From: an uncultured archaeon
GTDB taxonomy: Archaea > Asgardarchaeota > Thorarchaeia > Thorarchaeales > Thorarchaeaceae
Direction: 5' to 3'
Assembly (NCBI GenBank): GCA_964558645.1
Contig: CAZLEV010000003.1
Coordinates: forward strand, 192,001-256,000
DNA length: 64,000 nucleotides
Part shown: positions 1 to 64,000 of the stretch, one piece after another
Numbering within the stretch: position 1 is the stretch's first letter
How the letters are laid out: each line of letters begins with the position of its first letter
Program-made: the position numbers and the translations under genes
Notes under the pieces: generated by a model
Told to the model about the DNA's origin: nothing
Databases searched by the model: none
Seen by the model: the letters and a program-made list of their open reading frames with translations, nothing else

Positions 1-1791
1 TTTGCTGTTCACAGTGTTGTCATGAATAGTGTGGTTGACCCAAATCAGTCCCGGTTGGTCACCCAGATAGATTCCACAGCCCGTGAGATCATTAGATGCT
101 ATCGTCGCATTCCGAGTGAGTTCCACTCGAAGGCCAAAAGAGGATGTTCTTGCATCTATCGTGTTATTCGCAATCACCCCCCGGTAGGCTTGCCATGCAG
201 TTATCCCTGAGTACCTCACTTCTGTAATCGTGTTTTCCAGAATCGAGATATTCACCGATGTATCGATGTAGATGCCGTCCTCGGCTTGCAACACTTCGTT
301 TCCAGTAACTATCGCCCTCGGAGAGTCGGTGAAGTACAACCCCGTTGATTCCGATTCGATGACGACATTACTGAAGACCTGTAGATCGGGGCAGGTGTCA
401 CAGCTTAGTCCCTCGTCCCACGTATACATGATGGTGTTCTCCTGGACCTGAGCGTTTTGACAGCTAGCGAGACGAATACCGTATTCGTCTGTGTTCGAAA
501 CCGTGTTGTATTCCACTGTCACATTTGGTGCATCGAGGAGTAAGATGCCGGCTCGCTCAGTCAGGTCAACCGCGTTGTTGGAGAAGGTGCAGTTCTCACC
601 AGTATCTAGATGAATGCCTGAGAGGCCAGTATCATGGACTGAGTTCGAATAAACAATGATGCGGTCACCATTCTCAACTACGATTCCGTATCCTGCCGAA
701 TCCATGACTGTATTGCCGCTGATAATCAAGTCATGAGAGTCTGCTGTGTAGATTCCGTCGGCACACATGGATACGGCATTGTCGGTAATGTTGCAGCGAT
801 GAGAGGAATGCATCTCTATTCCCACGTCACTCACGTCCTCAAGAACGCAGTTAGCGACTCGCGTATCATTGGAACCCGAGATGTAGATTCCCGTTCCTGC
901 CTCAGAGAACTCGAAATCCTCGATAGCGGAATCCCCTGAGCCGGCCATCTCCAAGACCCTACCCGAAGACACCGTTCCCTTGATACCAGCAAGTGACGAA
1001 TGGGGGCAGACCGCAACGTTGAGACCAGCCTGTGGGCTTTCAAGGGACACGCCTGTTACCGTGAGCCAATGACACGAGGCAGCGACTATTCCCAACACAC
1101 CATGGATCAGCTCTGTGTCCTCTATCGTAGTGTGGTTTGAGCTCAGCAGATAGAGATTGTATCCAGTGGTATGACATTGAGACACAGTATCTTCAATCCG
1201 CAGCTGATGTGCCAGAATTGCAAGGACGCTCCAGTAGTCCGTTGAGTTAAGAACTGAATGCATCACCGAACAATCAGTGGATACATCGAGCTCCAATGCA
1301 AAGGCATCACCCGCGAGAACGTACACATGATCGAGCAGCGTATTGTTCGCTCTGGTGAGGAGCAGTCCTCCCCACTGAGACCCAATATGGGAATACTCTA
1401 TCGTGCCATGAGATACATTATCGAGAGAGACCGCCCAAGTTGATGACAGTTGGTTCAAGAAGCAGTCTCTGATCACGAAGTGGGCCTCGGTGTTCTCAAT
1501 TTCGATGAGCGTCCGGTCGATGCCGTACGTGATGTTCAACCCAGATATCATGTATGGGTCGACATCGGTCCCGGATCCTGGCCAGTTCTGAGCTTCAAAA
1601 TCGTCTGTGCCGTTTATATAGATCGGCACATGGTTGGTGAACTCCTCCGGTCCGAGCCTAGGCCCAGGTTCTTGAGCTGTCAGATGGCGCGGCGCTTGGG
1701 TCAATGTCTTTGGGGCCAGTCCTCCTGAAAAGATGAGGAATGGCTGCAGAGCAATGACTATTAGCAATATACTAGCTGTTACTTTCCTAAT
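1..1791 (-). CDS. NosD/parallel beta-helix (CASH) repeat secreted surface protein, paralog 1 (3' end beyond window; absent from ORF track)
   Basis: Manual translation of the minus frame: N-terminus IRKVTASILLIVIALQPFL...QEPGPRLGPEEFTNHVPIYINGTDDFEAQNWPGSGTDVDPYMISGLNIT matches the neighbouring paralogs (QEPGTRLLPQQHTNRVPI..QGWPGTGSEADPYVISGWNIT). The same frame reads WVNHTIHDNTVNSK at position 1, matching YNHSFSDNTVNGK. Start uncertain (ATT 1791 or TTG 1806). Only the two ends were translated by hand. Confidence 0.85.
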   Translation of the reverse strand, partial: MRKVTASILLIVIALQPFLIFSGGLAPKTLTQAPRHLTAQEPGPRLGPEEFTNHVPIYINGTDDFEAQNWPGSGTDVDPYMISGLNITYGIDRTLIEIENTEAHFVIRDCFLNQLSSTWAVSLDNVSHGTIEYSHIGSQWGGLLLTRANNTLLDHVYVLAGDAFALELDVSTDCSVMHSVLNSTDYWSVLAILAHQLRIEDTVSQCHTTGYNLYLLSSNHTTIEDTELIHGVLGIVAASCHWLTVTGVSLESPQAGLNVAVCPHSSLAGIKGTVSSGRVLEMAGSGDSAIEDFEFSEAGTGIYISGSNDTRVANCVLEDVSDVGIEMHSSHRCNITDNAVSMCADGIYTADSHDLIISGNTVMDSAGYGIVVENGDRIIVYSNSVHDTGLSGIHLDTGENCTFSNNAVDLTERAGILLLDAPNVTVEYNTVSNTDEYGIRLASCQNAQVQENTIMYTWDEGLSCDTCPDLQVFSNVVIESESTGLYFTDSPRAIVTGNEVLQAEDGIYIDTSVNISILENTITEVRYSGITAWQAYRGVIANNTIDARTSSFGLRVELTRNATIASNDLTGCGIYLGDQPGLIWVNHTIHDNTVNSK

Positions 1792-2217
1792 TTCAATCTC
1801 CTCCAAACAGTGGTCTGTACGCCCCGTGGCATGCTCTGGGAATCCGCAGGTGATATTTCATTCATCTCGACCTCCTATGCGTGACCACCACCTCTTCTGA
1901 ATCAAGAGGCTTCGAAGAAGAAGACCAAGATGGCCCTCCTCATTCCAGCGCGGGCGCTCTGACACTTACGGACAGTACTGCCTAATAAGTTTCGAGTATC
2001 GCTTCTTTGACGCCGCGAATGCCGTCCCATGGAGCTTTGAAACGGCTTGCTTTCGTTGCGAATTTGGATCTTGCCGATGATGTGTTTGAGATGATCTATG
2101 GTTGCCCTTTTGACGGTGCGTCAAGTTGTTCATCTCTCACTGACTCGTGGGACTGTGCGGCCCGATGGAGTCGTCTATTCCAGATACCATGACTGATGTG
2201 GCTAAAACAAATGAGGA

Positions 2218-2243
2218 AAGGCCCGAAGCTCTGCCCGGGCCTT
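2218..2243 (-). terminator. GC-rich hairpin just downstream of paralog 2 stop
   Basis: AAGGCCCG-N10-CGGGCCTT inverted repeat a few nt after the stop at 2250, followed on the minus strand by a T-rich stretch. Confidence 0.5.
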
Positions 2244-2249
2244 GTTGAC

Positions 2250-5200
2250 TTAACTAGAACCTCTTCGTTTTGTCATGTAGTAAAGCACGGCTATCACGAC
2301 AACTGCCACCACGCCTGCTCCAGCGACTATGGCCAGCATCGAATAGTCCACGGGTTCGGTCGGGGTCTCCATCGGTGTGACTGCTAACACGTTCAGATTG
2401 ACGGTGTCACTTGCTGACTGACCAGTCTTGTCATATACCGTGATGGTGAAACCATAGGTTCCAACATCGTATCCATCTACGGTGAACGTGATGCGACTTC
2501 CTGCCCACATTCCCTCCTCTATGACAGAGCCATCCAAGACAATCTCATATCTATCAGGATGTGCATCACTGGGGCTCCAGATGATTCTGTTTCCTGTCGC
2601 GCCTTCAACATAGATCACATCAGCCGGGCTATCTATGGTGGGTGCTTCGTCGTCCGCGATGACGAGTACAGCCACTGAATCACTGGCCGAGTTTCCGTCA
2701 GCATCATAGATTACCAGTACAACATCATGCCTTCCTACAGGGATTGCATCGACGTTTACGGACAGAGTTCCTGTACTCCATGTGCCGGTTTCAAACTCGA
2801 TACCATCCACAGACACCATGTAGGTGGCTGGATTGAGGTCGCTTACCTCCCAGTCAATTGTCTGGCCGGCTAGGTCAACAAACAACCACTGATCTGGTGG
2901 GCTGTCAACTACTGGTGGCGTGTCGTCGTATACCTGAACCAGAACGGTATCGTTGACGTAGTTCTGATATATGTCCCACACCGTCACCGTAACTGTGTGT
3001 GTACCGTAAGGGAGGCCATCGACATTGACGGTTATGTTGTCGAGGTTCCAGGCCCCCCGTGTCCACTCGGCCCCGTCAATCTCAACCAGCCAGTTGCGAA
3101 GCGCGTCGTCGTACGGGAACCAAGCGATTGTATTGCCAACTGATCCTTCTGCATACCAGAGGTCGATTGGGCTGTTGATGATTGGCTTGGTGACGATATA
3201 CCTGTAGGGATAGCTGTCAACCGATGTACCCCCAGGTATGTTATACACCCCTGTTCCGCTGTAGTCGTCCCAGTAATTGCCACTATCCACGCGGTCGTCC
3301 CACTGGTCAGAACCAGAGTCAAAACCATTGTGAATCCTGTTCAGTGCAAAGGTGTTGTTGTAGATATACTGGTCATCGTCCGTCTGAGTAATGTACAGGC
3401 CATAGGAGTTCCAGCGGATGGTGTTGTTGTAAATGTACCATGTGAAGCTGTCGTCCATTCGGATTCCGTAGAGCCCATCGTGTATGTTGTTGAACGTGGC
3501 GTTGTTGTAGTCAGACTCTGAAGACGAGAAGATTCCGTACTCGCACCACTGCATGTGATTTGCTCTGATGCTTGAGTAAAGAGTGAATTCTATTCTAACC
3601 CCATATGTGCAGTTGGACATCAAGTTGGATTCTACGAGACCATATTCAGAGCTATAGGAGTACACTCCGGCGCCATCGAGATCCGAGATCTCGCAGTTCT
3701 GGATGGTGGACAATGAAGAACCGTCAAGCCTGAAGCCATTGTGATTACCACGAGATATGGAAACATTGTCAGCAAGGAATCTGACTGAGTCCATGACGGT
3801 CACTCCATCGCCCGAATAGAGATCCTCCATAACCGAGTTCTGAAGAGTGACATTTTCACACCTGTCGAATACGAAGGGATAGATCAGATCGACTGTGGAC
3901 ATGCTAGAGATGGTCAGTTCGTCAGTGAGGTATGCAAGAATGGCAGCAGTTGTATGTGAGAAGAAACCGCCTGTGATGGTCACATCTGTGCTATTCACAA
4001 GAATATACTCACCATAGGAATCGTCAAGCGTCAGGCCAACACCATTGAGGTCATAGAAGACAGGCTTCTCGCCCACGTTGTTATCAATGAGTGTGTGATT
4101 GAGCTGCGCCAATGACTGCTCTGGCGGGAAGTAGAAACCACAGCCTGTCATGTTGTTGTTCTCAAATATCCCTTGTGTTGTCGCGGAGACCTGAATACCA
4201 GTCTCGCTGGCTTGTATTGTGTTGGCTTCGATCCAAGGTGCTGTAGCAGTGTTCAGGTCAACCCCAATCGCTGCATTGGATATCGTGTTGCCAATCACAC
4301 TCTGGTTTATGTTTCTCGCGAATATACCAGTGGACACCGTGTCAATGGTGTTGTCAACTATCTGAGCTCTATGGGCGGACCCGTAAACACCTACTCCTGT
4401 TAGGGCGTATGATATTGTGTTGGACTCGATTTGTGCGTCGCTGGCTTCTATGCGCACTCCAGTTTCTGTTTCCTGTATCCAGTTGTCGAACACCCTAGCA
4501 TTGGTGGATCCACTGGACAAAGTAACACCAATGGAGTTCTCGTAGAGAAGGTTACCACTGATCGTCAGATTGATACCTCCTGCAAGAACTCCTTGGTTAT
4601 ACGAGCTGTTCACAACATTTCCTGATACAGTCGCACGATGAGAGTTACTCAAGTAGATTGCAAACAAGCTAGAATCCTTGCAGGTGTTGTTGATCAGGTT
4701 TGCGTCTAGAACTCCGACAGGGGCAATGAAGTGGTTGCCGACATTTTCTATTGTATTCCTGAGGATCTCCAGATTTGCACCTGAGAAAGTGATGAATCCT
4801 CCATAGGTATTCTCGATGTGGTTGTCTGAAATAGTGAAATTCTCGGCACTATTTTGAAAGACAATCCCCCCGTAGCTGGGCGTATTCACAATGATGTTCC
4901 CTGATATGATTCCATTCTCTGAAGCCGTGGTATAGACCGGATAAGAACCTGAGGAGTTGAAGTGGTTACCCACGACACTGATCCACTGATGAGTTGCGAA
5001 TTGAAGGCCACTCCCTCCAGAATTCAGCACCCTGTTATCTTCAATAGTGACGTTTTCGGAGAGTGTGAGATGAATTCCCCTCCCACTTGCACTGAGGATC
5101 TGATTAGACCGAACATCGCAGTGACTGCTATTGTCCAGTCTCAGGCCAGAGCCCGTAGTCACATTGACGAGATTGGACTGGACCAGTGTTCCATTTGAGT

Positions 5201-5852
5201 GGTTGATGAAGAGCCCCATCGTTCCTGCCTGTGATATCTGATTGCCTGTTATTTCGATGCCTTTACACTCAGTAACAGATACGCCGTGACCTGAAAACGA
5301 GTTGGAGTCCAGCTGGATGTTCTCACACTGAAGCAGTTCCATATATGAAGCCGCATCAACGTGCGAGTCAATGTGGGCGATCCGCGAATCCGTGACATTC
5401 TCGAGGCGAATACCATAACCCTTGGAAACAACGGTGACATGTTCGATCAGAGCGTTGGCGGCGTTGATAACTTCGACAGCGTATCTGCCCGTAGATGATT
5501 GGCCGAGATAGCAGTCTCTGATAACGAAGTGGGACGTTGTGTTGTATATCCTTATCAAAATCTGGTTGATGTCGTAAGTTATGTTCAGACCCTCAATGAG
5601 ATACGGCGAACCAGGAGATCCATCACCGGGCCAAGACTGACTCACGAAGTCCTCCTCCCCCTCTATCAGTATGGGGACACGGTTAGTATGCTCCTCTGGA
5701 GTAAGCCGAGTGCCAACATCTTGTGCCGGCTTGTTCGGCGTAGTCTTTGACAGTTCAGTCCCTACTTCTGGCGTGAAAAGGCCAGTCGTAATCACGAGTG
5801 GCTGGGCTACTAAGATTGCTAACATGACAAACATGAAAACATTGCTCTTCAT
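2250..5852 (-). CDS. NosD/parallel beta-helix repeat surface protein with three C-terminal Ig-like repeats and TM anchor, paralog 2
   Basis: 1200 aa; signal peptide; many GIxLxxSxNxxIxxNxI beta-helix turns; GNYWDDY motif; three P-x-[IV]-x-SP-x-D...W...D...Y...DG repeats; C-terminal hydrophobic helix plus KRR; GGAGG before ATG. Confidence 0.9.
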   Translation of the reverse strand: MKSNVFMFVMLAILVAQPLVITTGLFTPEVGTELSKTTPNKPAQDVGTRLTPEEHTNRVPILIEGEEDFVSQSWPGDGSPGSPYLIEGLNITYDINQILIRIYNTTSHFVIRDCYLGQSSTGRYAVEVINAANALIEHVTVVSKGYGIRLENVTDSRIAHIDSHVDAASYMELLQCENIQLDSNSFSGHGVSVTECKGIEITGNQISQAGTMGLFINHSNGTLVQSNLVNVTTGSGLRLDNSSHCDVRSNQILSASGRGIHLTLSENVTIEDNRVLNSGGSGLQFATHQWISVVGNHFNSSGSYPVYTTASENGIISGNIIVNTPSYGGIVFQNSAENFTISDNHIENTYGGFITFSGANLEILRNTIENVGNHFIAPVGVLDANLINNTCKDSSLFAIYLSNSHRATVSGNVVNSSYNQGVLAGGINLTISGNLLYENSIGVTLSSGSTNARVFDNWIQETETGVRIEASDAQIESNTISYALTGVGVYGSAHRAQIVDNTIDTVSTGIFARNINQSVIGNTISNAAIGVDLNTATAPWIEANTIQASETGIQVSATTQGIFENNNMTGCGFYFPPEQSLAQLNHTLIDNNVGEKPVFYDLNGVGLTLDDSYGEYILVNSTDVTITGGFFSHTTAAILAYLTDELTISSMSTVDLIYPFVFDRCENVTLQNSVMEDLYSGDGVTVMDSVRFLADNVSISRGNHNGFRLDGSSLSTIQNCEISDLDGAGVYSYSSEYGLVESNLMSNCTYGVRIEFTLYSSIRANHMQWCEYGIFSSSESDYNNATFNNIHDGLYGIRMDDSFTWYIYNNTIRWNSYGLYITQTDDDQYIYNNTFALNRIHNGFDSGSDQWDDRVDSGNYWDDYSGTGVYNIPGGTSVDSYPYRYIVTKPIINSPIDLWYAEGSVGNTIAWFPYDDALRNWLVEIDGAEWTRGAWNLDNITVNVDGLPYGTHTVTVTVWDIYQNYVNDTVLVQVYDDTPPVVDSPPDQWLFVDLAGQTIDWEVSDLNPATYMVSVDGIEFETGTWSTGTLSVNVDAIPVGRHDVVLVIYDADGNSASDSVAVLVIADDEAPTIDSPADVIYVEGATGNRIIWSPSDAHPDRYEIVLDGSVIEEGMWAGSRITFTVDGYDVGTYGFTITVYDKTGQSASDTVNLNVLAVTPMETPTEPVDYSMLAIVAGAGVVAVVVIAVLYYMTKRRGSS

Positions 5853-6256
5853 TCATGTATCCTCCGCGAATTACTTCTCTCTGTGACCAACTGCTAGTAA
5901 ACAGCAGACTTACTTACATGCATTGTGGCGCACATGCTCTAGCAAAGATTGGCATTGTGCTTAATAAACTTCAGCTGGTTGGATTTCCCATTACCTCTCA
6001 AACTCCTTGGTTGCAGCTAAGGCCAGCTATACTGATCTGCATGTGTGGTCCAAACGGACTGCGTTCTTTCTTCTTAAGGAGTTCTTGTTCTTGTCGGTTA
6101 GAACATGGCGCTGAGTCAAGTTCGTTGCCCAGAATGTCTTCGGTATCGTCGAGCTAGGCCCTAAGCACCAAATTAGTTTCTTCCATATTCGGCGCTCTGA
6201 TGCTCTATTCTCCGATTAGAACGGTTTCCGTTGTATGATTGCTGCTGAGGGTACAA

Positions 6257-6282
6257 AGGCGCCTAGGTTCCCATAAGCGCCT
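6257..6282 (-). terminator. Hairpin downstream of paralog 3 stop
   Basis: Minus-strand AGGCGCTTATGG-GAA-CCTAGGCGCCT stem-loop 13 nt after the stop at 6296, followed by TTGT. Confidence 0.5.
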
Positions 6283-6295
6283 CTGCTCTCGGATG

Positions 6296-9200
6296 TCAAG
6301 CTCTTCTCTTCCGCAAGTAGAAGACAACGCTCACCGCGACTAGGATACCTAATGCCGCTAGTATCACCTCAAGTGGCACTAATTCAGTGAGTGGCGGTTC
6401 CTCTATGACAGCCTCCACTGGTAGAACCGTCAGTGCCACACTATCAGTGGCCGAATTGCCGCTGCGATCATAGACCGTGATGGTGAAGTCGTAACTGCCT
6501 ACGGGATACCCATCGATATCAAAGACTATTCGTCCACCTGACCATTTGCTGGATTTCACAACAGTTCCGTTCTTGGCAATCTCGTAGCTGGATGGATAGT
6601 CGTCTGACGGACTCCAGACAATACTATTTCCAGTCGAGTCCTCTTGATACGTTACGTCTGCAGGACTGTCGACAGTTGGAGACTCATCATCTGCGATGAC
6701 CAACACCACGACAGTGTCGCTTGCAGAGTTACCATCGATGTCGAAGATGGTGATTCTGACCTCGTGCTCTCCCTCAGGGATTCCATCGACATCTACGGCA
6801 AGAGTCCCAGACTCCCATGTACCTGATGATAACTCGGTATCGTCAACGAATAGAGTATAGGTGTCCGGATTTAGGTCGGAAACCTCCCAACTGATTGTTT
6901 GACCGGTTGCATCGACGAATAACCATTGGTCAGGTGGGTTGTCAATCTCAGGCGGCGTGTTGTCATAAACGTGGACCATGACTGTGTCCTCTACGGTGTT
7001 CCCAGTCATATCACGCACGGTGATGATGACCTCATGGGTCCCGTATGCCAGACCATCAATGTTCACGGTAACATTGTCGTAATTCCACGGACCGGAGTCC
7101 CAGGGGGCTCCGTCAATCTCAACCTCCCAGTTCTTGAGATAGTCATCAAAGGGCAGCCAAAAGATCTCGTTCCCTGTCGAACCCTCCGCGTAGTAGACAT
7201 CCTCTGGCGTGTTGATGATAGGCTCAGTCACCACATACTGCCTGGGGTATCTGTCCTGTGCGGCTCCCACTCCAGTGATGATATAGGGTGGCGGCGGAGT
7301 GTAGTCGCCCCATATGTTTCCCACATCGACCCCGTCGTCCCAGTACTCGAAGGTGTCATCGATTCCATTGGCATAGAAGTTGAGAGCAATGATGTTGTCT
7401 GCCACAACTCCGACTGTACCTACGCTTTCAAACTCCATCCCAACATTGTTCCAGCGTATGGTGTTGTTTACTATGATCCAATCCGAGCCCCCCTCTCTGA
7501 GGATACCATCATCGTTGTCGTGGACATTGTTCCACGTCACGTTCCAATCATCGCAGGTCGAGGCATACATAGCGGCACCACACCACTTCATCTCGTTATC
7601 AGTGATGAGGACATCATCAGTGTTACTCCCGTATATCGCCACAGACGCGTTGCTGAACTCACAACTGGATACAACTGCGAGAATGTTGGTGGTGAATGCT
7701 CCCTCCATGTAGACTGCATACCCATCTATGTCAGTGAAGGTGCAATCCAGGACTGTAAAATTGTAGAAGGCTATGCTAAGCAGAGCAGAGGGGAGGCCAA
7801 ACCATGTGCCACCCAGACCGTCAAATGAGCAGTTCTCAGCCCAGAATCCGTCGCTCTCCCATAAGAAGATACCACTTCCCAGGCTGGTGCCCTCGAAGGT
7901 GCAGTCGACCACTGTGACATTGTCCACAACCAGAGCGAATGAACTGACAATCTGTCGATTAACGAGGACGTTGCTCACCGTTATGTCATGGCCAAACATC
8001 AACTGGATCGGACAGGTGCTCCTCACAAACTCGCCTCCTGTGATGGTACTATCCGTGCAGTTCACGAGGATAATCTGGCCGTAATCGTTCCCGTCGATAC
8101 TCAGATCTGATTCGCTCAATGCATAGTATAGGGGTTTCCCGTTCACGGTGTTATCGGAGAATGAATGGTTGTATATGGAAACGGCTATGGGCTCCACCAA
8201 GAGGAGGAAACCACAGTCAACCAACGTGTTTCCGGAGAAGTTGGAGTAATCCACAGATATCAGATTAATGCCCGCAATTCCACAGTGGGAGATGCTATTG
8301 CTTGAGAAATCTGACTGGAACACCCCGTCCAGATACATGCCGTCCTGCCCACATTGGGAGATCTCATTGCCAGCGAACTCCGATGTTACAATGGATTGAA
8401 GATACATGCCATTTTCTGTGCACTCGGAGATAATGTTGTCATTGATTGTGCTGTTTACAGTGTCTACTACAGCCATACCCCCATAACAATTGCTGATGAC
8501 GTTGTCCCTGATGTACTGTTCATCACAGTTCTCAAGTACTATGCCGTATTCGCATTCCGAGATTGTGTTCTCCCAGAGCTCGATCAAACCGTGTCCCCCT
8601 GAATAGAAGCCCTCGTAAGTACACATCGAGATGTCATTGTACCAGATGTCTGTGAACGCTCCTCCAACGACTATTAAGCCATATTCCATATTCTCCATCG
8701 TATTGTCGTGAATCTTCCAAGCCACGCAATTCTCTAAGACGACTCCACCAGAATGGAAGTCCGCGACGAAGTTGTAGGCAAATGTCCCGTTATCGGAGGC
8801 TGCAATGTTGATGTCGCCCCCTTCGGCAATTCTGTTGTGGGAGATATTGGCCCAGTGGCATTGACCCAGGTCCATTCCAAAGCCGTTCACGGTTTCCAGT
8901 TCATTGAAGAGGATCTGAGAGTGGTTTGAGAGTGAGAGGCCGATAGCATTTCCGCCTATGTTCGAGAGCACTGAATCCTGAAGTCCGAAGTGTGGCGTGT
9001 TGGTGACTTCTATCCCCATAGACTGCGTGTCATTCACCAGGATGTTGCTGAAGGTTACTTCCGAGCATTGAGTGACTCGAAGACAGGAGGACCCTACTCG
9101 GTTAGAGAATCTGGAATCTGTGAGGCTGAAGGAGTGGCACTCATACACATTCAGTGCCCTGTTGTCGGTGGCAATATCGGCATTGCGTATCTCTGAGTTG

Positions 9201-9991
9201 TTTGAGTAGTAGAGAAAGATTCCCTCCATGCCCTCCAGGGCTGTCAGCCCATCAGCGAAGAAGGATGAGCAGTTCCGAACATACAGCTCGATGGCGGCGG
9301 CGTGAAACTCCACATCCAGTAGTTGGAAGTCCTCAGAGAACCAGATCTCGAGGTCCAGAATGCCGCTGTCAAAGACTGAGTCGCTGACGGTTGAGTAGCT
9401 ACTACTGTTGACATATGCCGCAGTGTGTGATGTAGCATTGAACAACGAATGTGTAACTTCGGAATCAGGACAGTAATTGATGTAGAGGGCATGTTCATTG
9501 TTTGATTCGGCATGCACATAACCAATGGATGTGCCACCTGCATTTCTAGCGAAGACACCTCCCCCACCTGAGAGGAGTGTCACATACTGAACCCTCGCGT
9601 GACTCACATTCTCCAGCAATATGCCTGATTCAGTTGACTGTTGCTTCAGGAAGCAGTCTTCTATGATGAAGTAGCTGTCAGTATTGGTAATCTTGATGAG
9701 ATAGTCTGGCCAATTGTATGTGATATTCCAGCCCGAGATGACGTAGGGGTCCGCTTCGCTACCTGTTCCCGGCCAGCCCTGTGCGATGAAGTCGTCATCT
9801 CCATCTATTCCAATGGGTACGCGATTCGTATGTTGTTGGGGAAGAAGGCGCGTACCTGGTTCTTGGGTTAAAACCGCATCCTTTCTCTTCGAGGTGTCGG
9901 CCGCATGTTGTCCACTTGCGATGTGCATGACAACGAGCGGTTGTACAATCAGAATCCCTAGAAAGACTAGAACGAACAATTTTCTCTTCAT
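6296..9991 (-). CDS. NosD/parallel beta-helix repeat surface protein with three Ig-like repeats and TM anchor, paralog 3
   Basis: 1231 aa; same architecture as 2250..5852 (signal peptide, WPGTGSEADPY, beta-helix repeats, GNIWGDY, three Ig-like repeats, TM plus RKRRA); GGAGGAG RBS. Confidence 0.9.
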   Translation of the reverse strand: MKRKLFVLVFLGILIVQPLVVMHIASGQHAADTSKRKDAVLTQEPGTRLLPQQHTNRVPIGIDGDDDFIAQGWPGTGSEADPYVISGWNITYNWPDYLIKITNTDSYFIIEDCFLKQQSTESGILLENVSHARVQYVTLLSGGGGVFARNAGGTSIGYVHAESNNEHALYINYCPDSEVTHSLFNATSHTAAYVNSSSYSTVSDSVFDSGILDLEIWFSEDFQLLDVEFHAAAIELYVRNCSSFFADGLTALEGMEGIFLYYSNNSEIRNADIATDNRALNVYECHSFSLTDSRFSNRVGSSCLRVTQCSEVTFSNILVNDTQSMGIEVTNTPHFGLQDSVLSNIGGNAIGLSLSNHSQILFNELETVNGFGMDLGQCHWANISHNRIAEGGDINIAASDNGTFAYNFVADFHSGGVVLENCVAWKIHDNTMENMEYGLIVVGGAFTDIWYNDISMCTYEGFYSGGHGLIELWENTISECEYGIVLENCDEQYIRDNVISNCYGGMAVVDTVNSTINDNIISECTENGMYLQSIVTSEFAGNEISQCGQDGMYLDGVFQSDFSSNSISHCGIAGINLISVDYSNFSGNTLVDCGFLLLVEPIAVSIYNHSFSDNTVNGKPLYYALSESDLSIDGNDYGQIILVNCTDSTITGGEFVRSTCPIQLMFGHDITVSNVLVNRQIVSSFALVVDNVTVVDCTFEGTSLGSGIFLWESDGFWAENCSFDGLGGTWFGLPSALLSIAFYNFTVLDCTFTDIDGYAVYMEGAFTTNILAVVSSCEFSNASVAIYGSNTDDVLITDNEMKWCGAAMYASTCDDWNVTWNNVHDNDDGILREGGSDWIIVNNTIRWNNVGMEFESVGTVGVVADNIIALNFYANGIDDTFEYWDDGVDVGNIWGDYTPPPPYIITGVGAAQDRYPRQYVVTEPIINTPEDVYYAEGSTGNEIFWLPFDDYLKNWEVEIDGAPWDSGPWNYDNVTVNIDGLAYGTHEVIITVRDMTGNTVEDTVMVHVYDNTPPEIDNPPDQWLFVDATGQTISWEVSDLNPDTYTLFVDDTELSSGTWESGTLAVDVDGIPEGEHEVRITIFDIDGNSASDTVVVLVIADDESPTVDSPADVTYQEDSTGNSIVWSPSDDYPSSYEIAKNGTVVKSSKWSGGRIVFDIDGYPVGSYDFTITVYDRSGNSATDSVALTVLPVEAVIEEPPLTELVPLEVILAALGILVAVSVVFYLRKRRA

Positions 9992-10406
9992 GAAATACTC
10001 CTCCAGATGAGGTTTCTCATACAGTAGCGTCCGGAAACTGAAATATCTCCATCTGAATCATCTCAGGTCCAGACTATCCTCATCACATATCTGCACACTT
10101 CAGAATTAAACTTCTTCTATTGAAGGGCAGATTGATGATAAGCATCTGTATTTCATGAGAATGAGGTGTGGCCAGGCACGACAGAGCTTATGTGGTAGGA
10201 GGGGGGGAGTTTGTGTAATGAGGGCATGTTACAAAACTAGGCCCTGCCGTATTGATACCTGACCACGAATCAATGCTCTGAATAGTGCCTAATAAGCTTG
10301 TCTAATACTGACGCGGATTTCGCAGTCAAGAACAGCATTTCAGCGATATCTATGCAAAGCTTAAATCATCATACTCTACACTTGAAGTCAAAAGGGAGGA
10401 CTACAT

Positions 10407-11795
10407 GTGGAAATTCCCATATTATCAAGTATCATAACAGGTCTGAAGGTCTTCTTCGAAACGAAGCGATATGTGGCATATCTCATCATCTTCGTAGCAT
10501 CGACCTTCTTGGCGCTGTTCGTTTCATGGTTGATGACCGCTTACGTAGGCACATCGATCGAATTGATTCTCGTGAACTTCTTCGTCTATGTGGGTGCGAC
10601 GGGTACGATCTATTTCGGCCTAGGATCGCTCATTACAGGTCTCAAGCTGGACAGAATCTGGATAACCCGAAGAGGAAGAGGCAAGGCAACAGAGATGAAG
10701 GGGGTAGCATGGTTGGCTGTTTCCTTTGCCCTAGCAGTATTCCTGTCCATCTTCACTGATGTCGGGACTTTGCTTGTCTTCTCGATGTTCTGTTGGGTCG
10801 GATGGATTGCTTTTCAGGCTTATCTTTCCTCACGAACAAGCCTTAGACTTGCTTCGATAGCTGAGCCAAAGAAGGGTGGAATAGCGATCGGTATCGGCAG
10901 CTTCATCATTCTCCTTATCGGAATAGGGATCATCGGTGCAGAGATTCTCCTCGCACTTGTGATCATCCCCAACAATCTCTTCGGAATCGGTGACATCTTG
11001 GGTTCAATCTTCAGCCTCTATCAGACCAACATCACAACACACTGGCCGTTCCTCTTGGCGGCCATGGGTTTCCTTGCACTCTTTGCGTTGGTCTCGTTAT
11101 TGTCATTCTTCAAGTATGCCCGAAAGGGGGCAGCGCTCAACGTCGCCCTGTTGACAGTCTTCATTGCCATCTACTCAGGCTACTTCCTGTTCAATGTTCT
11201 CAGGAGGTCAGGAGCGCCATCGATGACTGCAGTTGACGTTGCAATGTCGCTGTTCTTCCTTGTCTACGCTATGAGTGGCATAGGCAGAACCGTGACTGAG
11301 GCTGTTGAGGAATCAAGACGAAGACTCCGCGATTTTGGACCTCTTCTGACATTCTTCCTTGCCAGCGGCTTCTTCTTTGTGGACAGCATAATCGCCGTCA
11401 CATCAACCGAAGGTACACTCATCGCGAGTTGGTTCAACTGGGACGCAAGCGTGACTTATGCAACATTCCTGTTTCGTGATATCGCCAAGTTGATGGCTTT
11501 CCCACTGGTCGCGATTCTAACCAGCCTGTACTACTTGCGTGTCGAGCGGGTCGACCGCATCGTCACTCGAGCTCGTGATTCAGGCGAGACTTTTGAACCG
11601 GGTGAAGTGGACGAGGAGATTGCTGAACGTGCTCCATCCCCTGGCGAAGCCTGGCCTTCAGAGAGAGCTGAAGGGGTGAAAGAGGGACGTCCAGGGCACT
11701 CATTGTCAGCTCCGGATTCGAAACGCCTAAGTGTGGGCAAGAGTCGTCGCCTCGGAAAAGCCAAGCGTCTGGGAGACGACGAGGAAGAGGACTAG
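10407..11795 (+). CDS. Multi-pass membrane protein of unknown function with charged cytoplasmic C-tail
   Basis: 462 aa; about 10-11 hydrophobic segments; GGAGG upstream of GTG; hydrophilic tail ending DDEEED. Confidence 0.8.
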   Translation: MEIPILSSIITGLKVFFETKRYVAYLIIFVASTFLALFVSWLMTAYVGTSIELILVNFFVYVGATGTIYFGLGSLITGLKLDRIWITRRGRGKATEMKGVAWLAVSFALAVFLSIFTDVGTLLVFSMFCWVGWIAFQAYLSSRTSLRLASIAEPKKGGIAIGIGSFIILLIGIGIIGAEILLALVIIPNNLFGIGDILGSIFSLYQTNITTHWPFLLAAMGFLALFALVSLLSFFKYARKGAALNVALLTVFIAIYSGYFLFNVLRRSGAPSMTAVDVAMSLFFLVYAMSGIGRTVTEAVEESRRRLRDFGPLLTFFLASGFFFVDSIIAVTSTEGTLIASWFNWDASVTYATFLFRDIAKLMAFPLVAILTSLYYLRVERVDRIVTRARDSGETFEPGEVDEEIAERAPSPGEAWPSERAEGVKEGRPGHSLSAPDSKRLSVGKSRRLGKAKRLGDDEEED

Positions 11796-11804
11796 TCACT
11801 GCAT

Positions 11805-11833
11805 GGGGGATCCTCTCCCCCGTCTTCTTTCTT
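11805..11833 (+). terminator. Hairpin plus pyrimidine tract after 10407..11795
   Basis: GGGGGA-TCCTC-TCCCCC followed by GTCTTCTTTCTT, 9 nt after the stop, between convergent genes. Confidence 0.55.
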
Positions 11834-11885
11834 CAGAAGACTACTATCCAAATGCGTGTTGGCTGTTCAGAAGAGGGCTTGACCG

Positions 11886-12383
11886 CTAAGCTTCGGTTGA
11901 ATGGACTGCTGGGAGCCCCTTCAGAATAGCCAGATTCTTCTCGATTGCATTCCTTAAATCTCTCATCATCTCGAGTAGCCGCTTGTCCTTCTCGCCGAAC
12001 TCATCTTCTACTGCATCAACATCATCCAGCATAGACTGAAGTTGGTCGATAATTCTCTCGACACCTAGTCCAAAGAAGCCTTCTATGCCCATATCAGCCT
12101 TGTATAACAGGCGTTTACGTCCTCGACCTGTCTGCTGATAGTCCCTCTTGCCACTGATAACACCAAGTGCCTCTAGTTGAGATATGATTAGGCCTGCATT
12201 CGCTCTTGAGTAGCCCGTAACGTCACAGATGTCTTCAGAACCCAACGGGTTCTCATCTCCATATCTCTCAAGAAAGAGAGATGCTGCTGCTGGTGCAACA
12301 TTGTCTGAGAGTCCTGCCCATTCTGAGAGCTTTGCGAAGAGCCTGACAATGGGTCCTTCCAATACGTCTATGCTATCTTGCAT
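11886..12383 (-). CDS. GbsR/MarR-like winged-helix transcriptional regulator
   Basis: PLGSEDICDVTGYSRANAGLIISQLEALGVI HTH, wing GRGRKRLLY, C-terminal dimerisation helices. Confidence 0.75.
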   Translation of the reverse strand: MQDSIDVLEGPIVRLFAKLSEWAGLSDNVAPAAASLFLERYGDENPLGSEDICDVTGYSRANAGLIISQLEALGVISGKRDYQQTGRGRKRLLYKADMGIEGFFGLGVERIIDQLQSMLDDVDAVEDEFGEKDKRLLEMMRDLRNAIEKNLAILKGLPAVHSTEA

Positions 12384-12646
12384 CTTTGCTATTCACCTTA
12401 TAGAATGCTTCTCGGACTCTTGATTGAATATGTCCCGTTACGCATTGTCGCGTTCGAGATTTGACCTAATTAGTATTATTGAATATGAGCTATCTCTTTT
12501 CGTCCAGTTTATCCGATGGACAGTTTCTTGACGCACTTCATCTCAATGGGAGCAAGTTTCACATTTGTATTTGGTGTCTACTATCAGAATGCGCTCTTGG
12601 ACGCATTATATCGTGAGAAGGGTTCTGAAGGCTATTCAGCTAAGAC

Positions 12647-13009
12647 CTAACGATTATGCCTCTGATAGGCCCGAGTACCCAAATTGACCCAGAAAGGATA
12701 GAGAGCAATCTGTATCATGGCCACGAAGTCAACTATGCCTTGAGTGTTCACAGCTTCAAAAGAGAAGATGCCCGAGTTAATCATCAAATCTCTTCCCGAT
12801 GTCACGGTTGGATAGAAGGGGATCCAGAACCAGTCCATGTACCAGAGATTAAGATAAAGAGAAGTGCTTGTGAAGATTACTGTGACTGTGCTGAACAGCG
12901 CCAGTATCTTACCTATGGGCAGAGATGTGCGATTCTCTAGCTTGGCACCAATCGCATATGAGATGAAACCGAACGTGACTAGCAAGGGAGGGTCTATGAG
13001 AAAAGTCAA
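12647..13009 (-). CDS. Small membrane protein (about 3 TM), unknown function
   Basis: 120 aa, hydrophobic, TFLIDPPLL...SLYLN...SGRDLMINSGIF...YPFW; 18 nt downstream of the 50-aa ORF. Confidence 0.7.
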   Translation of the reverse strand: MTFLIDPPLLVTFGFISYAIGAKLENRTSLPIGKILALFSTVTVIFTSTSLYLNLWYMDWFWIPFYPTVTSGRDLMINSGIFSFEAVNTQGIVDFVAMIQIALYPFWVNLGTRAYQRHNR

Positions 13010-13027
13010 CTAGTCGTCACTTCCACA

Positions 13028-13180
13028 TCACAGCACAAAAACAGTGAGAGCTATGATCATGAAGATGAACATCACCACAGCACAGTTGACGCAGAGGCCC
13101 TCTTGGATCTCTTGTTTATCCTTTGATGTAAGTTTTTGTGATTCCAGCATATCTTCGTCGGTTGTTTCATCTTCGGTCAT
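13028..13180 (-). CDS. 50-aa tail-anchored microprotein (below ORF-track cutoff)
   Basis: MTEDETTDEDMLESQKLTSKDKQEIQEGLCVNCAVVMFIFMIIALTVFVL*; GAGGAG RBS before ATG; TATA-like CTTAATTAG about 35 nt upstream; acidic N-part, CxxC, C-terminal TM. Confidence 0.7.
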   Translation of the reverse strand: MTEDETTDEDMLESQKLTSKDKQEIQEGLCVNCAVVMFIFMIIALTVFVL

Positions 13181-13375
13181 GTTAGTATCTCCTCTCATAT
13201 TCAGGCCTTTTCCCTAATTAAGCTAAGCGTGTTCACACGTCATCTGGGGAAGCGTCCACAACTGGTAGTCCATTTCGATTTCATCTTCAATTGTGTGGGA
13301 AGTGTGCAAGCCACATGGTTGCTCATTCACGATTGCTGTAAGACCGGGCAACCTGTTTGGGATATGCTTGCGCCC

Positions 13376-13471
13376 TCATGATAGAATGAAATCTGCGGCC
13401 CACCTCTTTCCCATGAGCTCGTAAATCCATGAACGATCTTGCTCCTTCTTTCGCACGCAGATTTTCGACAC
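13376..13471 (-). CDS. Possible 31-aa microprotein
   Basis: GTG start with GGAGGG 8 nt upstream; MSKICVRKKEQDRSWIYELMGKRWAADFILS*. Confidence 0.3.
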   Translation of the reverse strand: MSKICVRKKEQDRSWIYELMGKRWAADFILS

Positions 13472-13542
13472 GGGAACAACCCTCCTTGCTCTCAGAACTT
13501 CCTTTCCAAATAGTTTATGTCATCGTAGTGTGATTACATATC

Positions 13543-14073
13543 TTGATACTCCCTAAGGTGGTGCATCCTATTTACAACTATGCAGAAGTTCGCGTACGTC
13601 GTGCTGGAATGAATGAGGTGGATGTTGTCAGAGACATAATACAGGAGGCATACAAGCCCATCATGAAGCAGTTATGTCGTCCCCCTGCAGCACTTCAGGA
13701 AGGCATGGATAAGATCGCTCGGCACATTCAGATGGGGAATATCTATGTGGCATTGATTGGTGACACTATCGCTGGAACCATGCGTGCCGAACTACGGGGG
13801 AGGCTAGGTGTGATCAGCAGAGTTGCTGTGCGGGAGAGATTCAGGGGCAGACGGATAGGCACGGCCTTGATGGACTATGCTGAGAGTCTCTTGAGTTCCA
13901 ACAACGCCAAATCTATCGAGCTAGAGGTATATGGGGCAATTGATCCACAGATTGATTTCTACAAGAAACTAGGATACGAAGAGAAGAGCCGCCATGAACG
14001 GGCCGGTGAAGAAATCGTCGTCATGGAGAAAGACCTTGAGGACGAAGAAGCGATTGTTGAGGATGACTACTAG
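13543..14073 (+). CDS. GNAT family N-acetyltransferase
   Basis: Motif A VAVRERFRGRRIGTALM; FYKKLGY motif B. Confidence 0.9.
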   Translation: MILPKVVHPIYNYAEVRVRRAGMNEVDVVRDIIQEAYKPIMKQLCRPPAALQEGMDKIARHIQMGNIYVALIGDTIAGTMRAELRGRLGVISRVAVRERFRGRRIGTALMDYAESLLSSNNAKSIELEVYGAIDPQIDFYKKLGYEEKSRHERAGEEIVVMEKDLEDEEAIVEDDY

Positions 14074-14100
14074 AGGTCGCTGTAGGCATCGTTCCCTGGT

Positions 14101-15183
14101 TCAAGGAATAATCTCACAACCGTTATTGTACTCAGGATATCGGAAGTCTGTGAGGTCAATAACTCCCTGTTCGATGAGTTCACGTATTTCTTCTTCTGAA
14201 TCTCTGAGAGCATCCACAAGATGTTCGACAGTACCGCACACCTTTCTGAAGCCTTCATCGCCCCATAGTCGCTGTCTGTTTGCAAAGAGACATCGTCCTC
14301 CACAGATATCGTAGATATCACAGGATGGGCAAGGCTCCTCCACCTGCATGATGTTCTGAAGTTCATCGGGCCGGGTTCTTGATATGTGCCCTACGATTGA
14401 GAAGTCCCAGTCTGGAGATATGGGACACACACCGATACTCCCGTCTAGATGAATGGCAAAGGTGTCTATCCCAGACCCGCATCTCAGTCTGGTCTTCGTG
14501 CCAGTCAATATGGTATACATGGTAGGCAAGAACGGCACAATCCCCGGTACCGTTCCCGTATGCATTTCCTCTACCCAGTATTTGACCAGCCTTTCCATTC
14601 CTGGCTTGTAAGAGTTCTTCAACCAGCCATCGAAGTCTGTCCAATTGCCATCAGCATCCCAGACGACATTGAGTTGCCAGTGTACATTATCGAACTGAGG
14701 GTCTTTGAGTTCGAGGAGATGAGTCACATCTCTGAAGATGTCACTTCGTTCTGACACCGTCATCCGAGCCACCACATCTCCCTCGTACGCGATACTTCGC
14801 AGCCAGCGAACATTCTTGACGACTCTGTCGTATACCCCATCTGAACGATAGAAGTCTGTGGTTTCCTTTGTACCATCGATTGAAACAAGGATTGAATGCA
14901 TGTGGTGGATGTATTCCTCAGGAATCTTATGAAGCAGAAGCGCATTGGTCTGTAGCATGAATCTCGCTTCTTTGAAGCGGTCCATGATCTCCATCATAAG
15001 AGGAATCCGAAGGGTTGGTTCCCCTCCGTAAAACATGAGTTGTAGCTTCTCATCTTGGTTTAGGAATTCCGCTAGCTGGTCCAACGAGTACCTAGTCTCG
15101 GTCTCAGTCTCGTTGCCCTGTCCTTCGAGGCAGTACACGCAATTGAGATTGCACCTCTTTGTGAGCACGAGATGATAGTTCAA
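14101..15183 (-). CDS. Radical SAM/SPASM enzyme (resembles archaeal putative peptide-modifying AF0577/TIGR04084 type)
   Basis: CNLNCVYC, FYGGEP, QTN, SIDG; SPASM cysteines CGSG...CP...CPSC...CGGRC...C; C-terminus EYNNGCEIIP. Confidence 0.85.
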   Translation of the reverse strand: MNYHLVLTKRCNLNCVYCLEGQGNETETETRYSLDQLAEFLNQDEKLQLMFYGGEPTLRIPLMMEIMDRFKEARFMLQTNALLLHKIPEEYIHHMHSILVSIDGTKETTDFYRSDGVYDRVVKNVRWLRSIAYEGDVVARMTVSERSDIFRDVTHLLELKDPQFDNVHWQLNVVWDADGNWTDFDGWLKNSYKPGMERLVKYWVEEMHTGTVPGIVPFLPTMYTILTGTKTRLRCGSGIDTFAIHLDGSIGVCPISPDWDFSIVGHISRTRPDELQNIMQVEEPCPSCDIYDICGGRCLFANRQRLWGDEGFRKVCGTVEHLVDALRDSEEEIRELIEQGVIDLTDFRYPEYNNGCEIIP

Positions 15184-15267
15184 TTCACAGTCAGCCCTGA
15201 AATCAAAGCCCAGAGATATCCTCGATAAGTCTTGCCTTTGAAACAGGTTTCCGCAATGCTCCTTATC

Positions 15268-15714
15268 CTAGTGATATCTCAACCGCCACAGTCGATAAGT
15301 TTCGAGCCAGCTGAAGATGATTCCAGCGAAGATGACGGTGGACGCAATCATGCGGTCAAAGAGTCCAACTGGGATGGAGAACAACGAAAGGAAGTACGCG
15401 GCACCCACAGTTGTGAAGAATACTCCAATAAAGAAGTACCGGGGAAGCAGCGTTCCTCTGAATCGAATGAAATCCCTGAGGATTCCTACCTTGACGAACT
15501 CAACTAGCTCATAGAGGCTCTCCACGTTCTTCTCAGCGAGCCCCATGTCTATGATTTTGTTTAGATGGTGACTTGCTACAGACGGGCTGGACATGCCAAG
15601 GTCTCGTTGCACTTCTCTGACGCCTACAGGTTTGGAATTCTGGAGCATGTACCAGTACACGCGTAGTGTGTTACCTCTCAGGTCGACCTCGACTGAATCT
15701 TCTTTCTCTTGCAC
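15268..15714 (-). CDS. Membrane-anchored winged-helix regulator (wHTH plus 2 TM)
   Basis: LRGNTLRVYWYM...GVREVQRDLGMSSPSVASHHLNKI HTH followed by two hydrophobic helices. Confidence 0.8.
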   Translation of the reverse strand: MQEKEDSVEVDLRGNTLRVYWYMLQNSKPVGVREVQRDLGMSSPSVASHHLNKIIDMGLAEKNVESLYELVEFVKVGILRDFIRFRGTLLPRYFFIGVFFTTVGAAYFLSLFSIPVGLFDRMIASTVIFAGIIFSWLETYRLWRLRYH

Positions 15715-15858
15715 TCTGTCTTCCCTACTTAGCTTGCAGAAATCCCGTAATTAGTCTAATTGTGTGCAGCTGCAGAGCTTAAATGGGTTATACGGAAGCA
15801 GCGTTCTAAACACTGAACAGCCTGTTCTATTGTATGGTATTAAGTAGATGCTTATGCA

Positions 15859-18177
15859 ATGTCTGAGATGTATGAGGACGCCACTGTGACAATCATCTCA
15901 GCTCTTGATCCAGACACTCGGCAAAGAGCCATGGGAGCGGCAGTAGTTTCCATGATCCTTGCAGTGACACTTGTAATGGGTGCGGCTTGGATGAGCCTAA
16001 GCGGCACTACGGGCCCAATGGCCCCAGTCAGCTCAGCCCCCCCGCCGGTCTTTTCACTAGGCGAACGCGTGTCGAGCCGGTTCAGTGATTATGTCTCCTT
16101 CGAGGAAGAGTTCATGGTCAACGGCCCTCAATACGATATTCCCCCTGGATTAGCTGGAGTTGCTTTCGCTGACCAATATGGCCTTTCAGCTGAAGCCAAG
16201 GCCAGAATCGTTCGAGATGGCTTCATGGCACATTCACAAGATGAGTACGATCAGATCTACGAGGTCTTGCAGGACAATGATGGTGACCAGAGGCCGAGTT
16301 TCTTGACCTCGGACGCAGTTCTCCATGCTTTTCATGTGCTCTATGATATGGCGCTCAGGGAGATGGAAGTGCTTACGTTCTGGGATTTGTTGGGGAACCT
16401 CTCGAAGTCTATGCTCGCACATTCATATAGCCAATATGAGAACACTCCTGAAGGGCGATGGAGGGATGCAGCCCTTCGCAATGTTATGTTCTTCTCCGTA
16501 GCCGCTCGCTTGATGGATAACAGTTCAGAGATCCCTCCTGAAGCTGAGTATGAAGTTGAGAAGGTTCTCAGTCTCATTGAAGACCATTCAGAGATATCTG
16601 GCGATTGGTATCAGTACTACCGGGAGGATTTCACTCAATATGTTCCCAGAGGCCACTATACTCGCTGTGAAAAACTGGAAAAATACTTCTTGATGATGAT
16701 GTGGTTTGGACGCATTGCTTTTCGACTCGAACCAAATGACATTGGCCTCTCAGCTGAGGAGAGCATTGAGCGCGGCAGGAATGAAACTGCCCAGGCTATC
16801 CTCATTTCTCTTGCCCTGCAATCCCCGGTTGAAGGCCTGCCCGAACCGATATCTGGAACTTCTGTATGGGATGCAATCTATGAACCTACTGTTTTCTTCG
16901 TTGGTTCTTCGGATGATTTGACACCTCCAGAATACTACAACCATACGTTGGAGATATGGGGCGACGAGCCATCCTTGATTCAGCTAGATAACGAGACCAA
17001 GCTGGATGAGTTTATTGATGGCGCCCTTAGCCTTCGCAGACCGAGGATATTATCGTCGGTCGTCAATGAAACGGATGATATGGCTACCATCATGGGAATG
17101 CGCTTCATGGGACAGAGATTCATCCCTGACAGCTATATCCTTGGCCAGCTAGTCTATGCCCACGTAGGTACGCAGTTGAATCCTCGCCTCATGCCGAAGG
17201 GATTGGATGTGATGTCTGCATTCGGGTCGGAGAGAGCTTGGGAGCTGCTAGAGGATGAAACCCACTACTTGAACTTTGAGCAGCAGATGGCGAAACTGAA
17301 ATCAGAGATTGATGATATGTCGGAAGACGAATGGACAAGCAACCTCTACTACCTCTGGCTCTACTCGCTACTGCCCCTCCTTGTGGAGCCCACTGATGGA
17401 TATCCGACATTCATGAAGAGCACTCCATGGATAGATAAACAGCTGATGACTGCTCTAGGGTCTTGGACCGAATTGCGCCATGACACAATCCTCTATGCCA
17501 AACAGTCCTATACGATAGAAGTCATCGGCATGCCACAATATGGGATAAAGGGTGGCTATGTTGAACCAGTTCCCCGTGTGTACGCACGCCTCGCATCTCT
17601 CTCAGATATGATGCTTCGAGGTCTCAAATCACGCCTCCCGGTGAGTGAGTGGCTAGAAGGTAGGCTTGAATCTCTTCGAGATTTCCTTCTTGACTTGCAG
17701 GCTATCTCAATAAAAGAGCTGTCTGGCCAGAGTCTCAATCAGACAGAGATTGATCGCATTCAACACTGCGGTCGCTTCCTCGAGTGGGTCTCGAAAATAC
17801 CGTCCGAAGAAGAATGGGTTTCAGAAGCCGACGAGAGCATGGCCTTGGTTGCTGACGTTCATACAGATCCTAACACCAAGGAGGTTCTTGAGGAGGCTGT
17901 CGGATATCCCCTGCTCATCTATGTTGTTGTTCCTATCGACGGCCGTCTGGTTCTCCTGAGAGGTGCCACTTTCTCATACTACGAGTTCAGGCAGCCTATG
18001 AGCGATAGGCTTACCGATGAGGCATGGCAAGGGATGCTGGCTGAGGGCAACGCTCCAGATATGCCCTCCTGGACGTCTTCTTTTGTCTTAGATAGTGAAC
18101 ATGCTGCGGCATTGTTTTCCCTCTCTGACGTCATAGAGCTTGGCATGGTTGGTGGTGACGAACGACGATTCGAATAG
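15859..18177 (+). CDS. DUF3160-like membrane-anchored extracellular protein
   Basis: EDFTQYVPRGHYT, YFLMMMWFGR, MRFMGQRFIPDS, PKGLDVM, SWTELRHDTILYAKQSY, GYVEP, LVADVHTD, FSYYEF, RLTDEAWQ; N-terminal TM. Confidence 0.85.
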   Translation: MSEMYEDATVTIISALDPDTRQRAMGAAVVSMILAVTLVMGAAWMSLSGTTGPMAPVSSAPPPVFSLGERVSSRFSDYVSFEEEFMVNGPQYDIPPGLAGVAFADQYGLSAEAKARIVRDGFMAHSQDEYDQIYEVLQDNDGDQRPSFLTSDAVLHAFHVLYDMALREMEVLTFWDLLGNLSKSMLAHSYSQYENTPEGRWRDAALRNVMFFSVAARLMDNSSEIPPEAEYEVEKVLSLIEDHSEISGDWYQYYREDFTQYVPRGHYTRCEKLEKYFLMMMWFGRIAFRLEPNDIGLSAEESIERGRNETAQAILISLALQSPVEGLPEPISGTSVWDAIYEPTVFFVGSSDDLTPPEYYNHTLEIWGDEPSLIQLDNETKLDEFIDGALSLRRPRILSSVVNETDDMATIMGMRFMGQRFIPDSYILGQLVYAHVGTQLNPRLMPKGLDVMSAFGSERAWELLEDETHYLNFEQQMAKLKSEIDDMSEDEWTSNLYYLWLYSLLPLLVEPTDGYPTFMKSTPWIDKQLMTALGSWTELRHDTILYAKQSYTIEVIGMPQYGIKGGYVEPVPRVYARLASLSDMMLRGLKSRLPVSEWLEGRLESLRDFLLDLQAISIKELSGQSLNQTEIDRIQHCGRFLEWVSKIPSEEEWVSEADESMALVADVHTDPNTKEVLEEAVGYPLLIYVVVPIDGRLVLLRGATFSYYEFRQPMSDRLTDEAWQGMLAEGNAPDMPSWTSSFVLDSEHAAALFSLSDVIELGMVGGDERRFE

Positions 18178-18246
18178 AACAGATGATTTGGGTCCCATCA
18201 ACATGCTTATGTCTGCACTGTAAGCACTGAGCACGGCGAACATCTG

Positions 18247-19731
18247 ATGAAACGGCTTCAAGTTCTGTTCTTGGTTCTGATGCTTGCAGTGATGCTTCCT
18301 TCCAGCTATTCCTCGGATGTGAGGACTGATATACCGGCAAGGCAAGTCATCGCCCAAGAAGACGTATTGATATCAGGTGTTCCATATGTGTGGCAGGAGA
18401 TCAACGGGTTTTGTGCGTGGGCCGCAACATCATCGGTCATGCAATATCATGGGGCAGATATCACGTTGCATGATCTCTTTGCCCTTTCCGGAATAGGGTT
18501 CTCCTTTGCATATATCCGGTACAATGACACACTCCTGATGTTTCCCGGGGCATTATACCAGCAGATTGATCCAGCAAATGTGGCCTGTGAGCTTGTTGGC
18601 CTGAACTACTCGGTATACTTCAATTCAGGAATCGAGGGGATAGACCAACAGGTTAGTCTCCTCAGGAGCTGGGGAATCGATGCTGGCTTGCTTGATGGAG
18701 AAAGCGAGGCATTCAGCTTCATGAAGAGCTCGATTGATGAGGGGAATCCATTGATTGTGAGTGTGGACCCCCTATGGCTGCCAGCCGAGGACTACAACTT
18801 CCTTAGAGAGAATGACCTGTCCGGTGGAGGACATGCTATCATAATTGCAGGTTACAATGATACCTCTGGAAGGGCAACGATACTGGATCCCGGGGTTGGT
18901 TCCTTCGGCGATAACTTTGGTTACCCTGTTGATGGTAGAGGTAACTATACCGAAATCAGCTATGCAAATCTCAATCTTGCGTGGTCTTCAAGGGAATACA
19001 TCTCGATTCTGATCAAACCGGGTGGCAGCACTCCTGAAAGACTATCTGAACAGCTGGGCCCATACATTCGCGACTGTCTTCTGGGAGTGGGAGACGTTTA
19101 CGCCCCGGGAAGCCCGAGTGCCTACCTTTGGAATTTCGGTGAAAAAGGTTTCCGGGCTCTTGCTCGCGATATCACACCAGACGGTCTCAGTGCTTATCTC
19201 AGCGTCTTTGATGGCATGACCAACGAGATATCATTCAAGGCCTCACTTCTGAAATTCATCAGCTTGGGTCTTGGCTCCGAGGTTACACTTCAGTATCTTG
19301 CCTATAGAGCAGCCCTTCAGAATGTTGCCCGCTTCTTCCCGGATACAGACATCTCCGCATTCTTGAATAAGGCCGATGATGCCCTTCCGCACTTCGAGGC
19401 ACTATCTGAGAACAAAACTCTTGTTCAGATTGGGAATCTATCTATTCATGACAGTCTGATATCCTCAACCTTCGGGGGTCTTGCTGACTTGTTCAACTCA
19501 TCTGGGGACCTCGAAGGAGTCCTTGAGACCTACCGGACCGAGCTGGAACAAATATCCTATCATCTCCTTGGCATTGCGGATGCGTGGCTTGATGCTGGGA
19601 ATGCTCTGGCTGAGGTCTGGCCGAGTAACCCGCTCATTGTATATGGGCCCTTCTTGGTCTTCGCCGTTTTGGGGGTCGCAGCTGTTGTAATCACTGTGGT
19701 GTACTTCATTCGTAGGTCAGACTCACAGTGA
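18247..19731 (+). CDS. Secreted, C-terminally anchored papain-like cysteine peptidase (C39-like/BtrH-like)
   Basis: Signal peptide; VPYVWQEINGFC (Q..C), GGHAIIIAGY (His), ILDPG (Asp); C-terminal TM plus RR. Confidence 0.75.
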   Translation: MKRLQVLFLVLMLAVMLPSSYSSDVRTDIPARQVIAQEDVLISGVPYVWQEINGFCAWAATSSVMQYHGADITLHDLFALSGIGFSFAYIRYNDTLLMFPGALYQQIDPANVACELVGLNYSVYFNSGIEGIDQQVSLLRSWGIDAGLLDGESEAFSFMKSSIDEGNPLIVSVDPLWLPAEDYNFLRENDLSGGGHAIIIAGYNDTSGRATILDPGVGSFGDNFGYPVDGRGNYTEISYANLNLAWSSREYISILIKPGGSTPERLSEQLGPYIRDCLLGVGDVYAPGSPSAYLWNFGEKGFRALARDITPDGLSAYLSVFDGMTNEISFKASLLKFISLGLGSEVTLQYLAYRAALQNVARFFPDTDISAFLNKADDALPHFEALSENKTLVQIGNLSIHDSLISSTFGGLADLFNSSGDLEGVLETYRTELEQISYHLLGIADAWLDAGNALAEVWPSNPLIVYGPFLVFAVLGVAAVVITVVYFIRRSDSQ

Positions 19732-19739
19732 TTATCGCT

Positions 19740-21884
19740 TCACTGCCTTCTCCTGAACGCCACGAATATGCCAACTGATGCGAAGGCGATTGCTACAGCC
19801 ACCGCAGACATAAGATAGTTGTCATTTTGGGTCTCGTTTGTTGTACGTTCATAGTGGCCTGACACAATCTCGGCGGTATTTCCCCAGATGTCCGTGGCAG
19901 TAATCACCCATTCTGTGGATGTAGCTGTTAACCGGGAAGGTATTGTTCCCAAGTATCCAAGCACTGTTTCATTCATAGCTGCCGATGATGTGAAATTCAG
20001 GTGTCCGACTCTATGCGTCCATTCAAGAGTAACGTTTTGGATGCGCGATCGGTCGTTGATATAGACTCGTATAACCACTCTTTCAGCTGGTATTGGATCG
20101 GCAGGATATTGGTTAATCCTGTTGAGTTCTGGAGGTTCGTTGTCAATGAGTGGGTAGTACCCCTCATTGACAGCTAGTGTCAGTAAGGAACCCGGAGTGA
20201 ACTCAGTGATTATGTATGGTCCGGATCCAACAGCATCCTCGATAGATGGATTCCAAATCGAAAGGTTCTGAGGTTCCCAAATATGTCTTGGAAGAATCGG
20301 CAACTGAGAATAAGACCTGTAGTAGAACGGATTGAGACTATCAACCGTTATTCCTGCCATGAACTCTCCAGTTGTCTTGAGTCCTGATGTCAGATTCGCA
20401 TACTCAATCTTTGACTGATTCACTAACAGATTGTAGGTAAAACGATAATCCTCGCTATCCAGATTGAGGCCATCGGTCCAGTTAGCATTTGGGTCGCAGT
20501 AGAACCTAACGCGCGTCTGGTCTGGCCTGATATCAGATATGGTGCCGCGGTATAATACATCCCATGAAGTGGAGGCTCTAGGCACGTACTCTCTCTCGGG
20601 TGATAACGCAACAGCAGTGTCATATACCAGAAGATAGGGGTTGAATTGCTCTGAAACCGCCCAATCGTGGTCAAGAGTATCAGTGGAGTCTAACGGGTTA
20701 GGCGTCTTGAAGAACTCAGTGAAGTACTTGGGTAGCACTGCGACTCGGAGGGTGTTGTCACTATCGGGTTTCGCTGTGACTGTTGCTGCCGTCCAGACCC
20801 CAAAGGCACCACCATTCCAGTCATCAGGCCAGTTGTCGAAATTCGCGGTGCTATACGCCGAGAGCCATCGATAGTTGAAGAGGGGGATGACTGGGCATCT
20901 ATCTCTGATTACTCTCATGCCGTCCATCACTGCAGTCTGCCTGGTCTTGAGTGAGAACGAGTCTTCATACTGGAAGACAGCATTGTTTACCTCGCTGTCA
21001 GCTATCTGTGCCATGTTCTCTCCTAATTCATTTCTCCTTGATGAATGGAAAGTTGTGAGGCCCCATTGTGGGTTGCTCATGGTGAAATCTACTGTGGTGA
21101 TTGCCATATCGTAGGTGAGATTATGGGCTCCCAGTCCGCTCTGAATGATTGTATTCAACTCAGGTTCGATCGTGCAGTTGATTCCGACGGAATGAAGGTT
21201 GGAATGGATTATTCCTGCAGCAGAAGCCATTCCCTGAACATCAGCAGGGTATGTCAGCCTCAGAGAGAAATCGCTGCCATTCGGGGCTTCCACATATCCA
21301 TCATCATCAACATCTAGCATGTCTCCTTGGCCCAACACCCATCGGGCTGCATTCACATCAGAATTGTAAAAATGCCCGCCCTCCTCTCTTTCTACTGAGA
21401 GAGGGTCTCCAAGAAAAATGGGTAAGTCTACAGGATCAACTTGGTTGTTGAAAGAGAAATCTGCAATCGCTGTCTTGTTGATAGCATATGCAATTGCCTG
21501 CCTCAAATGATAGGAGCTCAAGGGATATGTCTTGGCATTCAGTGAAAGCCAGCACTGTTGTCTGTCATGGGCCCACTGCTTAACGACATTCGTCAAACCG
21601 TCCAGAATTGAGTAGTCCGCGGCTTCGATTCTATGTCCGAACAAGTCCGCCTCTCCTTCGTTGATTGCCTGTAGGGCATCAAGCATTGTGGAGTATTCGA
21701 TGACTTGGATTTGTTCCAGTGTGCCTATACTATAGATAGGATACTCGGTGTTCTCACTCGTGACAAATCGTGTTTCAATGTCTTGGAGCGATTCGGTATT
21801 GGTTTCGTTTATGACCGGCGAGAGAAGTGTGACAATCATAGTGACCAATGCAAGAACCAAGGTCGTCGTGCGTCGTCGGTTCAT
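19740..21884 (-). CDS. ABC family-5 (peptide/nickel type) solute-binding protein, circularly permuted, C-terminal TM anchor
   Basis: LRQAIAYAINK, DVDDDGY, PVIPLF, NWTDG..SEDYRFTY, LPILPRHIW, GSGPY motifs; signal peptide; TM plus RRRQ. Confidence 0.8.
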   Translation of the reverse strand: MNRRRTTTLVLALVTMIVTLLSPVINETNTESLQDIETRFVTSENTEYPIYSIGTLEQIQVIEYSTMLDALQAINEGEADLFGHRIEAADYSILDGLTNVVKQWAHDRQQCWLSLNAKTYPLSSYHLRQAIAYAINKTAIADFSFNNQVDPVDLPIFLGDPLSVEREEGGHFYNSDVNAARWVLGQGDMLDVDDDGYVEAPNGSDFSLRLTYPADVQGMASAAGIIHSNLHSVGINCTIEPELNTIIQSGLGAHNLTYDMAITTVDFTMSNPQWGLTTFHSSRRNELGENMAQIADSEVNNAVFQYEDSFSLKTRQTAVMDGMRVIRDRCPVIPLFNYRWLSAYSTANFDNWPDDWNGGAFGVWTAATVTAKPDSDNTLRVAVLPKYFTEFFKTPNPLDSTDTLDHDWAVSEQFNPYLLVYDTAVALSPEREYVPRASTSWDVLYRGTISDIRPDQTRVRFYCDPNANWTDGLNLDSEDYRFTYNLLVNQSKIEYANLTSGLKTTGEFMAGITVDSLNPFYYRSYSQLPILPRHIWEPQNLSIWNPSIEDAVGSGPYIITEFTPGSLLTLAVNEGYYPLIDNEPPELNRINQYPADPIPAERVVIRVYINDRSRIQNVTLEWTHRVGHLNFTSSAAMNETVLGYLGTIPSRLTATSTEWVITATDIWGNTAEIVSGHYERTTNETQNDNYLMSAVAVAIAFASVGIFVAFRRRQ

Positions 21885-21991
21885 TCAAAGGGTCTCTCCG
21901 TAGCAAAGTCCAAGCCCAAGACGGCTTGCCCTCTGTTGCATTGCCGTGGCAAAATAAGAGTATGGATAGACGCTTGTGTTTTCTTGATTCT

Positions 21992-24091
21992 TCAGGTGAT
22001 TCGAAGCAGCTCTCTCATTTTCTCGATGCCATGGGTTGGCAGTTTGCAATTATGGTCGATGCAGACGTGGACTGTCGGCTTTCCATCGACTTCGTTGTAG
22101 AATCGAGCATAGGGGGCCATCCTATCTATCTCCTTGATTTGTTTCTGGTTCCCTTTCAGAATGACAACAGATTGGGGCAGATAGGCATTGCGAATGACTT
22201 GTATCATGTCCAAGGTCCGGTCGTCGTCTGGTTCTCCTGCGATGACGACCTCTAATGACTGCCCGGTCATATATTGCAGAGCGGCCATCATCATTGAGTG
22301 ACCTGCAGGTGCAGCTTCAAGGTTGGAGGCAAATGCCTCAAAGACTCCTTCTGCGTAGCTTTCGAATTCCGTGCTACCAGTAAGTCGCGATAATCTGATT
22401 AGGTTGAAAGCCGCGATGGAATTGCCTGAAGGGATGGCCCCGTCGTATGCATTCTTCTCTCGTGTGATGAGCTCTTCGGAGTTCTTTCCAGTGAAGTAGA
22501 ATCCACCGGCTTTCTGGTCCCAGAACTCTTCAATGGTGATCTCTTGTAGACGGATGGCTTCCTTCAGGTAGTCTGGGTCAAATGTCGTCTGATAGAGCTC
22601 AATAAGGGCCCAAGTAAAGAAGACATAGTCGTCGAGAAAGCCAGCAATGCCAGCTTCTCCGTGTCGATAACGATGCAGTAATATTCCCTCCCGTTGCAGA
22701 TGCGAGAGGACGAATTCCGTGGCTTCAGTGGCGAGAGAGGTATACTGCTCGTCAATGAATCGTCCTGCCATGGCCAGAGCCGCTATCATGAGAGCATTCC
22801 AGTCTGTGAGGATCTTGTCGTCAAGGTGTGGCTTAATCCTCTCTTCTCGAGCCTTGAACAGCGTGGATAGTGCGCCGTGTAGAATCTGAGTGACCTCTTC
22901 AGGAGGTTTGGACAAAATCTCTGCAATCCCATCAATCCCACGTGAAAGATGTGGAATATTCCTGCCTGTATTCTTACCAGTGGATTCATCCTTGAAGTTA
23001 CCATCTGGCCTGATGCTGTATGCCTCAACGAAGACTCTCATTTGCTCTGGCTCCAAGAGCGACTCAATCTCTTCATATTCCCAGACATAGAATCTGCCTT
23101 CCTCTCCTTCAGAGTCGGCATCCTGAGCAGAGAAAAAGCCTCCTCTTTCATCTCTGAGCTCTCTACTGACATAGTCTGTAATTTCGTTCACGACGTCAGC
23201 ATACTCTCGTTTTCCAGTGGCCACGTATGTTTCCACATAAGCTATCATCATCATAGCTTGGTCATAGAGCATCTTCTCAAAATGAGGTACAAGCCATTCG
23301 TTATCGGTAGAATAGCGGTGAAATCCCTTTCCAACTTGGTCAAAGATGCCTCCTCTCCGCATCTCTTGGAGAGTCTTTTCGGCCATCTCCAGCGCATTAG
23401 GTTCTTCTGTGTTCTTCCAGTGTCTAAGAAGCAAGAGCATGTTGTGGGGCGATGGGAATTTGGGGGCTCTTCCGAATCCACCTCTCTCATCATCGTATCG
23501 TCTACCGAGAGCTGATACAGCCTGAGTTACTAGCCGTTCACTGGGCAGAGAACCCCCGCTTGTTTGCAGGTCTCGTTGGAGAGCTGACTTGATTCTGGCA
23601 ACGACCTCTTGGATATTGCTCTGATCCTTGTCCCATAGTTCCTTGATTTTCGGTATGAGTGATGATAGTCCAATCTGACCATATCGGCTGTTCTTCGGGA
23701 TGTATGTTCCTGCGAAGAAGGGCTCCTTGTCCGGCGTCATGATGATCGTAAGAGGCCAACCACCTCTCCCCGTCATCATCTGGGCTACTTTCATGTATGC
23801 CTTGTCGATATCTGGCCTCTCTTCTCGGTCGACCTTGATATTGACGAAGGCTTCATTCATGAGGCTAGCAATATCATCATCTTCGAATGACTCGTGAGCC
23901 ATTACGTGACACCAATGGCAAGTTGAGTAACCTATTGACAAGAAGATTGGCTTGCTGTCTCTTCGCGCCTGCTCGAAGGCCTCCTCTGACCATGGATACC
24001 AATCTACTGGGTTATCTGCATGTTGAAGAAGATAAGGACTGTTCTCCTCAGCCAAGCGGTTTCCGGATTCAGATTCTCTCTCTGAGGACAT
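21992..24091 (-). CDS. Thioredoxin-domain/six-hairpin protein (YyaL/DUF255, SPATA20-like)
   Basis: [65 protein letters not shown]. Confidence 0.93.
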
Positions 24092-24391
24092 GTTTACTCA
24101 TGCCTATCCAATAACAATAGTTAATCAATCTTTCGCTGCCTAAGTGTGCAACAGTTTGGAACATTCGATGACAGTCTTGTGAGAAACAGAGATCAAGCAG
24201 ATAACTAGCTGGGTCAACTGATGGAATCACATTACGATTCCATGGAATCACTTGAGCAAGAGCAAGTCATGACGGCATGGATGCGGCAGAATTGCCACTG
24301 TATCGACGGACAACTCTCTTGTGCACCAGATTGTGCAAGTCAAAATGAACATTTCAAAAGGGATGACTAGACGACAATTGTCAGGACGAAA

Positions 24392-24411
24392 GTGATCCCC
24401 GAAGGGATCAC
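24392..24411 (-). terminator. Perfect 8-bp hairpin with C(UUCG)G tetraloop
   Basis: Minus strand GTGATCCC-TTCG-GGGATCAC then TTTC, 23 nt after the stop at 24435. Confidence 0.6.
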
Positions 24412-24434
24412 CTCGAAAGATCTGAAATCTACGA

Positions 24435-24827
24435 CTAATCGGATGTAGTTCTGACCCGCACTTCTGCTGAGCTTCTCACCGCTTGACGCCAGGTTCTGAA
24501 ACTACCCCACATGACTGGAATGGTTGCGGCTAGAAGCAGAATCAGGATAAGTAGGGTATTTACAATGGGTGTCTGTGTGCTAGGCATTCCCGGTCCTGCG
24601 AGTTGGTCTAGCCACCAGCCATGAAGCACCATGAGAGTGGAAGGAATCGTCAGAATCGTTAGAATGAAAAAGGTGAGGAAGCCTCGCCGCGGACTAGCCT
24701 GAATGAATCTAGCGAACACTCCAAGATGTCTGTGTTTCTGCCATTTCGATCCTTCCTGAACGATGAAGAAGATGAGGAAGAGCACAAGCAATAGGATCAA
24801 TGGAACCAATGTAATCTCGAACCACAA
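24435..24827 (-). CDS. Small membrane protein (3 TM), unknown function
   Basis: 130 aa, three hydrophobic helices, downstream hairpin. Confidence 0.7.
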   Translation of the reverse strand: MWFEITLVPLILLLVLFLIFFIVQEGSKWQKHRHLGVFARFIQASPRRGFLTFFILTILTIPSTLMVLHGWWLDQLAGPGMPSTQTPIVNTLLILILLLAATIPVMWGSFRTWRQAVRSSAEVRVRTTSD

Positions 24828-24980
24828 TTTGGTCTGTCTCCCTTAGGGTCTTATGAGCAGACCGCATAGCATTGAGGATTTAAAGGCTATGGTCAACGAA
24901 TCCTGGGATATGACAAGAAGCAGATTTAAGCAGAAGTATGTTTCTTGTGTATCACCGAGGATTCTATTCAGTGATCAGAG

Positions 24981-25361
24981 GTGTTTGAGATGGAAGAATC
25001 AGCTACGTCAATCGGCCTGAAGAAATATCTACGAGTATTCCCAATATTTGGACTGCTCTTCTACTACATCGGAGGGCTAGTCACAAGTCTTGATGTCTCT
25101 GAATCTACGGTATTCATCATCCAGACCGTGGCATTCAGCATAGTCCTCTTGGTTGGGCTATTCATTCTTGACATACGTCTTGTCATCGTGGGTGCTTTTC
25201 TCGCCCTAATTGGGACAGCATGGTCAGTGTTCTACTTGATTCAAAGTCTGAGTCAAGGACTGATTGGTTTCCGTGCGGTTGGTGGTGCATTCAATATTGT
25301 GGCTGACTTTTTCTTCGTGTTGACAGTATACACCTGGATCAAAGCCTCGCCACAGGTGTAG
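24981..25361 (+). CDS. Small membrane protein (4 TM), unknown function
   Basis: 126 aa, four hydrophobic segments; TTTAAG TATA-like upstream. Confidence 0.7.
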   Translation: MFEMEESATSIGLKKYLRVFPIFGLLFYYIGGLVTSLDVSESTVFIIQTVAFSIVLLVGLFILDIRLVIVGAFLALIGTAWSVFYLIQSLSQGLIGFRAVGGAFNIVADFFFVLTVYTWIKASPQV

Positions 25362-25406
25362 CTTGTTCAGGCAATTCTCTTACAGGTGTGTCTGTTCTTG
25401 GATGGC

Positions 25407-26480
25407 CTAGTCTATGTGACATTTCAGCATCTCTTTGCCGAATACTTCAGGGCCCAAACATCTGTTACATCGTATGCATGATGCACTCGTCAGTCCCTTT
25501 CTCAAGTCACGGATAAGACTAGGATTACGAATGAAAGGACGACTCATGCTCACCATATCACACAAGTCGCTTTCGATGACATATGTCATGGTTTCCAGCG
25601 ATTTGAAGCCGTTGACAAGTGCCATCAGACTTGGCTTTGTTTTGGCCCGGATTCTGGCGGCGTGTCCTGCAAAAGGTAGGTCTCTTAGAGCAGGATCACC
25701 GTGATTGGCTCTCGACTTGAGCTTCTCTTGACGACCCACTCCACCTCCACTGATTTCTAACAGGTCAATCCCCTTCTCCAGCATTCGCTGGGCGGCAACT
25801 ATACTATCCTCAATTGTAAATCCGTTGGGACTGAAATCGTCACAGTTCAATTTCAGCAAGACTGGCGTACTGCCAACATTGTATCGAATTTCATCGTAAA
25901 CTGCTTCCAAAAGGGCCATTCGACTCCTAAGGCTGCCCCCCCATTTGTCGCTGCGTCGGTTTACAAGCCTGCTGAGGAATTGGCTGATCAGGTAGCCGTG
26001 AGCTGCGTGGACCTGTACTCCATCGAATCCTGCACTCATTGCTCTTTGTGCAGCATCACCAAAGGCCGTTATGATACTCTGGATTTCGTCTTCTGACATT
26101 GCTCGAGAACGCCAGCCTTCCCCTATGTACTCGCTCGGGCCGATGCGATTTGGCTTGTGCTGGATTCCGGCATGGTTGAGCTGAGCCACTACGCTCCCTC
26201 CATGTTCATGAACAGCCTCTGCGATACATCTGAGCCCTGGTATGTGTTTGTCGTCACTGATTCCTGCCATCCCCTGATGGGCCTTGCCGCTTCTTTGTAC
26301 ATACAAGTGGCCAGTCACGATAAGGCCTACTTCTCCCCTTGCCAGGTCACGGTATAAGTCAACTATAGGTTGCCTTACAGTCCCGTCCTTCTGCGCGTAT
26401 GCGGACGTTGTGGCACTTCTCATGAAGCGATTCTTGATTCTAATCTTCCCAACTTCCAGAGGTTCAAAGAGAGAGTCCAT
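25407..26480 (-). CDS. NADH:flavin oxidoreductase (Old Yellow Enzyme family)
   Basis: KNRFMRSAT, AQLNHAG, AGFDGVQVHAAHGYLISQFLS, NRRSDKWGGSL, C-terminal CIRCNRC. Confidence 0.92.
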   Translation of the reverse strand: MDSLFEPLEVGKIRIKNRFMRSATTSAYAQKDGTVRQPIVDLYRDLARGEVGLIVTGHLYVQRSGKAHQGMAGISDDKHIPGLRCIAEAVHEHGGSVVAQLNHAGIQHKPNRIGPSEYIGEGWRSRAMSEDEIQSIITAFGDAAQRAMSAGFDGVQVHAAHGYLISQFLSRLVNRRSDKWGGSLRSRMALLEAVYDEIRYNVGSTPVLLKLNCDDFSPNGFTIEDSIVAAQRMLEKGIDLLEISGGGVGRQEKLKSRANHGDPALRDLPFAGHAARIRAKTKPSLMALVNGFKSLETMTYVIESDLCDMVSMSRPFIRNPSLIRDLRKGLTSASCIRCNRCLGPEVFGKEMLKCHID

Positions 26481-26675
26481 AGCTGAAGGTAGGTGATTGT
26501 CTATACAAGAATATCGTTGTCGCTAAAATGGACTAGGCTCAAAGCTGGTTCAAACACCTCTCGATTGTGCATCACTAAACCGAATGAGCAGAGTCCTCAG
26601 GTAATCTCTGAGAGATGAACTTGCGTCTTTCTGAACAGAGTACTAACTGTTCAAGCTGAGTCGAAACGAACATGT

Positions 26676-28367
26676 CTAGTAGTATATCGCTTTGAACTTG
26701 AACTGGTTCTCAAACATCTTCTCAAGCTCTCTGAGAGTTGTTGCATCTTCTGGCCCCTTGTCATATCTGATTGCAGTGATGCGGGCGAATCGGAGGGCCA
26801 TGCCAGACCTATACTTGGGACTCTTCTGAATCTCCGATGCAAGCACCTCAACCACAATCTCAGGCCTCACCCTGACAAGCTTCGACCCGGATTCTATTGC
26901 GATTTCCTGGAGTCTTCTCGTGATTTCTAGGAACTCCTGATCGCTGAGGCCCTTGAATGTCTTTCCAACCATCTCGAAAGAACCGGTTTCTTCATTACGG
27001 ACGGCAAGGTGATAGTCTGATAGCCACCTGTGCCTCCTTCCGTGTCCCCATTCAGCAGCGATTATGACAAGGTCAAGGGGATCGAGGATGTGCTTGACCT
27101 TGAACCAGTTTTTTCCTCTAGTCCCTGGAACATACCCCGAGCTGGTTCTCTTCACCATCACGCCCTCATGGCCCAGACGCTTGCTTCTCTCGAAGAACTT
27201 CGTGGCTGCTGCAAGATTGTCGGTTTCCAGTGTTTCGATTTGCAGCTTCAGCGGTAACACGGCCTCGAGAGTCTGTCTCCGCTCTGTGTACGGGAGATGC
27301 ACAAGATCTCTTCCATCGAGATAGAGTATGTCGAAGATGAAAGGCCTAAGTGTGATGTTCTTCGATTTCTTTTCGGTGTCCGAAGTGCTGCCATACCTTC
27401 TCATAACAACTTGAAAGGGGTAGGGTCGTCCATCTCCATTCAGAGCGATGACCTCCCCGTCTAGAATAGCCGAAGATACACTGAGGTTCTGTCTGATTTC
27501 CTCCTCCACCTCGGGCATGCTCTCTGTAACATCAGACAGTCGCCGAGAGTAGATTCTTATCATCCCATCCTGCTTATGTACTTGGATACGTGCTCCGTCG
27601 AGTTTGAACTCGAGAGCTGTTTTGCCCTCAATATCATTCAATGCTCTTTCTAGATCATCTGCCGCTGTAGCCAGCATTGGCTTGACAGGTCTGAACATCT
27701 CTATCTTGATTTCCCGCAATCCCTTATCCCCAAGACTAGTTGCAGTTTCTGCGACGGTATGGATATCTCCTGAGTAGTGCCATGCTCTTCGAGTCAGGTC
27801 CGGGTCCGTTTGGAAGGCCTTTGCGATAGCGTCAATCACAAGCCCTTCTGACATGCCGGTACGAAGGTCCCCGAGAATGATTGCAGCAAGATATCTCCCC
27901 TCTAATGGTGTGGCATCTCTGAAGAGGCCTGCAAGTATAGCCTCCCGCTCACGTTTAGAGCCGGGTCCTTCGGCTTGAGCAATTGCGTCGAATGCAGTCC
28001 TAACTCGGTCGATTGTGAGTTGCTCAGCGAGGAGACCTGACTGGCGGGCATATTCGTTGGAGCTGAGGAGGTGTTGAATCGCCTCTCCTGCGTCTCCGCC
28101 GTATGCCTTCTCCATGTCCTGTTCATCGAACTGGACGACTTTGTGTAGTGCATCCTTCAGTGTAGACCACGAGGTCTTCAGTGTTCTACTATCTCGTTCT
28201 GAAAAGCCCTTTCCTGAAAGAAAGAGAGTGGCTGTTCCAATCTCAGACTTCTCCAGTTTCTTGAGAAGACCTGCCGCTAGTGAAGTCTTCTCGAGCCGGC
28301 TTGTCACCCGGGTAATACTCTGGAGTGTATCTGCCAGTTCTTGGAACAGAGTCATATCATACACCAT
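26676..28367 (-). CDS. lig: Archaeal ATP-dependent DNA ligase
   Basis: KPMLA, motif I EFKLDGARIQVH, LDGE, FDIL, EGVMVK, WFKVK, LRFARI..IRYDK. Confidence 0.95.
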   Translation of the reverse strand: MVYDMTLFQELADTLQSITRVTSRLEKTSLAAGLLKKLEKSEIGTATLFLSGKGFSERDSRTLKTSWSTLKDALHKVVQFDEQDMEKAYGGDAGEAIQHLLSSNEYARQSGLLAEQLTIDRVRTAFDAIAQAEGPGSKREREAILAGLFRDATPLEGRYLAAIILGDLRTGMSEGLVIDAIAKAFQTDPDLTRRAWHYSGDIHTVAETATSLGDKGLREIKIEMFRPVKPMLATAADDLERALNDIEGKTALEFKLDGARIQVHKQDGMIRIYSRRLSDVTESMPEVEEEIRQNLSVSSAILDGEVIALNGDGRPYPFQVVMRRYGSTSDTEKKSKNITLRPFIFDILYLDGRDLVHLPYTERRQTLEAVLPLKLQIETLETDNLAAATKFFERSKRLGHEGVMVKRTSSGYVPGTRGKNWFKVKHILDPLDLVIIAAEWGHGRRHRWLSDYHLAVRNEETGSFEMVGKTFKGLSDQEFLEITRRLQEIAIESGSKLVRVRPEIVVEVLASEIQKSPKYRSGMALRFARITAIRYDKGPEDATTLRELEKMFENQFKFKAIYY

Positions 28368-28454
28368 CTACGTCTTGGAAGTATCTTCTTTTGCAGGAAT
28401 ACCCAGTACATAATGCCTATATTTGAACCCGTCATGTCATTCACGTGAAAAAGG

Positions 28455-29045
28455 ATGCCTCGAAGTATCTGGTTGTCCAAGAAAGGGCTTCTGTATCTGT
28501 CCTCCATTATACTGCTCCTTGGGGGTGGTGCGGTCATCCTTAGTGCACCCTATCACTATTATGGCTTCGTGGCTGGAGAGGGTGATAGACAACCATTCGA
28601 CATCTGGAATCTTCCTGGGTACTATGAGCAGTTGGAGATCTCTGTCACTGTTGGGGCCGTGAACGTTTCTGTCATATCTGTGGACTTCAGGATTGTGGAA
28701 AACCGAACAGATGAAGTGTACATTCTCAACATGACTCTCGACTCACAAGACACTATACCAGGCAGCAATCCGCCGGTTCGCGTTAAGAGAGAGGTAATTG
28801 ATGTTCCATACGGCAATTATACAATATACATAGATAGTGTGGAAGGTGCTAGCTCGATGGATATCAGCTACAAACAGCTAAGTGATTCCCGTACCTACAT
28901 TGTCACTGGTGGGATGATGAATATCATCGGCCTTGCAGCTGGTCTGATCGGTTGGTGTGTATCGGGGTCGGTCATTTCACGTGATCAAGAGATTGTTGTT
29001 GATTGGCAGTATGAGGAAGAATCTGGGCAATATACTGAGGAGTAA
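28455..29045 (+). CDS. Membrane protein: N- and C-terminal TM flanking a beta-rich extracellular domain
   Basis: 196 aa; two hydrophobic helices; N-glycosylation sequons. Confidence 0.7.
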   Translation: MPRSIWLSKKGLLYLSSIILLLGGGAVILSAPYHYYGFVAGEGDRQPFDIWNLPGYYEQLEISVTVGAVNVSVISVDFRIVENRTDEVYILNMTLDSQDTIPGSNPPVRVKREVIDVPYGNYTIYIDSVEGASSMDISYKQLSDSRTYIVTGGMMNIIGLAAGLIGWCVSGSVISRDQEIVVDWQYEEESGQYTEE

Positions 29046-29097
29046 GGCGCAGTCCTCTTTCAGCGTCATCTTAGGAGACGTAATCTGCCAATTTACT

Positions 29098-29131
29098 TAC
29101 ATAATTATCTGTACATAACAATGTATATATT
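29098..29131 (+). promoter_or_regulatory. Tandem TACA-Nn-TGTA palindromes overlapping a TATA box
   Basis: TACA-TAATTATC-TGTA (29098-29113) and TACAT-AACA-ATGTA (29112-29125) abut TATATATT about 30 nt upstream of the HTH gene. Confidence 0.4.
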
Positions 29132-29157
29132 TGAGTAGGGTCGTATCTGTAGATTGA

Positions 29158-29469
29158 GTGAACCTGATGCAAAACGGTCCTGATATCTCAAGAGTTGGCA
29201 TCTCCGATGCTATGAGCATGGTACTGAAGGTCCTGAGTGAAGGAACTGCTCTCTCCATCTCCGAACTTGCACGAAAGACCGGTCTTGATCGGAGAACGGT
29301 AGACAAGGTCGTCGACATGCTGCTTGAAGCGCAGAACGCATTAAGTTTCAAGAAGCTCACAAAGAGGAAACTCGGTCGAAGCTATGCGGTAGCGCTCAGA
29401 GAGCGAACCAAGAAGGCAAAGGAACGGATTTCCAATGCTGGCAAGCGTCTGAAGAGAGGTAGAGACTGA
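29158..29469 (+). CDS. Small winged-helix DNA-binding protein
   Basis: ALSISELARKTGLDRRTVDKVV HTH; basic C-terminus. Confidence 0.75.
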   Translation: MNLMQNGPDISRVGISDAMSMVLKVLSEGTALSISELARKTGLDRRTVDKVVDMLLEAQNALSFKKLTKRKLGRSYAVALRERTKKAKERISNAGKRLKRGRD

Positions 29470-29471
29470 CC

Positions 29472-29996
29472 GTGTCTGTCAAGGTTGGAATCTTTCTTAC
29501 CGCATCTATGACGCTATTAGGTGCTGTTACGAGCTACTCTCTCTGGCTTGCATATGGTGGGAGTGTTGGTGTACAGGTGCTAGTGACTCTGCTTATAGCG
29601 TCAGTAGGTGAGCACTACGTATCAGGGAAAGGATACTATCACTACACTCCGAAGAATGGAGTCTTCATCGGACGAGTACCCCTTTGGATCCCCTTCATGT
29701 GGGTCTTTGTGGTTCAGCTCACATATCTGATTCCTCTCTCATTGGGGGTCTCAGGTCATGGTCTTTCTGTCGTTGCGGGTCTCCTGGGATTGGTTCTCGA
29801 TATGGTTATGGTTGAGCCGATTCTCTGCAGAATGAGAGAACTATGGAGTTGGACTCCCGTTCCCGGGGGCTACTTCAGTTTCGTGCCTGCTCAGCTGAAC
29901 AGGTTCATAGCACCGTTCGGCAACTACTTCGTGTGGTTTGTATTTCCGTTCCTGATGACCTTACTCCTGCAACTCTGTCACATAGTACTGTCTTGA
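29472..29996 (+). CDS. Membrane protein resembling the DUF422/CruF-like carotenoid/lipid-modifying family
   Basis: E..G.GYYHY..., G.VPLWIPFMW, LDMVMVEP, W.W, PFGNYFVWF. Confidence 0.6.
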   Translation: MSVKVGIFLTASMTLLGAVTSYSLWLAYGGSVGVQVLVTLLIASVGEHYVSGKGYYHYTPKNGVFIGRVPLWIPFMWVFVVQLTYLIPLSLGVSGHGLSVVAGLLGLVLDMVMVEPILCRMRELWSWTPVPGGYFSFVPAQLNRFIAPFGNYFVWFVFPFLMTLLLQLCHIVLS

Positions 29997-30079
29997 CCCG
30001 ACTAGAGCACCGTTGTGTGTGTTACCACAGACTTGTCCCTGTTGTACACAATCTAATCTAGTGTTCTGGCCTCTAACAC

Positions 30080-30325
30080 TTGATGAGTACTATGCACGAG
30101 GATGCGATAAAGTGGGTCTTGAAGAACAAAGTCGTCTGCGACTTCCGAGGCTATCCTGTTGGAAGGGTCAAGAAGCTGTGGCTTGACGACGCCAAAGGCC
30201 CCTTGGTGATTGTGGAACGTCGTACTGACCCTATGGCTAGGGCAAGATGGGAGGCAATTCCTCTGACAGCAGTCCACTCAGTATCTGATGAGGTGCGACT
30301 CAAACCACCAGTGTTTGCAGAGTGA
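30080..30325 (+). CDS. PRC-barrel-like small protein
   Basis: NKVVCDFRGYPVGRVKKLWLD...IPLTAVHSVSDEVRLK. Confidence 0.7.
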   Translation: MMSTMHEDAIKWVLKNKVVCDFRGYPVGRVKKLWLDDAKGPLVIVERRTDPMARARWEAIPLTAVHSVSDEVRLKPPVFAE

Positions 30326-30385
30326 GCAACTGTCGATATCATGAGCATAAATCGCATCATTCTGACATAGACGGAGGAATATGCA

Positions 30386-30742
30386 GTGAAGACCGATATT
30401 GAATGCAGACGTCAGGATTATGAACAAGCTGAACTGGACAATGAAGACAACCTGGGGAAGATACTGGTGTTCACCAGCAGACAGTGCCCATTTTGTGGTG
30501 AGGCCCTCCGTTTGGCAAGGGAAGCCGCAGCTCGCCTCCACTACTACTCTGAACACCTTGAAGTCATCGAAACCCGAATAGAGAATAATCGGGATGCTTT
30601 GGAACAGTATAGAATAACAGCGATTCCGACCATAAGAATCGGACGAGCGACAATCACAGGTCTCCCAAAAGTCGAAGATGTTGAGCAAATAATCCACGAG
30701 GTGATGCTCACTGATAGACTGGTGCCCTCAGGGATGCACTAG
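30386..30742 (+). CDS. Thioredoxin/glutaredoxin-like protein
   Basis: VFTSRQCPFC active site; YRITAIPTI cis-Pro motif; GGAGG upstream. Confidence 0.85.
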   Translation: MKTDIECRRQDYEQAELDNEDNLGKILVFTSRQCPFCGEALRLAREAAARLHYYSEHLEVIETRIENNRDALEQYRITAIPTIRIGRATITGLPKVEDVEQIIHEVMLTDRLVPSGMH

Positions 30743-30787
30743 GATTCTGAAAAGGACTCTCCTTTGATGGTTATGGAATTAGATAGA

Positions 30788-31534
30788 TTACAGATTCAGG
30801 ATGCTCTGTGCATTCCTCTCTGTGATAAGTCGGATTGTTTCAACATTCAGATTGATCATGTTCAAGCTGGCCATCAGATCCTGATACTCTGAATGATGTT
30901 CTGACCCAAAAACTAGCTTCCTTACTCCAAGATCCTGAATCAACGCATCAAGAAATACGCGAAGGGGGGATTCCACGAGCTTCGGCAGAGTCACTGATAT
31001 CTCTAGCCACACGTTGTTTCTTGCTATGAGAGGGATGAGCTTCGAGAAACCGAAGAGCCCTCCCATATGAAGCACAACAAACTCGGCATAGGGATGTGTC
31101 AGTGACAGACGGTCAAGAAAGCCGATTACCTCATTTGATATTTCCTTGTGGTGGAAGTAGATTGCAAGACCCTTCTCGACTGCCATCTGAGCGACAGCAT
31201 ACGCGGCAGGGTCAGATGGATGATACATTTGTTCGTCAAAGACGAAGGCCTTGCAGCCTTGATCTGCGAACTGAGCGATTCTTTCTCTTGCTAGGTTGAT
31301 TGGTCTCGGCATAACGGAGCAGGCAAACTCCAGCCTATCAGGTTGCATCTCGGCTGCTTCAACGTAGAGTTCTGTTGGTACTTTGTACTCTATTGGAGTC
31401 AGTACGGTCTTCTCTACATTGTAGTCGTCCATTCTTTCTATGAGCAAATCTACGTTCTCGTCAAGGGTGTCACGTGTTACCCTATCTACATTCATTCGGT
31501 CCGGACCTAGATGACAATGGATATCTATTGTCAA
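30788..31534 (-). CDS. Amidohydrolase-2 family metal-dependent hydrolase
   Basis: IDIHCH, IYFH, VVLHMG, NVWLEIS, KLVFGSE. Confidence 0.85.
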   Translation of the reverse strand: MTIDIHCHLGPDRMNVDRVTRDTLDENVDLLIERMDDYNVEKTVLTPIEYKVPTELYVEAAEMQPDRLEFACSVMPRPINLARERIAQFADQGCKAFVFDEQMYHPSDPAAYAVAQMAVEKGLAIYFHHKEISNEVIGFLDRLSLTHPYAEFVVLHMGGLFGFSKLIPLIARNNVWLEISVTLPKLVESPLRVFLDALIQDLGVRKLVFGSEHHSEYQDLMASLNMINLNVETIRLITERNAQSILNL

Positions 31535-31637
31535 TTTGGCAACCCTATCCTCTGTACACTGCCCTTCCTTTTCTTTTCGTGTATTATGTGAGCGAACATC
31601 ATCTCTATATAGAGACTAGACTAGCTAAAGCTGATTC

Positions 31638-32255
31638 ATGTTGAATTCAGATGACGAAACCTCTCAACTCGGAACACGCTTGCAGAACATGGTCGACGAG
31701 ATGAATGAAGATAGATACATGCTCATGGAATACCTCGGTCCTGTGGTCGATGGATGCCGTGCGGCACTTCAGATGGATGTTGAGAGCGCAAAGAAACTGG
31801 ACACCATGAGTGAACAAGAATTCGATGAAGTCCTGAACACAGCAGGTGACTCATTTCAGGACGTAGCCTTCTGTATCACCACTCTTGGAGGCAATTCACA
31901 GTTTTCGGTCGTCTTTGAAGAAGGCGTGGCATCTCTAGAACAAGGTTGCCATCATGAGGGTGTCGTCATGTCAGCCCCAGAGGATGTTCTCCTGGAGCTT
32001 TTTGGTGGCGATTCACAACTTTCTCCTCTGGACGTAATAGACGATGACCTCAAGGTGGAGGGTCCTGATGCTTGCCAGGTAGCAGAAGCATTAGGATTCT
32101 TGGTATTTCCGACACTCCTTCAGATGGCAAGGTCTGGCATCGATCCTTCTTCTCTGCATGTAGAGGATGCAGATTCAGTGATAATGACGACTGCGTCCGA
32201 TCTCGTAACAAGACTCCTGAAACGCTGGGTTGACATCCAAGTGAGCTCGCTCTAG
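31638..32255 (+). CDS. Hypothetical acidic protein (possibly SCP2-like fold)
   Basis: 205 aa open frame, divergent from the amidohydrolase; FSVVFEEG...VVMSA..DVLLELFGG..SP...DLKVEG weakly recalls SCP2. Confidence 0.6.
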   Translation: MLNSDDETSQLGTRLQNMVDEMNEDRYMLMEYLGPVVDGCRAALQMDVESAKKLDTMSEQEFDEVLNTAGDSFQDVAFCITTLGGNSQFSVVFEEGVASLEQGCHHEGVVMSAPEDVLLELFGGDSQLSPLDVIDDDLKVEGPDACQVAEALGFLVFPTLLQMARSGIDPSSLHVEDADSVIMTTASDLVTRLLKRWVDIQVSSL

Positions 32256-32264
32256 ACGTTAGCC

Positions 32265-33410
32265 TTACAACCCGTGGAAGGGGAATACTAGTTCTCTCAA
32301 TCTCTCTAAGACCCTATCCAAGTCGTCTTCTACGTATTCCCGTGGAGTATAGAGCTGCATGACGTCCTGTTCATCTCTCATTGTGAGAGGACACTTCGTG
32401 TAGTCAATACCCTCGCAGGTCTCAAGGAAGCCAGCTGGAATCTGTTGCGGGACATCAACCCCCAACATCAGAGCGAGGAACAACGTCCAAAGCCTGGCTA
32501 CGTTTGTGACGTGGTACCCTCCCCCACCCACGGCAAGCCAGCCGATGTCACAGATTTCCTCAGACATCTTCTTGAGTCGCTCAATCACATATTCGTACCC
32601 GTGGCTTGTGTATGCAAGATGTGCCAGAGGATCCATATAGTGTCCGTCAACTCCCATCTGAGTTACCAAGAGATTGGGTTGATAGACCTCAAAGAGTGGG
32701 ACCACAATCTCATCAAAGGCGCGGATAAGTTCTGGGTTGCCAGCGCCAACGGCCAGAGGTATGTTGACGGAGAACCCCTCTCCCTCTCCAGCGCCGTTCT
32801 CGAAGACATTGCCTGTTCCTGGAAAGAGAGTTCTGCCGGACTGGTGAATCGAAACCGTAAGGACCTGATCAGACCGATAGAATGCATTCTGAACGCCATC
32901 CCCATGATGGGCGTCGAAGTCGAAATAGAGCACTCGGCACTTCTGTGCTTTCAGAAGATACGTGATGGCGATGACAATGTCGTTGAAGATGCAGAATCCT
33001 GAAGCCTCACTTCTCTGTGCATGGTGGAGTCCACCTGAGATGACAAAAGCATTCCTCGCTCCCTTCATGATTGCTCGCATACCGTCGAGAGTTGCTCCCA
33101 CATACCTTCTCGCAGCTTCATAGAGGCCTGGGAATGATGGATTGTCGGCAATACCCAAACCGTAGCGGACATTCCTGCAAGAGGCATCTTGGCAGGCCTC
33201 CACTGCGTCTATATAATCAGGCTCATGGAATAGTTCGAGTTCTTCACGAGTTGGGAGTGTGGGTCTGACAATCTCAGTCAATTCCAGAAGACCCAATTGC
33301 TGCGAGAGGTCTCGAGTGAGTCTTAGCCTGTCTGGCTTTAGCGGATGAGTCTTGCTGAACTCATAGTCAAGAAGTTCATCCGAATACGGGTAGACGAGTC
33401 TTCCTCTCAT
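32265..33410 (-). CDS. Zn-dependent histone deacetylase family / AcuC-like deacetylase
   Basis: HPLKPDR, GGLHHA, ASGFC, DFDAHHGDG, FPGTG, VNIPL, GVDGH..DPL, GGGGY; start set at ATG 33410, about 30 nt below TATAAG. Confidence 0.93.
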   Translation of the reverse strand: MRGRLVYPYSDELLDYEFSKTHPLKPDRLRLTRDLSQQLGLLELTEIVRPTLPTREELELFHEPDYIDAVEACQDASCRNVRYGLGIADNPSFPGLYEAARRYVGATLDGMRAIMKGARNAFVISGGLHHAQRSEASGFCIFNDIVIAITYLLKAQKCRVLYFDFDAHHGDGVQNAFYRSDQVLTVSIHQSGRTLFPGTGNVFENGAGEGEGFSVNIPLAVGAGNPELIRAFDEIVVPLFEVYQPNLLVTQMGVDGHYMDPLAHLAYTSHGYEYVIERLKKMSEEICDIGWLAVGGGGYHVTNVARLWTLFLALMLGVDVPQQIPAGFLETCEGIDYTKCPLTMRDEQDVMQLYTPREYVEDDLDRVLERLRELVFPFHGL

Positions 33411-33480
33411 GGTGATTCGGTGATTATGAAACACCTGCTTATACCTTGTGCATTCCGGCACCAGCAATAGACACCGGGAG

Positions 33481-35043
33481 TTAGTACCATTCGATTGTTC
33501 CGGGAGGCTTGGAAGTCACATCGTAGACCACGCGATTGATTCCGTCCACCTCGTTTACTATTCTTGAGGCGATATGTAGAAGCAGATTCCATTCAGGTCT
33601 TGCTACCGATGCGGTCATAGCGTCCGTACTCTCAACTATCCTTATCACGGCTGCTTGTTCGTATGTACGTTCGTCACCCATGACACCAACCGACCTCACA
33701 GGAAGAAGGACACAGAAGGACTGCCATATCGACGAGTAGATCTCCTCTTTCTCTAGCTCTCGTTGCAGGATTCTGTCAGCCTTCCTAAGCACTTGAAGCT
33801 GCTCTCTTGTGACAGGTCCACTTACTCTGATCGCGAGAGACGGTCCTGGGAAAGGCTGCCTGTTAATCATGTAATCCGGTATCCCAAGACTCGACCCGAC
33901 CTTCCGAACCTCGTCTTTGTAGAGGTTCTTTAGGGGTTCTACAATTTTGAGAGTCATCCAAGTCGGCAAGCGTACGTTGTGATGGCTCTTAATGACTGCT
34001 GTTCCAGTGCCTGTCGCTGCGCTCTCAACCCGATCTGGATAGATTGTGCCCTGTCCAAGGAAGTCGAATCGCCCGAACTCACCTTCAAGTTCTTTAGCCT
34101 TCTCTTCAAAGACTTCTATGAATGTGTCTGCTATCACTTTCCGTTTTTCTTCGGGGTCTTTGACACCTTCTAGTCCTTTCAAGAATCTCTCAGAGGCATC
34201 GACGACCACGAAGTGCTCAAAGTTCATCTCCTCGAAGGCTCTGACAACCTCTTCGCGTTCGCCCAATCGAAGAAGACCATTGTCGACAAAGACGCAGTGA
34301 AGCCTATCACCTATTGCCTCGTTGATTAGGAATGCAGCCACAGTAGAGTCAACTCCGCCACTTGTACCCATCAACACGCTTCCATGTCCTACTTGATTCC
34401 GTATCGATTGAATGATGCTGGCAGTCTCGCTCTCAGGTGTCCAATCGTGGACGCATCCACACACGTCACGCAGGAATGCTTCTAGAACCCTCATCCCGTT
34501 AGGAGTATGAGCAACCTCAGGATGAAACTGAACACCAAAGATCAAATCGTCATTGGTCTTGAAGGATGCAATCTTACTGTCGCCACTCAATGCCAGAGGC
34601 TGCATGTCTTGTGGAAGTGCGACAACCTCATCACTGTGACTCATCCACACATACTGTCCGTCCGTGAGCCCCTGTAAAATGGAGTCAGTATCAATGACAT
34701 GTATTCTGGTCTTGCCGTATTCGGGATTACCTCGTGGGGAAAGCCTTGCGCCTTTCCAGACTGCCAGCAGCTGGTGCCCAAAACAGATACCTAATACGGG
34801 AACTCCAATCTCATGGAGAAGACTCATGTTAGAGCGGAAAGTTTCATTCAAGTCAGCTGCTTCGATGGATCTCGGTCCTCCGGAGAGTATGACTCCCCTG
34901 ATGCTGGGAAGGTCTAGGTCGGACATTGGAGACTTCTCGGAGATGATTTCGGCATAGACACCCAGTTCACGGCACCTTCTCGAAATCAGATGCGTGTACT
35001 GTCCACCGTAGTCGACTACAAGAACCTGTTCTCTTACGCTCAA
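33481..35043 (-). CDS. guaA: GMP synthase (glutamine-hydrolysing), fused GATase and synthetase
   Basis: DYGGQYT, LGICFGHQ, QFHPEV, SGGVDS, IKSHHNV, PFPGP, TSKPPGTIEW. Confidence 0.97.
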   Translation of the reverse strand: MSVREQVLVVDYGGQYTHLISRRCRELGVYAEIISEKSPMSDLDLPSIRGVILSGGPRSIEAADLNETFRSNMSLLHEIGVPVLGICFGHQLLAVWKGARLSPRGNPEYGKTRIHVIDTDSILQGLTDGQYVWMSHSDEVVALPQDMQPLALSGDSKIASFKTNDDLIFGVQFHPEVAHTPNGMRVLEAFLRDVCGCVHDWTPESETASIIQSIRNQVGHGSVLMGTSGGVDSTVAAFLINEAIGDRLHCVFVDNGLLRLGEREEVVRAFEEMNFEHFVVVDASERFLKGLEGVKDPEEKRKVIADTFIEVFEEKAKELEGEFGRFDFLGQGTIYPDRVESAATGTGTAVIKSHHNVRLPTWMTLKIVEPLKNLYKDEVRKVGSSLGIPDYMINRQPFPGPSLAIRVSGPVTREQLQVLRKADRILQRELEKEEIYSSIWQSFCVLLPVRSVGVMGDERTYEQAAVIRIVESTDAMTASVARPEWNLLLHIASRIVNEVDGINRVVYDVTSKPPGTIEWY

Positions 35044-35060
35044 GTCACTCCCTCAGCCAA

Positions 35061-36317
35061 TTAGAGCTCTGCCGCGATGTCACGACGATACCTAACCCTC
35101 CCCTCTATCTTGCTAACATCTTCGTAAGCCTTTGTTCGGGCCTCGGTTACTGACTCACCCTTTCCGAGGATGGCTATAGATCGGCTTCCTGTTGTATAGA
35201 CTGTCCCATCTCTCTCGTACACCGAAGCATAGTACATCTCACTTCCAACTTGTCCACGTACTGAGATGGGTTCATCGGCTCTCACAGCGTTTCCCGGATA
35301 ACCCTCAGGCACCAAGTACACACAGACCGTGGCAAGACGGGAGAAGGAGGGTTTGCTGAGATTCCCGCTCAATATATCCTGGCAAATCTCGTCCATCGAT
35401 GATTCGAGTATCGAGAGTACGTTCATTGCCTCCGGGTCTCCGAATCTTACATTGAACTCTAGAACCTTGATACCGTCAGAAGTCTTCATGAACTGTCCGT
35501 AGAGAATGCCCTTGTACCTTTCGCCTGAGTCTTCGTTGACCCCGTCGATGGCACTCGTCATGATTCCAAGAGCTTCTTCTAAATCATTCTTCTTGACATA
35601 TTCAAGACCGTGGGATTCTCTGGAGTAAGAGCCCATCGATCCAGTGTTGGGTCCTATGTCGCCGTCATAGGCTCTCTTGAAATCACGGACAAGTGGCATG
35701 GGTTCTATCTTCCCCGCCGAGTCCACGAACGCCTGCACTGTGAACTCAGTCCCTGAAATCTTCTCTTCTAAGATAACACTCCCATCACGCTGAATCATCT
35801 TCTCAGCATAGTCCAAGACCTCATCTCGAGAGTGTACATGCTCTGCAAAGAGCTTGACCCCCTTGCCACCAGTCAGCCCATCGGGCTTAATTACGAGATT
35901 CTCGAGACCAATCTCGTCTATTGCAGCGTTGATACTGTCAGGGCTCTGCAATACTTTGAATTTGGGATTGGCATCGGGCCGGATTCTCTGCAAGAGTCTT
36001 CTCGCATAGACCTTGCTTGTTTCTAGCCTTGCAGCTTGAGAGCTGGGGCCAACAGTGGGAATACCGCTTGATTCAAGTCTATCAACGATTCCCTTTGCCA
36101 GCGGCCCCTCCGGTCCGATGATGGCGTAATCTATCCGTTCCAGGTTGGGTATGGCATCAACGTCATCCAGTTTTGCTTCAAACGATTCCTCAGAGAGGGC
36201 TTCGATACCCGGATTGATTGTATCCATCAATGACCAAAGGGTGACTCCAGAGTCGTGAAGCGCAGAAGCTATTGCATGCTCTCTAGCACCATTTCCGACT
36301 AGGAGTACTCTGCTCAA
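35061..36317 (-). CDS. purD: Phosphoribosylamine-glycine ligase
   Basis: [44 protein letters not shown]. Confidence 0.96.
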
Positions 36318-37759
36318 TGTAGGTCTACCTCATATGGTTCTATAATGACTGATGCTCTATCTGACTCCTCGACAACTCCGAGCTCATAGCTCTCGTCGAG
36401 AGCTGATAACACCTGCAAGGCCTGCTCCTTCTGGGTCTCAGGCACAATCACAATCAGACCCACAGACATATTGAAGGTTGAGAACATCTCTTTCCACTCG
36501 ATTTGTCCCTCTCTCTGCAAATAGGAGAAAATGGGTTGGATCTCCGGGAGTGTTCTAATCCTGAATCTTGCGGCCTTGAGTCTGAGTATCTTCTTGAACC
36601 CTGAGCCGGTGATGTGGGCTATTCCATGTATTTCGACCCCGCTTTCTCTTAGGGCCTTCAGGTGAGGAACGTAAATCCGAGTTGGTCTTAGAAGCTCGTC
36701 CGCTACTCTGGTTCCCCATGGGAATGTATCGTCTATGCCCAGTTTCGAGAATATGACCTTTCGTGCTAACGTGAATCCGTTTGAATGAATCCCGTTGGAT
36801 GAAACCCCTAGTATGGCGTCCCCGTTCCCAATCATGCTTCCGTCAACAAGCTCATCTGGGTGAGCTGTTCCAACTGCTGTTCCGGCCAGGTCTATGCCGA
36901 TGTCAGTTGTTCCTCTTATCATGTCAGGGAGGATCGCTGTTTCTCCTCCTAAAATCGGAATGCCGGATACTCTGCATCCATCAAGGAGGCCTTGCCCAAT
37001 CTGGCTAAGAATGTCCCTAGGGAGAGGTTTCTCCGCAGCCAGGTAGTCTACAAAACCTACCGGCAATACACCTACAGAAACCAAGTCGTTTACATTCATT
37101 GCAACACAGTCTTGGCCGATTGTATCATATCTTCCAGCCATCTCGGCAACCAATACCTTACTTCCAACTCCATCGGTAGACATGGCGATACAGAGCTCAT
37201 CAGAAACCCGCACCGTGTTGGCATAGTGACCATAGTCCTGCATGACATCTCCGTGTTCGAATGATCTTCGCACGTATTCTCCTAGGATTCTGAGGCCTTC
37301 TGATACTTCTGTTTCATCAACACCTGCTTCAGCATATGTACTAGGTATCTTCTTTGATTGGTCGGTTTGGATGCGGATTATTCTCGCAGCCAAGTGGGCG
37401 GCGTTCTGACCATTGTCTATCCCTACCGTGGCCACAGGCACGCCTTTGGGCATCTGAACGATTGACAGCAGGGCATCAAGCCCTCCAAGTGCTGCAGAAA
37501 CCGGGACACCAATTACGGGCTTGTCAGTGAGCGATGCAACTACGCCGGGCAGGGCTGCAGCGAGTCCTGCGACTGTGACGATAACACGCGCGTCGCTCTG
37601 TTCTACTATCGCTCTTACCAACTCAGGTTCTCTGTGGGCGGAAGCATACCTTTCTTCGTATGATATTGAAAGCTCTTCAAGGATCGAGGTACACTTTTCC
37701 ACTATCTTCGCATCGCTCTTACTGCCTGCTATTACAAGTACGTCTACCAATGAACTCAC
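36314..37759 (-). CDS. purE-purM: PurE (AIR carboxylase/NCAIR mutase)-PurM (AIR synthetase) fusion
   Basis: N-terminal [29 protein letters not shown]; then [46 protein letters not shown] in one frame. Confidence 0.93.
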
Positions 37760-39924
37760 TCCATGTACTTTCTTAGACCCGTTCTGAAGCTTCTAGCAGC
37801 CTCTTTCATGTCCACCTCGAAATCGCCGAAGTCTGCTACTCTGTTGTTCACAGTCAATCCAATCTCCACTACGGGTGTTTCATGTTTCTCCATTACATCC
37901 ATGAACTGTTGTTGATTTGATTCCGTCACCTCGGCGACATATCGGGCTGAGGTTTCGGAGAACAGGATTTCGACATCTCTCGAAGTTGTACCCGGGACAT
38001 AGTCCAAATCCACCTTGAAGCCATAGTCGCTATTCATGACCATTTTCATCAAAGATATGGCAAGACCCCCCCTTCCCAGATTGTTGCAGGATCTTATCAG
38101 TCCAGACTTGTGACACTGGAGAATTGCATTCATGACGTTCTTTTCACGCTTCGGTCTGTAGACAGGGGGTATTCCTTGGACTCTTCCGGTAATCATGCTC
38201 TGGAATTCAGTTCCGTTTAGCTCGGGCAGCGTTTCTCCAACGAGGAGGAGGTTGGCCCAAGGGGTACAAAGACTCCGTCTAATCGGTACATACCCTGGTT
38301 CAAAGATGCCAGCCATCATAATCTGTGGAGTGGGATTGATCCTACGTGTCTTGCCTTCGGTTTCTGCTTCATTATAGAGCGATACATTCCCTGCTACTAC
38401 CGGGATTTCGAAATCATTTGAAAAACGGCCCAGACCCCTAATCGATTCGACAAATTCTGCATACGAATCCGGCCTTTCAGGGTTTCCGAAGTTGAGGCAA
38501 TCTGCAATAAGAATCGGTCTTGCGCCCATCGAGACAATGTTTCTCAGGCACTCTGCAGCCGAGTTGGCTGTACCTTGCTGAGGATCAAGCAAGCACCACT
38601 GAGAATTACAGCCACTCGAGAAGGCTATTCTCTTGTTGAAAGGAAACTCAAGAACTCCTGCATTCTCCCCGATATCTACGATTGTATTAATCTGAACGTG
38701 CTGGTCATATTGGGAGTAAACCCAAGATCTGTCGCATATGTTGAGAGAGCCGAGCATCTCCACTATTACCTTATCGAAATCATGGTCGTCTTTCACCCAA
38801 TCTAGACTCTGCTTCTGAACCGGGATTACCCCCTCAACTCTCTCAGGAATAGGACATCCATCAACCAGAAGACTGATGGGTAGTCTGGCCTTGACTTCTC
38901 CACCCTCTAGCACCGTGTAGTGCTGGTCAGCAGTGACTTGACCAATGACTGCATGTGGGGCCTCGCTCTTAGCAAGAATCTCGAGCACATCATCAAGATT
39001 CTCAGGAGATACTACCGCCAACATGCGTTCCTGAGATTCAGATACGATTATCTCCCAAGGAGCCATGCCTTGCTCTCGAACCGGCACTCTATCAACATCA
39101 ATCGTGACCCCCGTTCCGCCATTCGAGGCCATCTCTCCGGCACATGATGTCAGACCACCTCCGCCCAAATCTTGGAGGCCATCAATGAGCTCCTGCTCTA
39201 CTAGTTCGTTCAGCACATCTATGAGTACCTTCTTGGCAAGAGGATCGCCTATTTGAACCGCTGCTCTATTCTCTTCTTCACGATCGGAGAAAGCCTCCGA
39301 GGCGAAGCTCACCCCTGCGATACCATCTCTCCCTGTCGTAGACCCGAAGATAACCAAATGATGCCCCGGGGTTTTTGCGCTGCTTCTGATGACTTTCTCG
39401 GGCTTTACAACTCCGATGCAGACGACGTTCACAAGGCAGTTTCCCTCATACGAGTCATCAAAACTGAGGTCGCCGCCAATCGTAGGGATGCCGACGCTAT
39501 TGCCATAGTCAGAGATACCGCGAACAACGTGTTCCAGAAGATATGCATTCCTTGGTTTTTTTGGATGCCCGAAATGTAGACAGTTCATGAGCCCAACAGC
39601 TTTACACCCTTGTGATATGACATCTCGAATGATGCCCCCGACTCCAGTAGCAGCACCGTTGTACGGATCTATCTGGCTTGGATGGTTGTGCGACTCCATT
39701 GCGACCCCCAGAAGAGTCCCATCACCGATATCAACTAGCCCTGCTCCTTCCCCTATGCCGAGGTAGACTCTCTCCCCCTTGGTCTTGAAGAGATGGAACC
39801 ATCTCTTGCTGCTCTTATAGCTGCAATGCTCACTCCAGAGCACATCGAGCATAGCCAGCTCGGTTTCATTTGGCTTCCTCCCAAGAACCTTTGATGCCTG
39901 CTCGAGTTCTGCTTTCGTTATCAC
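37756..39924 (-). CDS. purL: FGAM synthase subunit PurL (small type)
   Basis: [57 protein letters not shown]. Confidence 0.97.
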
Positions 39925-40613
39925 AAGGTATCCCTCACAAAGTTCTCTAGGATAAGACTGCCATCTTGAGAGCCTATGGCAATTCTGGACGCACGTTCAG
40001 GATGAGGCATCATGCCCATCACATTACCCCTCTCATTGACGATTCCAGCGATGCTCGTCACTGACCCGTTGGGATTCGTTTCGTCTGAGATATTTCCATC
40101 CTTGTCACAGTATCTGAACAACACCCTCTTTTCGGATACGAGTCTATCCAACGTGTCATTGGTGCAGAAGTAGTTACCTTCAGCGTGCGCGATGGGTATC
40201 CTGATTATCGCATTCTCCAGTCCCTCCGTGAATCGGGAGACATCCTCTGATACTTTGAGGTAGACCCATTTACAGACAAAACGAGCAGATTCATTGGCAA
40301 GAAGAGCGCCTGGCAGAAGTCCTGCCTCGGTAAGGATTTGAAATCCGTTACAGATGCCTAGAACCGGTTTGTCGTCATCGATGAGCTCCTTCACACCCTC
40401 CATAATATCTCCGACTGATCCTACGGCCCCTGCTCGTAAGTAATCGCCGAATGAGAAGCCTCCTGGGATAACAGCTCCGTCGGCTTCTTGAAGGGCAGTT
40501 GGACCAAGACGACTTGGAACAAGGAACGGATCTGCACCGGGTATTCCATTGAGCACCCGAATCACGTCTTGTTCGTTATTCGTTCCAGGGAAACGCAGGA
40601 CTGCGATTGCCAA
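39921..40613 (-). CDS. purQ: FGAM synthase glutaminase subunit
   Basis: FPGTN, PGGFSFGDYLRAG, GICNGFQIL, AHAEG, NPNGS, MMPHPER. Confidence 0.97.
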   Translation of the reverse strand: MAIAVLRFPGTNNEQDVIRVLNGIPGADPFLVPSRLGPTALQEADGAVIPGGFSFGDYLRAGAVGSVGDIMEGVKELIDDDKPVLGICNGFQILTEAGLLPGALLANESARFVCKWVYLKVSEDVSRFTEGLENAIIRIPIAHAEGNYFCTNDTLDRLVSEKRVLFRYCDKDGNISDETNPNGSVTSIAGIVNERGNVMGMMPHPERASRIAIGSQDGSLILENFVRDTL

Positions 40614-41621
40614 CTATGTCAGCCTCAATTCTGTTCTTTCAGCAATAGGATTGGAGAGAAGCTTCATGTTCATCTCCTCAAGCTTCTCTAGGAGGTCGGG
40701 ACTTACCGGCTGGTTGACGGTGATTCTGTATATCCTTCCCGCACGAACATCTACTGCATGGTCGAATCCTAGTCTTGTCATGGCCTTTCGAGTCACTTCA
40801 CCCGGAGGATTCTTGATACCGTCCTTTGGCAAAACGAGAACTGATAGAGTCTCCACCCTATTGGGAATCTCTTCAGGGTCTGTTTCTCTCAGTCTGTCCA
40901 GTAGTCGTCTGTAAGCATCGACGACATCTCCTGAATCGTCTCTGAAGATGTCTTTGTCCAATGAGTCTTCATCCTTGTCCCAGACTCTAATCGTGTCTCC
41001 TGAGATCTCGTCTGCTAGTAGGATTGCCCCATCTTTTGTCTTCCCAAACTCAAGCTTGAAGTCAACGAAACGTAGTCCAGCTTGCGAAAGGAGTTCTCGT
41101 AGGTAGTAATTGACGGACAGTGTCACCGCATGTATGAAGGCAATCTCATCTGCCGTGGCGAAGCCAAGCCTTTCTATGGCGTCGGTGGAGAGGAGTGGGT
41201 CATGGAGAGAGTCATCTTTGAGGAAGAACTCAACCAAAGGTTCTGCAAGGACTTGCCCACGCTGGATGCCATATCGCTTACAGAATGATCCTGCAGCGAA
41301 GTTGCGGCATACAACCTCTAGAGGGAAAATCTCAACTTTGCGGCAAAGCCACCTTGTATCCTCAAGCCTCTTGATGAAATGGGTTGCAATGCCCTTTTCT
41401 TGTAGATACTTCAGAAGAAACTCCGACGTATCGCAGGTCACGAGAGCCTTACCCTCAATCTCGTCTCTCTTCTCACCGTCACCAGCAGTAATTGCATCTG
41501 TGAATTCTATGATGACTCTTTCTGGGGAGTCTGGGTCGGCGTAAACACGCTTGACTTTTCCCTCGTTGATTAGATCCAACTTCAATATCTCCTTTCTCTT
41601 TATGCTTGGGTTTTCTCGCAA
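40614..41621 (-). CDS. purC-purS: SAICAR synthetase (PurC)-PurS fusion
   Basis: EGKVK, PLEVVCRN..AGS, DFKLEFG, LADEISGDT.RVWD, LDKDIFR; C-terminal ~80 aa VLPKDGIKNPPGEVT...LGF..DVRAG...KLLSNPIAE is PurS-like. Confidence 0.92.
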   Translation of the reverse strand: MRENPSIKRKEILKLDLINEGKVKRVYADPDSPERVIIEFTDAITAGDGEKRDEIEGKALVTCDTSEFLLKYLQEKGIATHFIKRLEDTRWLCRKVEIFPLEVVCRNFAAGSFCKRYGIQRGQVLAEPLVEFFLKDDSLHDPLLSTDAIERLGFATADEIAFIHAVTLSVNYYLRELLSQAGLRFVDFKLEFGKTKDGAILLADEISGDTIRVWDKDEDSLDKDIFRDDSGDVVDAYRRLLDRLRETDPEEIPNRVETLSVLVLPKDGIKNPPGEVTRKAMTRLGFDHAVDVRAGRIYRITVNQPVSPDLLEKLEEMNMKLLSNPIAERTELRLT

Positions 41622-41638
41622 TACATCATCTTTATGAA

Positions 41639-42712
41639 CTATGTGGAAACCTCGCTCAGGCGGTCTTCTTTAGCAGCTGTTTCGATATCAATCATGCAAA
41701 GGTCTAGCGGACTATGTATCTCTCTATTCATCTTGAGGGTTAAACGACGCATCTCAGGGCTTGTGGGACCCACACATGGCGATCCCGGGACACGGGGGCT
41801 AAGGTCGAAAATAACGAATTCCGAGTCGACAGTCAAAGCCCCCTGTAATGCGAAGAGGCCTATGATCCCTGGCGGAAAATGCTTTCTTGCTCCTTCAAGA
41901 AGCTGTTCTGCAGCTTGATAGACAAGAGGCTTCTTACTCTCTCGCATTGTAACTCCCTTATGACCTACCTCTTCGTTGACGATCGACACATCCAATCCGG
42001 TCTGGTCCTCGGCGGGGAGATTCAATAACCCGCTGAGATTCGTCTGGATTCTATCGTCAAAACCTACGAAGTCGAGTTGGCCAAAGTGGTCTACCATTGC
42101 ATAGGCCTGAAAGTTTGCGTTGAATCGCGGAGCGATAATGAACTCCTCGACAGTGGCGTTCGCAAGATCTTCTTCCGCTATGACCCCTTCGTCAATCATC
42201 TGACGACTCTTGATTTCATATTCCTCAGTGGAACTCGCATAGAAGAATGCCCGCTCCAGGGGACGCTCCTTCTGCTGGACCTTTACAATGACAAGTCTGT
42301 CAATCTCATCGGGTTCAATCATTTTTGGAATCCTGATACCTGACTCTTCCATGAGCCAATACTGGTCTCTTTCTAGGCCTCTCTCCTCCACTCTTAGGAT
42401 ATGCCTGTTTCCGTAGATGGGTATCCTGAATCTCTCTTCGATATTGCTGTAACCAACATAGACCGAGAAAGATCGATTCGGAATCCATAGTGTGTCCAGC
42501 TCGCTCAGCTGGTTCTGGGTATCATCTTGAATCATCTGGGAAAATTTGTCAAGCACGATGATACTATCGTAGAGATGTTTATTGTAGTGGGTGTAGAGTT
42601 TCTCTCTCCCTCTTTGACAAACCACTACTGTTCGAAATCCGTTTGCCTTGGCAGACACCGCTATTTCTTCTGCACTGTGTGAACCGAGCATTCCAATTGT
42701 CGGTAGCTTCAT
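41639..42712 (-). CDS. PurP-like ATP-grasp protein (DUF1246/DUF1297), copy 2
   Basis: GSHSA, IPNRSF..YVG, ERAFFY, EVGH..T.RES, GLFALQG, FDLSPRVPGSP. Confidence 0.88.
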   Translation of the reverse strand: MKLPTIGMLGSHSAEEIAVSAKANGFRTVVVCQRGREKLYTHYNKHLYDSIIVLDKFSQMIQDDTQNQLSELDTLWIPNRSFSVYVGYSNIEERFRIPIYGNRHILRVEERGLERDQYWLMEESGIRIPKMIEPDEIDRLVIVKVQQKERPLERAFFYASSTEEYEIKSRQMIDEGVIAEEDLANATVEEFIIAPRFNANFQAYAMVDHFGQLDFVGFDDRIQTNLSGLLNLPAEDQTGLDVSIVNEEVGHKGVTMRESKKPLVYQAAEQLLEGARKHFPPGIIGLFALQGALTVDSEFVIFDLSPRVPGSPCVGPTSPEMRRLTLKMNREIHSPLDLCMIDIETAAKEDRLSEVST

Positions 42713-43662
42713 TCGATCACCTCATCAAGCGCATTCATTTCTTCTAGTTCTTTGATTTCGCGAGCTATCCTGCGTCCCATCCACATGGGCTCGGAGAACA
42801 TGAGATAACTGTAGGGGGAGTATGGAATCCAAATGTTCGTCCCTGCAACTATACGTCCACTAAACTCGAACGTGTAGATCTGTTGGTTCCGGTCAATTAT
42901 GGTCTCGAGACAAAATGGTCCGACCAGCCTCTTTCCGGTAAGCTCCTGGAACGCCCTGGCAAAGTGCTTTCCCATCTCATAGTACCTAGCGAGGGTGGAC
43001 TCCCTCAACACCATGGGCAGATTGCCAATCACAACAAACGAGGGCCGCTCGTCGAATCTTAGATTGGCGTCTGCGTCTGTTTCATACCGGATGTCTGCGC
43101 CAAACACTTCCATTCGTTCCCTTGCCACCGAGTTGAAGTATGTGACGAAGACTTTCGTGCCGACAATGTACTCCTGCATAGCCACTTGGGTATCCGAGCT
43201 CATCTTGGCACGTGCCTCCTCCCCGTTCTCAGCAATGAAGTATCCCTCGCCTCCTGCAGCTCCATGCGACTTGACTATGATGGGGCAGTCGACCTCATCG
43301 ATGCTTGCGAATTCTCTTGGAACAAGAAGTCCAGCCGCTCTCATCAACTCGGATTTTAGCTCTCTGTCTTCTTCCCACCGCAGCAACTCCTTACTGCCAA
43401 ATAGTCGTAGATTGGACTCGATGATTCGGTCAGCTCCAATATAGGCAACAAAGGAACCATGAGGTACCATTATGGTGTCAGATAGATCCATATCAAGAAT
43501 CTCATCGAACGCCGACACTCTGATAATAGAATCTGACAGCCCAAAGGTGCTATAGAATTCCTCTCTATCTGAGTGGCAATAGAGAGCTGTCTGGAAACCT
43601 TCTGCTCTCGCTCCAGAGAGAATGTTGAGGGCACTGTGGCTTGCAATAGTTCCAATCTTCAC
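42709..43662 (-). CDS. purP: PurP-family formate-dependent AICAR formyltransferase (FAICAR synthetase)
   Basis: ASHSALNI..GA..EGF, PHGSFVAYIG, GGEGYF, D.RYET, GNLP.VLRES, GPFCLET, FEFSGRIVAGTN, MGRRIAREI. Confidence 0.88.
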   Translation of the reverse strand: MKIGTIASHSALNILSGARAEGFQTALYCHSDREEFYSTFGLSDSIIRVSAFDEILDMDLSDTIMVPHGSFVAYIGADRIIESNLRLFGSKELLRWEEDRELKSELMRAAGLLVPREFASIDEVDCPIIVKSHGAAGGEGYFIAENGEEARAKMSSDTQVAMQEYIVGTKVFVTYFNSVARERMEVFGADIRYETDADANLRFDERPSFVVIGNLPMVLRESTLARYYEMGKHFARAFQELTGKRLVGPFCLETIIDRNQQIYTFEFSGRIVAGTNIWIPYSPYSYLMFSEPMWMGRRIAREIKELEEMNALDEVIE

Positions 43663-45053
43663 CGTATCTCCCTCTCATAGTCTCTGATGCCATCTTGCAT
43701 GCCATCCGAGTGGACGGCTTTCTGTATCCTTCTTGCATGCTCTGTGGGATAATCGCCATCCAAACATGCCAGGCACATATCCTGAATGCCAATGGCATTC
43801 ACAAGCCCATCGATGTCCTGGTAGATGAGAGCATCTGCACCTATGAAATCGCGTATACTTTCCATGTCTGCTTCTGAGGCGATCAGTTCTCTTGAATTCG
43901 ATATATCTATGCCATAGTAGCAAGGATGGCTCTGTGGTGGGCATGTCACTGCAAAATAAACTCTGGATGCTCCTCTTCTCTTCAAATCATTGACTATCAT
44001 CTTGGCTGTTGTACCCCTTACGATACTGTCGTCAACGACCAGCAGGTTCCTTCCCCGAATCTTGTCGTCTAGGTAGATGTACTTGTAATGTGTCACCGAG
44101 TCTCTCTCTGAGACTGAGCAAATGAACGTTCGACCTAGGTATCTGTTCTTCAGGATGACCTCCCTCATTGGCACTCTCAGTTCTTCAGCGAGGGCCTGTG
44201 CGGCCGGTCGGCTCGTATCTGGTACCGGGATTACGTAGTCGGGTTTCTCCAGTTGAAGATTAGTGAATGTATTCGCAAGTGCTCTACCTAACCGGAATCG
44301 AACATCATACACAAGCTGATTCTCTATTCTCGCTGCTGGATTCGCGAAGTAGACATACTCAAAGAAGCAGTGCTTGTGGGTGTCTTGCTGAGATATGCTG
44401 TAGCACTGAACCGACTTCTCAGGTCCAAAGATAATGAGTTCTCCGGGGTAGACATCTCGGTCGAAGATGACTTGAGCCATGTTGAGAACAGTGCTCTCGG
44501 ATGCTACTATGGTGTGTTCAGCTGATCTGCCAAAGACAAGGGGCTTGAACCCTCGAGAGTCCCGATAGGCAAAGAGTCTTCCGTCATAGATTCCAACAAT
44601 ACTATATGCCCCGTCAATCTCTGACGCGAGTCGGGTGAAGGCGGTGGCCAGATTTCCATCGCCCTCTGAAAGATGCATCCATAGCCTATCGCAAATGAAT
44701 TTGGTATCACATTCATAGTCCTCATGAACCAACGAACGGAGGTTTGTTATGTTTCCGTTGTGGGTGACTGCAAGTCGACCCTTCTGGAAAGGCCCCACGA
44801 AATCATGAAATCTTTCCTCCGAGGTCACCCGGTGTCCAGACGTTGGATATCTGGTGCTTCCAAGGATGATGTTTGACTCCTTCTCTTGGAGAGACAGATT
44901 TGAAGGGTTACCTATCGTCTTGGACTCCTGGAACTTCGAACCAGATATCCAGAGCAAACCTGAGGCGTCCTGTCCCCGATGTGTTAAGAGGCGGAGTAGT
45001 TCCTTCGAGGCGCCTAATTCATAGCGCCCAAGAATACCAAGAACACCACACAT
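43659..45053 (-). CDS. purF: Amidophosphoribosyltransferase (Fe-S type)
   Basis: N-terminal MCG nucleophile, HRGQD, HNGNI, CFFEYVY, VDDSIVRGTT, PCYYGID, CLACLDG. Confidence 0.96.
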   Translation of the reverse strand: MCGVLGILGRYELGASKELLRLLTHRGQDASGLLWISGSKFQESKTIGNPSNLSLQEKESNIILGSTRYPTSGHRVTSEERFHDFVGPFQKGRLAVTHNGNITNLRSLVHEDYECDTKFICDRLWMHLSEGDGNLATAFTRLASEIDGAYSIVGIYDGRLFAYRDSRGFKPLVFGRSAEHTIVASESTVLNMAQVIFDRDVYPGELIIFGPEKSVQCYSISQQDTHKHCFFEYVYFANPAARIENQLVYDVRFRLGRALANTFTNLQLEKPDYVIPVPDTSRPAAQALAEELRVPMREVILKNRYLGRTFICSVSERDSVTHYKYIYLDDKIRGRNLLVVDDSIVRGTTAKMIVNDLKRRGASRVYFAVTCPPQSHPCYYGIDISNSRELIASEADMESIRDFIGADALIYQDIDGLVNAIGIQDMCLACLDGDYPTEHARRIQKAVHSDGMQDGIRDYEREIR

Positions 45054-45060
45054 GTAATCT

Positions 45061-45666
45061 TCACTCCCTGATTCTCACAATTCTTCCATCTGCCGCGAGT
45101 CGATTCTCACAGAAGAGCTTGACACTCTCAACCAGTATTCGGTGTTCTTCAGGGAGTATCCTGTCGGCAAGAGTTTCTCCAGTATCGTTCTGCCTGACTT
45201 CGACTGGAGTCTGCAGGATTATTGGCCCTGCATCCATGTCTACGTCGACGAAGTGCGTGGTACAGCCTGAGAATCTTACCCCATACTCCACTGCTTGCCA
45301 TTGAGCCTTAACTCCCTTGAAGGCAGGAAGGAGTGATGGGTGTACGTTTATCATTCTGTGTTTGAACTCTCTGCAGAAGAAGGATGTAAGAATCCGCATA
45401 TAGCCAGCTAGGACGACCAAATCCACGCCGTTGTCTTTCAACACCTGAACAACAGCGCGATCATGGTCCTCTCGGTTCGGGTGATCAATCTTCGTGATGA
45501 TTTGAGTCTTGATTCCTGCTTCTTCCGCGCGCTGCAAGCCGTATGCACTGCTCTTGTTACTGATGACTATGGCTATCTTGCCGTCAAAATGCCCGCTTCG
45601 CTGCGCATCGATTAGGGCCTGAAGATTCGTGCCTCGTCCACTTATCAGAACCCCGATACGTGTCAT
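45061..45666 (-). CDS. purN: GAR transformylase (folate-dependent)
   Basis: ISGRGTNLQAL, LAGYMRIL, NVHPSLLP.FKG, GCTTHFV..MDAGPII; likely start ATG 45666. Confidence 0.96.
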   Translation of the reverse strand: MTRIGVLISGRGTNLQALIDAQRSGHFDGKIAIVISNKSSAYGLQRAEEAGIKTQIITKIDHPNREDHDRAVVQVLKDNGVDLVVLAGYMRILTSFFCREFKHRMINVHPSLLPAFKGVKAQWQAVEYGVRFSGCTTHFVDVDMDAGPIILQTPVEVRQNDTGETLADRILPEEHRILVESVKLFCENRLAADGRIVRIRE

Positions 45667-45719
45667 GTAAAACGGCCGCTTTAACACGACTATTTATGAC
45701 TTACTCAAGAATGCTGGGT

Positions 45720-46253
45720 CTAGAAGAATTCTCTTGCAATTATACCAATGAGTGTTCCTAGTAACGAAGCCATAACGACAAAGAGGAAGTAGATAGCACT
45801 GACAACTCCTCCGCTGACGAGGAACTCTCCGATTCCTACTTCTGGAACCAGCAGTCCGGGAGTGATAAGAAACAGCAGGAAGAAGCACACAAATGCGACT
45901 GCAGAAACGAATGCCGAGAGAAGAGCTCGCCCAGCTTGCGGAATAGTCAATCCAACCGGTACTGCTGCCAGCATAGGGATGACAAACACGAAAAGTGCAT
46001 CGTCAGGGAAAACGTCAATGACAACCTGTGCATAAACAGCCGCATCAATGATTCCGACCAGAATCGGCATCATGATTACGAGAAGAATATCTCTGTGCCG
46101 TTCTTGCATCTCGATTCCCAGAAACCTCACCATGGGCACACCTTTGCCCGGCACCTTTGTTTCAGTGGTCGGTAACGGCCTGAAAAGACCCTTCTTCTCT
46201 TTCTCTTGTTCATCGTCTGGAGCTTCAACCCGATAGCGGTCTTCTTCTGCCAT
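45720..46253 (-). CDS. Membrane protein (4 TM) with charged N-terminal tail
   Basis: Likely start MAEEDRYR at 46253; four hydrophobic helices. Confidence 0.7.
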   Translation of the reverse strand: MAEEDRYRVEAPDDEQEKEKKGLFRPLPTTETKVPGKGVPMVRFLGIEMQERHRDILLVIMMPILVGIIDAAVYAQVVIDVFPDDALFVFVIPMLAAVPVGLTIPQAGRALLSAFVSAVAFVCFFLLFLITPGLLVPEVGIGEFLVSGGVVSAIYFLFVVMASLLGTLIGIIAREFF

Positions 46254-46418
46254 CTTATGCACTCGTTTTCCTACTAGTAACACGGAATAAAGGCTTTGCC
46301 TTGCGCAAGCGTGCTCTTTAGTCATCCATGGAGGCTTTTGCATGAAATATGAGTTACCTTTATGATGTAGTGAAACGATGAGCAAACGGCGGCCCTAGCC
46401 GTTCGACCGCTATGGAGA

Positions 46419-47549
46419 ATGAGAATGTCGCGAGGAAGCAAGTCCAAAGTGAGCGATGATTCGTCATCGCCTGAAGCCGCGCAGACCCGGCGAAGGAAGA
46501 TTGAGCACATCGAGATATGTCTTCAGGAGGATGTGCAATGCAAACGCTCAACAATGTTTGAACACATTGGATTCATTCATAATGCACTACCCGAGATTGA
46601 CAAGAACGATATTGATCTCACAACGAATTTCTTTGGACTACGTGCGAATGCGCCTCTTGTGATTGCCGCCATGACGGGCGGCCATCCAGATACACTTGAG
46701 ATCAACAGGCGTCTTGCAGAAGCCGCTGAAGAGATGCGGATTCCCATAGGTGTTGGCAGTCAGAGATCTGCAATCGAAGATCCTACCTTAGCTAATACCT
46801 TCAAGGTTGTAAGAGAGAGTGCGCCCTCTGTTCCAGTGATTGCCAATATTGGGGCAACCCATGTGAAGAGCGCACCTGAGGCCGTTCAGATGATTGAGGC
46901 CGACATCTTGGCAATCCATCTCAATACACTGCAGGAGGCGGTTCAACCCGAAGGCGACTGCAATTCCATTGGAGTCCTTGAAAACATAGCATTAATTGTA
47001 GACTCTGTTGACATTCCCGTAATCGTGAAGGAGACAGGAGCCGGAATATCGTCAAGCGTAGCTCTAGCCCTTGAGGAGGCAGACGTAGACGGAGTTGATG
47101 TGGGCGGTGTTGGTGGAACGAGCTGGGCCGCTGTGGAATACTATCGCGCTCTCCGTGAAAATAACCTCATCAAAGCGCATTTAGGACTTGACTTCTGGGA
47201 CTGGGGAATTCCTACTGCCCTCAGCATCATAATGGTCGGTGAGGTTACTGATTTGGATATCATTGCTACTGGAGGGGTCCGTTCTGGCCTTGACATTGCG
47301 AAAGCACTCAGTCTTGGAGCTGTGGCCGCCGGAGTGGCACATCCATTCCTCAGACCTGCAGTAGAAGGAAGCACAGACCTCGTTGTACAGGAGATAAAGA
47401 AGTTCACAGAGGGGCTTCGAGTTGCTATGTACCTTAATGGATGTGAGATTGTTGAGGATCTTGTTGAACGTCCCCTTTTGCTCAGTGCAGAGCTATCTAA
47501 GACCTTGGAGTCTGTAGATATTGACTATCGGAAGCTCACTCGATTCTAG
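46419..47549 (+). CDS. fni: Type-2 (FMN-dependent) isopentenyl-diphosphate delta-isomerase
   Basis: RK.EHI, HNALPE, AMTGG, GVGSQR, HLN.LQE.VQPEGD, KETGAG, GGTSW, ATGGVRSG. Confidence 0.96.
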   Translation: MRMSRGSKSKVSDDSSSPEAAQTRRRKIEHIEICLQEDVQCKRSTMFEHIGFIHNALPEIDKNDIDLTTNFFGLRANAPLVIAAMTGGHPDTLEINRRLAEAAEEMRIPIGVGSQRSAIEDPTLANTFKVVRESAPSVPVIANIGATHVKSAPEAVQMIEADILAIHLNTLQEAVQPEGDCNSIGVLENIALIVDSVDIPVIVKETGAGISSSVALALEEADVDGVDVGGVGGTSWAAVEYYRALRENNLIKAHLGLDFWDWGIPTALSIIMVGEVTDLDIIATGGVRSGLDIAKALSLGAVAAGVAHPFLRPAVEGSTDLVVQEIKKFTEGLRVAMYLNGCEIVEDLVERPLLLSAELSKTLESVDIDYRKLTRF

Positions 47550-47669
47550 CTGTTCGTTCACTTGTGGCTCCTACGATATAGACCCATGAGTTTTCAATCT
47601 CCTTGTCATCCCTTCGAGAAAGATATGTGCAGAACGTTACTGAAACTGGTGCCTTCATCATCAGTCTGT

Positions 47670-49076
47670 TCAGAGCTCACCTATCCTGCGAAGGAATCTG
47701 GACCTCTCCCAAATACCATCCAACATCTGGACCGCCTCTTCGATAGTATCACCAACAGGAATTCCGTTGAGCTCAAAGCCTCGGATTATGATTCCATACT
47801 TCTCCAGATATGGCACATAGGCCACCACTGTCTTGTTGTACTTCTTGGCTACATTTGCAACCCTAGCTCCGATCTGAAGAGATATTCCGGGTGCATACGG
47901 GAGCAGAAGCAGCAATGCCGCATCGATGTAGTCGATTTCAAGCATAACGTCGAGGACACGCTCGTAGTCGACGTCTGATGCACTACCGGTCAAGTCACAG
48001 GGATTTTGGAAGGACGATATGCGTCTGTATGCTGCTGTCATCGCCTGCCTCATTCTCTCCTGATCCTCTTCTTTGAAGAGCGGAAACTCGAGACCATGAT
48101 ATGCAGCCTCATCAGTTGCAATAACACCGTGTCCGCCGCTGACAGTTAGAGCCCCTACCCTCTTGCCCATCATGGGCTTCACTTCAGACGAGAAGACTTT
48201 GGAGTAGGCCATCACATGGTCCTCATCTTCGGCCTCAATCACGCCATATTGTCTGAAGGCTGCCGATGTCACCTCCGAATCACCTGCAAGCGAAGATGTG
48301 TGACTCTGTGTGGCTCTGTGTCCAGACTCTGACTGACCACCCTTCAAGACAACAACTGGTTTCTTGGGTGCTATTTCGGAGCAGGCTTTGACAAACTCGC
48401 GACCTTCTCCTTTGGAGAATCCTTCGATGTAGGCAAGAATCACTCGAACGCGTTCATCTTGTCCGAAGTGACGCACAAAGTCGGTTACTCTAGTTTGGGC
48501 GGCATTGCCTATTGACACTGCAGCAGCAATGCCGAGGTCACGAGAAGCAAACTCCTCGAGTCTCTCCACAAGCCAGCCCCCGCTCTGTGAGATAATTGCA
48601 ACATTACCGTGTCTTGGCCGTGCAACTCTCTCTGAGGGCAGGAAGAAAGTGTCTACTCTGTCCGGGACAAAGACGCCGATACAGTTCGGTCCTACCATAG
48701 TGATGTCGTATTCTTCAGCAATCTCAACGATTTCTTCTTGTAAACTTGCCCCAGTCTTCCCCGTCTCGCTGAAACCGCCAGATACAACGATGGTCGACTT
48801 TATGCCTAGTTCGCCCACTTCCTTCAGGACAGATGGGACGTACTTGGCCGGGACGGAGATGACCACTAAGTCGATCTCATCAGGACAGTCGGTCAGAGTG
48901 GGATAGACTTTGATACCCTCGACTCTTCCACCCTTTGGATTAACAGGAAACGTCTTCAATCCATTCTCAAAGCGAAGCTTGCGGAAGATTACATTACCAG
49001 GGCTGAATGGGTTTGACGTTGAAACACCTACAACGGCGGTGACTCTTGGATTTAGCATGACGTCGAGACCTAACAC
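47670..49076 (-). CDS. ADP-forming acetate/acyl-CoA ligase alpha subunit
   Basis: CoA-binding domain (PVNPK, SGGFSE, GPNCIG), SQSGG, SHTSSLAG phospho-His, NPCDLTG. Confidence 0.9.
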   Translation of the reverse strand: MLGLDVMLNPRVTAVVGVSTSNPFSPGNVIFRKLRFENGLKTFPVNPKGGRVEGIKVYPTLTDCPDEIDLVVISVPAKYVPSVLKEVGELGIKSTIVVSGGFSETGKTGASLQEEIVEIAEEYDITMVGPNCIGVFVPDRVDTFFLPSERVARPRHGNVAIISQSGGWLVERLEEFASRDLGIAAAVSIGNAAQTRVTDFVRHFGQDERVRVILAYIEGFSKGEGREFVKACSEIAPKKPVVVLKGGQSESGHRATQSHTSSLAGDSEVTSAAFRQYGVIEAEDEDHVMAYSKVFSSEVKPMMGKRVGALTVSGGHGVIATDEAAYHGLEFPLFKEEDQERMRQAMTAAYRRISSFQNPCDLTGSASDVDYERVLDVMLEIDYIDAALLLLLPYAPGISLQIGARVANVAKKYNKTVVAYVPYLEKYGIIIRGFELNGIPVGDTIEEAVQMLDGIWERSRFLRRIGEL

Positions 49077-49153
49077 TGTTATCCCCTGTGAGCTTTAGTG
49101 GAGATTGCATTTGCTCCTTATATGGAATACGACTGTTGTCGTCCATAATTGGA

Positions 49154-50233
49154 CTAAGGCTTCATTTGAGCTAGAATCTCTCTGAGTCTCGGCTCAGCCA
49201 GAATCGCATGCTGAAGTTTGCATAGCAGCTTCGCAGTTTCAGCAAAAATGACTTTTCTAGGAGCATCAGTCACTTGCTCCGCACTCTGGATTGCTTCCTG
49301 GCATCTCTGGTTTATTCTCTTGATGAGGCGCTTCTCGAGCTCAGGGCCGCCCCAGCCAAATCCATCGAATGCCGTCTGTGCGTCGCTGATCTTCTCGTCA
49401 GGGTTAGGTTCTTCGCCCTTGAGGATACCCTCAAGACCGGCAAAGTATCTCGCGACAGCTCGCTCAATCCTCTCTGTTTCGCCTGGATCCAAGTACTTCT
49501 CTGGTGGTCTATGCTTGGCAAGGTCTTGAAGCAGCCGTGCTCCTGGCGCTTCAGTAAGAAGTCCTTTAACAATTTTGACAAGTATTTGTCCGGGAATCTC
49601 TACTGCATCAGACATATGGGGGGATTGAGAGCGATACCTGTGAAGCTCCTTCATGACTTCAAACCAGAACATGGGAAGAAGGACATGACAACGCTTCGAA
49701 TATTGGTTGATCATGCGGTTCGTCTGTCCGATCATACCCCACTCGTCGTCTTCGACTTCTGCTTTCTTGTAGGGCTCTGGTGGGGTTTCTGGTTCCGTAG
49801 GCACAATGGGCCCGGTTCCCTCGCGTTCTTTCGGTGATGTGTGTGTGAGAGGAGTAGCCCTTCCGGTAGTCTTGGGTCCTCCCTCAAGTATCGTGAGAAT
49901 CTCCTGTGCCTCTTTCCCCATTTCCATGGCTTTGGCTTTCTGAGAGAGCTTGGGCAGCAGACTCTCAAGCTGTGCCATTCTCTTGATGATGAGTCCAAGA
50001 ATGTTGGCAGTAGACTGAGGAATACCTTTTGCGGATGTGGTTTCTTCAATCCATCTACGGGTGCGGAGGAGTCCCTGCGTCAGCGAGTCAACACGATCAG
50101 GATCTATTGCCCCCTCGACTTGTGAACTGAGCAAGAAGTGAATCAGAGTGGAGTTGAGGGTTTCAACTAGAAGCACCCTGTCGATTAGGTCCTCCACTCG
50201 GAATTCTTCTGTCAATTCTGGTAACTCCTTCAT
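49154..50233 (-). CDS. Hypothetical two-domain alpha-helical protein with Pro/Thr-rich linker; third gene of the tubulin-like operon
   Basis: 359 aa; ATG directly abuts the upstream TAG (TAGATG). Confidence 0.8.
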   Translation of the reverse strand: MKELPELTEEFRVEDLIDRVLLVETLNSTLIHFLLSSQVEGAIDPDRVDSLTQGLLRTRRWIEETTSAKGIPQSTANILGLIIKRMAQLESLLPKLSQKAKAMEMGKEAQEILTILEGGPKTTGRATPLTHTSPKEREGTGPIVPTEPETPPEPYKKAEVEDDEWGMIGQTNRMINQYSKRCHVLLPMFWFEVMKELHRYRSQSPHMSDAVEIPGQILVKIVKGLLTEAPGARLLQDLAKHRPPEKYLDPGETERIERAVARYFAGLEGILKGEEPNPDEKISDAQTAFDGFGWGGPELEKRLIKRINQRCQEAIQSAEQVTDAPRKVIFAETAKLLCKLQHAILAEPRLREILAQMKP

Positions 50234-51619
50234 CTACTCTGTTGGTGTGCTCGCTTCCATATAGTAGCTGAAAAGCTCTCGGAAGTCGTTGATAGCGCTA
50301 ACGAGTTCCTTTCGGGATGTGCCCTTGGATCTCATGAACCAACTCTGTTTCAACGGAGATGGACCACTATGGAGATTGACTAGCTGAGTTGCTTCATTTA
50401 TGAGTTGAACAAGCTCCGGAATCTTCGGTAGTCCGAGAAGCAACAAAAGATTAGTCGCATAGTCCCTCTTTTCATATTGAACATAGCATGGAGTGATGGC
50501 AGCTCCTGGTGCAATGAACTGGTCGAGAGCCTCTTTGAGATGCATACCATATTCTGCCTTCGAAATATGTCGCGGCCCGCTGAAGACATAGTAGACGCTC
50601 TCAGCATTAGGCTCCTCGCCAACGTCTGCATATGAACACTCCTTCACGGCATAATCGATCATAGTTCGGAGCTGTTTTGGCATACTCCCAGCATCGGGGA
50701 TCAGACCAACATCCGTGTAGAGTGCAGGCACGACCACTGGATCCAGTTTCCGTGCGTAGTCTGCGAGATCTGTTGTTGGGAATACATCCTTATGTGTTTC
50801 ATAGACGCCTGGTGAGAGCATTGCTTCGACAACATCAAGAGCAAGCGGATTGACAAGCTCTACAAAGGCCTGTTCGGTTCTCTCCTCAATCTCAGTCGCC
50901 TCATCGAGAGTTGAGGGTACCATTGTTTCGATTGAACCTACACTGGCTATGTCAACGTTAAGCTCTCGCTCAAGATAATCAACGCTATCGCTTCTTCGTG
51001 ACTGGAGGATTCGTTTCAGCATTGTCCTGTTACTCAGGAGAATAGTTAGGTCTGCCCCACGTTCCTGTAGCTGTGCACGGAGTAGTTTGGAGACCGCCCA
51101 TATGGAGTTGAGTGCCTCACTTGATTGTCCCTCAAAGGGAAGAATGCCGATTACATAAACGAAAATCCTGCGGCCTTCCTCTTCTTGGAATCGCTGCTTG
51201 AGGAGCTCAATCACTGCTGGCGTACCGCCACATCCAGTTCCTCCTCCGAGACTTGTGAATATGCAGAACCCGGAAACACCCTCGAATCCAAGGTTACTGA
51301 GCTGGTCAAAGATTATGTCCTTCGAGTCCATGACTGCCTGATAGCCGTCCATGAAACGGCCACCAACTCCAATCTCCGATGAACCGTAGAGCAAGGTGTG
51401 TTCCTTAGGAATGCCATATTTCGATCTGACCTTGGTAAGATCTGCTCTGTCGGTGTTCATCAGAAGATATCCTCTGACACGCGATGGTAGCTTACGGTCT
51501 CGGCTCGCCTTGAGGTACGAGCCAACTATATTCGAGCCTGCCTCACCAATGCCTATGGCGAATACCTCTGCCGCTTTCGTAGACTCATCCTCGGTCTTCT
51601 TTGAACTATCTCGAAACAT
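50234..51619 (-). CDS. Tubulin/FtsZ superfamily GTPase with tubulin-like features
   Basis: IGIGEAGSNI (T1), NTDRADL (T2), GVGG (T3), GFCIFTSLGGGTGCG (T4), EALNS, LSN, TDLADYARKLDP (T7/H8), C-terminal helices. Confidence 0.92.
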   Translation of the reverse strand: MFRDSSKKTEDESTKAAEVFAIGIGEAGSNIVGSYLKASRDRKLPSRVRGYLLMNTDRADLTKVRSKYGIPKEHTLLYGSSEIGVGGRFMDGYQAVMDSKDIIFDQLSNLGFEGVSGFCIFTSLGGGTGCGGTPAVIELLKQRFQEEEGRRIFVYVIGILPFEGQSSEALNSIWAVSKLLRAQLQERGADLTILLSNRTMLKRILQSRRSDSVDYLERELNVDIASVGSIETMVPSTLDEATEIEERTEQAFVELVNPLALDVVEAMLSPGVYETHKDVFPTTDLADYARKLDPVVVPALYTDVGLIPDAGSMPKQLRTMIDYAVKECSYADVGEEPNAESVYYVFSGPRHISKAEYGMHLKEALDQFIAPGAAITPCYVQYEKRDYATNLLLLLGLPKIPELVQLINEATQLVNLHSGPSPLKQSWFMRSKGTSRKELVSAINDFRELFSYYMEASTPTE

Positions 51620-51623
51620 GATA

Positions 51624-54311
51624 TTATCCCCGTTTCTTAACCATTGTGTCCGCTATAACTCGAACTGCCCATGATAGATATGAGCTTATGTCCTCTCTGC
51701 TGTAGGTCTCGCGGATTTTCCGTACAGCGTCATCCAAGAATTCATCTCGCTTGTCTGCGCTCTCCGCTGGACTGAATCCGGCCATGAACATCTTCAATGA
51801 TTTGTGCCAGTCGTCCATCTTCTCTGCTTTGTCGACCCATCCCTTGCGTAGTTTCTTGAGCTCGTTGAAGTGCTTGAGTGCTTCATCAAGAACCAGTGCT
51901 TCATTTAGCTTCGCTTCCAGTTCATACATGCGGTCCAGCGGGTAAATCTTCACGCTGAAGTCCTTTGGATGCTTCTCAAAGACACGTTCAATTGTTGAGT
52001 AGTACTCGCTCTTCTCACGTAATTCAGAGTCAAACTCTTCCGAATCCTTGTTAGCAATGCTCTTGATTACTGTGAGCATCTCTTCCTGCACGTTAGCCAA
52101 TGTAAGACAAACGTCCAGTGCCTCGTTGATGTGCTTAGACTCTGCATCTAGTTGTACTGGTACCTGCTCAACCAGTGTGTTCAAGCGCGCCACGAACTCT
52201 GACATGCCTTCTTCCTCAAAGAGATGAATTGCATCTTTTATCTGACTGTATGCTTCATCCACTCTGCTTCTGATCTTCTTGTGAAGGTCTTGGGATGTTG
52301 TGAGATTGGCAAGTCTGTCAAAGTCCTCAGCAGCAGCTTCAAGGTCACGTGGTGGTTCCGCCTTGATCTTTCTGAGAACGTCAAGCTCCTTAGTGACTTC
52401 CACTCCGATGCTCTCTGCCTTCTCGAATGATTGCTCCAAGTCGTCGACTTCTTCCATGAGCAAGTCGATGACTTCAGAGCTGATCTTCTTCTCGTATATC
52501 TCGATCATTTTGCGAGCGATTGCCGGTAAGCTGAAGACAGTATCCGCTGCCACTCCAATATTGTTTAGTTCACTGATTGCTTCTTGGACATCTGGGGGTA
52601 TCGTTACTCCTGCTCCCATGAGTTTGGCCGCTGCAAGTCGAATCTTGACCCGTAGACGATATCTGAGATTCTCCAACGAATCTTTCGCTTTTGCTAGAAT
52701 CGAATCCTTGATTGTCCGCATCTCAGACCTCAATGCCCCGAAATCGTCCTTCTTGTCCAGAGTACTGGCGCCGTCTTCTAGATTCACGATTATCGGCATG
52801 AAGATCTCAGCATATTCTGGCTTGATGGTTTGGAGGTCTTCGATGATAGCGTTTACTTCCTGTTTGCAGGCATCTCTGAAAGTTGCCACGCCGCTTTCCA
52901 CCGCATTCCTGAGATTGTTGAGACTCTCAACAAGATAGACTATGCTTCCTTCGAGGTCTTCAACCTTGGGCGCTTTCTTGCTCAGTTGTGCATAATCTAG
53001 CACCCTGTCGGCAGATGTTGCGAGCTCGTTGAATCTGGCCAAGTAGTTACGTATCTTGTCAGTCAGTTCCTGCTTAGCCTCATCGCGTATGGTCTTAGCC
53101 TTCAGGTAGATTTTGATCATACCATCAACGTCGGACTTCTCAAGTTCCTTTCTTGAGCTTGAAACGAACTTGCGTACACCTGACAGATCCTTTATTCCAG
53201 TGTCGTCGGGAACATCAGCTGCCTTCTCGACCTCATCGAGGGTTTCTTCTACTTGGTCTTTGAGAGCAATCTTGACTTGCCCCTCCCATTCAACCATTTT
53301 CTGATAGGAGGAGAGAAGTGACGCGACGTCCTCATTGTCGACCGAGAATACAGGAGCCTGAGGTATGACTGCTGAAGACGTGGGGATGCCCCCTTCAACT
53401 ATCTTGCTGGTTACCTCATGCTTCATGTTGATGATCCTGTCCCTTAGCATGTTGGCAACTTGGAGCCTAGCAGTTTCGAGTTGGCTCTCCAAAGATAATA
53501 GAGTAGTAAGCGTCGTGGCTTTGGATGCATCTCTTGCTAATTCACGAAGCTTCTGAGAAAAGTCCATTGGAAGGTTCAAACCCAGTCTAGTCGCAGTTTC
53601 AACGGAGGCCTGGAGGGACTCAATATCCGACATTAGAGAAACACTGAGCATTCGTGAGACTTCATCCTTACGACCGTCAAGGTAAGTCCTCTCTACTTGG
53701 AGCTTCTTCATAAGAGATAGAATATCAGGAATCGGTAAGTGAGATACTTCGTCAACAGAGACTGTCGTTGCAACTTCGCTTCGATCTATAGTGATATGCC
53801 TCTCATAGGTTTCAACAAATCTCTTGTTTTCGTCCAAGAGCTCCTTTGTATCACGAGCCAGTTCCTGATGCAGGCTGCTGTATTTCTTCGTAAACGCATC
53901 CGCAAACTCGTACAAGTGCGCTGCATCCTTGAAGTCGCCTGCGCCCATCGCTGGAACAGAAACGGCCGAGAGTGCTTTTGCATCTGCTGGCTTTATCTCC
54001 TGGATTGTTGGTATCATGCCCGTTACATCACGATGTGTCTTACGGAAAAGCTCTGCGAAATCACGAATAAGACGCATGAAGTCTTCCTCAAGGTTTCCCT
54101 CAGTATTCTCGACTTTGGATTTGACCTTCCTCTTCGAGAAGAATCCGGCGTCTTCAAGCTCGTTTTCTGTCTTCGACAGCTTTGCAAAGACATCATAGAG
54201 ATGCCTCACCTTTCTGTCTACTTGTTCTTCTAGTGAGGGATCAAGTAGTACTAGCATACCTTTCATTTCGGAAACACGGTCTAGTTCCCGTCGCCAAGTA
54301 TTCGAGTCCAA
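51624..54311 (-). CDS. Large all-helical repeat/coiled-coil rod protein (about 895 aa); first gene of the tubulin-like operon
   Basis: AGGAGGT RBS before TTG at 54311 (ORF-track start 54446 probably too long); no TM or NTPase motif; recurring 60-75 aa helical units. Confidence 0.85.
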   Translation of the reverse strand: MDSNTWRRELDRVSEMKGMLVLLDPSLEEQVDRKVRHLYDVFAKLSKTENELEDAGFFSKRKVKSKVENTEGNLEEDFMRLIRDFAELFRKTHRDVTGMIPTIQEIKPADAKALSAVSVPAMGAGDFKDAAHLYEFADAFTKKYSSLHQELARDTKELLDENKRFVETYERHITIDRSEVATTVSVDEVSHLPIPDILSLMKKLQVERTYLDGRKDEVSRMLSVSLMSDIESLQASVETATRLGLNLPMDFSQKLRELARDASKATTLTTLLSLESQLETARLQVANMLRDRIINMKHEVTSKIVEGGIPTSSAVIPQAPVFSVDNEDVASLLSSYQKMVEWEGQVKIALKDQVEETLDEVEKAADVPDDTGIKDLSGVRKFVSSSRKELEKSDVDGMIKIYLKAKTIRDEAKQELTDKIRNYLARFNELATSADRVLDYAQLSKKAPKVEDLEGSIVYLVESLNNLRNAVESGVATFRDACKQEVNAIIEDLQTIKPEYAEIFMPIIVNLEDGASTLDKKDDFGALRSEMRTIKDSILAKAKDSLENLRYRLRVKIRLAAAKLMGAGVTIPPDVQEAISELNNIGVAADTVFSLPAIARKMIEIYEKKISSEVIDLLMEEVDDLEQSFEKAESIGVEVTKELDVLRKIKAEPPRDLEAAAEDFDRLANLTTSQDLHKKIRSRVDEAYSQIKDAIHLFEEEGMSEFVARLNTLVEQVPVQLDAESKHINEALDVCLTLANVQEEMLTVIKSIANKDSEEFDSELREKSEYYSTIERVFEKHPKDFSVKIYPLDRMYELEAKLNEALVLDEALKHFNELKKLRKGWVDKAEKMDDWHKSLKMFMAGFSPAESADKRDEFLDDAVRKIRETYSREDISSYLSWAVRVIADTMVKKRG

Positions 54312-54508
54312 ATGCCTACCTCCTTTATGGGGCCTAGTCTTTCTCAGTGCACTATGTTTTAAGTGTGTTCTCCGTAGCTCCTCCCAGACTTGTATATTTC
54401 TATGACAGGCTGCTCCTATTGTGATAAAGCATTGTTTTATTAGCACACGAAAATGCCTTATGTTCTACATAGGACCCTGCGTAAGGGAAAGCTAGGCGAG
54501 TCGATAGA

Positions 54509-56452
54509 ATGTCGAGCCCGACTGGAGGTTCAGCAGAGACAGTTCCTCTTCGTCATGAGACTATCACACTGCTTGAGACCGACGTCTTGTCGGTTGTACA
54601 TGACGATGAACATGTCTATGCTGCTTGCAAGGATATGAAGGTCAGAGTATGGGCCAAGTCCAATTGGCATCTAGTTGCCACGCTAGGTGACACAAGTTCT
54701 GAACCCCTTGGGCTTCATATTGATAATGAGCACATCTACGCAACATGCGAGAAACGAGTCTATGTATGGAAGAAGCATACTTGGGGCATGATAGGATGGT
54801 TCGAGCTGAGCTACCAAGCTGCCACATCGATGATTCATGGAGAGTACCTTTACGTTGGCGCCAAGGATGGGCGACTTGTCTCGATTCGCAAAGACACACA
54901 TGAAACAAGTTCATGGCAACTACACAACTCAGACATTTCATCACTGTGGGCAAACGCCGATATCATATGTACTTGCTCGAAGAAGGATAGGCCCAGAGTA
55001 TGGAGATACAACGCGGACCAAGCCCCCTCTGAAGTAACTGAGCTTGAAGGAAAAGAGAAGTGCACAGATATCTCCGGAAGCAACGAACTCCTGATAGTAG
55101 GGTTAGGGACAGGCGAGATAAGACTCTGGGATCGAGTTGAATTTGACCTTGTAAAAACACTGAGCCTTGGCATTAACGAGCCAATCAGGCATATGTGGAA
55201 TAACAACCAGTATCTTGTTGCAGTCATCGGCGCCAAAACCATTGGCATCTGGGACCTGAAGAGTGGGGCAGAGATTGGATCCACAGAGATTGAGGATGTC
55301 GATATCAGCTTCCTCAGTGTTGATGGCGAACATATGTACATCGCGACTGATGACGGAATTCTGGTCGAGCGTTTCTCTCTTGGGGAGGTCATTCTTGATC
55401 TTGACTCTGAGGCTGGCATGGAGTTTGGTGCGAGCCTATTACGTACTTCTCCATATGACGTGTTGGAAGGCGTTCTTGATTTGAAACAGAAGGGTGAATC
55501 TCTGCTCAAAGAGGGAGAGTATCACAACGCTGTGACCCAATTCGAGAAAGCACTCCAGCTACTGATTGACAATAGCCACGCACTTCTAGAGGTTCCTGAG
55601 GAACAAGAGAAACTCACGCGAGAGCTTAACACCAAACTTGGAAGGGCCCTTCTCCGGAGTAAGATTGTGGAGCTTCATGATATCAATGCCCGTATTGAGC
55701 AGATATCAGACGAGCTAGAACTGAAAGGTAAAACAGAAATAGAGGAGAAGGAACTCGAAAAGCTCTGGAGGGAGGCTGCATCTGCAGCCAAAGAGAGCCG
55801 TGTGCTTGCAGAAGCGCAGGCTGGAGATATGCTTGCTTACCAGTTGTCCTATGTTGCCGATAGCTTGGAGTCAGATCTTCAGGATGCCAAGCAGAAAGTT
55901 GAGCAATACCGTGACAAGGTTCAGCAGGTTGTCGCCTTGACCCATGGCATAATGAGCGAATGGCGCTGGATGGAGCGTCGGAGGACCACACTTGCTCAGA
56001 GGAAAGCGTTTCTTGAGAACGCCATCGAGAGGCTCGAAAAGCGGCTTGACGAAGTGGATGATGATGAAGAGGTTCGTGATATTCTCGAAGAGGCGATAGA
56101 AGAACACAAGCAGATTCAAGACCAGATATCTCGTATTCTTGAAGCCTCTGAGAACGGTGAAGAAGAAGAGATTACTGATAGGGATGAGGCCGTAGCGGCA
56201 GTCAACGGCCTTCTGAAAGTCATGCCAAAGAGGAGGAGCGCATTGCTCTCAATTGAGGATTCTGAGGAACGACAGCAGGAGAAGGAGCGTCTGAAAAGCG
56301 CCCTGCAACAAGCGCTTGAAACCGCAGAACAACACAGTCTGAAGGAAGAGATTCGAAACATTGAGAATGAACTCAATGCACTGGAAGGAATCGACTTGGC
56401 CAGAGAGCGCGTGTCACCACACGTAGATACCGAGGACACCGACCAACAGTAA
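54509..56452 (+). CDS. WD40 beta-propeller plus TPR/MIT-like helical bundle plus coiled-coil protein
   Basis: Repeats ending VRVW, VYVW, PRVW, IRLWD, IGIWD; LKQKGESLLKEGEYHNAVTQFEKALQLL; E/K/Q-rich heptad C-half. Confidence 0.85.
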   Translation: MSSPTGGSAETVPLRHETITLLETDVLSVVHDDEHVYAACKDMKVRVWAKSNWHLVATLGDTSSEPLGLHIDNEHIYATCEKRVYVWKKHTWGMIGWFELSYQAATSMIHGEYLYVGAKDGRLVSIRKDTHETSSWQLHNSDISSLWANADIICTCSKKDRPRVWRYNADQAPSEVTELEGKEKCTDISGSNELLIVGLGTGEIRLWDRVEFDLVKTLSLGINEPIRHMWNNNQYLVAVIGAKTIGIWDLKSGAEIGSTEIEDVDISFLSVDGEHMYIATDDGILVERFSLGEVILDLDSEAGMEFGASLLRTSPYDVLEGVLDLKQKGESLLKEGEYHNAVTQFEKALQLLIDNSHALLEVPEEQEKLTRELNTKLGRALLRSKIVELHDINARIEQISDELELKGKTEIEEKELEKLWREAASAAKESRVLAEAQAGDMLAYQLSYVADSLESDLQDAKQKVEQYRDKVQQVVALTHGIMSEWRWMERRRTTLAQRKAFLENAIERLEKRLDEVDDDEEVRDILEEAIEEHKQIQDQISRILEASENGEEEEITDRDEAVAAVNGLLKVMPKRRSALLSIEDSEERQQEKERLKSALQQALETAEQHSLKEEIRNIENELNALEGIDLARERVSPHVDTEDTDQQ

Positions 56453-56464
56453 CTGCAGATTTAC

Positions 56465-57097
56465 TTACCCTGCAGCCGGATACTCGTCAGAAATGCCTAG
56501 CTCGAAGAGATTGTCTTGACGCAATAGTTCGATCCACTCGTCAGCCAAGGGTTGGAGACCCGGGTCAATGGCAAAAGCTGTTTCTGCGGCCTGCAAGGCC
56601 TCATTGTAGGACTCCTCGATGAGGTAACAGACAGCGAGGTTGTACCAGGCTACAGCCGAGTTTGGGTTGAGGCTTAGGGCACGTTCAAGCGAGTGTTTAG
56701 CTTCCTCCCATCGCTCATGGGCGATAAGGGCAATGGCAAGAAGCTCCCAATCTCTGCTCCGCTTGGGTCTGATTCGAAGGCTCTCTTGCAGAGCGTCAAT
56801 TCCCTCATCACTCTCATTAAGAAGCAGGTGAAGATATCCTTTTTCAGCCCATGCTTTTTCAGAACAGGGTTTAATTCTCACTACGTTCTCAAGCGCCTCC
56901 AAGGCTTTCTTCGGTCGTTTCAGTTCAAGGTTGCAGACAGCTATTCGCTCCCAGATGTGATAGTTGTCTGGGTCGATTAGTGCTCCCTCTTCAAGAGCGT
57001 CCACAGCCTCAGAGAACCTGAACTTCTTCATCAAGACAGAGGCCTGATCCAGAATACCGTTTACTGCATTGTTTTTGTGGTTGTTTCTTAACAACAC
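56465..57097 (-). CDS. Tetratricopeptide repeat protein
   Basis: About 5 TPR units (e.g. AWYNLAVCYLIEESYNEALQAAETAFAIDP). Confidence 0.88.
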   Translation of the reverse strand: MLLRNNHKNNAVNGILDQASVLMKKFRFSEAVDALEEGALIDPDNYHIWERIAVCNLELKRPKKALEALENVVRIKPCSEKAWAEKGYLHLLLNESDEGIDALQESLRIRPKRSRDWELLAIALIAHERWEEAKHSLERALSLNPNSAVAWYNLAVCYLIEESYNEALQAAETAFAIDPGLQPLADEWIELLRQDNLFELGISDEYPAAG

Positions 57098-57189
57098 TCA
57101 ACACCCCAGGTTGTGAGATCCCATGTTCTGATGATGCCAGCCCAATTTAAACATAGAAAAACCTTGTTCTGATAGCAAAATAACCCAGA

Positions 57190-57215
57190 GGACAGAGCTA
57201 GCTTCAGCTCTGTCC
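57190..57215 (-). terminator. Perfect 10-bp hairpin downstream of stop at 57224
   Basis: GGACAGAGCT-N6-AGCTCTGTCC, then TCTGGGTTATTTT on the minus strand. Confidence 0.55.
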
Positions 57216-57223
57216 ATGGGCAG

Positions 57224-58687
57224 TTACTGGTCCCAACCAGTCAGGGTTATCTTGACGATGTTTCCCAACATCAAGCTGTCTGGAGTTACCAACTTGAGTG
57301 GCCAGTCCGGATCGGTTAAGAGCTCACCATCTGCCCATCCTGCTATTATGAGGCTGTTATTGAAGGCCGCCTCGAGGGCTGTGAAGGTTAGGTTTGCACC
57401 AGAGCCCGAGTACAGAGTGACGTTGTATCCCATCGATACCAGTGTGGTATTGAACTGGAAATGCTCATCATCGCCTCCATCCATGGCCGAGATGAGAGTC
57501 CAGAGCGGAAGCCCTGTGTAGTTGACAGAGTCGACTTCTAGAGCAATTCGGTGATGAGCGCAAGAGGCCGCAGCGTAGTAGGTATCATAGGTCATATTGA
57601 AGGACACCACGCCCTCAAGCTGCAGTTCCCATGGTGTCGTCGTGTCTTGTACTGCAATCTCCACGACATCCTTTGCCCAGAGGTGTCCCTCACTGAAGTA
57701 GTCCTCGTCGCAGAGGAAGATGATTCGGAGGGGACCTCCAAAGTCCGAAGAGAGAGGCTCACCGTCTTGCCCATAGGCTAGCAACATTGTAAAGTTTGCA
57801 TAACCCGCCACCTCTCCTGTTTCGGGATCGAAAGCCTGTAGTGTGCCTTCTGCTTGGTCTTGAGTATAATAAACTGTAAAGCCGTCACCAGCAATTGCCC
57901 GTACTGAGTATTCAGCAGGCAGTCCCAGTTCCTGGCTCAAGAGGTTGTAAATGGGAACCCCTGTATAGTTGTAAGGCCCTTGCGGGTTTGGTGGTGTGAC
58001 ACCAGTCTTGACATAGCCGGCCGAACCTGTTATGGAACCGAACTCTTTAATTTCGTCCATTGAGTAGAATTTCGACTCGTCTCCCATTCTCAGGGTCAAT
58101 GCTGATTCGGGTGCTGATATGATTTCGATTCTGGCAACATTCTGAACACACCGCGGTCCTGCAGCACTCCCAAGGAGCCTTTCAGTAGTACTGTTCCCGT
58201 AGTCGTTATTTGAGTAGTACCCATCCTCCGGGAGGAACATGATTCTGTAACCCTCCTCCCAAGTTGGAACCTCGGTGCCGTTAAACTCAAAGGCGAGAAC
58301 CATGTCGCCTTGGTAGGAGTACCAGTCTTCATCAGGATAGACATTCCCGTAGGAGTACTGCTGGTTGTATCCGTCGGTTGCTGTGATGTTCAGCCACTGG
58401 TCTTCTGTCATCCCGCCCACAGCCTCGATAAGCACTGATACGTTGACACCCTTGTAGGTTCCTTGGCCTCTCACGTTACCAAACGAGTTCTGAAATGACC
58501 CTTCTCTCCCCACTGCAGGCAACGCTCTTAAATCACTAAGCGTGAGTTCTGTTGTTCCAGCAATTCCGATTACTTCGACAGACGGCCCCGTATCAGCCGG
58601 CGGTATCATCATGAGTCCGACAATTGCAGAACCCGCAACTACCAATACGACGACGAGTACTGCGTATAGCTTTGTGTTTGATTCCAT
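57224..58687 (-). CDS. Membrane-anchored protein with three tandem molybdopterin-oxidoreductase (sulfite oxidase-like) domains
   Basis: N-terminal TM; three copies of Y[KT]G[VL]....L, (A.DG[YF]), LA...DG/NG, PL[RK][IL], [ND][VI]..I; start MESNTK after AAGGTGG. Confidence 0.8.
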   Translation of the reverse strand: MESNTKLYAVLVVVLVVAGSAIVGLMMIPPADTGPSVEVIGIAGTTELTLSDLRALPAVGREGSFQNSFGNVRGQGTYKGVNVSVLIEAVGGMTEDQWLNITATDGYNQQYSYGNVYPDEDWYSYQGDMVLAFEFNGTEVPTWEEGYRIMFLPEDGYYSNNDYGNSTTERLLGSAAGPRCVQNVARIEIISAPESALTLRMGDESKFYSMDEIKEFGSITGSAGYVKTGVTPPNPQGPYNYTGVPIYNLLSQELGLPAEYSVRAIAGDGFTVYYTQDQAEGTLQAFDPETGEVAGYANFTMLLAYGQDGEPLSSDFGGPLRIIFLCDEDYFSEGHLWAKDVVEIAVQDTTTPWELQLEGVVSFNMTYDTYYAAASCAHHRIALEVDSVNYTGLPLWTLISAMDGGDDEHFQFNTTLVSMGYNVTLYSGSGANLTFTALEAAFNNSLIIAGWADGELLTDPDWPLKLVTPDSLMLGNIVKITLTGWDQ

Positions 58688-58799
58688 TTCTGCTATCCAC
58701 CTTTCCGTTATGTTTGGTTGTGCAGAACGGACTGAACCCGGTAATATACCTTGGGGATTCGCCAAGAAAACGGAGCTCTGGACTCAGCCTATCGGGTGA

Positions 58800-59180
58800 C
58801 TAGACTACCGCGATTGCTTCAATCTCGACGCCGACATCCTTCGGAAGCCTTGCAACCTCAACAGCTGCTCTTGCTGGAGGATCTTTCATGAACCATTTGG
58901 CATATTCTGCGTTCATCTCCGCGAAGTCATTCATGTCCTTCAGGAAGACCGTCACTTTCACTACGTTCGGCAAGGAACTTCCGGCTTCTTCAACAACTGC
59001 CTTTAGATTACTGAGGACTGCATTTGTCTGTTTTGTGATTGAACCCCCGACAAGCTCACCAGTTCTTGGGTCCATTGGAATCTGACCCGAGCAGAACACA
59101 AGATTCTCTGTCTTGACTGCCTGTGAGTATGGACCGATTGCCTTGGGTGCTTTTGGAGTTGCAACGATTTCTCTAACCAT
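58800..59180 (-). CDS. ridA: RidA/YjgF reactive enamine deaminase
   Basis: [46 protein letters not shown]. Confidence 0.93.
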
Positions 59181-59255
59181 ATTGCATCATCTGGATTCTG
59201 TAGGAAGCTAGGCTTTAGTCTATCGGTCGGTCTGATACACAGATGTCAGGATTAG

Positions 59256-61385
<2,130 letters not shown>

Positions 61386-61453
61386 CTATTTGAGTGAGGT
61401 GACTCCCTTACGCTTATCTTGGTTTCGTATTCAATGCTCACAGCAGAAAACAG

Positions 61454-62341
61454 GTGCTGAATAGGATGCAAGAAGTCATCAGACCTCTCAGTCAAGATGA
61501 TGTCTCCGAAATAGTAGAGATGACGAAGAACGTTTGGGGTGGGAATGATTACGTTCCAGTGGCATTGCAGCAATGGATGAAGGATTCGTCTTCATATCCA
61601 TATGTCATGGAGAGAAGGGGAGAAGTTGTGTGTGCTGCAAATCTACGAATGATGGACGGGCACCGCACAGCTTGGATGGAGGGAATCCGCGTCCATCCAG
61701 ATGTCAGAAGGGAAGGGCTGGGACACACAATGACAGGATACATGATAGATCAGGCGAAGAGAATGAACGCGAAACGGGTGCGTCTCATTACTGCCTATCG
61801 AAACAGAGCTGCTGTGAAGCTTGCTACAAGTGCAGGCCTGAAGCCCATAACATCGATGCAATCCTTCTGGAAAGGGGACGTCTCGGAGATCGAATGGCGT
61901 TTTGAGAACGCTACTGTCACTGAGATTGACTACACTACCTTGGCGACTGCTTTAGAGAAACAACCCGCGTTGATACCTGAAGGTGTTCTGATTTATCATT
62001 GGGATGCTGTTGACACTGACTGCATCGGGCTCGAATCTGCATCGGCCGAAGCGGGGTTTTGGGCAACAGAAGAAGGTGGAAAAATTATGGCAGTATCAAC
62101 TGGCGTGGCTTTCGATAGTCGAAGAGAACGAGAGTGGTTTGCCACAATCTATCCGCTGGACACCTCTGCGTTTCTTCAGTCGTTCTCCCATCACCTATCA
62201 CTTGCAGTGGAGAACCGCTGTGACCTAATCATCTGCACTCATCCTCCGCAATACGGAAGACTGTACGATGATGAAGAAGTGCTGAAACACCGAGATCATG
62301 AGATTGAAATCGCGCTGTTTGAGCGAATCTTGAGCGACTGA
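61454..62341 (+). CDS. GNAT family N-acetyltransferase
   Basis: WGGNDYVP, WMEGIRVHPDVRREGLG, N.AAVKL...AGL. Confidence 0.85.
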   Translation: MLNRMQEVIRPLSQDDVSEIVEMTKNVWGGNDYVPVALQQWMKDSSSYPYVMERRGEVVCAANLRMMDGHRTAWMEGIRVHPDVRREGLGHTMTGYMIDQAKRMNAKRVRLITAYRNRAAVKLATSAGLKPITSMQSFWKGDVSEIEWRFENATVTEIDYTTLATALEKQPALIPEGVLIYHWDAVDTDCIGLESASAEAGFWATEEGGKIMAVSTGVAFDSRREREWFATIYPLDTSAFLQSFSHHLSLAVENRCDLIICTHPPQYGRLYDDEEVLKHRDHEIEIALFERILSD

Positions 62342-62375
62342 TGTACTCACGATGCACCGGTGTTAGCCAAGAAGG

Positions 62376-63665
62376 TCATCGATTACTGGCTGGGATTTTT
62401 GCCTCGGTATTGCGAGCGTCCCAATAGTCTAGATACTCCTCTACCTCGACATCAATGCCCTCAAAGTTGGATACCAGAGTATCGAGAGCGTTTTCGTACT
62501 CTGGGACAATCTGTTGGATAGCAGTCGGTGCCCTGCTCCTTTTGAACTCTGCTCTGATTCTTCCTTGATACTCAGATATGGTTTGCCGCACTGACTCTCT
62601 GGACCTAGCGAAGCGGAGGGATATCTCTCTCTTTGCAGATTCTCTTCTCCACCAGTAGCTCTTCTGCGAGAAGGTTTCTCCCCCGATGTTGAATGCTTCA
62701 TATACTTCAGGGGAATCGAATCCAACTGGCCAATAGACCGCTGAACAGGGATTTGACGCTGCAGTGAACCAGTGAGTCTGTTGGTTTCCCAGTTCAGATA
62801 TCTGGCTGCCCGTTGCCGAGTAGCTATTCTCGTGACCTGCATGTTGACAGATGGCTGCAACTTCTTGATTCCAAGGGGTCCAGTCTTCAGGATGATGGCG
62901 CAGAATCCTTGCCATCTTTTCCCAGTTCATCTCTCCCTCCATCTCGAGAAGGTATTCGTTGGAACACTGAAGCCGATCATCACATCGTGATATGTATCTC
63001 ATGACTTCATTACCGTATACACCAGCGAAGTCGAATTCCTCTTCTCCATCATACCATCCCATCTTCATTGCATGTTCCACGATGTCATCCGACCCACGAT
63101 CCCACTGCCCATGGATGGTGTAACCGTTTGAGATAGCGCGGATGCTCCTCACACGCTCAGCAACCCATCTTCTCCTTGAAGTTTCGAGAACCCATGCCTC
63201 GTCTTGGTCGGCAATCATGAAGCTGTTGTGATACATCATCACTCCACCTAGCTCGCACACTCCTCCCTGCCCATATTCTTCTAGTAGACATGTAATCACA
63301 TCTAGGGCCTCTTTTGCAGATGCAGCTCTCTCTAGGCCAAGACGAACGAGGTCCATTCCAAGCAGACCTGTTTCAGGCACTCCCTCTTTGGAGAAGACCG
63401 CCTCGTTACCAATCACAACTCCATGTTCGTTTGCACCCATCTCAGCTCCCCAGAGCCAGAAAGGACACGAAAGAAACACCGCATTAGTCTTGCTGGACTG
63501 AGGAATTTTTATGTAAGTGCACCGAAGCTCCGATTCTGTTTCATACTCTGTTTGTGGGATGATTCTGATGACCTGTGCCTCATTGGGGGGCCTATCACTG
63601 TTCTTTCCCCAGATGTTGGTCCCGTCTTCAGTGGCATTCCCCAGAGCTACTAGTGTATCACACAA
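62376..63665 (-). CDS. Peptidase C69 family (dipeptidase/secernin-like Ntn hydrolase)
   Basis: N-terminal MCDT nucleophile, GKNSDR..NEAQ, WLWGAEMGANEHGVVIGNEA, LLGMDLVRLGLER, YHNSF.IAD. Confidence 0.92.
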   Translation of the reverse strand: MCDTLVALGNATEDGTNIWGKNSDRPPNEAQVIRIIPQTEYETESELRCTYIKIPQSSKTNAVFLSCPFWLWGAEMGANEHGVVIGNEAVFSKEGVPETGLLGMDLVRLGLERAASAKEALDVITCLLEEYGQGGVCELGGVMMYHNSFMIADQDEAWVLETSRRRWVAERVRSIRAISNGYTIHGQWDRGSDDIVEHAMKMGWYDGEEEFDFAGVYGNEVMRYISRCDDRLQCSNEYLLEMEGEMNWEKMARILRHHPEDWTPWNQEVAAICQHAGHENSYSATGSQISELGNQQTHWFTAASNPCSAVYWPVGFDSPEVYEAFNIGGETFSQKSYWWRRESAKREISLRFARSRESVRQTISEYQGRIRAEFKRSRAPTAIQQIVPEYENALDTLVSNFEGIDVEVEEYLDYWDARNTEAKIPASNR

Positions 63666-63693
63666 TTACTCCACCACATTGTCTTGAAATCAC

Positions 63694-64000
63694 TTAGCTA
63701 TGCTTCTCTTCTGATGATTGCTGAGCAGAATACTCCGCAGATACGGCTTGCAAGCGCAAATAGGGAAAGCTCTTCTCATCGAGCGCCCACGCGGCCTCAA
63801 CTTCAGTAGGTACTTGTACTCCATCCATGTTCTTGTATTCAGAATACCGCAAAATCCATGGAACCTGGGCAAAACCCTCTTCTGTTTCTCGGTAACGTTC
63901 ACTTGTTTTGAACTCGATTATTCTCCCGTCCGTATCGAATACAAAGACTCCGGAGGCTCTGATTTCACCAAGTCGGGCAGAGACCCTAACTGAGTTGTCG
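63694..64000 (-). CDS. 3' end of a DUF6544-like protein (5' part outside window)
   Basis: Manual translation: ...ASGVFVFDTDGRIIEFKTSERYRE...PWILRYSEYKNMDGVQVPTEVEAAW...FPYLR...HS*. Confidence 0.65.
   Translation of the reverse strand, partial: DNSVRVSARLGEIRASGVFVFDTDGRIIEFKTSERYRETEEGFAQVPWILRYSEYKNMDGVQVPTEVEAAWALDEKSFPYLRLQAVSAEYSAQQSSEEKHS

Follow-up and report, generated by a model that had tools for sequence, protein, structure and literature searches.

The three adjacent genes described here, located within a window of 64,000 nucleotides (the whole stretch of thorarchaeal DNA that was analysed), probably form an Asgard-specific three-component cytoskeletal module around the CetZ-related GTPase Asg.Tub. 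The unit, in which the GTPase is accompanied by an 895-aa rod protein and a 359-aa helical partner, is kept together across many Asgard lineages and is therefore probably an uncharacterised cytoskeletal system. In our best reading, Asg.Tub forms a filament that depends on GTP and is assisted by two accessory proteins of its own, and the module works on cell shape or membranes rather than in division. The coordinates of the genes are collected in Table 1.

Table 1. Features of the Asg.Tub locus (positions within the window)
Feature	Positions	Strand	Remarks
359-aa partner gene	49154-50233	-	From the ORF list; ATG abuts the GTPase stop codon
GTPase gene (Asg.Tub), 461 aa	50234-51619	-	From the ORF list
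Rod gene	51624-54311	-	895 aa from TTG 54311; all-helical
Rod ORF, longest form	51624-54446	-	940 aa from GTG 54446
Divergent intergenic region, rod gene/WD40 gene	54312-54508	no strand	Presumed operon promoter region
WD40, TPR and acidic helical tail gene, 647 aa	54509-56452	+	
TPR gene, 210 aa	56465-57097	-	TPR_1 and TPR_2 matches

The preliminary description had proposed three coupled minus-strand genes, and direct reading of the junctions confirms the arrangement: the TAA of the rod gene is followed by TATC and the ATG of the GTPase gene, leaving a gap of 4 nt, and the TAG of the GTPase gene runs directly onto the ATG of the 359-aa partner gene, with a gap of 0 nt. The three genes are translationally coupled. 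The rod gene most likely starts at TTG 54311, not at GTG 54446. A GGAGG motif lies 6 nt 5' of this TTG, rod homologs in the database are 895-898 aa long, and alignments with related genomes begin only at about residue 40-46, with stop codons 5' of that point in several of these genomes. Given this start, the divergent intergenic DNA up to the WD40 gene measures about 200 bp, so that the spacing described earlier for this opposite-strand gene holds.

The possibility, raised in advance, that homologs of the three genes do not co-occur in other Asgard genomes is decisively contradicted. Each of 41 related genomes has all three proteins or none: the rod protein, the GTPase and the 359-aa protein give strong matches in one shared set of 29, where the coordinates are adjacent and the order is rod, GTPase, small protein. 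At least nine Asgard families, among them those of the Thor, Hermod, Borr/Sif, Asgardarchaeum and Heimdall/Hod-like lineages, have the three genes side by side in this order, and at 11 other loci the genes overlap or lie no more than 67 nt apart. Comparison of 15 loci showed that only the rod, GTPase and 359-aa families recur adjacently in at least three lineages; no fourth neighbour gene conserved across lineages was found among these loci, the flanks varying from lineage to lineage (M24 peptidase, ThiN, transposase, MoCF and others).

Altogether, the GTPase occurs in 124 of 400 Asgard genomes; it is nearly universal in nine families (for instance, 74/85, 20/22, 15/19, 5/5 and 4/4 genomes) and was not found in other, large families (0/135 and 0/31 genomes). 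Identity of the GTPase between module-bearing families is only 43-63%. In the gene tree, Asg.Tub is monophyletic (support 92/92) and its sequences group by lineage much as in the taxonomy, and one duplication copied the rod and GTPase genes together; inheritance of Asg.Tub looks vertical. A paralogous Heimdall/Hod-like module and a distant relative, P0128, each lack one partner and, accordingly, the three-part composition is not obligatory for all relatives. A 311-aa gene located 5' of the paralogous Hod-like module was considered as a displaced small partner and rejected (hhalign probability 0.1%).

By sequence, the GTPase is a member of the tubulin/FtsZ superfamily that is related to CetZ through its N-terminal domain only, and it belongs to the already published, uncharacterised CetZ-like clade Asg.Tub. 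It matches the Pfam Tubulin family (PF00091) over residues 18-202 with 68.9 bits (cut-off 33; E-value 9.5e-19), and this family is matched by all seven lineage representatives of the GTPase. The T4 signature reads GGGTGCG, with Cys in place of the Ser/Thr of GGGTG[ST]G, and is invariant in the seven lineages, as are D284 and D287 of a T7-like motif, TTDLADY, whose position is assigned by sequence pattern only. The first residue of this motif is Thr, compared with Asn in FtsZ, and P0128 retains the motif as well. The top PDB match in a profile search is CetZ1 (4b46), confined to the N-terminal domain, and hhalign aligns the GTPase with canonical CetZ over residues 19-203 only (99.8% probability, 32% identity). 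The CetZ C-terminal domain, PF21011, gave no match at E-values up to 10 in seven GTPase members, whereas the nearest outgroup proteins score 150-184 bits, and neither Tubulin_C, FtsZ_C nor any other C-terminal domain family was detected by sequence in the same seven members. A complete two-domain tubulin/FtsZ fold of the GTPase is thus an assumption, since its C-terminal half matches no known family. Compared with CetZ and P0128, the GTPase also contains an insertion of about 30-40 residues ahead of helix H7.

The assignment to Asg.Tub is supported by the C-terminus of the GTPase, which is near-identical to the Thor SMTZ1-83 and AB-25 rows of the published Asg.Tub alignment (PMC9871819); motifs shared with the C-terminal alignment in the supplement of that paper are FVELVNPLAL, FPTTDLADYARKLDPVVVPALY, LLGLPKIPEL and HSG.SPLKQ.WF. 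The homologs of the GTPase include an LC_3 protein named 'Tubulin-like protein CetZ', and Heimdall LC-3 is also present in the published alignment. Three narrower assignments were rejected. The GTPase is not a eukaryote-type tubulin (alpha/beta/gamma, OdinTubulin or AtubAB), as Tubulin_C was not detected in it and the similarity of its profile to tubulins is limited to about 110 N-terminal residues (E-values of about 1e-6 or weaker). Nor is it an FtsZ, scoring 35.9 bits against the ftsZ equivalog TIGR00065 with its cut-off of 295.2 in a genome that encodes two separate FtsZs. Finally, it is not a canonical CetZ, given that it has no detectable PF21011 and that the tree places it outside the canonical clade. 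In this 33-sequence tree, which is sparsely sampled and has long branches, Asg.Tub, its non-canonical relatives and OdinTubulin are split from eight canonical CetZ sequences (94/94), although two PF21011-bearing sequences, P0150 and P0159, also fall outside the eight-row canonical group. The small tree puts Asg.Tub between CetZ and tubulins, matching its published placement (PMC9871819). Hence, of the 'tubulin-based' system proposed in the preliminary description, the tubulin-superfamily GTPase stands, but the term overstates a relationship that runs through the CetZ-related N-terminal domain of an Asg.Tub protein. Among the nearest non-canonical relatives, P0138 lies alone on a 1.6-kb contig and P0140 is located beside purine genes, neither setting being informative.

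Between Thor genera, the GTPase is 78-89% identical, the rod protein 59-64% and the small protein 60-69%, and the two FtsZs in the same comparison show 76-81% and 74-87% identity. The GTPase thus matches the two FtsZs of these genomes in its slow rate of evolution. This equal level of conservation, along with membership in the same superfamily, could be taken to indicate a third division protein acting at the division site with FtsZ1 and FtsZ2. We consider such a role quite improbable, because the large Asgard families in which the GTPase was not found retain FtsZ genes, the ftsZ equivalog score is far below its cut-off, and the locus shows neither the ribosomal genes nor the sepF that accompany archaeal ftsZ (PMC9871819). 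Indeed, as described earlier, the module stands outside the ftsZ context, with neither sepF nor ribosomal genes found around it in the window. The location of the two canonical FtsZ genes elsewhere in the genome makes a non-division function of the module more likely.

Both partners are all-helical, and fold searches matched nothing specific to either. The AlphaFold2 model of the rod protein, built on a 16-sequence alignment (pLDDT 87, pTM 0.40), predicts about 30 helices of 10-45 residues and no strands. The rod protein has no family in Pfam or NCBIfam, where only sub-threshold noise was obtained, and the match to apolipoprotein A-I in a PDB profile search (E-value 1e-3) is a composition effect only. 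Foldseek returned nothing below an E-value of 0.07, the hits being dynein-tail-like long helices with TM-scores of about 0.1, and the VIA fold search retrieved generic helical bundles with Z-scores of at most 11; the Z-scores of 7.4-8.5 for I-BAR and BAR domains on residues 1-110 are below the chance level for helical bundles, about 13. The protein lacks a transmembrane anchor and carries at residues ~57-66 a hydrophobic-polybasic loop of the GFFSKRK type that is conserved in most aligned lineages, its best-conserved stretch being the C-terminal part (residues 760-895). In every lineage checked, the rod gene lies immediately 5' of the GTPase gene.

In the AlphaFold2 model of the 359-aa protein, a disordered Pro/Glu linker (residues 117-150) connects a three-helix bundle (13-116) to a helical C-terminal domain (155-359; pLDDT above 93), and conservation across lineages is confined to the latter domain. 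Searches against Pfam and NCBIfam yielded no family, only sub-threshold noise; the PDB profile search retrieved only designed helical repeats, a composition effect; and the ESM Atlas feature search gave no usable match. With the model as query, Foldseek found nothing in the PDB at E-values of 0.001 or better, TM-scores against Atlas structures did not exceed 0.32, and the VIA wide and pdb_via searches matched only the generic N-terminal three-helix bundle, barely probing the C-terminal domain. Spectrin repeats on this bundle reach Z-scores of 9-10, again under the chance level of about 13. The 120 homologs listed of the 199 found are all annotated as 'hypothetical', and those with organism names come from Asgard MAGs. 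No recognisable filament-binding or membrane-binding domain was found in either partner. Complex prediction for the GTPase with residues 150-359 of the small protein gave scores of 0.52, 0.00 and 0.00 in three runs, and so no answer either way.

By analogy with CetZ, FtsZ and tubulin, Asg.Tub would bind GTP and polymerise head-to-tail into protofilaments, in which the T7 loop of one subunit would complete the GTPase site of the next. The 895-aa helical-bundle protein could serve as an elongated scaffold, contacting the filament or the small protein through its C-terminal part (~760-895) and an anionic surface, such as the membrane, through its N-terminal hydrophobic-polybasic loop, and the 359-aa protein may, through its conserved C-terminal domain, modulate the GTPase stoichiometrically or serve as its adaptor. 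The partners may have bundling, anchoring or nucleating roles, in a module that would serve cell shape, protrusions or membrane remodelling more likely than division. Alternatively, GTP might govern the conformation of the GTPase rather than its polymerisation, and the protein would then have a regulatory or assembly role in a discrete complex with both partners, for instance, in membrane remodelling or trafficking. The strict 1:1:1 gene coupling fits a stoichiometric complex too, the insertion ahead of H7 is compatible with such a role, and in sequence the C-terminal half is unlike any known tubulin-superfamily activation domain. Nevertheless, the invariant T7-like acidic residues only make sense at an interface between subunits, and FtsZ-like conservation is typical of polymer-forming proteins, the surfaces of which are constrained on all sides, so that we regard a GTPase that does not form filaments as unlikely.

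TubZ-TubR-tubC/TubY and PhuZ systems likewise combine a tubulin-superfamily GTPase with adjoining small dedicated partner genes, and the shared three-gene layout, with a small protein encoded downstream of the GTPase, raises the question of whether the module segregates the chromosome, the small protein being a centromere-binding adaptor. By protein-language-model features, TubZ-like clusters are just behind CetZ (0.93 versus 0.94). However, the TubZ and PhuZ systems reside on plasmids or phages and depend on centromere repeats and an adaptor that binds DNA, and no such feature was found for the Thor module. Neither partner contains an HTH or other DNA-binding family detectable with Pfam or NCBIfam, the 359-aa protein is predicted to be an all-helical bundle that matches no DNA-binding fold, and the repeat search recovered no iteron-like array or centromere-like repeats 5' of the operon, where the AT-rich intergenic DNA holds only short two-copy repeats. 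Furthermore, the locus is single-copy and chromosomal, and its inheritance looks vertical. The genes flanking it in the window are of the housekeeping type (CoA-binding/ligase-like, FMN dehydrogenase, purN/purF-like, molybdopterin oxidoreductase, RidA and LigA), and partition, plasmid or virus genes were not found there, in agreement with the earlier view that the module lies outside a plasmid or phage partition context. Segregation is, therefore, a highly improbable function.

The filament reading finds its nearest characterised counterpart in CetZ (Haloferax volcanii CetZ1), a non-division cell-shape filament of archaea that also have FtsZ1 and FtsZ2, except that the C-terminal halves of the two proteins do not align. 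The genomic contexts of CetZ and the Asgard CetZ-like sequences are unrelated (PMC9871819). In Prosthecobacter, BtubA/BtubB and BtubC likewise represent a tubulin-family polymer and a helical-repeat accessory protein encoded in one operon, with BtubC stabilising the BtubAB filament (PMC9871819), but there the polymer is built of true tubulin heterodimers (BtubAB) and the accessory protein is of the TPR type, whereas here a single GTPase is accompanied by two partners unrelated in sequence. FtsZ, too, is governed by lineage-specific and mostly helical accessories, such as EzrA, ZapA or SepF, a likeness that is an analogy only. EzrA consists of spectrin-like helical bundles arranged in a chain. 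The same kind of analogy extends to crenactin, a prokaryotic cytomotive filament with lineage-specific accessories, the arcadins, whose genes adjoin that of crenactin (PMC10936438). Searches with the partners linked them to EzrA, spectrin or arcadins neither by sequence nor by a convincing similarity of fold.

Asg.Tub was reported as the 'CetZ-like group in Asgardarchaeota' and treated as a phylogenetic clade of 'unclear origin', with its neighbours described only as unknown genes, most of which encode coiled-coil regions (Santana-Molina et al., 2023; PMC9871819), and the 'CetZ-related Asgard archaeal clade' has been used as an outgroup (10.64898/2026.02.15.705738). The GTPase family is thus already known; what is new is the conserved module with two specific, unannotated partners, since the three-gene arrangement, its distribution, the FtsZ-like conservation and the partner models are not described in these papers. 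Each partner defines a new protein family known only from loci with a tubulin homolog. Asg.Tub is near-universal in Thorarchaeaceae and several Heimdall/Hod-like, Hermod and Sif/Borr families, and in the genomes searched it is far commoner than true tubulins reportedly are. We tentatively suggest, as a possibility rather than the expectation, that the module constitutes a third separate Asgard cytoskeleton of the tubulin superfamily beside FtsZ1/2 and the AtubAB/Odin tubulins, in which membrane-associated Asg.Tub filaments are organised by a helical scaffold of 900-1200 aa and a small regulator, all vertically inherited from the common ancestor of Thor/Hermod/Sif and Heimdall/Hod. If this is true, the archaeal lineage from which eukaryotes arose probably had the module, and in these partners dedicated 'MAP-like' factors would be known for the first time for an archaeal tubulin homolog. 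The module provides a defined three-protein set for expression and imaging.

The remaining two genes, which the preliminary description had included in the system, are lineage-specific neighbours outside the conserved unit. In the 647-aa protein, an acidic helical tail accompanies Pfam matches to WD40 propellers and to one TPR, none of which reaches the curated cut-offs, and the 210-aa protein matches TPR_1 and TPR_2 with 88-90 bits. All homologs found for the WD40 gene are from Thorarchaeaceae (22 of 24 genomes, 44-54% identity), and synteny of the 210-aa TPR gene with the module is confined to the same family. It could be argued that both proteins are MAP-like partners of the filament specific to Thorarchaeaceae, given that the WD40 gene has kept its head-to-head placement with the rod gene in 14 of 16 Thor genera despite rapid sequence change, that BtubC provides a precedent for a TPR protein binding the BtubABC filament (PMC9871819), and that the core in Asgardarchaeum, too, has a TPR gene beside it. 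We nevertheless consider this five-gene composition improbable. Within Thorarchaeaceae, the entire neighbourhood is collinear, metabolic genes included, so that the adjacency reflects shared ancestry rather than selection; two genera (g10 and g12) keep the core module and lack the WD40 gene; and homologs of the WD40 and TPR genes do not occur beside the core in any other lineage. The TPR gene flanking the core in Asgardarchaeum is a different, unrelated one, and TPR genes are common.

The genes encoding the long rod protein, the 461-aa tubulin-like GTPase and the small, 359-aa helical partner form a strictly co-inherited, conserved unit. All three have strong matches in the same 29 of the 41 related genomes, where their coordinates are adjacent and follow the order rod, GTPase, small protein. 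Within the Thorarchaeaceae, such adjacency says little, because the entire neighbourhood is collinear throughout the family. The same three genes are also found together in loci of eight further lineages, in which the identity of the GTPase ranges from 74% down to 43% and the core genes either overlap or are separated by no more than 67 nt. No other gene of the window lies beside the core in these eight lineages, except for an FMN-dehydrogenase-like gene (same order) in the locus of Asgard family f2 and a CoA-binding gene in Borrarchaeum; the immediate flanks in other lineages are unrelated (M24 peptidase, ThiN, transposase, MoCF). When every ORF of 15 loci was compared all against all, only the rod, GTPase and small-protein families recurred in at least three lineages. 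The preliminary description had named co-occurrence of the operon genes in other genomes as one of its tests, and its core idea of a GTPase encoded together with dedicated partners stands, narrowed to these three genes. In two Thor genomes a core gene is broken, the GTPase gene in one and the small-protein gene in the other (Table), probably through frameshifts or MAG assembly errors.

The five-gene system originally proposed also included the neighbouring WD40 and TPR genes, which we do not count in the system because they were found as neighbours of the core in the Thorarchaeaceae alone and the WD40 gene is missing in two genera that keep the core. We detected the fast-evolving 647-aa WD40-TPR-helical protein in no other family (22 of 24 genomes of this one), and synteny of the TPR gene is likewise restricted to it. 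A Thor-specific association of the two genes with the module is possible. A 2026 preprint reports a structural cluster of WD40 propellers in which eight proteins of Thorarchaeia are joined with eukaryotic ones (PMC13734099).

At the locus itself, the ORF map and direct reading of the junctions confirmed the tightly coupled minus-strand layout: four bases (TATC) separate the TAA of the rod gene from the ATG of the GTPase gene, and the TAG of the latter runs without a gap into the start codon (ATG) of the 359-aa gene. Read at its longest, the rod ORF would open at GTG 54446; the true start is almost certainly TTG 54311, yielding a protein of 895 aa. A GGAGG motif lies six bases upstream of this TTG, rod homologs in the database measure 895–898 aa, and similarity in related genomes runs from residue ~40–46 onward, with stop codons upstream of there in several. 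With this start, the WD40/TPR gene begins ~200 bp away on the opposite strand and converges on the TPR gene, as had been described. The flanking genes are those of ordinary metabolism and repair, in agreement with the view that the neighbourhood is not of the ftsZ, plasmid or phage type. A full-length LigA-type NAD-dependent DNA ligase (adenylation, OB, Zn-finger, HhH and BRCT domains), a bacterial ligase type here present in an Asgard genome, keeps its position in other Thor genomes. Close to the beginning of the window there are two very long ORFs.

Coordinates of the features in the window and in other loci
Feature	Location	Strand	Remarks
Long ORF	window 2250–5852	-	1200 aa
Long ORF	window 6296–9991	-	1231 aa
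purF-like and purN-like genes	window 43659–45687	-	few kb from module
WD40 gene	window 54509–56452	+	
TPR gene	window 56465–57097	-	210 aa
LigA-type ligase gene	window 59262–61385	+	
Broken GTPase gene	G009:C11:37650–39124		two frames, residues 6–360 and 357–460
Split small-protein gene	G014:C98:21248–22369		residues 8–129 and 130–359
Paralogous module, Heimdall/Hod-like genome	L108:7150–15178		rod ~1140 aa and GTPase 441–444 aa only
Paralogous module, Heimdall/Hod-like genome	L109:5062–13101		rod ~1140 aa and GTPase 441–444 aa only
P0128	L114:8001–10149		P0128 457 aa, with overlapping 262-aa gene downstream; Logan SRR7811641 contig
P0140	L117:1–5909		P0140 (612 aa) after purF-like and purD genes

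Two canonical FtsZ genes are located on other contigs of the genome, and the GTPase is a third, divergent member of the superfamily. It exceeded by a wide margin the Pfam threshold for the tubulin/FtsZ GTPase domain, failed the ftsZ equivalog model and matched no C-terminal domain family in the Pfam search. Among solved structures, CetZ1 and another CetZ come closest to it, over the N-terminal domain alone, with tubulins, OdinTubulin, BtubB and AtubA next at much weaker E-values. In a profile–profile comparison with ten canonical CetZ proteins, all carrying CetZ_C, residues 19–203 aligned (99.8% probability, 32% identity) and nothing beyond them did. At the sequence level, the likeness to characterized CetZ is confined to the GTPase domain. 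When 1.84 billion representative proteins were searched with a profile, seven matches fell below 1e-30 and the next lay at ~1e-15, indicating a compact and isolated family, which was monophyletic (92/92) in a maximum-likelihood tree of 33 sequences. Its sisters were a few non-canonical proteins, followed by OdinTubulin on a long branch, all split from eight canonical CetZ at 94/94; given the thin sampling and long branches, this placement is taken as indicative only. The label ‘tubulin’ should give way to that of the CetZ-like Asgard clade named Asg.Tub by Santana-Molina et al., the tree position of which was unstable between CetZ and tubulins and the C-terminus of which matched no other family (PMC9871819). 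The family is not new, because the published C-terminal alignment (supplement, PMC9871819) already includes two Thorarchaeales sequences nearly identical to the window GTPase, along with Heimdall LC-3 and B3-JM-08. The genomic neighbours of Asg.Tub were described only as unknown genes, mostly with coiled-coil regions by HHpred (PMC9871819), and we found no literature characterizing the protein or its neighbours. Systems of this kind, in which a filament of the tubulin superfamily has accessory factors, are known; the novelty lies in delimiting a strictly conserved module of three proteins and two partner families that lack annotation.

The GTPase is under strong constraint. Between Thor genera it is 78–89% identical, compared to 59–64% for the rod and 60–69% for the small protein, and this range matches those of both FtsZs in these genomes (76–81% and 74–87%), so that Asg.Tub is as constrained as the division proteins. 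The nucleotide motif GGGTGCG and the T7-like TTDLAD (D284, D287) are invariant in seven lineages, and the presumed H7 is preceded by an insertion of ~30–40 residues that is peculiar to the core family.

For neither partner did we find a Pfam, NCBIfam or PDB-sequence match or a convincing fold relative. Among the matches listed, homologs of both are ‘hypothetical’, apart from one rod homolog with an evidently wrong enzyme name, and those named by organism all come from Asgard MAGs. The rod is predicted (16-sequence alignment, pLDDT 87, pTM 0.40) to be all helical, with helices of 10–45 residues joined by short loops, and resembles a series of helical bundles more than a single extended coiled coil. 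Conserved in most aligned lineages are a hydrophobic-polybasic loop at residue ~57–66 (GFFSKRK, FLKKKK, GFFKKRG and the like) and the last 135 residues, with invariant W835, H836, Y878 and L879. The small-protein model (14 sequences, pLDDT 82) predicts a three-helix bundle (residues 13–116), a disordered Pro/Glu-rich linker (117–150) and a very confident helical domain (155–359, pLDDT >93). Only the last is conserved across lineages, with the motifs DxWG, LLPxFW, EAPxARLLQ and FxWGGPxLEKR and a near-terminal invariant Lys.

The GTPase was detected in 124 of 400 Asgard genomes, concentrated in nine families (74/85, 20/22, 15/19, 5/5, 4/4, 2/2 and three single-genome families), and was not found in others, including two with 0/135 and 0/31. 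The carriers include Thorarchaeota, Hermodarchaeum, Borrarchaeum/Sifarchaeum and Asgardarchaeum abyssi; family f18 is putatively Hodarchaeales, judging from its resemblance to named database proteins. Database proteins at 50–56% identity come mostly from Hodarchaeales and Heimdallarchaeota, including LC_3. The GTPase gene tree groups lineages roughly as in the taxonomy, which fits vertical inheritance.

Two FtsZs are encoded elsewhere, the context is not that of ftsZ and the module was not found in large FtsZ-keeping Asgard families, all of which speaks for a non-division role. A function in DNA partition is unlikely: the Pfam search found no DNA-binding domain in the partners, no repeat array was found upstream of the operon and no mobile-element context surrounds the module. 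By analogy with the general behaviour of the superfamily, Asg.Tub would polymerize head to tail in a GTP-dependent manner, its polymer being served by two dedicated accessory proteins. The rod may be an elongated scaffold, the conserved C-terminus of which would engage the polymer and the polybasic loop of which may touch the membrane, and the small protein could act as a stoichiometric modulator.

The gene tree contains one GTPase duplication, in the Heimdall/Hod-like group, where the rod and GTPase genes were duplicated together without the small-protein gene, which argues that the two are a specific pair. Upstream of this paralogous module lies an unrelated 311-aa gene, and the product of its convergent neighbour (739 aa) carries a small GTPase domain of the Gtr1/RagA type at the N-terminus (PF04670, E 9e-31). 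The distant relative P0128, 29% identical over both domains, retains the GGGTGCG and T7-like motifs and lacks the insertion. Upstream of it, SMC/ScpA and pyrD-like genes take the place of a rod gene, and the overlapping 262-aa gene downstream bears a weak likeness to the small partner’s C-terminal end (26% probability by hhalign, E 7e-4). Another distant tubulin-like protein, P0140, is encoded directly after purF-like and purD genes; purine genes near both it and the module may be either a remnant of a shared context or a coincidence.

Follow-up and report, generated by a model that had tools for sequence, protein, structure and literature searches.

Asg.Tub of a Thorarchaeote, a non-canonical tubulin/FtsZ-superfamily GTPase encoded in a conserved three-gene cassette of Asgard archaea

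CetZ1 of Haloferax is a filament that controls cell shape. The CetZ proteins (Haloferax volcanii CetZ1/CetZ2, 4b46/4b45; Methanosaeta, 3zid) are the characterised family closest by sequence and profile to the protein studied here. It was also compared with the true tubulins (OdinTubulin 7evb, AtubA/B 9f6t, BtubA/B and eukaryotic alpha/beta/gamma), with FtsZ1/FtsZ2 and with the acidic, haloarchaeal-type U1 group, which we equated with Halo.Tub from amino-acid composition and tree position alone.

The family to which the protein belongs, the Asg.Tub clade, was first named by Santana-Molina, del Saz-Navarro and Devos (2023, Front Microbiol 13:1100249, PMC9871819). Four sequences were given, and the group was described as scarce and as unstable in its position between CetZ and tubulins. 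It lay between the two in the Fig. 4 trees, and the authors placed it nearer CetZ from indels and midpoint rooting. The Fig. 6 tree had Halo.Tub as its sister (support 62), and TubZ fell among CetZ-like radiations. Coiled-coil neighbours of unknown function were noted beside Asg.Tub, and no gene context common to Asg.Tub and CetZ was found. True tubulins were reported in about 1% of Asgard genomes (PMC13394414). We found no experimental work on any Asg.Tub member in the literature. Since the clade has already been described, the value of the present analysis is that of a follow-up, not of a discovery.

A Thorarchaeote member of the Asg.Tub clade

The window, which is the whole 64,000-nt stretch of DNA that was analysed, comes from a Thorarchaeote genome. 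It contains a 461-aa ORF on the minus strand (50234-51619, stop included), which is the middle gene of a three-gene cassette. The match to PF00091 in Pfam (E 9.5e-19, 68.9 bits with a threshold of 33, residues 18-202), together with full-length Asgard homologues, argues against a chance ORF and indicates a genuine, intact gene for a tubulin/FtsZ-superfamily GTPase. The homologues are found across Asgard archaea at 49-98% identity, and identity follows taxonomy: it is 85-98% inside Thorarchaeota, which suggests an important cellular role, and about 50-63% to other classes. When 1.84 billion proteins were searched, the Asg.Tub representatives stood out as a discrete group (724 and 490 bits, then 154, then at most 75 bits).

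Over its last 240 aa the protein is nearly identical with the Thorarchaeales proteins KXH77455.1 and OLS30664.1 in the published Asg.Tub-C alignment (supplement 35, PMC9871819), both of which share FVELVNPLALDVVEAMLSPGV...PTTDLADYARKLDPVVVPALYTD... with the translation. This near-identity marks the window protein as a further Thorarchaeote member of the known Asg.Tub clade and not as a novel lineage. An earlier sequence-only reading had suggested that the protein may belong to a known Asgard tubulin-like clade, and the published alignment bears this out. In this genome Asg.Tub is single-copy, alongside two proteins with Tubulin and FtsZ_C domains.

All of the motifs quoted in that reading are present in the translation: T2 MNTDRADL (residues 54-61), T3 GVGG (84-87), GVSGFCIFTSLGGGTGCG (114-131), EALNSI (168-173) and DLADYARKLDP (284-294). 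The T1 loop is GIGEAGSN (51530-51553, minus strand; residues about 22-30), with Glu where CetZ and tubulins have Gln; the aligned T1 of CetZ1 in the phmmer alignment is GFGQAG. The T4 signature, GGGTGCGG (51224-51247, minus strand; residues 125-132), agrees with the superfamily pattern GGGTG[ST/C]G and carries Cys at the usual Ser/Thr position. Both of these residues had been pointed out before, and both proved to be family-wide. Among 46 aligned homologues, G25, E26, G28 and N30 of T1 and every Gly of T4 are invariant, and C130 is conserved at 90% or more. The T1 Glu also occurs in the sister groups P0125 (GIGEGGGN) and U1 (GEGGGR). As read from the alignments, the T1 Glu-for-Gln and the T4 Cys would be variations of the nucleotide pocket.

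The T7 catalytic motif D284-L-A-D287 lies within PTTDLADY (50759-50770, minus strand). D284 and D287 are invariant in the 46 homologues, so that this tubulin-superfamily GTPase keeps both acidic T7 residues; the earlier reading had noted an Asp at the catalytic position. The same DxxD pattern occurs in the FtsZs of this genome (NLDYAD, NLDFAD). The invariance of the T1-T6 residues and of D284/D287 holds in these homologues although their overall identity is only 49-88%.

A family-specific, variable insertion of about 41 aa (residues ~205-245; 50885-51007, minus strand) separates T6 Asn197 from helix H7. The T6 Asn and the T7 Asp are 87 residues apart in this protein, versus 46 in CetZ, 45 in an Asgard tubulin and 43 in FtsZ of the same genome. 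The insertion was sized by motif spacing because the global hhalign alignment to CetZ has zero confidence at residues 205-300. It varies across the 46-homologue alignment and has a pLDDT of 50-69 in the AF2 model, which places it near the longitudinal interface, where it might change the canonical contacts between protofilament subunits or prevent them.

The three-gene cassette and a probable cytoskeletal module

All 11 primary loci, which represent nine Asgard families and include the divergent Baldr-type ones, have the gene order UP-TUB-DOWN. In the window the intergenic gaps are 4 nt (UP/Asg.Tub) and 0 nt (Asg.Tub/DOWN), and both UP and DOWN are homologous across Asgard classes.

UP (51624-54446, minus strand) is a large helical protein with a longest ORF of 940 aa and a stop codon 4 nt ahead of the ATG of Asg.Tub. 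Since orthologue alignments begin near residue 68, translation may actually start further in, for example at Met61 (54266). Each of the 11 primary loci has UP upstream of Asg.Tub, as do the two loci with a second paralogue, and UP is a homologue of the 1169-aa Heimdall-type gene (E 2e-28). UP matched no family in Pfam or NCBIfam, a search of the Atlas returned its own Thorarchaeota cluster only, and a crude heptad scan detected almost no regular coiled coil.

DOWN (49154-50233, minus strand) is a 359-aa protein whose ATG directly abuts the Asg.Tub stop. A three-helix bundle at its N-terminus is joined by a Pro/Thr/Glu linker to a C-terminal domain (~150-359) that is all-alpha and conserved. 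Orthologues follow downstream of Asg.Tub at each of the 11 primary loci, and BLASTP recovered those from other classes at E 6e-21 and 1e-27. The AF2 model has a pLDDT of 84.5 (95-98 in the C-domain). DOWN matched no Pfam family, gave no convincing fold match with Foldseek against the PDB (best E 0.19), reached a TM of at most 0.31 in the ESM-Atlas shape search and had no usable match in the Atlas feature search. A VIA-wide comparison was set aside as a fold assignment; it picked up nothing beyond the three-helix bundle at the N-terminus, and Z up to about 10 is in the generic helical-bundle range. WD40 and TPR neighbours were considered as cassette parts and rejected, because the loci sampled from other families do not have them next to the cassette.

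The layout is analogous to that of the BtubA/B-BtubC and TubZ-TubR-TubY operons, in which a tubulin-superfamily polymer stands beside dedicated helical or adaptor partners. However, the partners are non-homologous, those of Asg.Tub are without TPR or DNA-binding domains, and Asg.Tub is the sole polymer gene of its cassette.

Compared with the scarce group of PMC9871819, with which the window protein shows no difference in kind, Asg.Tub was present in 126 of 400 Asgard species genomes, about a third, and in a fixed cassette. It occurs in 75 of the 85 genomes of its own family. Nearly all Thorarchaeia carry it, and so do nearly all members of several families that NCBI labels Heimdall-, Hod-, Hermod- and Baldr-archaeota. 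The cassette is chromosomal and adjoins purine-biosynthesis and DNA-ligase genes. Its frequency in its own family and among the 400 genomes, together with this housekeeping setting, indicates vertical, housekeeping-like inheritance. True tubulins were found in 8 of the 400 genomes and in none of the 126 that bear Asg.Tub.

Asg.Tub is an Asgard-specific, non-canonical branch of the superfamily, and we consider it probable that it forms a GTP-driven homopolymer in a three-protein cytoskeletal module with UP and DOWN. The module is probable because Asg.Tub always lies between the genes of the same two unknown helical proteins, and a self-activating homopolymer is plausible because Asg.Tub is single-copy beside two ordinary FtsZ genes. 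With its complete pocket, Asg.Tub most likely binds GTP. The subunits most likely join head to tail as homopolymeric protofilaments, each T7 loop triggering GTP hydrolysis in the neighbouring subunit. UP, Asg.Tub and DOWN are likely to be co-transcribed and are probably translationally coupled, and UP (~900 aa) and DOWN (~340 aa) are putative dedicated partners of the filament. Because two canonical FtsZ genes are present in the genome as well, the module would less likely have a part in division than in cell shape or in membrane or internal organisation. Any cellular role is a guess, since no transmembrane segment or recognisable targeting domain was detected in Asg.Tub, UP or DOWN.

Relation to CetZ, FtsZ and tubulins

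In a phmmer search of the PDB, the protein matched CetZ1 (4b46) at 6.7e-11, CetZ (3zid) at 2.5e-5, BtubB at 1.4e-4, FtsZ at 2.6e-4 and alpha-tubulin at about 0.01, and the top matches were three CetZ structures. In profile-profile comparison with hhalign the scores were 242.7 for CetZ (E 5.5e-33), 139 for the FtsZ N-domain and 85.6 for Asgard tubulin; sequence profiles rank CetZ first by a wide margin, FtsZ second and tubulin third. A profile of the C-domain matched CetZ and U1 (E about 5e-6) and no tubulin. The motifs that the sequence-only reading had taken as eukaryotic-tubulin signatures are, by these comparisons, superfamily-wide, and they align at least equally well, usually better, with CetZ. 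Its view of T2 and T3 as FtsZ/CetZ-like held up: T2 (NT..ADL), T3 (GVG) and the T4 region align with CetZ.

The family-specific C-terminal domains of Pfam were searched for as well. CetZ_C (PF21011) had no match in the protein even at E up to 1 and was absent from its genome and from the 400 Asgard genomes, in which no canonical CetZ was found; the Haloferax control was positive, and the CetZ proteins P0140 and P0142 scored 167-184 bits. Tubulin_C (PF03953) matched neither the protein nor anything else in its genome, and scored 50-100 bits in 8 other Asgard genomes. The protein shares GTPase-domain homology and the DxxD T7 motif with FtsZ1/FtsZ2. It differs from them in scoring 35.9 bits with TIGR00065, far under the FtsZ equivalog cut-off of 295.2, and in having no match to FtsZ_C (PF12327), with which the two genuine FtsZs of the genome score 99-112 bits.

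The AF2 model (pLDDT 82.4, pTM 0.83) predicts a two-domain tubulin fold, with a Rossmann-like GTPase domain, the core helix H7 and a C-terminal activation domain that carries the T7 loop. In the fold search of this model, the true tubulins were the top structural matches. OdinTubulin (7evb) reached Z 35.5 with 362 residues aligned, CetZ chains 34.5-34.7 over ~325 residues (CetZ2, 34.7) and eukaryotic tubulins about 33. Tubulin and CetZ matches together spanned Z 33-35.5 over 325-368 residues, and by predicted fold the two families tie at about 35. No FtsZ was among the best 50 matches.

Three C-terminal surface helices (401-416, 422-432 and 436-453; 50261-50419, minus strand) are modelled at pLDDT 87-92, and W427, F428, K432 and G433 in this region are invariant. 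Structural alignments of the model reach residues 455-458 for tubulins but only 415-424 for CetZ crystal chains. With hhalign, tail residues 426-458 gave a weak match to the last helix of Asgard tubulins (probability 30%), and the reversed-sequence control scored nothing. A PDB-wide sequence search with the tail profile found no tubulin, its best matches being chance ones (Fe-hydrogenase and proteasome alpha5, E 0.03-0.3). Homology of the tail to tubulin H12 by sequence was not counted as shown on these grounds, and neither the tail profile nor Tubulin_C bears out the eukaryotic-tubulin signatures proposed earlier.

Maximum-likelihood trees were built from 52-row and 40-row sets, without eukaryotic tubulins or named artubulins. 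Thor-type and Heimdall/Hod-type members formed one clade in the careful tree (99/97). The canonical CetZ clade (100/99) left out Asg.Tub, which grouped with its sisters, the true Asgard tubulins and two small groups at 97/91, and at 89/93 when U1 and long branches were removed. U1 was the sister of Asg.Tub plus P0125/P0136 (97/91). It shares with Asg.Tub the T1 Glu and the NT.RAD motif of T2, and differs in having GGGTGSG where Asg.Tub has GCG and in lacking the Asg.Tub tail motifs. An exclusive Asg.Tub+CetZ clade was rejected (p-AU 0.016, with limited sampling and groups refined after the tree had been seen), and an Asg.Tub+tubulin clade was not (p-AU 0.287). Asg.Tub thus falls in a poorly resolved group outside canonical CetZ that includes the true Asgard tubulins. 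The proposal that the protein represents an intermediate between CetZ/FtsZ and tubulins fits both the published trees and our own, within this poor resolution; what did not stand is that the lineage would be new.

These trees could also be read as the history of a stem relative of tubulin, in which canonical CetZ branched off first, Asg.Tub diverged from the tubulin lineage later, and the C-terminal helices of Asg.Tub are homologous to H11'-H12. The moderately supported grouping with true tubulins, the two p-AU values, the reach of the structural alignments and the published Fig. 4 position agree with such a history. We nevertheless find it rather unlikely. The profiles score far higher for CetZ and the FtsZ N-domain than for Asgard tubulins, the C-domain profile matches CetZ and U1 instead of tubulin, Tubulin_C is missing, the weak H12 match vanished in the PDB-wide search, and the authors of PMC9871819 favoured CetZ proximity. 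In this grouping both stems are long, at 1.2-1.3 substitutions per site, which leaves room for long-branch attraction. Asg.Tub also differs from true tubulins in T2, T3 and T7, which are of the FtsZ/CetZ type, and in being a single gene and not an A/B pair.

Somewhat less likely still, Asg.Tub may be the Asgard version of CetZ, a cell-shape-controlling filament that is divergent in sequence but CetZ in function and evolution. CetZ supplies the best PDB sequence matches, is the top profile partner over both domains, has the same two-domain fold and ties for the highest Z; one homologue, from Heimdall LC_3, is annotated 'Tubulin-like protein CetZ', and the CetZ niche is free in Asgards because none of the 400 genomes has a canonical CetZ. 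Against this, CetZ_C was not detected, Asg.Tub stands outside the CetZ clade and the joint clade was rejected. Asg.Tub also differs from CetZ in the T1 Glu, the 41-aa H6-H7 insertion, two extra C-terminal helices and a different, strictly conserved operon, and PMC9871819 likewise finds no context in common. A TubZRC/PhuZ-type motor of a DNA-partition or mobile-element system, for which UP and DOWN would supply the adaptor and the centromere-binding protein, would account for a three-gene cassette centred on a divergent tubulin-like GTPase and could appeal to TubZ lying among the CetZ-like radiations, but is highly improbable given the chromosomal housekeeping neighbourhood, the near-universal presence in whole Asgard families with identity following taxonomy, the lack of a recognisable DNA-binding or other domain in UP or DOWN, and TubZ-like sequences that do not group with Asg.Tub.

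If Asg.Tub does form filaments in a module with UP and DOWN, as we favour, the prokaryotes most closely related to eukaryotes would have a major cytoskeletal system that is wholly unstudied, and Asg.Tub brings two partner proteins without known relatives. Its position near the CetZ/tubulin divergence bears on the origin of tubulin. More speculatively, and doubtful in our estimate, Asg.Tub and its co-inherited partners may add a third filament system to the FtsZ and lokiactin of Asgards. Asg.Tub would then be a branch on the tubulin side of the CetZ/tubulin split and the most widespread living relative of the tubulin stem, whose H11'-H12-like surface helices and dedicated binding proteins would prefigure the microtubule/MAP interface. 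Asg.Tub is found in about a third of Asgard genomes, compared with about 1-2% for true tubulins.

The Asg.Tub gene and its conserved residues

The tubulin-like GTPase gene at window positions 50234-51619 (- strand) encodes 461 residues. Mixed tubulin and FtsZ/CetZ motifs had been described in a sequence-only reading, and all of the quoted motifs were found in the translation (GIGEAGSN, MNTDRADL, GVGG, GVSGFCIFTSLGGGTGCG, EALNSI and DLADYARKLDP). Pfam detected a Tubulin/FtsZ GTPase domain at residues 18-202 (E 9.5e-19, 68.9 bits versus a cut-off of 33), and no match of the C-terminus to FtsZ_C, Tubulin_C or CetZ_C was obtained with E up to 1. The NCBIfam FtsZ equivalog scored 35.9 bits versus a cut-off of 295. 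The observation on this gene is genuine rather than a chance resemblance.

Asg.Tub was reported as a CetZ-like Asgard paralogue with an unstable position between CetZ and tubulins, a C-terminus matching no other family, and unknown coiled-coil genes as neighbours (Santana-Molina et al. 2023, PMC9871819). Two Thorarchaeales sequences in the supplementary C-terminal alignment of that paper are almost identical to the window protein, and its membership of Asg.Tub is therefore shown directly. The gene is a further member of this known clade, not a new clade. No experimental work on the family was found in the literature. When 5.8 billion proteins were searched, full-length homologues with 97-98% identity carried the name Candidatus Thorarchaeota, and about 150 more clusters (49-90% identity) carried Thor-, Hod-, Heimdall-, Hermod-archaeota or Asgardarchaeia labels; nearly all are annotated as "hypothetical protein". 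In a profile search against 1.84 billion representatives clustered at 50% identity, the family proved tight and isolated. The search returned two full-length representatives (724 and 490 bits, the latter labelled Baldrarchaeota), then one distant 457-aa protein (154 bits), and all others were at or below about 75 bits.

Residue conservation was examined by aligning 46 homologues. The invariant positions are G25, E26, G28 and N30 in T1; N55, T56 and D60 in T2; G84, G86 and G87 in T3; the G125-G132 glycines in T4, where T128 and C130 are conserved in at least 90%; P161, F162, Q165, E168 and N171 in T5; S196 and N197 in T6; N257 in H7; D284 and D287 in T7; and W427, F428, K432 and G433 on the C-terminal helices. 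These results showed that the GTP pocket is intact, as is the acidic pair of T7, and that both are strongly constrained. The T1 Glu and T4 Cys pointed out earlier proved to be family-specific features. CetZ and tubulin have Gln in T1, whereas the Glu of Asg.Tub also occurs in the metagenomic protein P0125 and in U1, an acidic haloarchaeal-type cluster likened to the published Halo.Tub by composition and tree position. The T7 sequence, TTDLAD, has the DxxD of FtsZ but lacks the leading Asn. Spacing between the T6 Asn and T7 Asp is 87 residues, versus 43-46 in CetZ, tubulin and FtsZ, which indicates an insertion of about 41 aa. It covers residues ~205-245, with variable sequence and low model confidence.

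Position among CetZ, tubulins and FtsZ

The closest solved structures by sequence were three CetZ proteins, both for the single sequence (6.7e-11 to 2.2e-4) and for the 46-sequence family profile (4.9e-12 to 3.1e-7). They were followed by OdinTubulin, AtubA, BtubA/B and gamma-tubulin (about 2-5e-5) and then by FtsZ (about 3e-4). Every match to these solved structures lies in the GTPase domain. The hhalign local score was 242.7 with CetZ (E 5.5e-33, residues 19-419), 219.8 with U1, 139 with the FtsZ N-domain and 85.6 with Asgard tubulins, and this order was unchanged when the domains were compared separately. The C-terminal domain matched only CetZ and U1 in profile-profile comparison (E about 5e-6).

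The AlphaFold model, for which the family alignment served as input, was confident (pLDDT 82.4, pTM 0.83). Its Z values were 35.5 with OdinTubulin (362 residues aligned, rmsd 2.8), 34.7, 34.6 and 34.5 with CetZ2, CetZ and CetZ1, 33.9 with BtubB and about 33.3 with eukaryotic tubulins. For this predicted fold the tubulin and CetZ values are ties, which Foldseek and VIA-align cannot tell apart. FtsZ was absent from the best 50 fold matches. Three C-terminal helices (residues 401-453) were confidently modelled; in structural alignments they are spanned by tubulins, whereas CetZ crystal chains finish sooner. The similarity of the tail to tubulin H12 was not significant in sequence.

The tree contained 8 Asg.Tub, 10 canonical CetZ, 8 U1, 7 true Asgard tubulin (taken from Asgard genomes by Tubulin_C), 6 FtsZ (including both from the window's genome) and 13 unclassified rows. 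The CetZ rows comprised two seeds (P0140 and P0142), for which the presence of Pfam CetZ_C was checked, and 8 more from the same BLAST cluster. Eukaryotic tubulins and named artubulins were outside the sample, and groups were redefined after the first tree. By maximum likelihood (LG+C20+F+G4, PMSF), Asg.Tub was monophyletic (99/97), with P0125 and another metagenomic protein, P0136, as sister (100/98) and U1 as the next sister (97/91). These groups, true tubulins and two small groups formed a clade (97/91), with canonical CetZ (100/99) outside. The topology was kept when U1 and long branches were taken out (89/93). In AU tests an exclusive clade of Asg.Tub and CetZ was rejected (p 0.016), and a clade of Asg.Tub and tubulins was not (p 0.287). 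The placement in the published tree, where Asg.Tub (100%) has a stem of 2.0 substitutions per site and is weakly sister to Halo.Tub (PMC9871819), was reproduced by our trees.

Asg.Tub thus stands outside canonical CetZ, FtsZ and tubulin, and the nesting in FtsZ or CetZ that would have contradicted the sequence-only reading was not found. Placement is established only this far. Any deeper placement is tentative, because both stems are long, similarity scores favour CetZ, the sample had the gaps given above and the groups were refined post hoc. The proposed intermediate lineage is compatible with our trees and the published one.

Partner genes, distribution and possible role

Asg.Tub lies between two helical partner genes. 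The upstream one, UP (51624-54446), encodes up to 940 aa without known domain, with 4 nt between its stop and the start of Asg.Tub. DOWN (49154-50233, 359 aa), the downstream one, starts directly after the Asg.Tub stop. Orthologues of both occupied the same positions at 11/11 primary loci, which came from nine Asgard families and took in the divergent 490-bit lineage (phmmer, UP 1e-23 to 1e-121, DOWN 7e-15 to 1e-38). DOWN was predicted to contain a three-helix bundle, a Pro/Thr/Glu linker that is disordered and an all-alpha domain of very high confidence (pLDDT 95-98); structural searches with DOWN gave no convincing relative. No transmembrane segments were found in UP, Asg.Tub or DOWN. In one Asgard family, Asg.Tub is duplicated in about ten genomes, and the second copy is the more divergent (~690 bits). 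At the two loci examined (L036:2920-7680 and L043:2060-6831) this copy has a UP-like gene of its own (~1140 aa) ahead of it, and no DOWN homologue was found, even by profile search.

Asg.Tub was present in 126/400 Asgard species genomes (32/90 high-quality ones): 75/85 in the window's own family, 21/22, 15/19, 5/5 and 4/4 in four others, and 0/135, 0/31, 0/14, 0/12 and 0/12 in five further families. True tubulins (Tubulin_C) were detected in 8/400 genomes from four families, and canonical CetZ (CetZ_C) in 0/400. Asg.Tub and true tubulin never shared a genome or family among the 400, a sample with few tubulin-bearing genomes and in which related genomes do not count as independent observations. 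The superfamily has exactly three members in the window's genome, namely two Tubulin-plus-FtsZ_C proteins and a single-copy Asg.Tub co-inherited with its two partners.

By analogy with what is established for FtsZ, CetZ and tubulin, Asg.Tub would assemble head to tail in a GTP-dependent manner, and T7 would activate hydrolysis in trans. Most likely, it would form homopolymeric protofilaments that UP and DOWN organise, cap, bundle or anchor. Since two FtsZs are on hand for division, our guess is that shape or internal organisation is the likelier role. The present analysis may add domain-wise profile comparisons, AU tests, the insertion measured by motif spacing and the negative H12 sequence test. 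It may also add that Asgard genomes lack canonical CetZ, that Asg.Tub and true tubulins do not overlap, that the second paralogue has no DOWN, and that the T1 Glu links Asg.Tub to Halo.Tub-like proteins.

Neighbouring genes

P0125 (457 aa, L033:8001-10149) is the nearest outgroup of Asg.Tub. It contains GIGEGGGN, GGTGCGG and DLMDYANKLDP, and its insertion is shorter. Neither UP nor DOWN was found at this locus, where SMC and ScpA genes stand just upstream of P0125.

In the window, a 647-aa WD40 beta-propeller gene (54509-56452, +) is divergent from the three-gene cassette and convergent with a gene for a 210-aa TPR protein (56465-57097, -); in the loci sampled from other Asgard families, no homologue of either adjoined the cassette. 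Genes for Arf/Ras-family small GTPases lie a few kb or immediately upstream of the cassette at one Heimdall-type and one "Asgardarchaeia" locus (L004:102-1037 and L008:4532-5113); none adjoins it in the window. A bacterial-type NAD-dependent DNA ligase (59262-61385, +) has adenylation, OB, zinc-finger, HhH and BRCT domains. The cassette is followed by an ADP-forming acyl-CoA synthetase-like gene (47670-49076, -) with CoA_binding and Succ_CoA_lig domains, and a homologue (E 3.6e-78) follows the cassette in another Asgard family (L038:8441-9862). All four genes scanned at 37756-45687 (-) belong to purine biosynthesis, with formyltransferase, amidophosphoribosyltransferase-like and PurL-type AIRS domains, so that the surroundings of the cassette are those of an ordinary chromosome.

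Follow-up and report, generated by a model that had tools for sequence, protein, structure and literature searches.

The Asg.Tub protein of a Thorarchaeon, a GTPase of the tubulin/FtsZ superfamily, carries a tubulin-type H11'-H12 hairpin on a CetZ-like core. Its gene lies on the minus strand of the window, the whole 64,000-nucleotide stretch of contig analysed here, and the segment 50255-50422 (-), in which a first-pass annotation had recognised apparent H11 and H12 C-terminal helices of tubulin, encodes residues 400-455 of the ORF 50234-51619 with no stop inside. Both pieces quoted there are present in the translation, and a 9-residue link (417-425) separates them. A Pfam scan of the Thorarchaeon protein assigned the GTPase domain to PF00091 (E 9.5e-19).

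50234..51619, minus strand: Asg.Tub tubulin/FtsZ-superfamily GTPase, 461 aa (PF00091; model; near-identity to KXH77455)

The Asg.Tub clade was named in 2023 by Santana-Molina et al. from four sequences (PMC9871819). One of them, KXH77455 (supplement of that study), is near-identical to the Thorarchaeon GTPase, and by eye the N- and C-termini of KXH77455, OLS30664, OLS26264 and PWI48967 (same supplement) are those of the GTPase family. Asg.Tub was judged there to be nearer CetZ than tubulin, coiled-coil neighbours were noted beside it, a C-terminal HMM gave no match to other families, and H11 and H12 go unmentioned for it (PMC9871819). Matches of phmmer and hmmsearch against PDB sequences stop short of the C terminus, and this explains the match missed by the 2023 HMM. 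The closest relatives of the GTPase are from named Thorarchaeota (83–98% identity) and the remoter ones from Hodarchaeales, Hermodarchaeota and further Asgard groups (50–63%), the LC_3 member being our match P0115 (50% identity, E 2.6e-143). We found no experimental work on any Asg.Tub member in the literature; as far as we could find, the clade is thus already named but unstudied, and the homology of its H11'-H12 to tubulins is the new element, an earlier mention of H12 for Asg.Tub in the literature being possible. The Thorarchaeon genome also carries two canonical FtsZ at other loci, so that division is covered by other proteins.

An AlphaFold2 (AF2) model of Asg.Tub was computed from an 89-row alignment (pTM 0.86). 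Following the last strand (390-396), it displays helices at 401-416, 422-431 and 436-453, with a pLDDT of 87-94 across 401-450 and disorder only at 456-461. Three ordered helices after S10 are the predicted H11, H11', H12 pattern, and the helices proposed from the sequence were in this way borne out.

50432..50452, minus strand: last strand S10, residues 390-396 (DSSP on the model)
50372..50419, minus strand: H11 equivalent, residues 401-416, found also in CetZ, TubZ and PhuZ; invariant E402, A410 and L413 (model, structural alignments)
50327..50356, minus strand: H11' equivalent, residues 422-431, invariant W427 and F428, then invariant K432 and G433 (model, profile match)
50261..50314, minus strand: H12 equivalent, residues 436-453, with Y453 at the place of beta-tubulin Y422 (model, profile match, structural alignments)

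Structural alignments of the model to beta-, alpha- and gamma-tubulin, BtubA, OdinTubulin and Atub reach residue 455-459 (356–368 residues), while those to CetZ end at residue 415-425 (319–327 residues), those to TubZ and PhuZ reach residues 417-423 and the one to FtsZ ends at residue 398, which agrees with the earlier statement that H11 and H12 are absent from FtsZ. The tubulin alignments are about 35–40 residues longer than the CetZ ones, the length of H11'-H12. When compared to sequentially numbered beta-tubulins, the end points keep a constant offset of 31 (458/427, 457/426, 456/425, 455/424), which puts Y453 on beta Y422 and makes the structural register that of the sequence match. The top structural match is OdinTubulin (Z 35.8, rmsd 2.8 Å, 364 residues), tied with CetZ2 (Z 35.2, 327 residues). 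These results support an H11-H11'-H12 equivalent that is ordered in the model, has a tubulin-like placement and is missing in FtsZ. The segment is predicted to run over the outer side of the subunit, as its tubulin counterpart does, a packing of H11'-H12 deduced from alignment ranges, residue counts and end register, in a model that may lean on memorised tubulin structures.

Homology was assessed by comparing the family profile with a true-tubulin profile, for which tubulins were gathered from Asgard genomes and from databases. Residues 422-453 matched with a score of 29.25 and an hhalign probability of 94% (32 columns, 19% identity), which substantiates the C-terminal resemblance at the profile level. 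As a null, we scored 350 same-length windows, in forward and in reversed order, drawn from elsewhere in the protein and from its two helical neighbours; they gave 7.6 +/- 2.1 with a maximum of 16.75, so that none reaches 29.25 and a chance helix match was rejected. The H11'-H12 segment itself scored 10.0 when reversed, and its match spans the non-helical W-aromatic-x-x-x-x-G turn, beyond what helical period alone would give. The first-pass alignment to beta-tubulin with one extra residue holds for all eight listed pairs, Y453 on beta Y422 included; two of the eight are nevertheless incidental, since E438 is conserved in only 34% of the family alignment and S451 in 9%, where G is the usual residue. 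Full-length hhalign to tubulins misaligned H7-H11 and was used for the ends only. H11 alone has no sequence similarity to tubulin H11 (profile score 5.7) and aligns weakly with the C-terminal helix of CetZ1. Since H11 is common to CetZ and TubZ, only H11'-H12 is tubulin-type. The annotation, which took both helices as marks of tubulin, was consequently right for H11'-H12 but not for H11, aligned in CetZ, TubZ and PhuZ too. We are confident that the H11'-H12 of Asg.Tub is homologous to that of tubulins, and H11 is an older feature common to CetZ and TubZ.

Conservation along the segment is uneven. In the family alignment W427, F428, K432 and G433 do not vary, A442, D445 and L449 hardly do, and the link together with H11' reaches a conservation of 0.77, the level of the GTPase domain. 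Within H12, the i, i+3/4 face, taken from the helical period to be the packing face, has a conservation of 0.85 against 0.45 at the other positions. Kinesin binding requires the acidic residues E410 and D417 on H12 of beta-tubulin (PMC4735607); the corresponding Asg.Tub positions, 441 and 448, are variable. The net charge of the segment is +1.2 +/- 1.4 versus -7 in beta-tubulin, that of OdinTubulin being likewise not acidic (+1). As the annotation had remarked, there is no acidic Glu-rich tail in the family alignment: past residue 453 come on average 8.5 residues, 1.6 of them acidic. A basic patch around H11' is conserved (K424, R430, K432, K/R436) and could bind something. The suggestion that H12 offers the neighbours a surface of MAP or motor type is not supported, conservation being on the inferred packing face and not at the beta E410/D417 positions. 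Such a pattern is what one would sooner expect of a structural cover than of a conserved docking surface.

The GTPase core is mixed, with F89 in T3 and E168..N171 tubulin-like and with T2 and T7 FtsZ/CetZ-like.

51353..51370, minus strand: T3 loop, residues 84-89, its invariant aromatic F89 matching the T3 aromatic of tubulin and BtubA in position (alignments)
51227..51247, minus strand: T4 signature GGGTGCG, residues 125-131 (sequence)
50891..51001, minus strand: variable insertion of about 37 residues between H6 and H7, residues 207-243 (conservation 0.46, pLDDT 55-73)
50756..50776, minus strand: T7 loop and start of H8, residues 282-288, FtsZ-type DxxD with invariant D284 and D287, the usual Asn being Thr (family alignment; putative role from the motif)

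NxDxx[D/E] is the hydrolysis motif (PMC12583498), and D284 and D287 of T7 are invariant in 89 sequences. The GTP signature and T7 acidic residues of the trans-acting type are thus both present, as in cytomotive filaments of the tubulin superfamily. The Asn to Thr change in T7 and a T6 Asp flanked by Ser/Arg nevertheless make GTPase activity uncertain. The H1-S2 loop has 7 residues in the model and falls in gaps against the tubulin profile. In tubulin, the H6-H7 region has a bearing on the straightness of protofilaments (PMC7491153), and the insertion found there in Asg.Tub could hinder or regulate polymerisation.

In order to place the family, a tree was built on the core without the C-terminal helices, with group labels assigned by eye. 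Asg.Tub forms one clade (support 99), the 12 tubulins form another with Asg.Tub outside (support 100), and Asg.Tub sits on a branch apart from the 27-row CetZ group in a backbone whose order is not fixed. The sister relation of Asg.Tub and tubulins is absent from that tree and is not rejected (p-AU 0.245). Tubulin_C (PF03953) matched neither the protein nor anything across the 85 genomes of the family, and it does match in the 8 Asgard genomes with true tubulins; CetZ_C (PF21011) is absent among the Pfam matches on the protein with E up to 1. A bona fide tubulin was rejected for want of a Tubulin_C match and of the H1-S2 insertion and for the position outside the tubulin clade, and FtsZ identity was rejected on the TIGR00065 score (35.9 bits versus a cut-off of 295) and on the structural alignment that ends at 398.

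When compared to known systems, Asg.Tub shares with OdinTubulin, AtubA/B, BtubA/B and alpha/beta-tubulin the H11-H11'-H12 in register, the T3 aromatic and E..N after T5 (Z 33–36, rmsd 2.8–3.5 Å, 356–368 residues). It differs from tubulins by an identity of 15–20%, the lack of PF03953, the short H1-S2 loop, the H6-H7 insertion, T2 (NTD) and T7 (DxxD) of FtsZ/CetZ type and a Glu for Gln in T1; unlike those of A/B tubulins, its genes are not paired. CetZ (Haloferax CetZ1 4B46 and CetZ2 4B45; Methanosaeta 3ZID) provides the best PDB sequence matches, reaches a structural Z of 34.6–35.2 and has the same short N-terminal loops and H11, but no aligned equivalent of H11'-H12, and its T7 is DxxE instead of DxxD. 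TubZ and PhuZ have the same fold with H11, although with a Z of 21–29, no H12 aligned and genes of mobile elements, whereas Asg.Tub is a core gene of its lineages. FtsZ shares the GTPase fold and the T2 and T7 motifs.

The GTPase gene is the middle one of three, with junctions of 4 nt and 0 nt, and its neighbours are helical or coiled-coil genes with no known family, as expected for the Asg.Tub clade.

51624..54311, minus strand: upstream partner, helical protein of about 895 aa with no known family (4 nt separate its end from the start of the GTPase)
49154..50233, minus strand: downstream partner, 359 aa, with an N-terminal three-helix bundle, a linker and a helical C-terminal domain without recognised fold (begins right after the GTPase stop)

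The upstream partner is listed as a 940-aa ORF at 51624-54446 (-), and its start is probably the ATG at 54311, which gives 895 aa, the length of most homologues; those of Heimdall and Baldr are longer (1169 and 1023 aa), apparently through internal repetition. In a sample of 400 Asgard genomes, Asg.Tub was found in 126, belonging to nine families and including 75 of the 85 in its own, whereas the earlier description had a set of four (PMC9871819) and made no mention of the tubulin-type H11'-H12 seen here. It is single-copy in most genomes carrying it and is absent from other Asgard families, for instance from one of 135 genomes. The downstream partner shares the nine-family distribution of the GTPase and is its neighbour; wherever a locus extends far enough (Thor, Hermod, Sif/Borr, Heimdall, Baldr), the upstream partner adjoins the GTPase gene too. 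Identity across classes is 50–60% for the GTPase versus 22–30% for the partners. Related genomes are not independent, and these data therefore speak for a conserved operon, not for binding. Eight of the 400 genomes have true tubulins, and the four families to which they belong (f10, f21, f28, f29) had no Asg.Tub in the sample, possibly by chance with only 8 genomes.

Fold searches with the downstream protein gave no Foldseek match and nothing beyond generic matches to three-helix bundles (Z at most 10.3), with the C-terminal domain barely covered. In ESM Atlas feature searches the 359-aa protein had no match and the 895-aa protein matched its own cluster only. Domain and fold searches found no DNA-binding family in either partner. 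A complex prediction for GTPase residues 14-456 with residues 150-359 of the downstream protein scored 0.00, 0.33 and 0.00, which counts neither way.

Further observations concern the surroundings of the family. In eight genomes of family f11 (G057, G061, G067, G068, G072, G073, G074, G077) a second full-length Asg.Tub paralogue lies at another locus, with one downstream partner gene per genome; this could be a two-subunit system or an orphan copy. At L097:5001-7149, the gene that comes after a distant relative (P0125) encodes 262 aa, with an N-terminal hydrophobic, membrane-like helix and a weak match to the C-terminal domain of the partner (hhalign probability 15%; E 7e-4 among 10 sequences), which hints at possible membrane anchoring of the partner domain. 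In two MAGs the Asg.Tub frame stops early while similarity continues (L056:884-2259, 440 aa; L061:6986-8475, 396 aa), through assembly errors or insertion. In the window, a gene for a divergent WD40, TPR and coiled-coil protein (54509-56452, +) and a TPR gene (56465-57097, -) adjoin the operon. They do so in most Thorarchaeota loci and are missing beside the Hermod, Sif/Borr and Heimdall operons, which places them outside the core module. Besides, a SAICAR-synthetase-like ORF with a C-terminal extension lies within a purine gene cluster (40614-41621, -).

The best explanation, and one we hold to be probable, is that the protein is a filament GTPase that activates itself, with a hairpin that predates microtubules and partners that tether or organise the filament. 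The H11-H11'-H12 hairpin would go back to an ancestor that Asg.Tub and tubulins had in common, and is predicted to fold back and cover the outer face of the subunit, a structural role. Its conserved aromatic and basic H11' turn would probably aid the head-to-tail contact between subunits, by analogy with tubulin. Judging from the motif, the GTP of one subunit would be hydrolysed by D284 and D287 of the next (PMC12583498), and the product of the single gene may form dynamic CetZ/TubZ-like protofilaments, sheets or rings, not microtubules. The two helical partners may act as a scaffold or tether and as an adaptor, and the most likely role would be in cell shape or membrane organisation, as for CetZ, both proposals drawing on operon conservation. 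The analysis shows the predicted fold, the homology, the conservation pattern and the operon; from these we infer polymerisation, partner binding and cellular role. A filament role is likely from the intact T7 aspartates and the operon; the cytoskeletal model of the first-pass annotation is retained to this extent, but not the support it sought in H12.

Other explanations were weighed against this one. Were H11/H12 an outer docking surface as on microtubules, with the neighbours as MAP-like binders and possibly tube-like polymers, one would understand the presence and tubulin-like placement of the hairpin, the fixed operon with two helical proteins, a basic patch that could bind an acidic partner and the first rank of OdinTubulin, tied with CetZ2, in the structural search. 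It is unlikely, however, given that exposed H12 positions are the least conserved, that those of beta E410/D417 are variable, that the charge is slightly positive instead of -7, that no Tubulin_C match exists, and that an H1-S2 loop of only 7 residues, versus about 30 in OdinTubulin, means that the lateral contact loop of microtubules is missing. A GTPase that forms no long dynamic filaments but joins its two partners (895 aa and 359 aa) in a stoichiometric complex, where it is a subunit or switch, would agree with the tight junctions, the strict co-occurrence and a GTPase far more conserved than its partners. The insertion 207-243 would then cap the plus-end face, loosely like gamma-tubulin on helical scaffolds. 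Both the complex and the capping seem to us distinctly improbable, as contacts of the protein with itself, head to tail, best account for the invariant trans-acting T7 aspartates, the insertion varies and is modelled with low confidence, and the searches above found no likeness of the partners to known scaffolds.

The type III layout of DNA segregation is a small operon of filament and adaptor, which the locus recalls, and TubZ and PhuZ are structural relatives with H11; a TubZ-like segregation filament with the 359-aa protein as DNA adaptor is nonetheless very improbable for a gene that has housekeeping genes around it, lies on a chromosome-like contig and is found nearly throughout its own lineages, with no DNA-binding family found in either partner by the searches above and with a Z of 26–29 for TubZ versus 33–36 for CetZ and tubulin. 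The resemblance might also reflect convergence, or an artefact of modelling in which the H12 groove receives whatever amphipathic helix ends the chain, and the short match at low identity, the 2023 C-terminal HMM without match (PMC9871819) and a core tree that keeps Asg.Tub and tubulins unjoined are in line with this. We consider it very unlikely, since the profile score far exceeds those of the 350 helical controls over a match that includes a non-helical turn, the registers of sequence and structure agree independently, and the sister relation is compatible with the data (p-AU 0.245).

Asg.Tub may not be the only archaeal carrier of the hairpin. Several divergent tubulin-like proteins from a wide search have, by eye, helix-turn-helix patterns after S10. 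In the ESM Atlas, a 572-aa euryarchaeal (Methanobacteriota) tubulin-like family with 80 members matched residues 8-456 at TM 0.75, beta-tubulin reaching 0.70, and this family is probably another H11'-H12 carrier. Single sequences scored 17.9 (P0134) and 18.1 (P0151) against the H11'-H12 profile, with a reversed maximum of 15.2, and Halo.Tub-like proteins scored below 15. These scores are weak, and the hairpins of other archaeal families are therefore leads only. A single origin among archaeal tubulin-like proteins, before microtubules, is likewise a lead.

From the H11/H12 displayed on the outer surface of Asgard mini-microtubules, it has been argued that archaea may possess motors or MAPs (bioRxiv 10.64898/2026.02.15.705738). 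Should a non-tubulin clade have a homologous H11'-H12, then the hairpin predates microtubules, having probably arisen in a structural role, and motors do not follow from its mere presence; our results suggest that it is indeed older than microtubules. Asg.Tub is a concrete CetZ-tubulin intermediate that is common (126/400, including Hodarchaeales by source names) where true tubulins are rare (8/400), and it informs the succession of steps that led from FtsZ to tubulin. Speculatively, and with a low chance of being right in full, Asg.Tub would be a surviving sister or stem lineage of tubulin with H11'-H12 but without the lateral-contact loops, the main tubulin-like cytoskeleton of the lineages nearest eukaryotes, and its operon partners the first archaeal filament-associated proteins that bind the hairpin. 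If this reading, which takes Asg.Tub as a core gene of Thorarchaeia and Hodarchaeales, were true, evolution would have proceeded from FtsZ to H11 (CetZ/TubZ), then to H11'-H12, and then to the microtubule loops.
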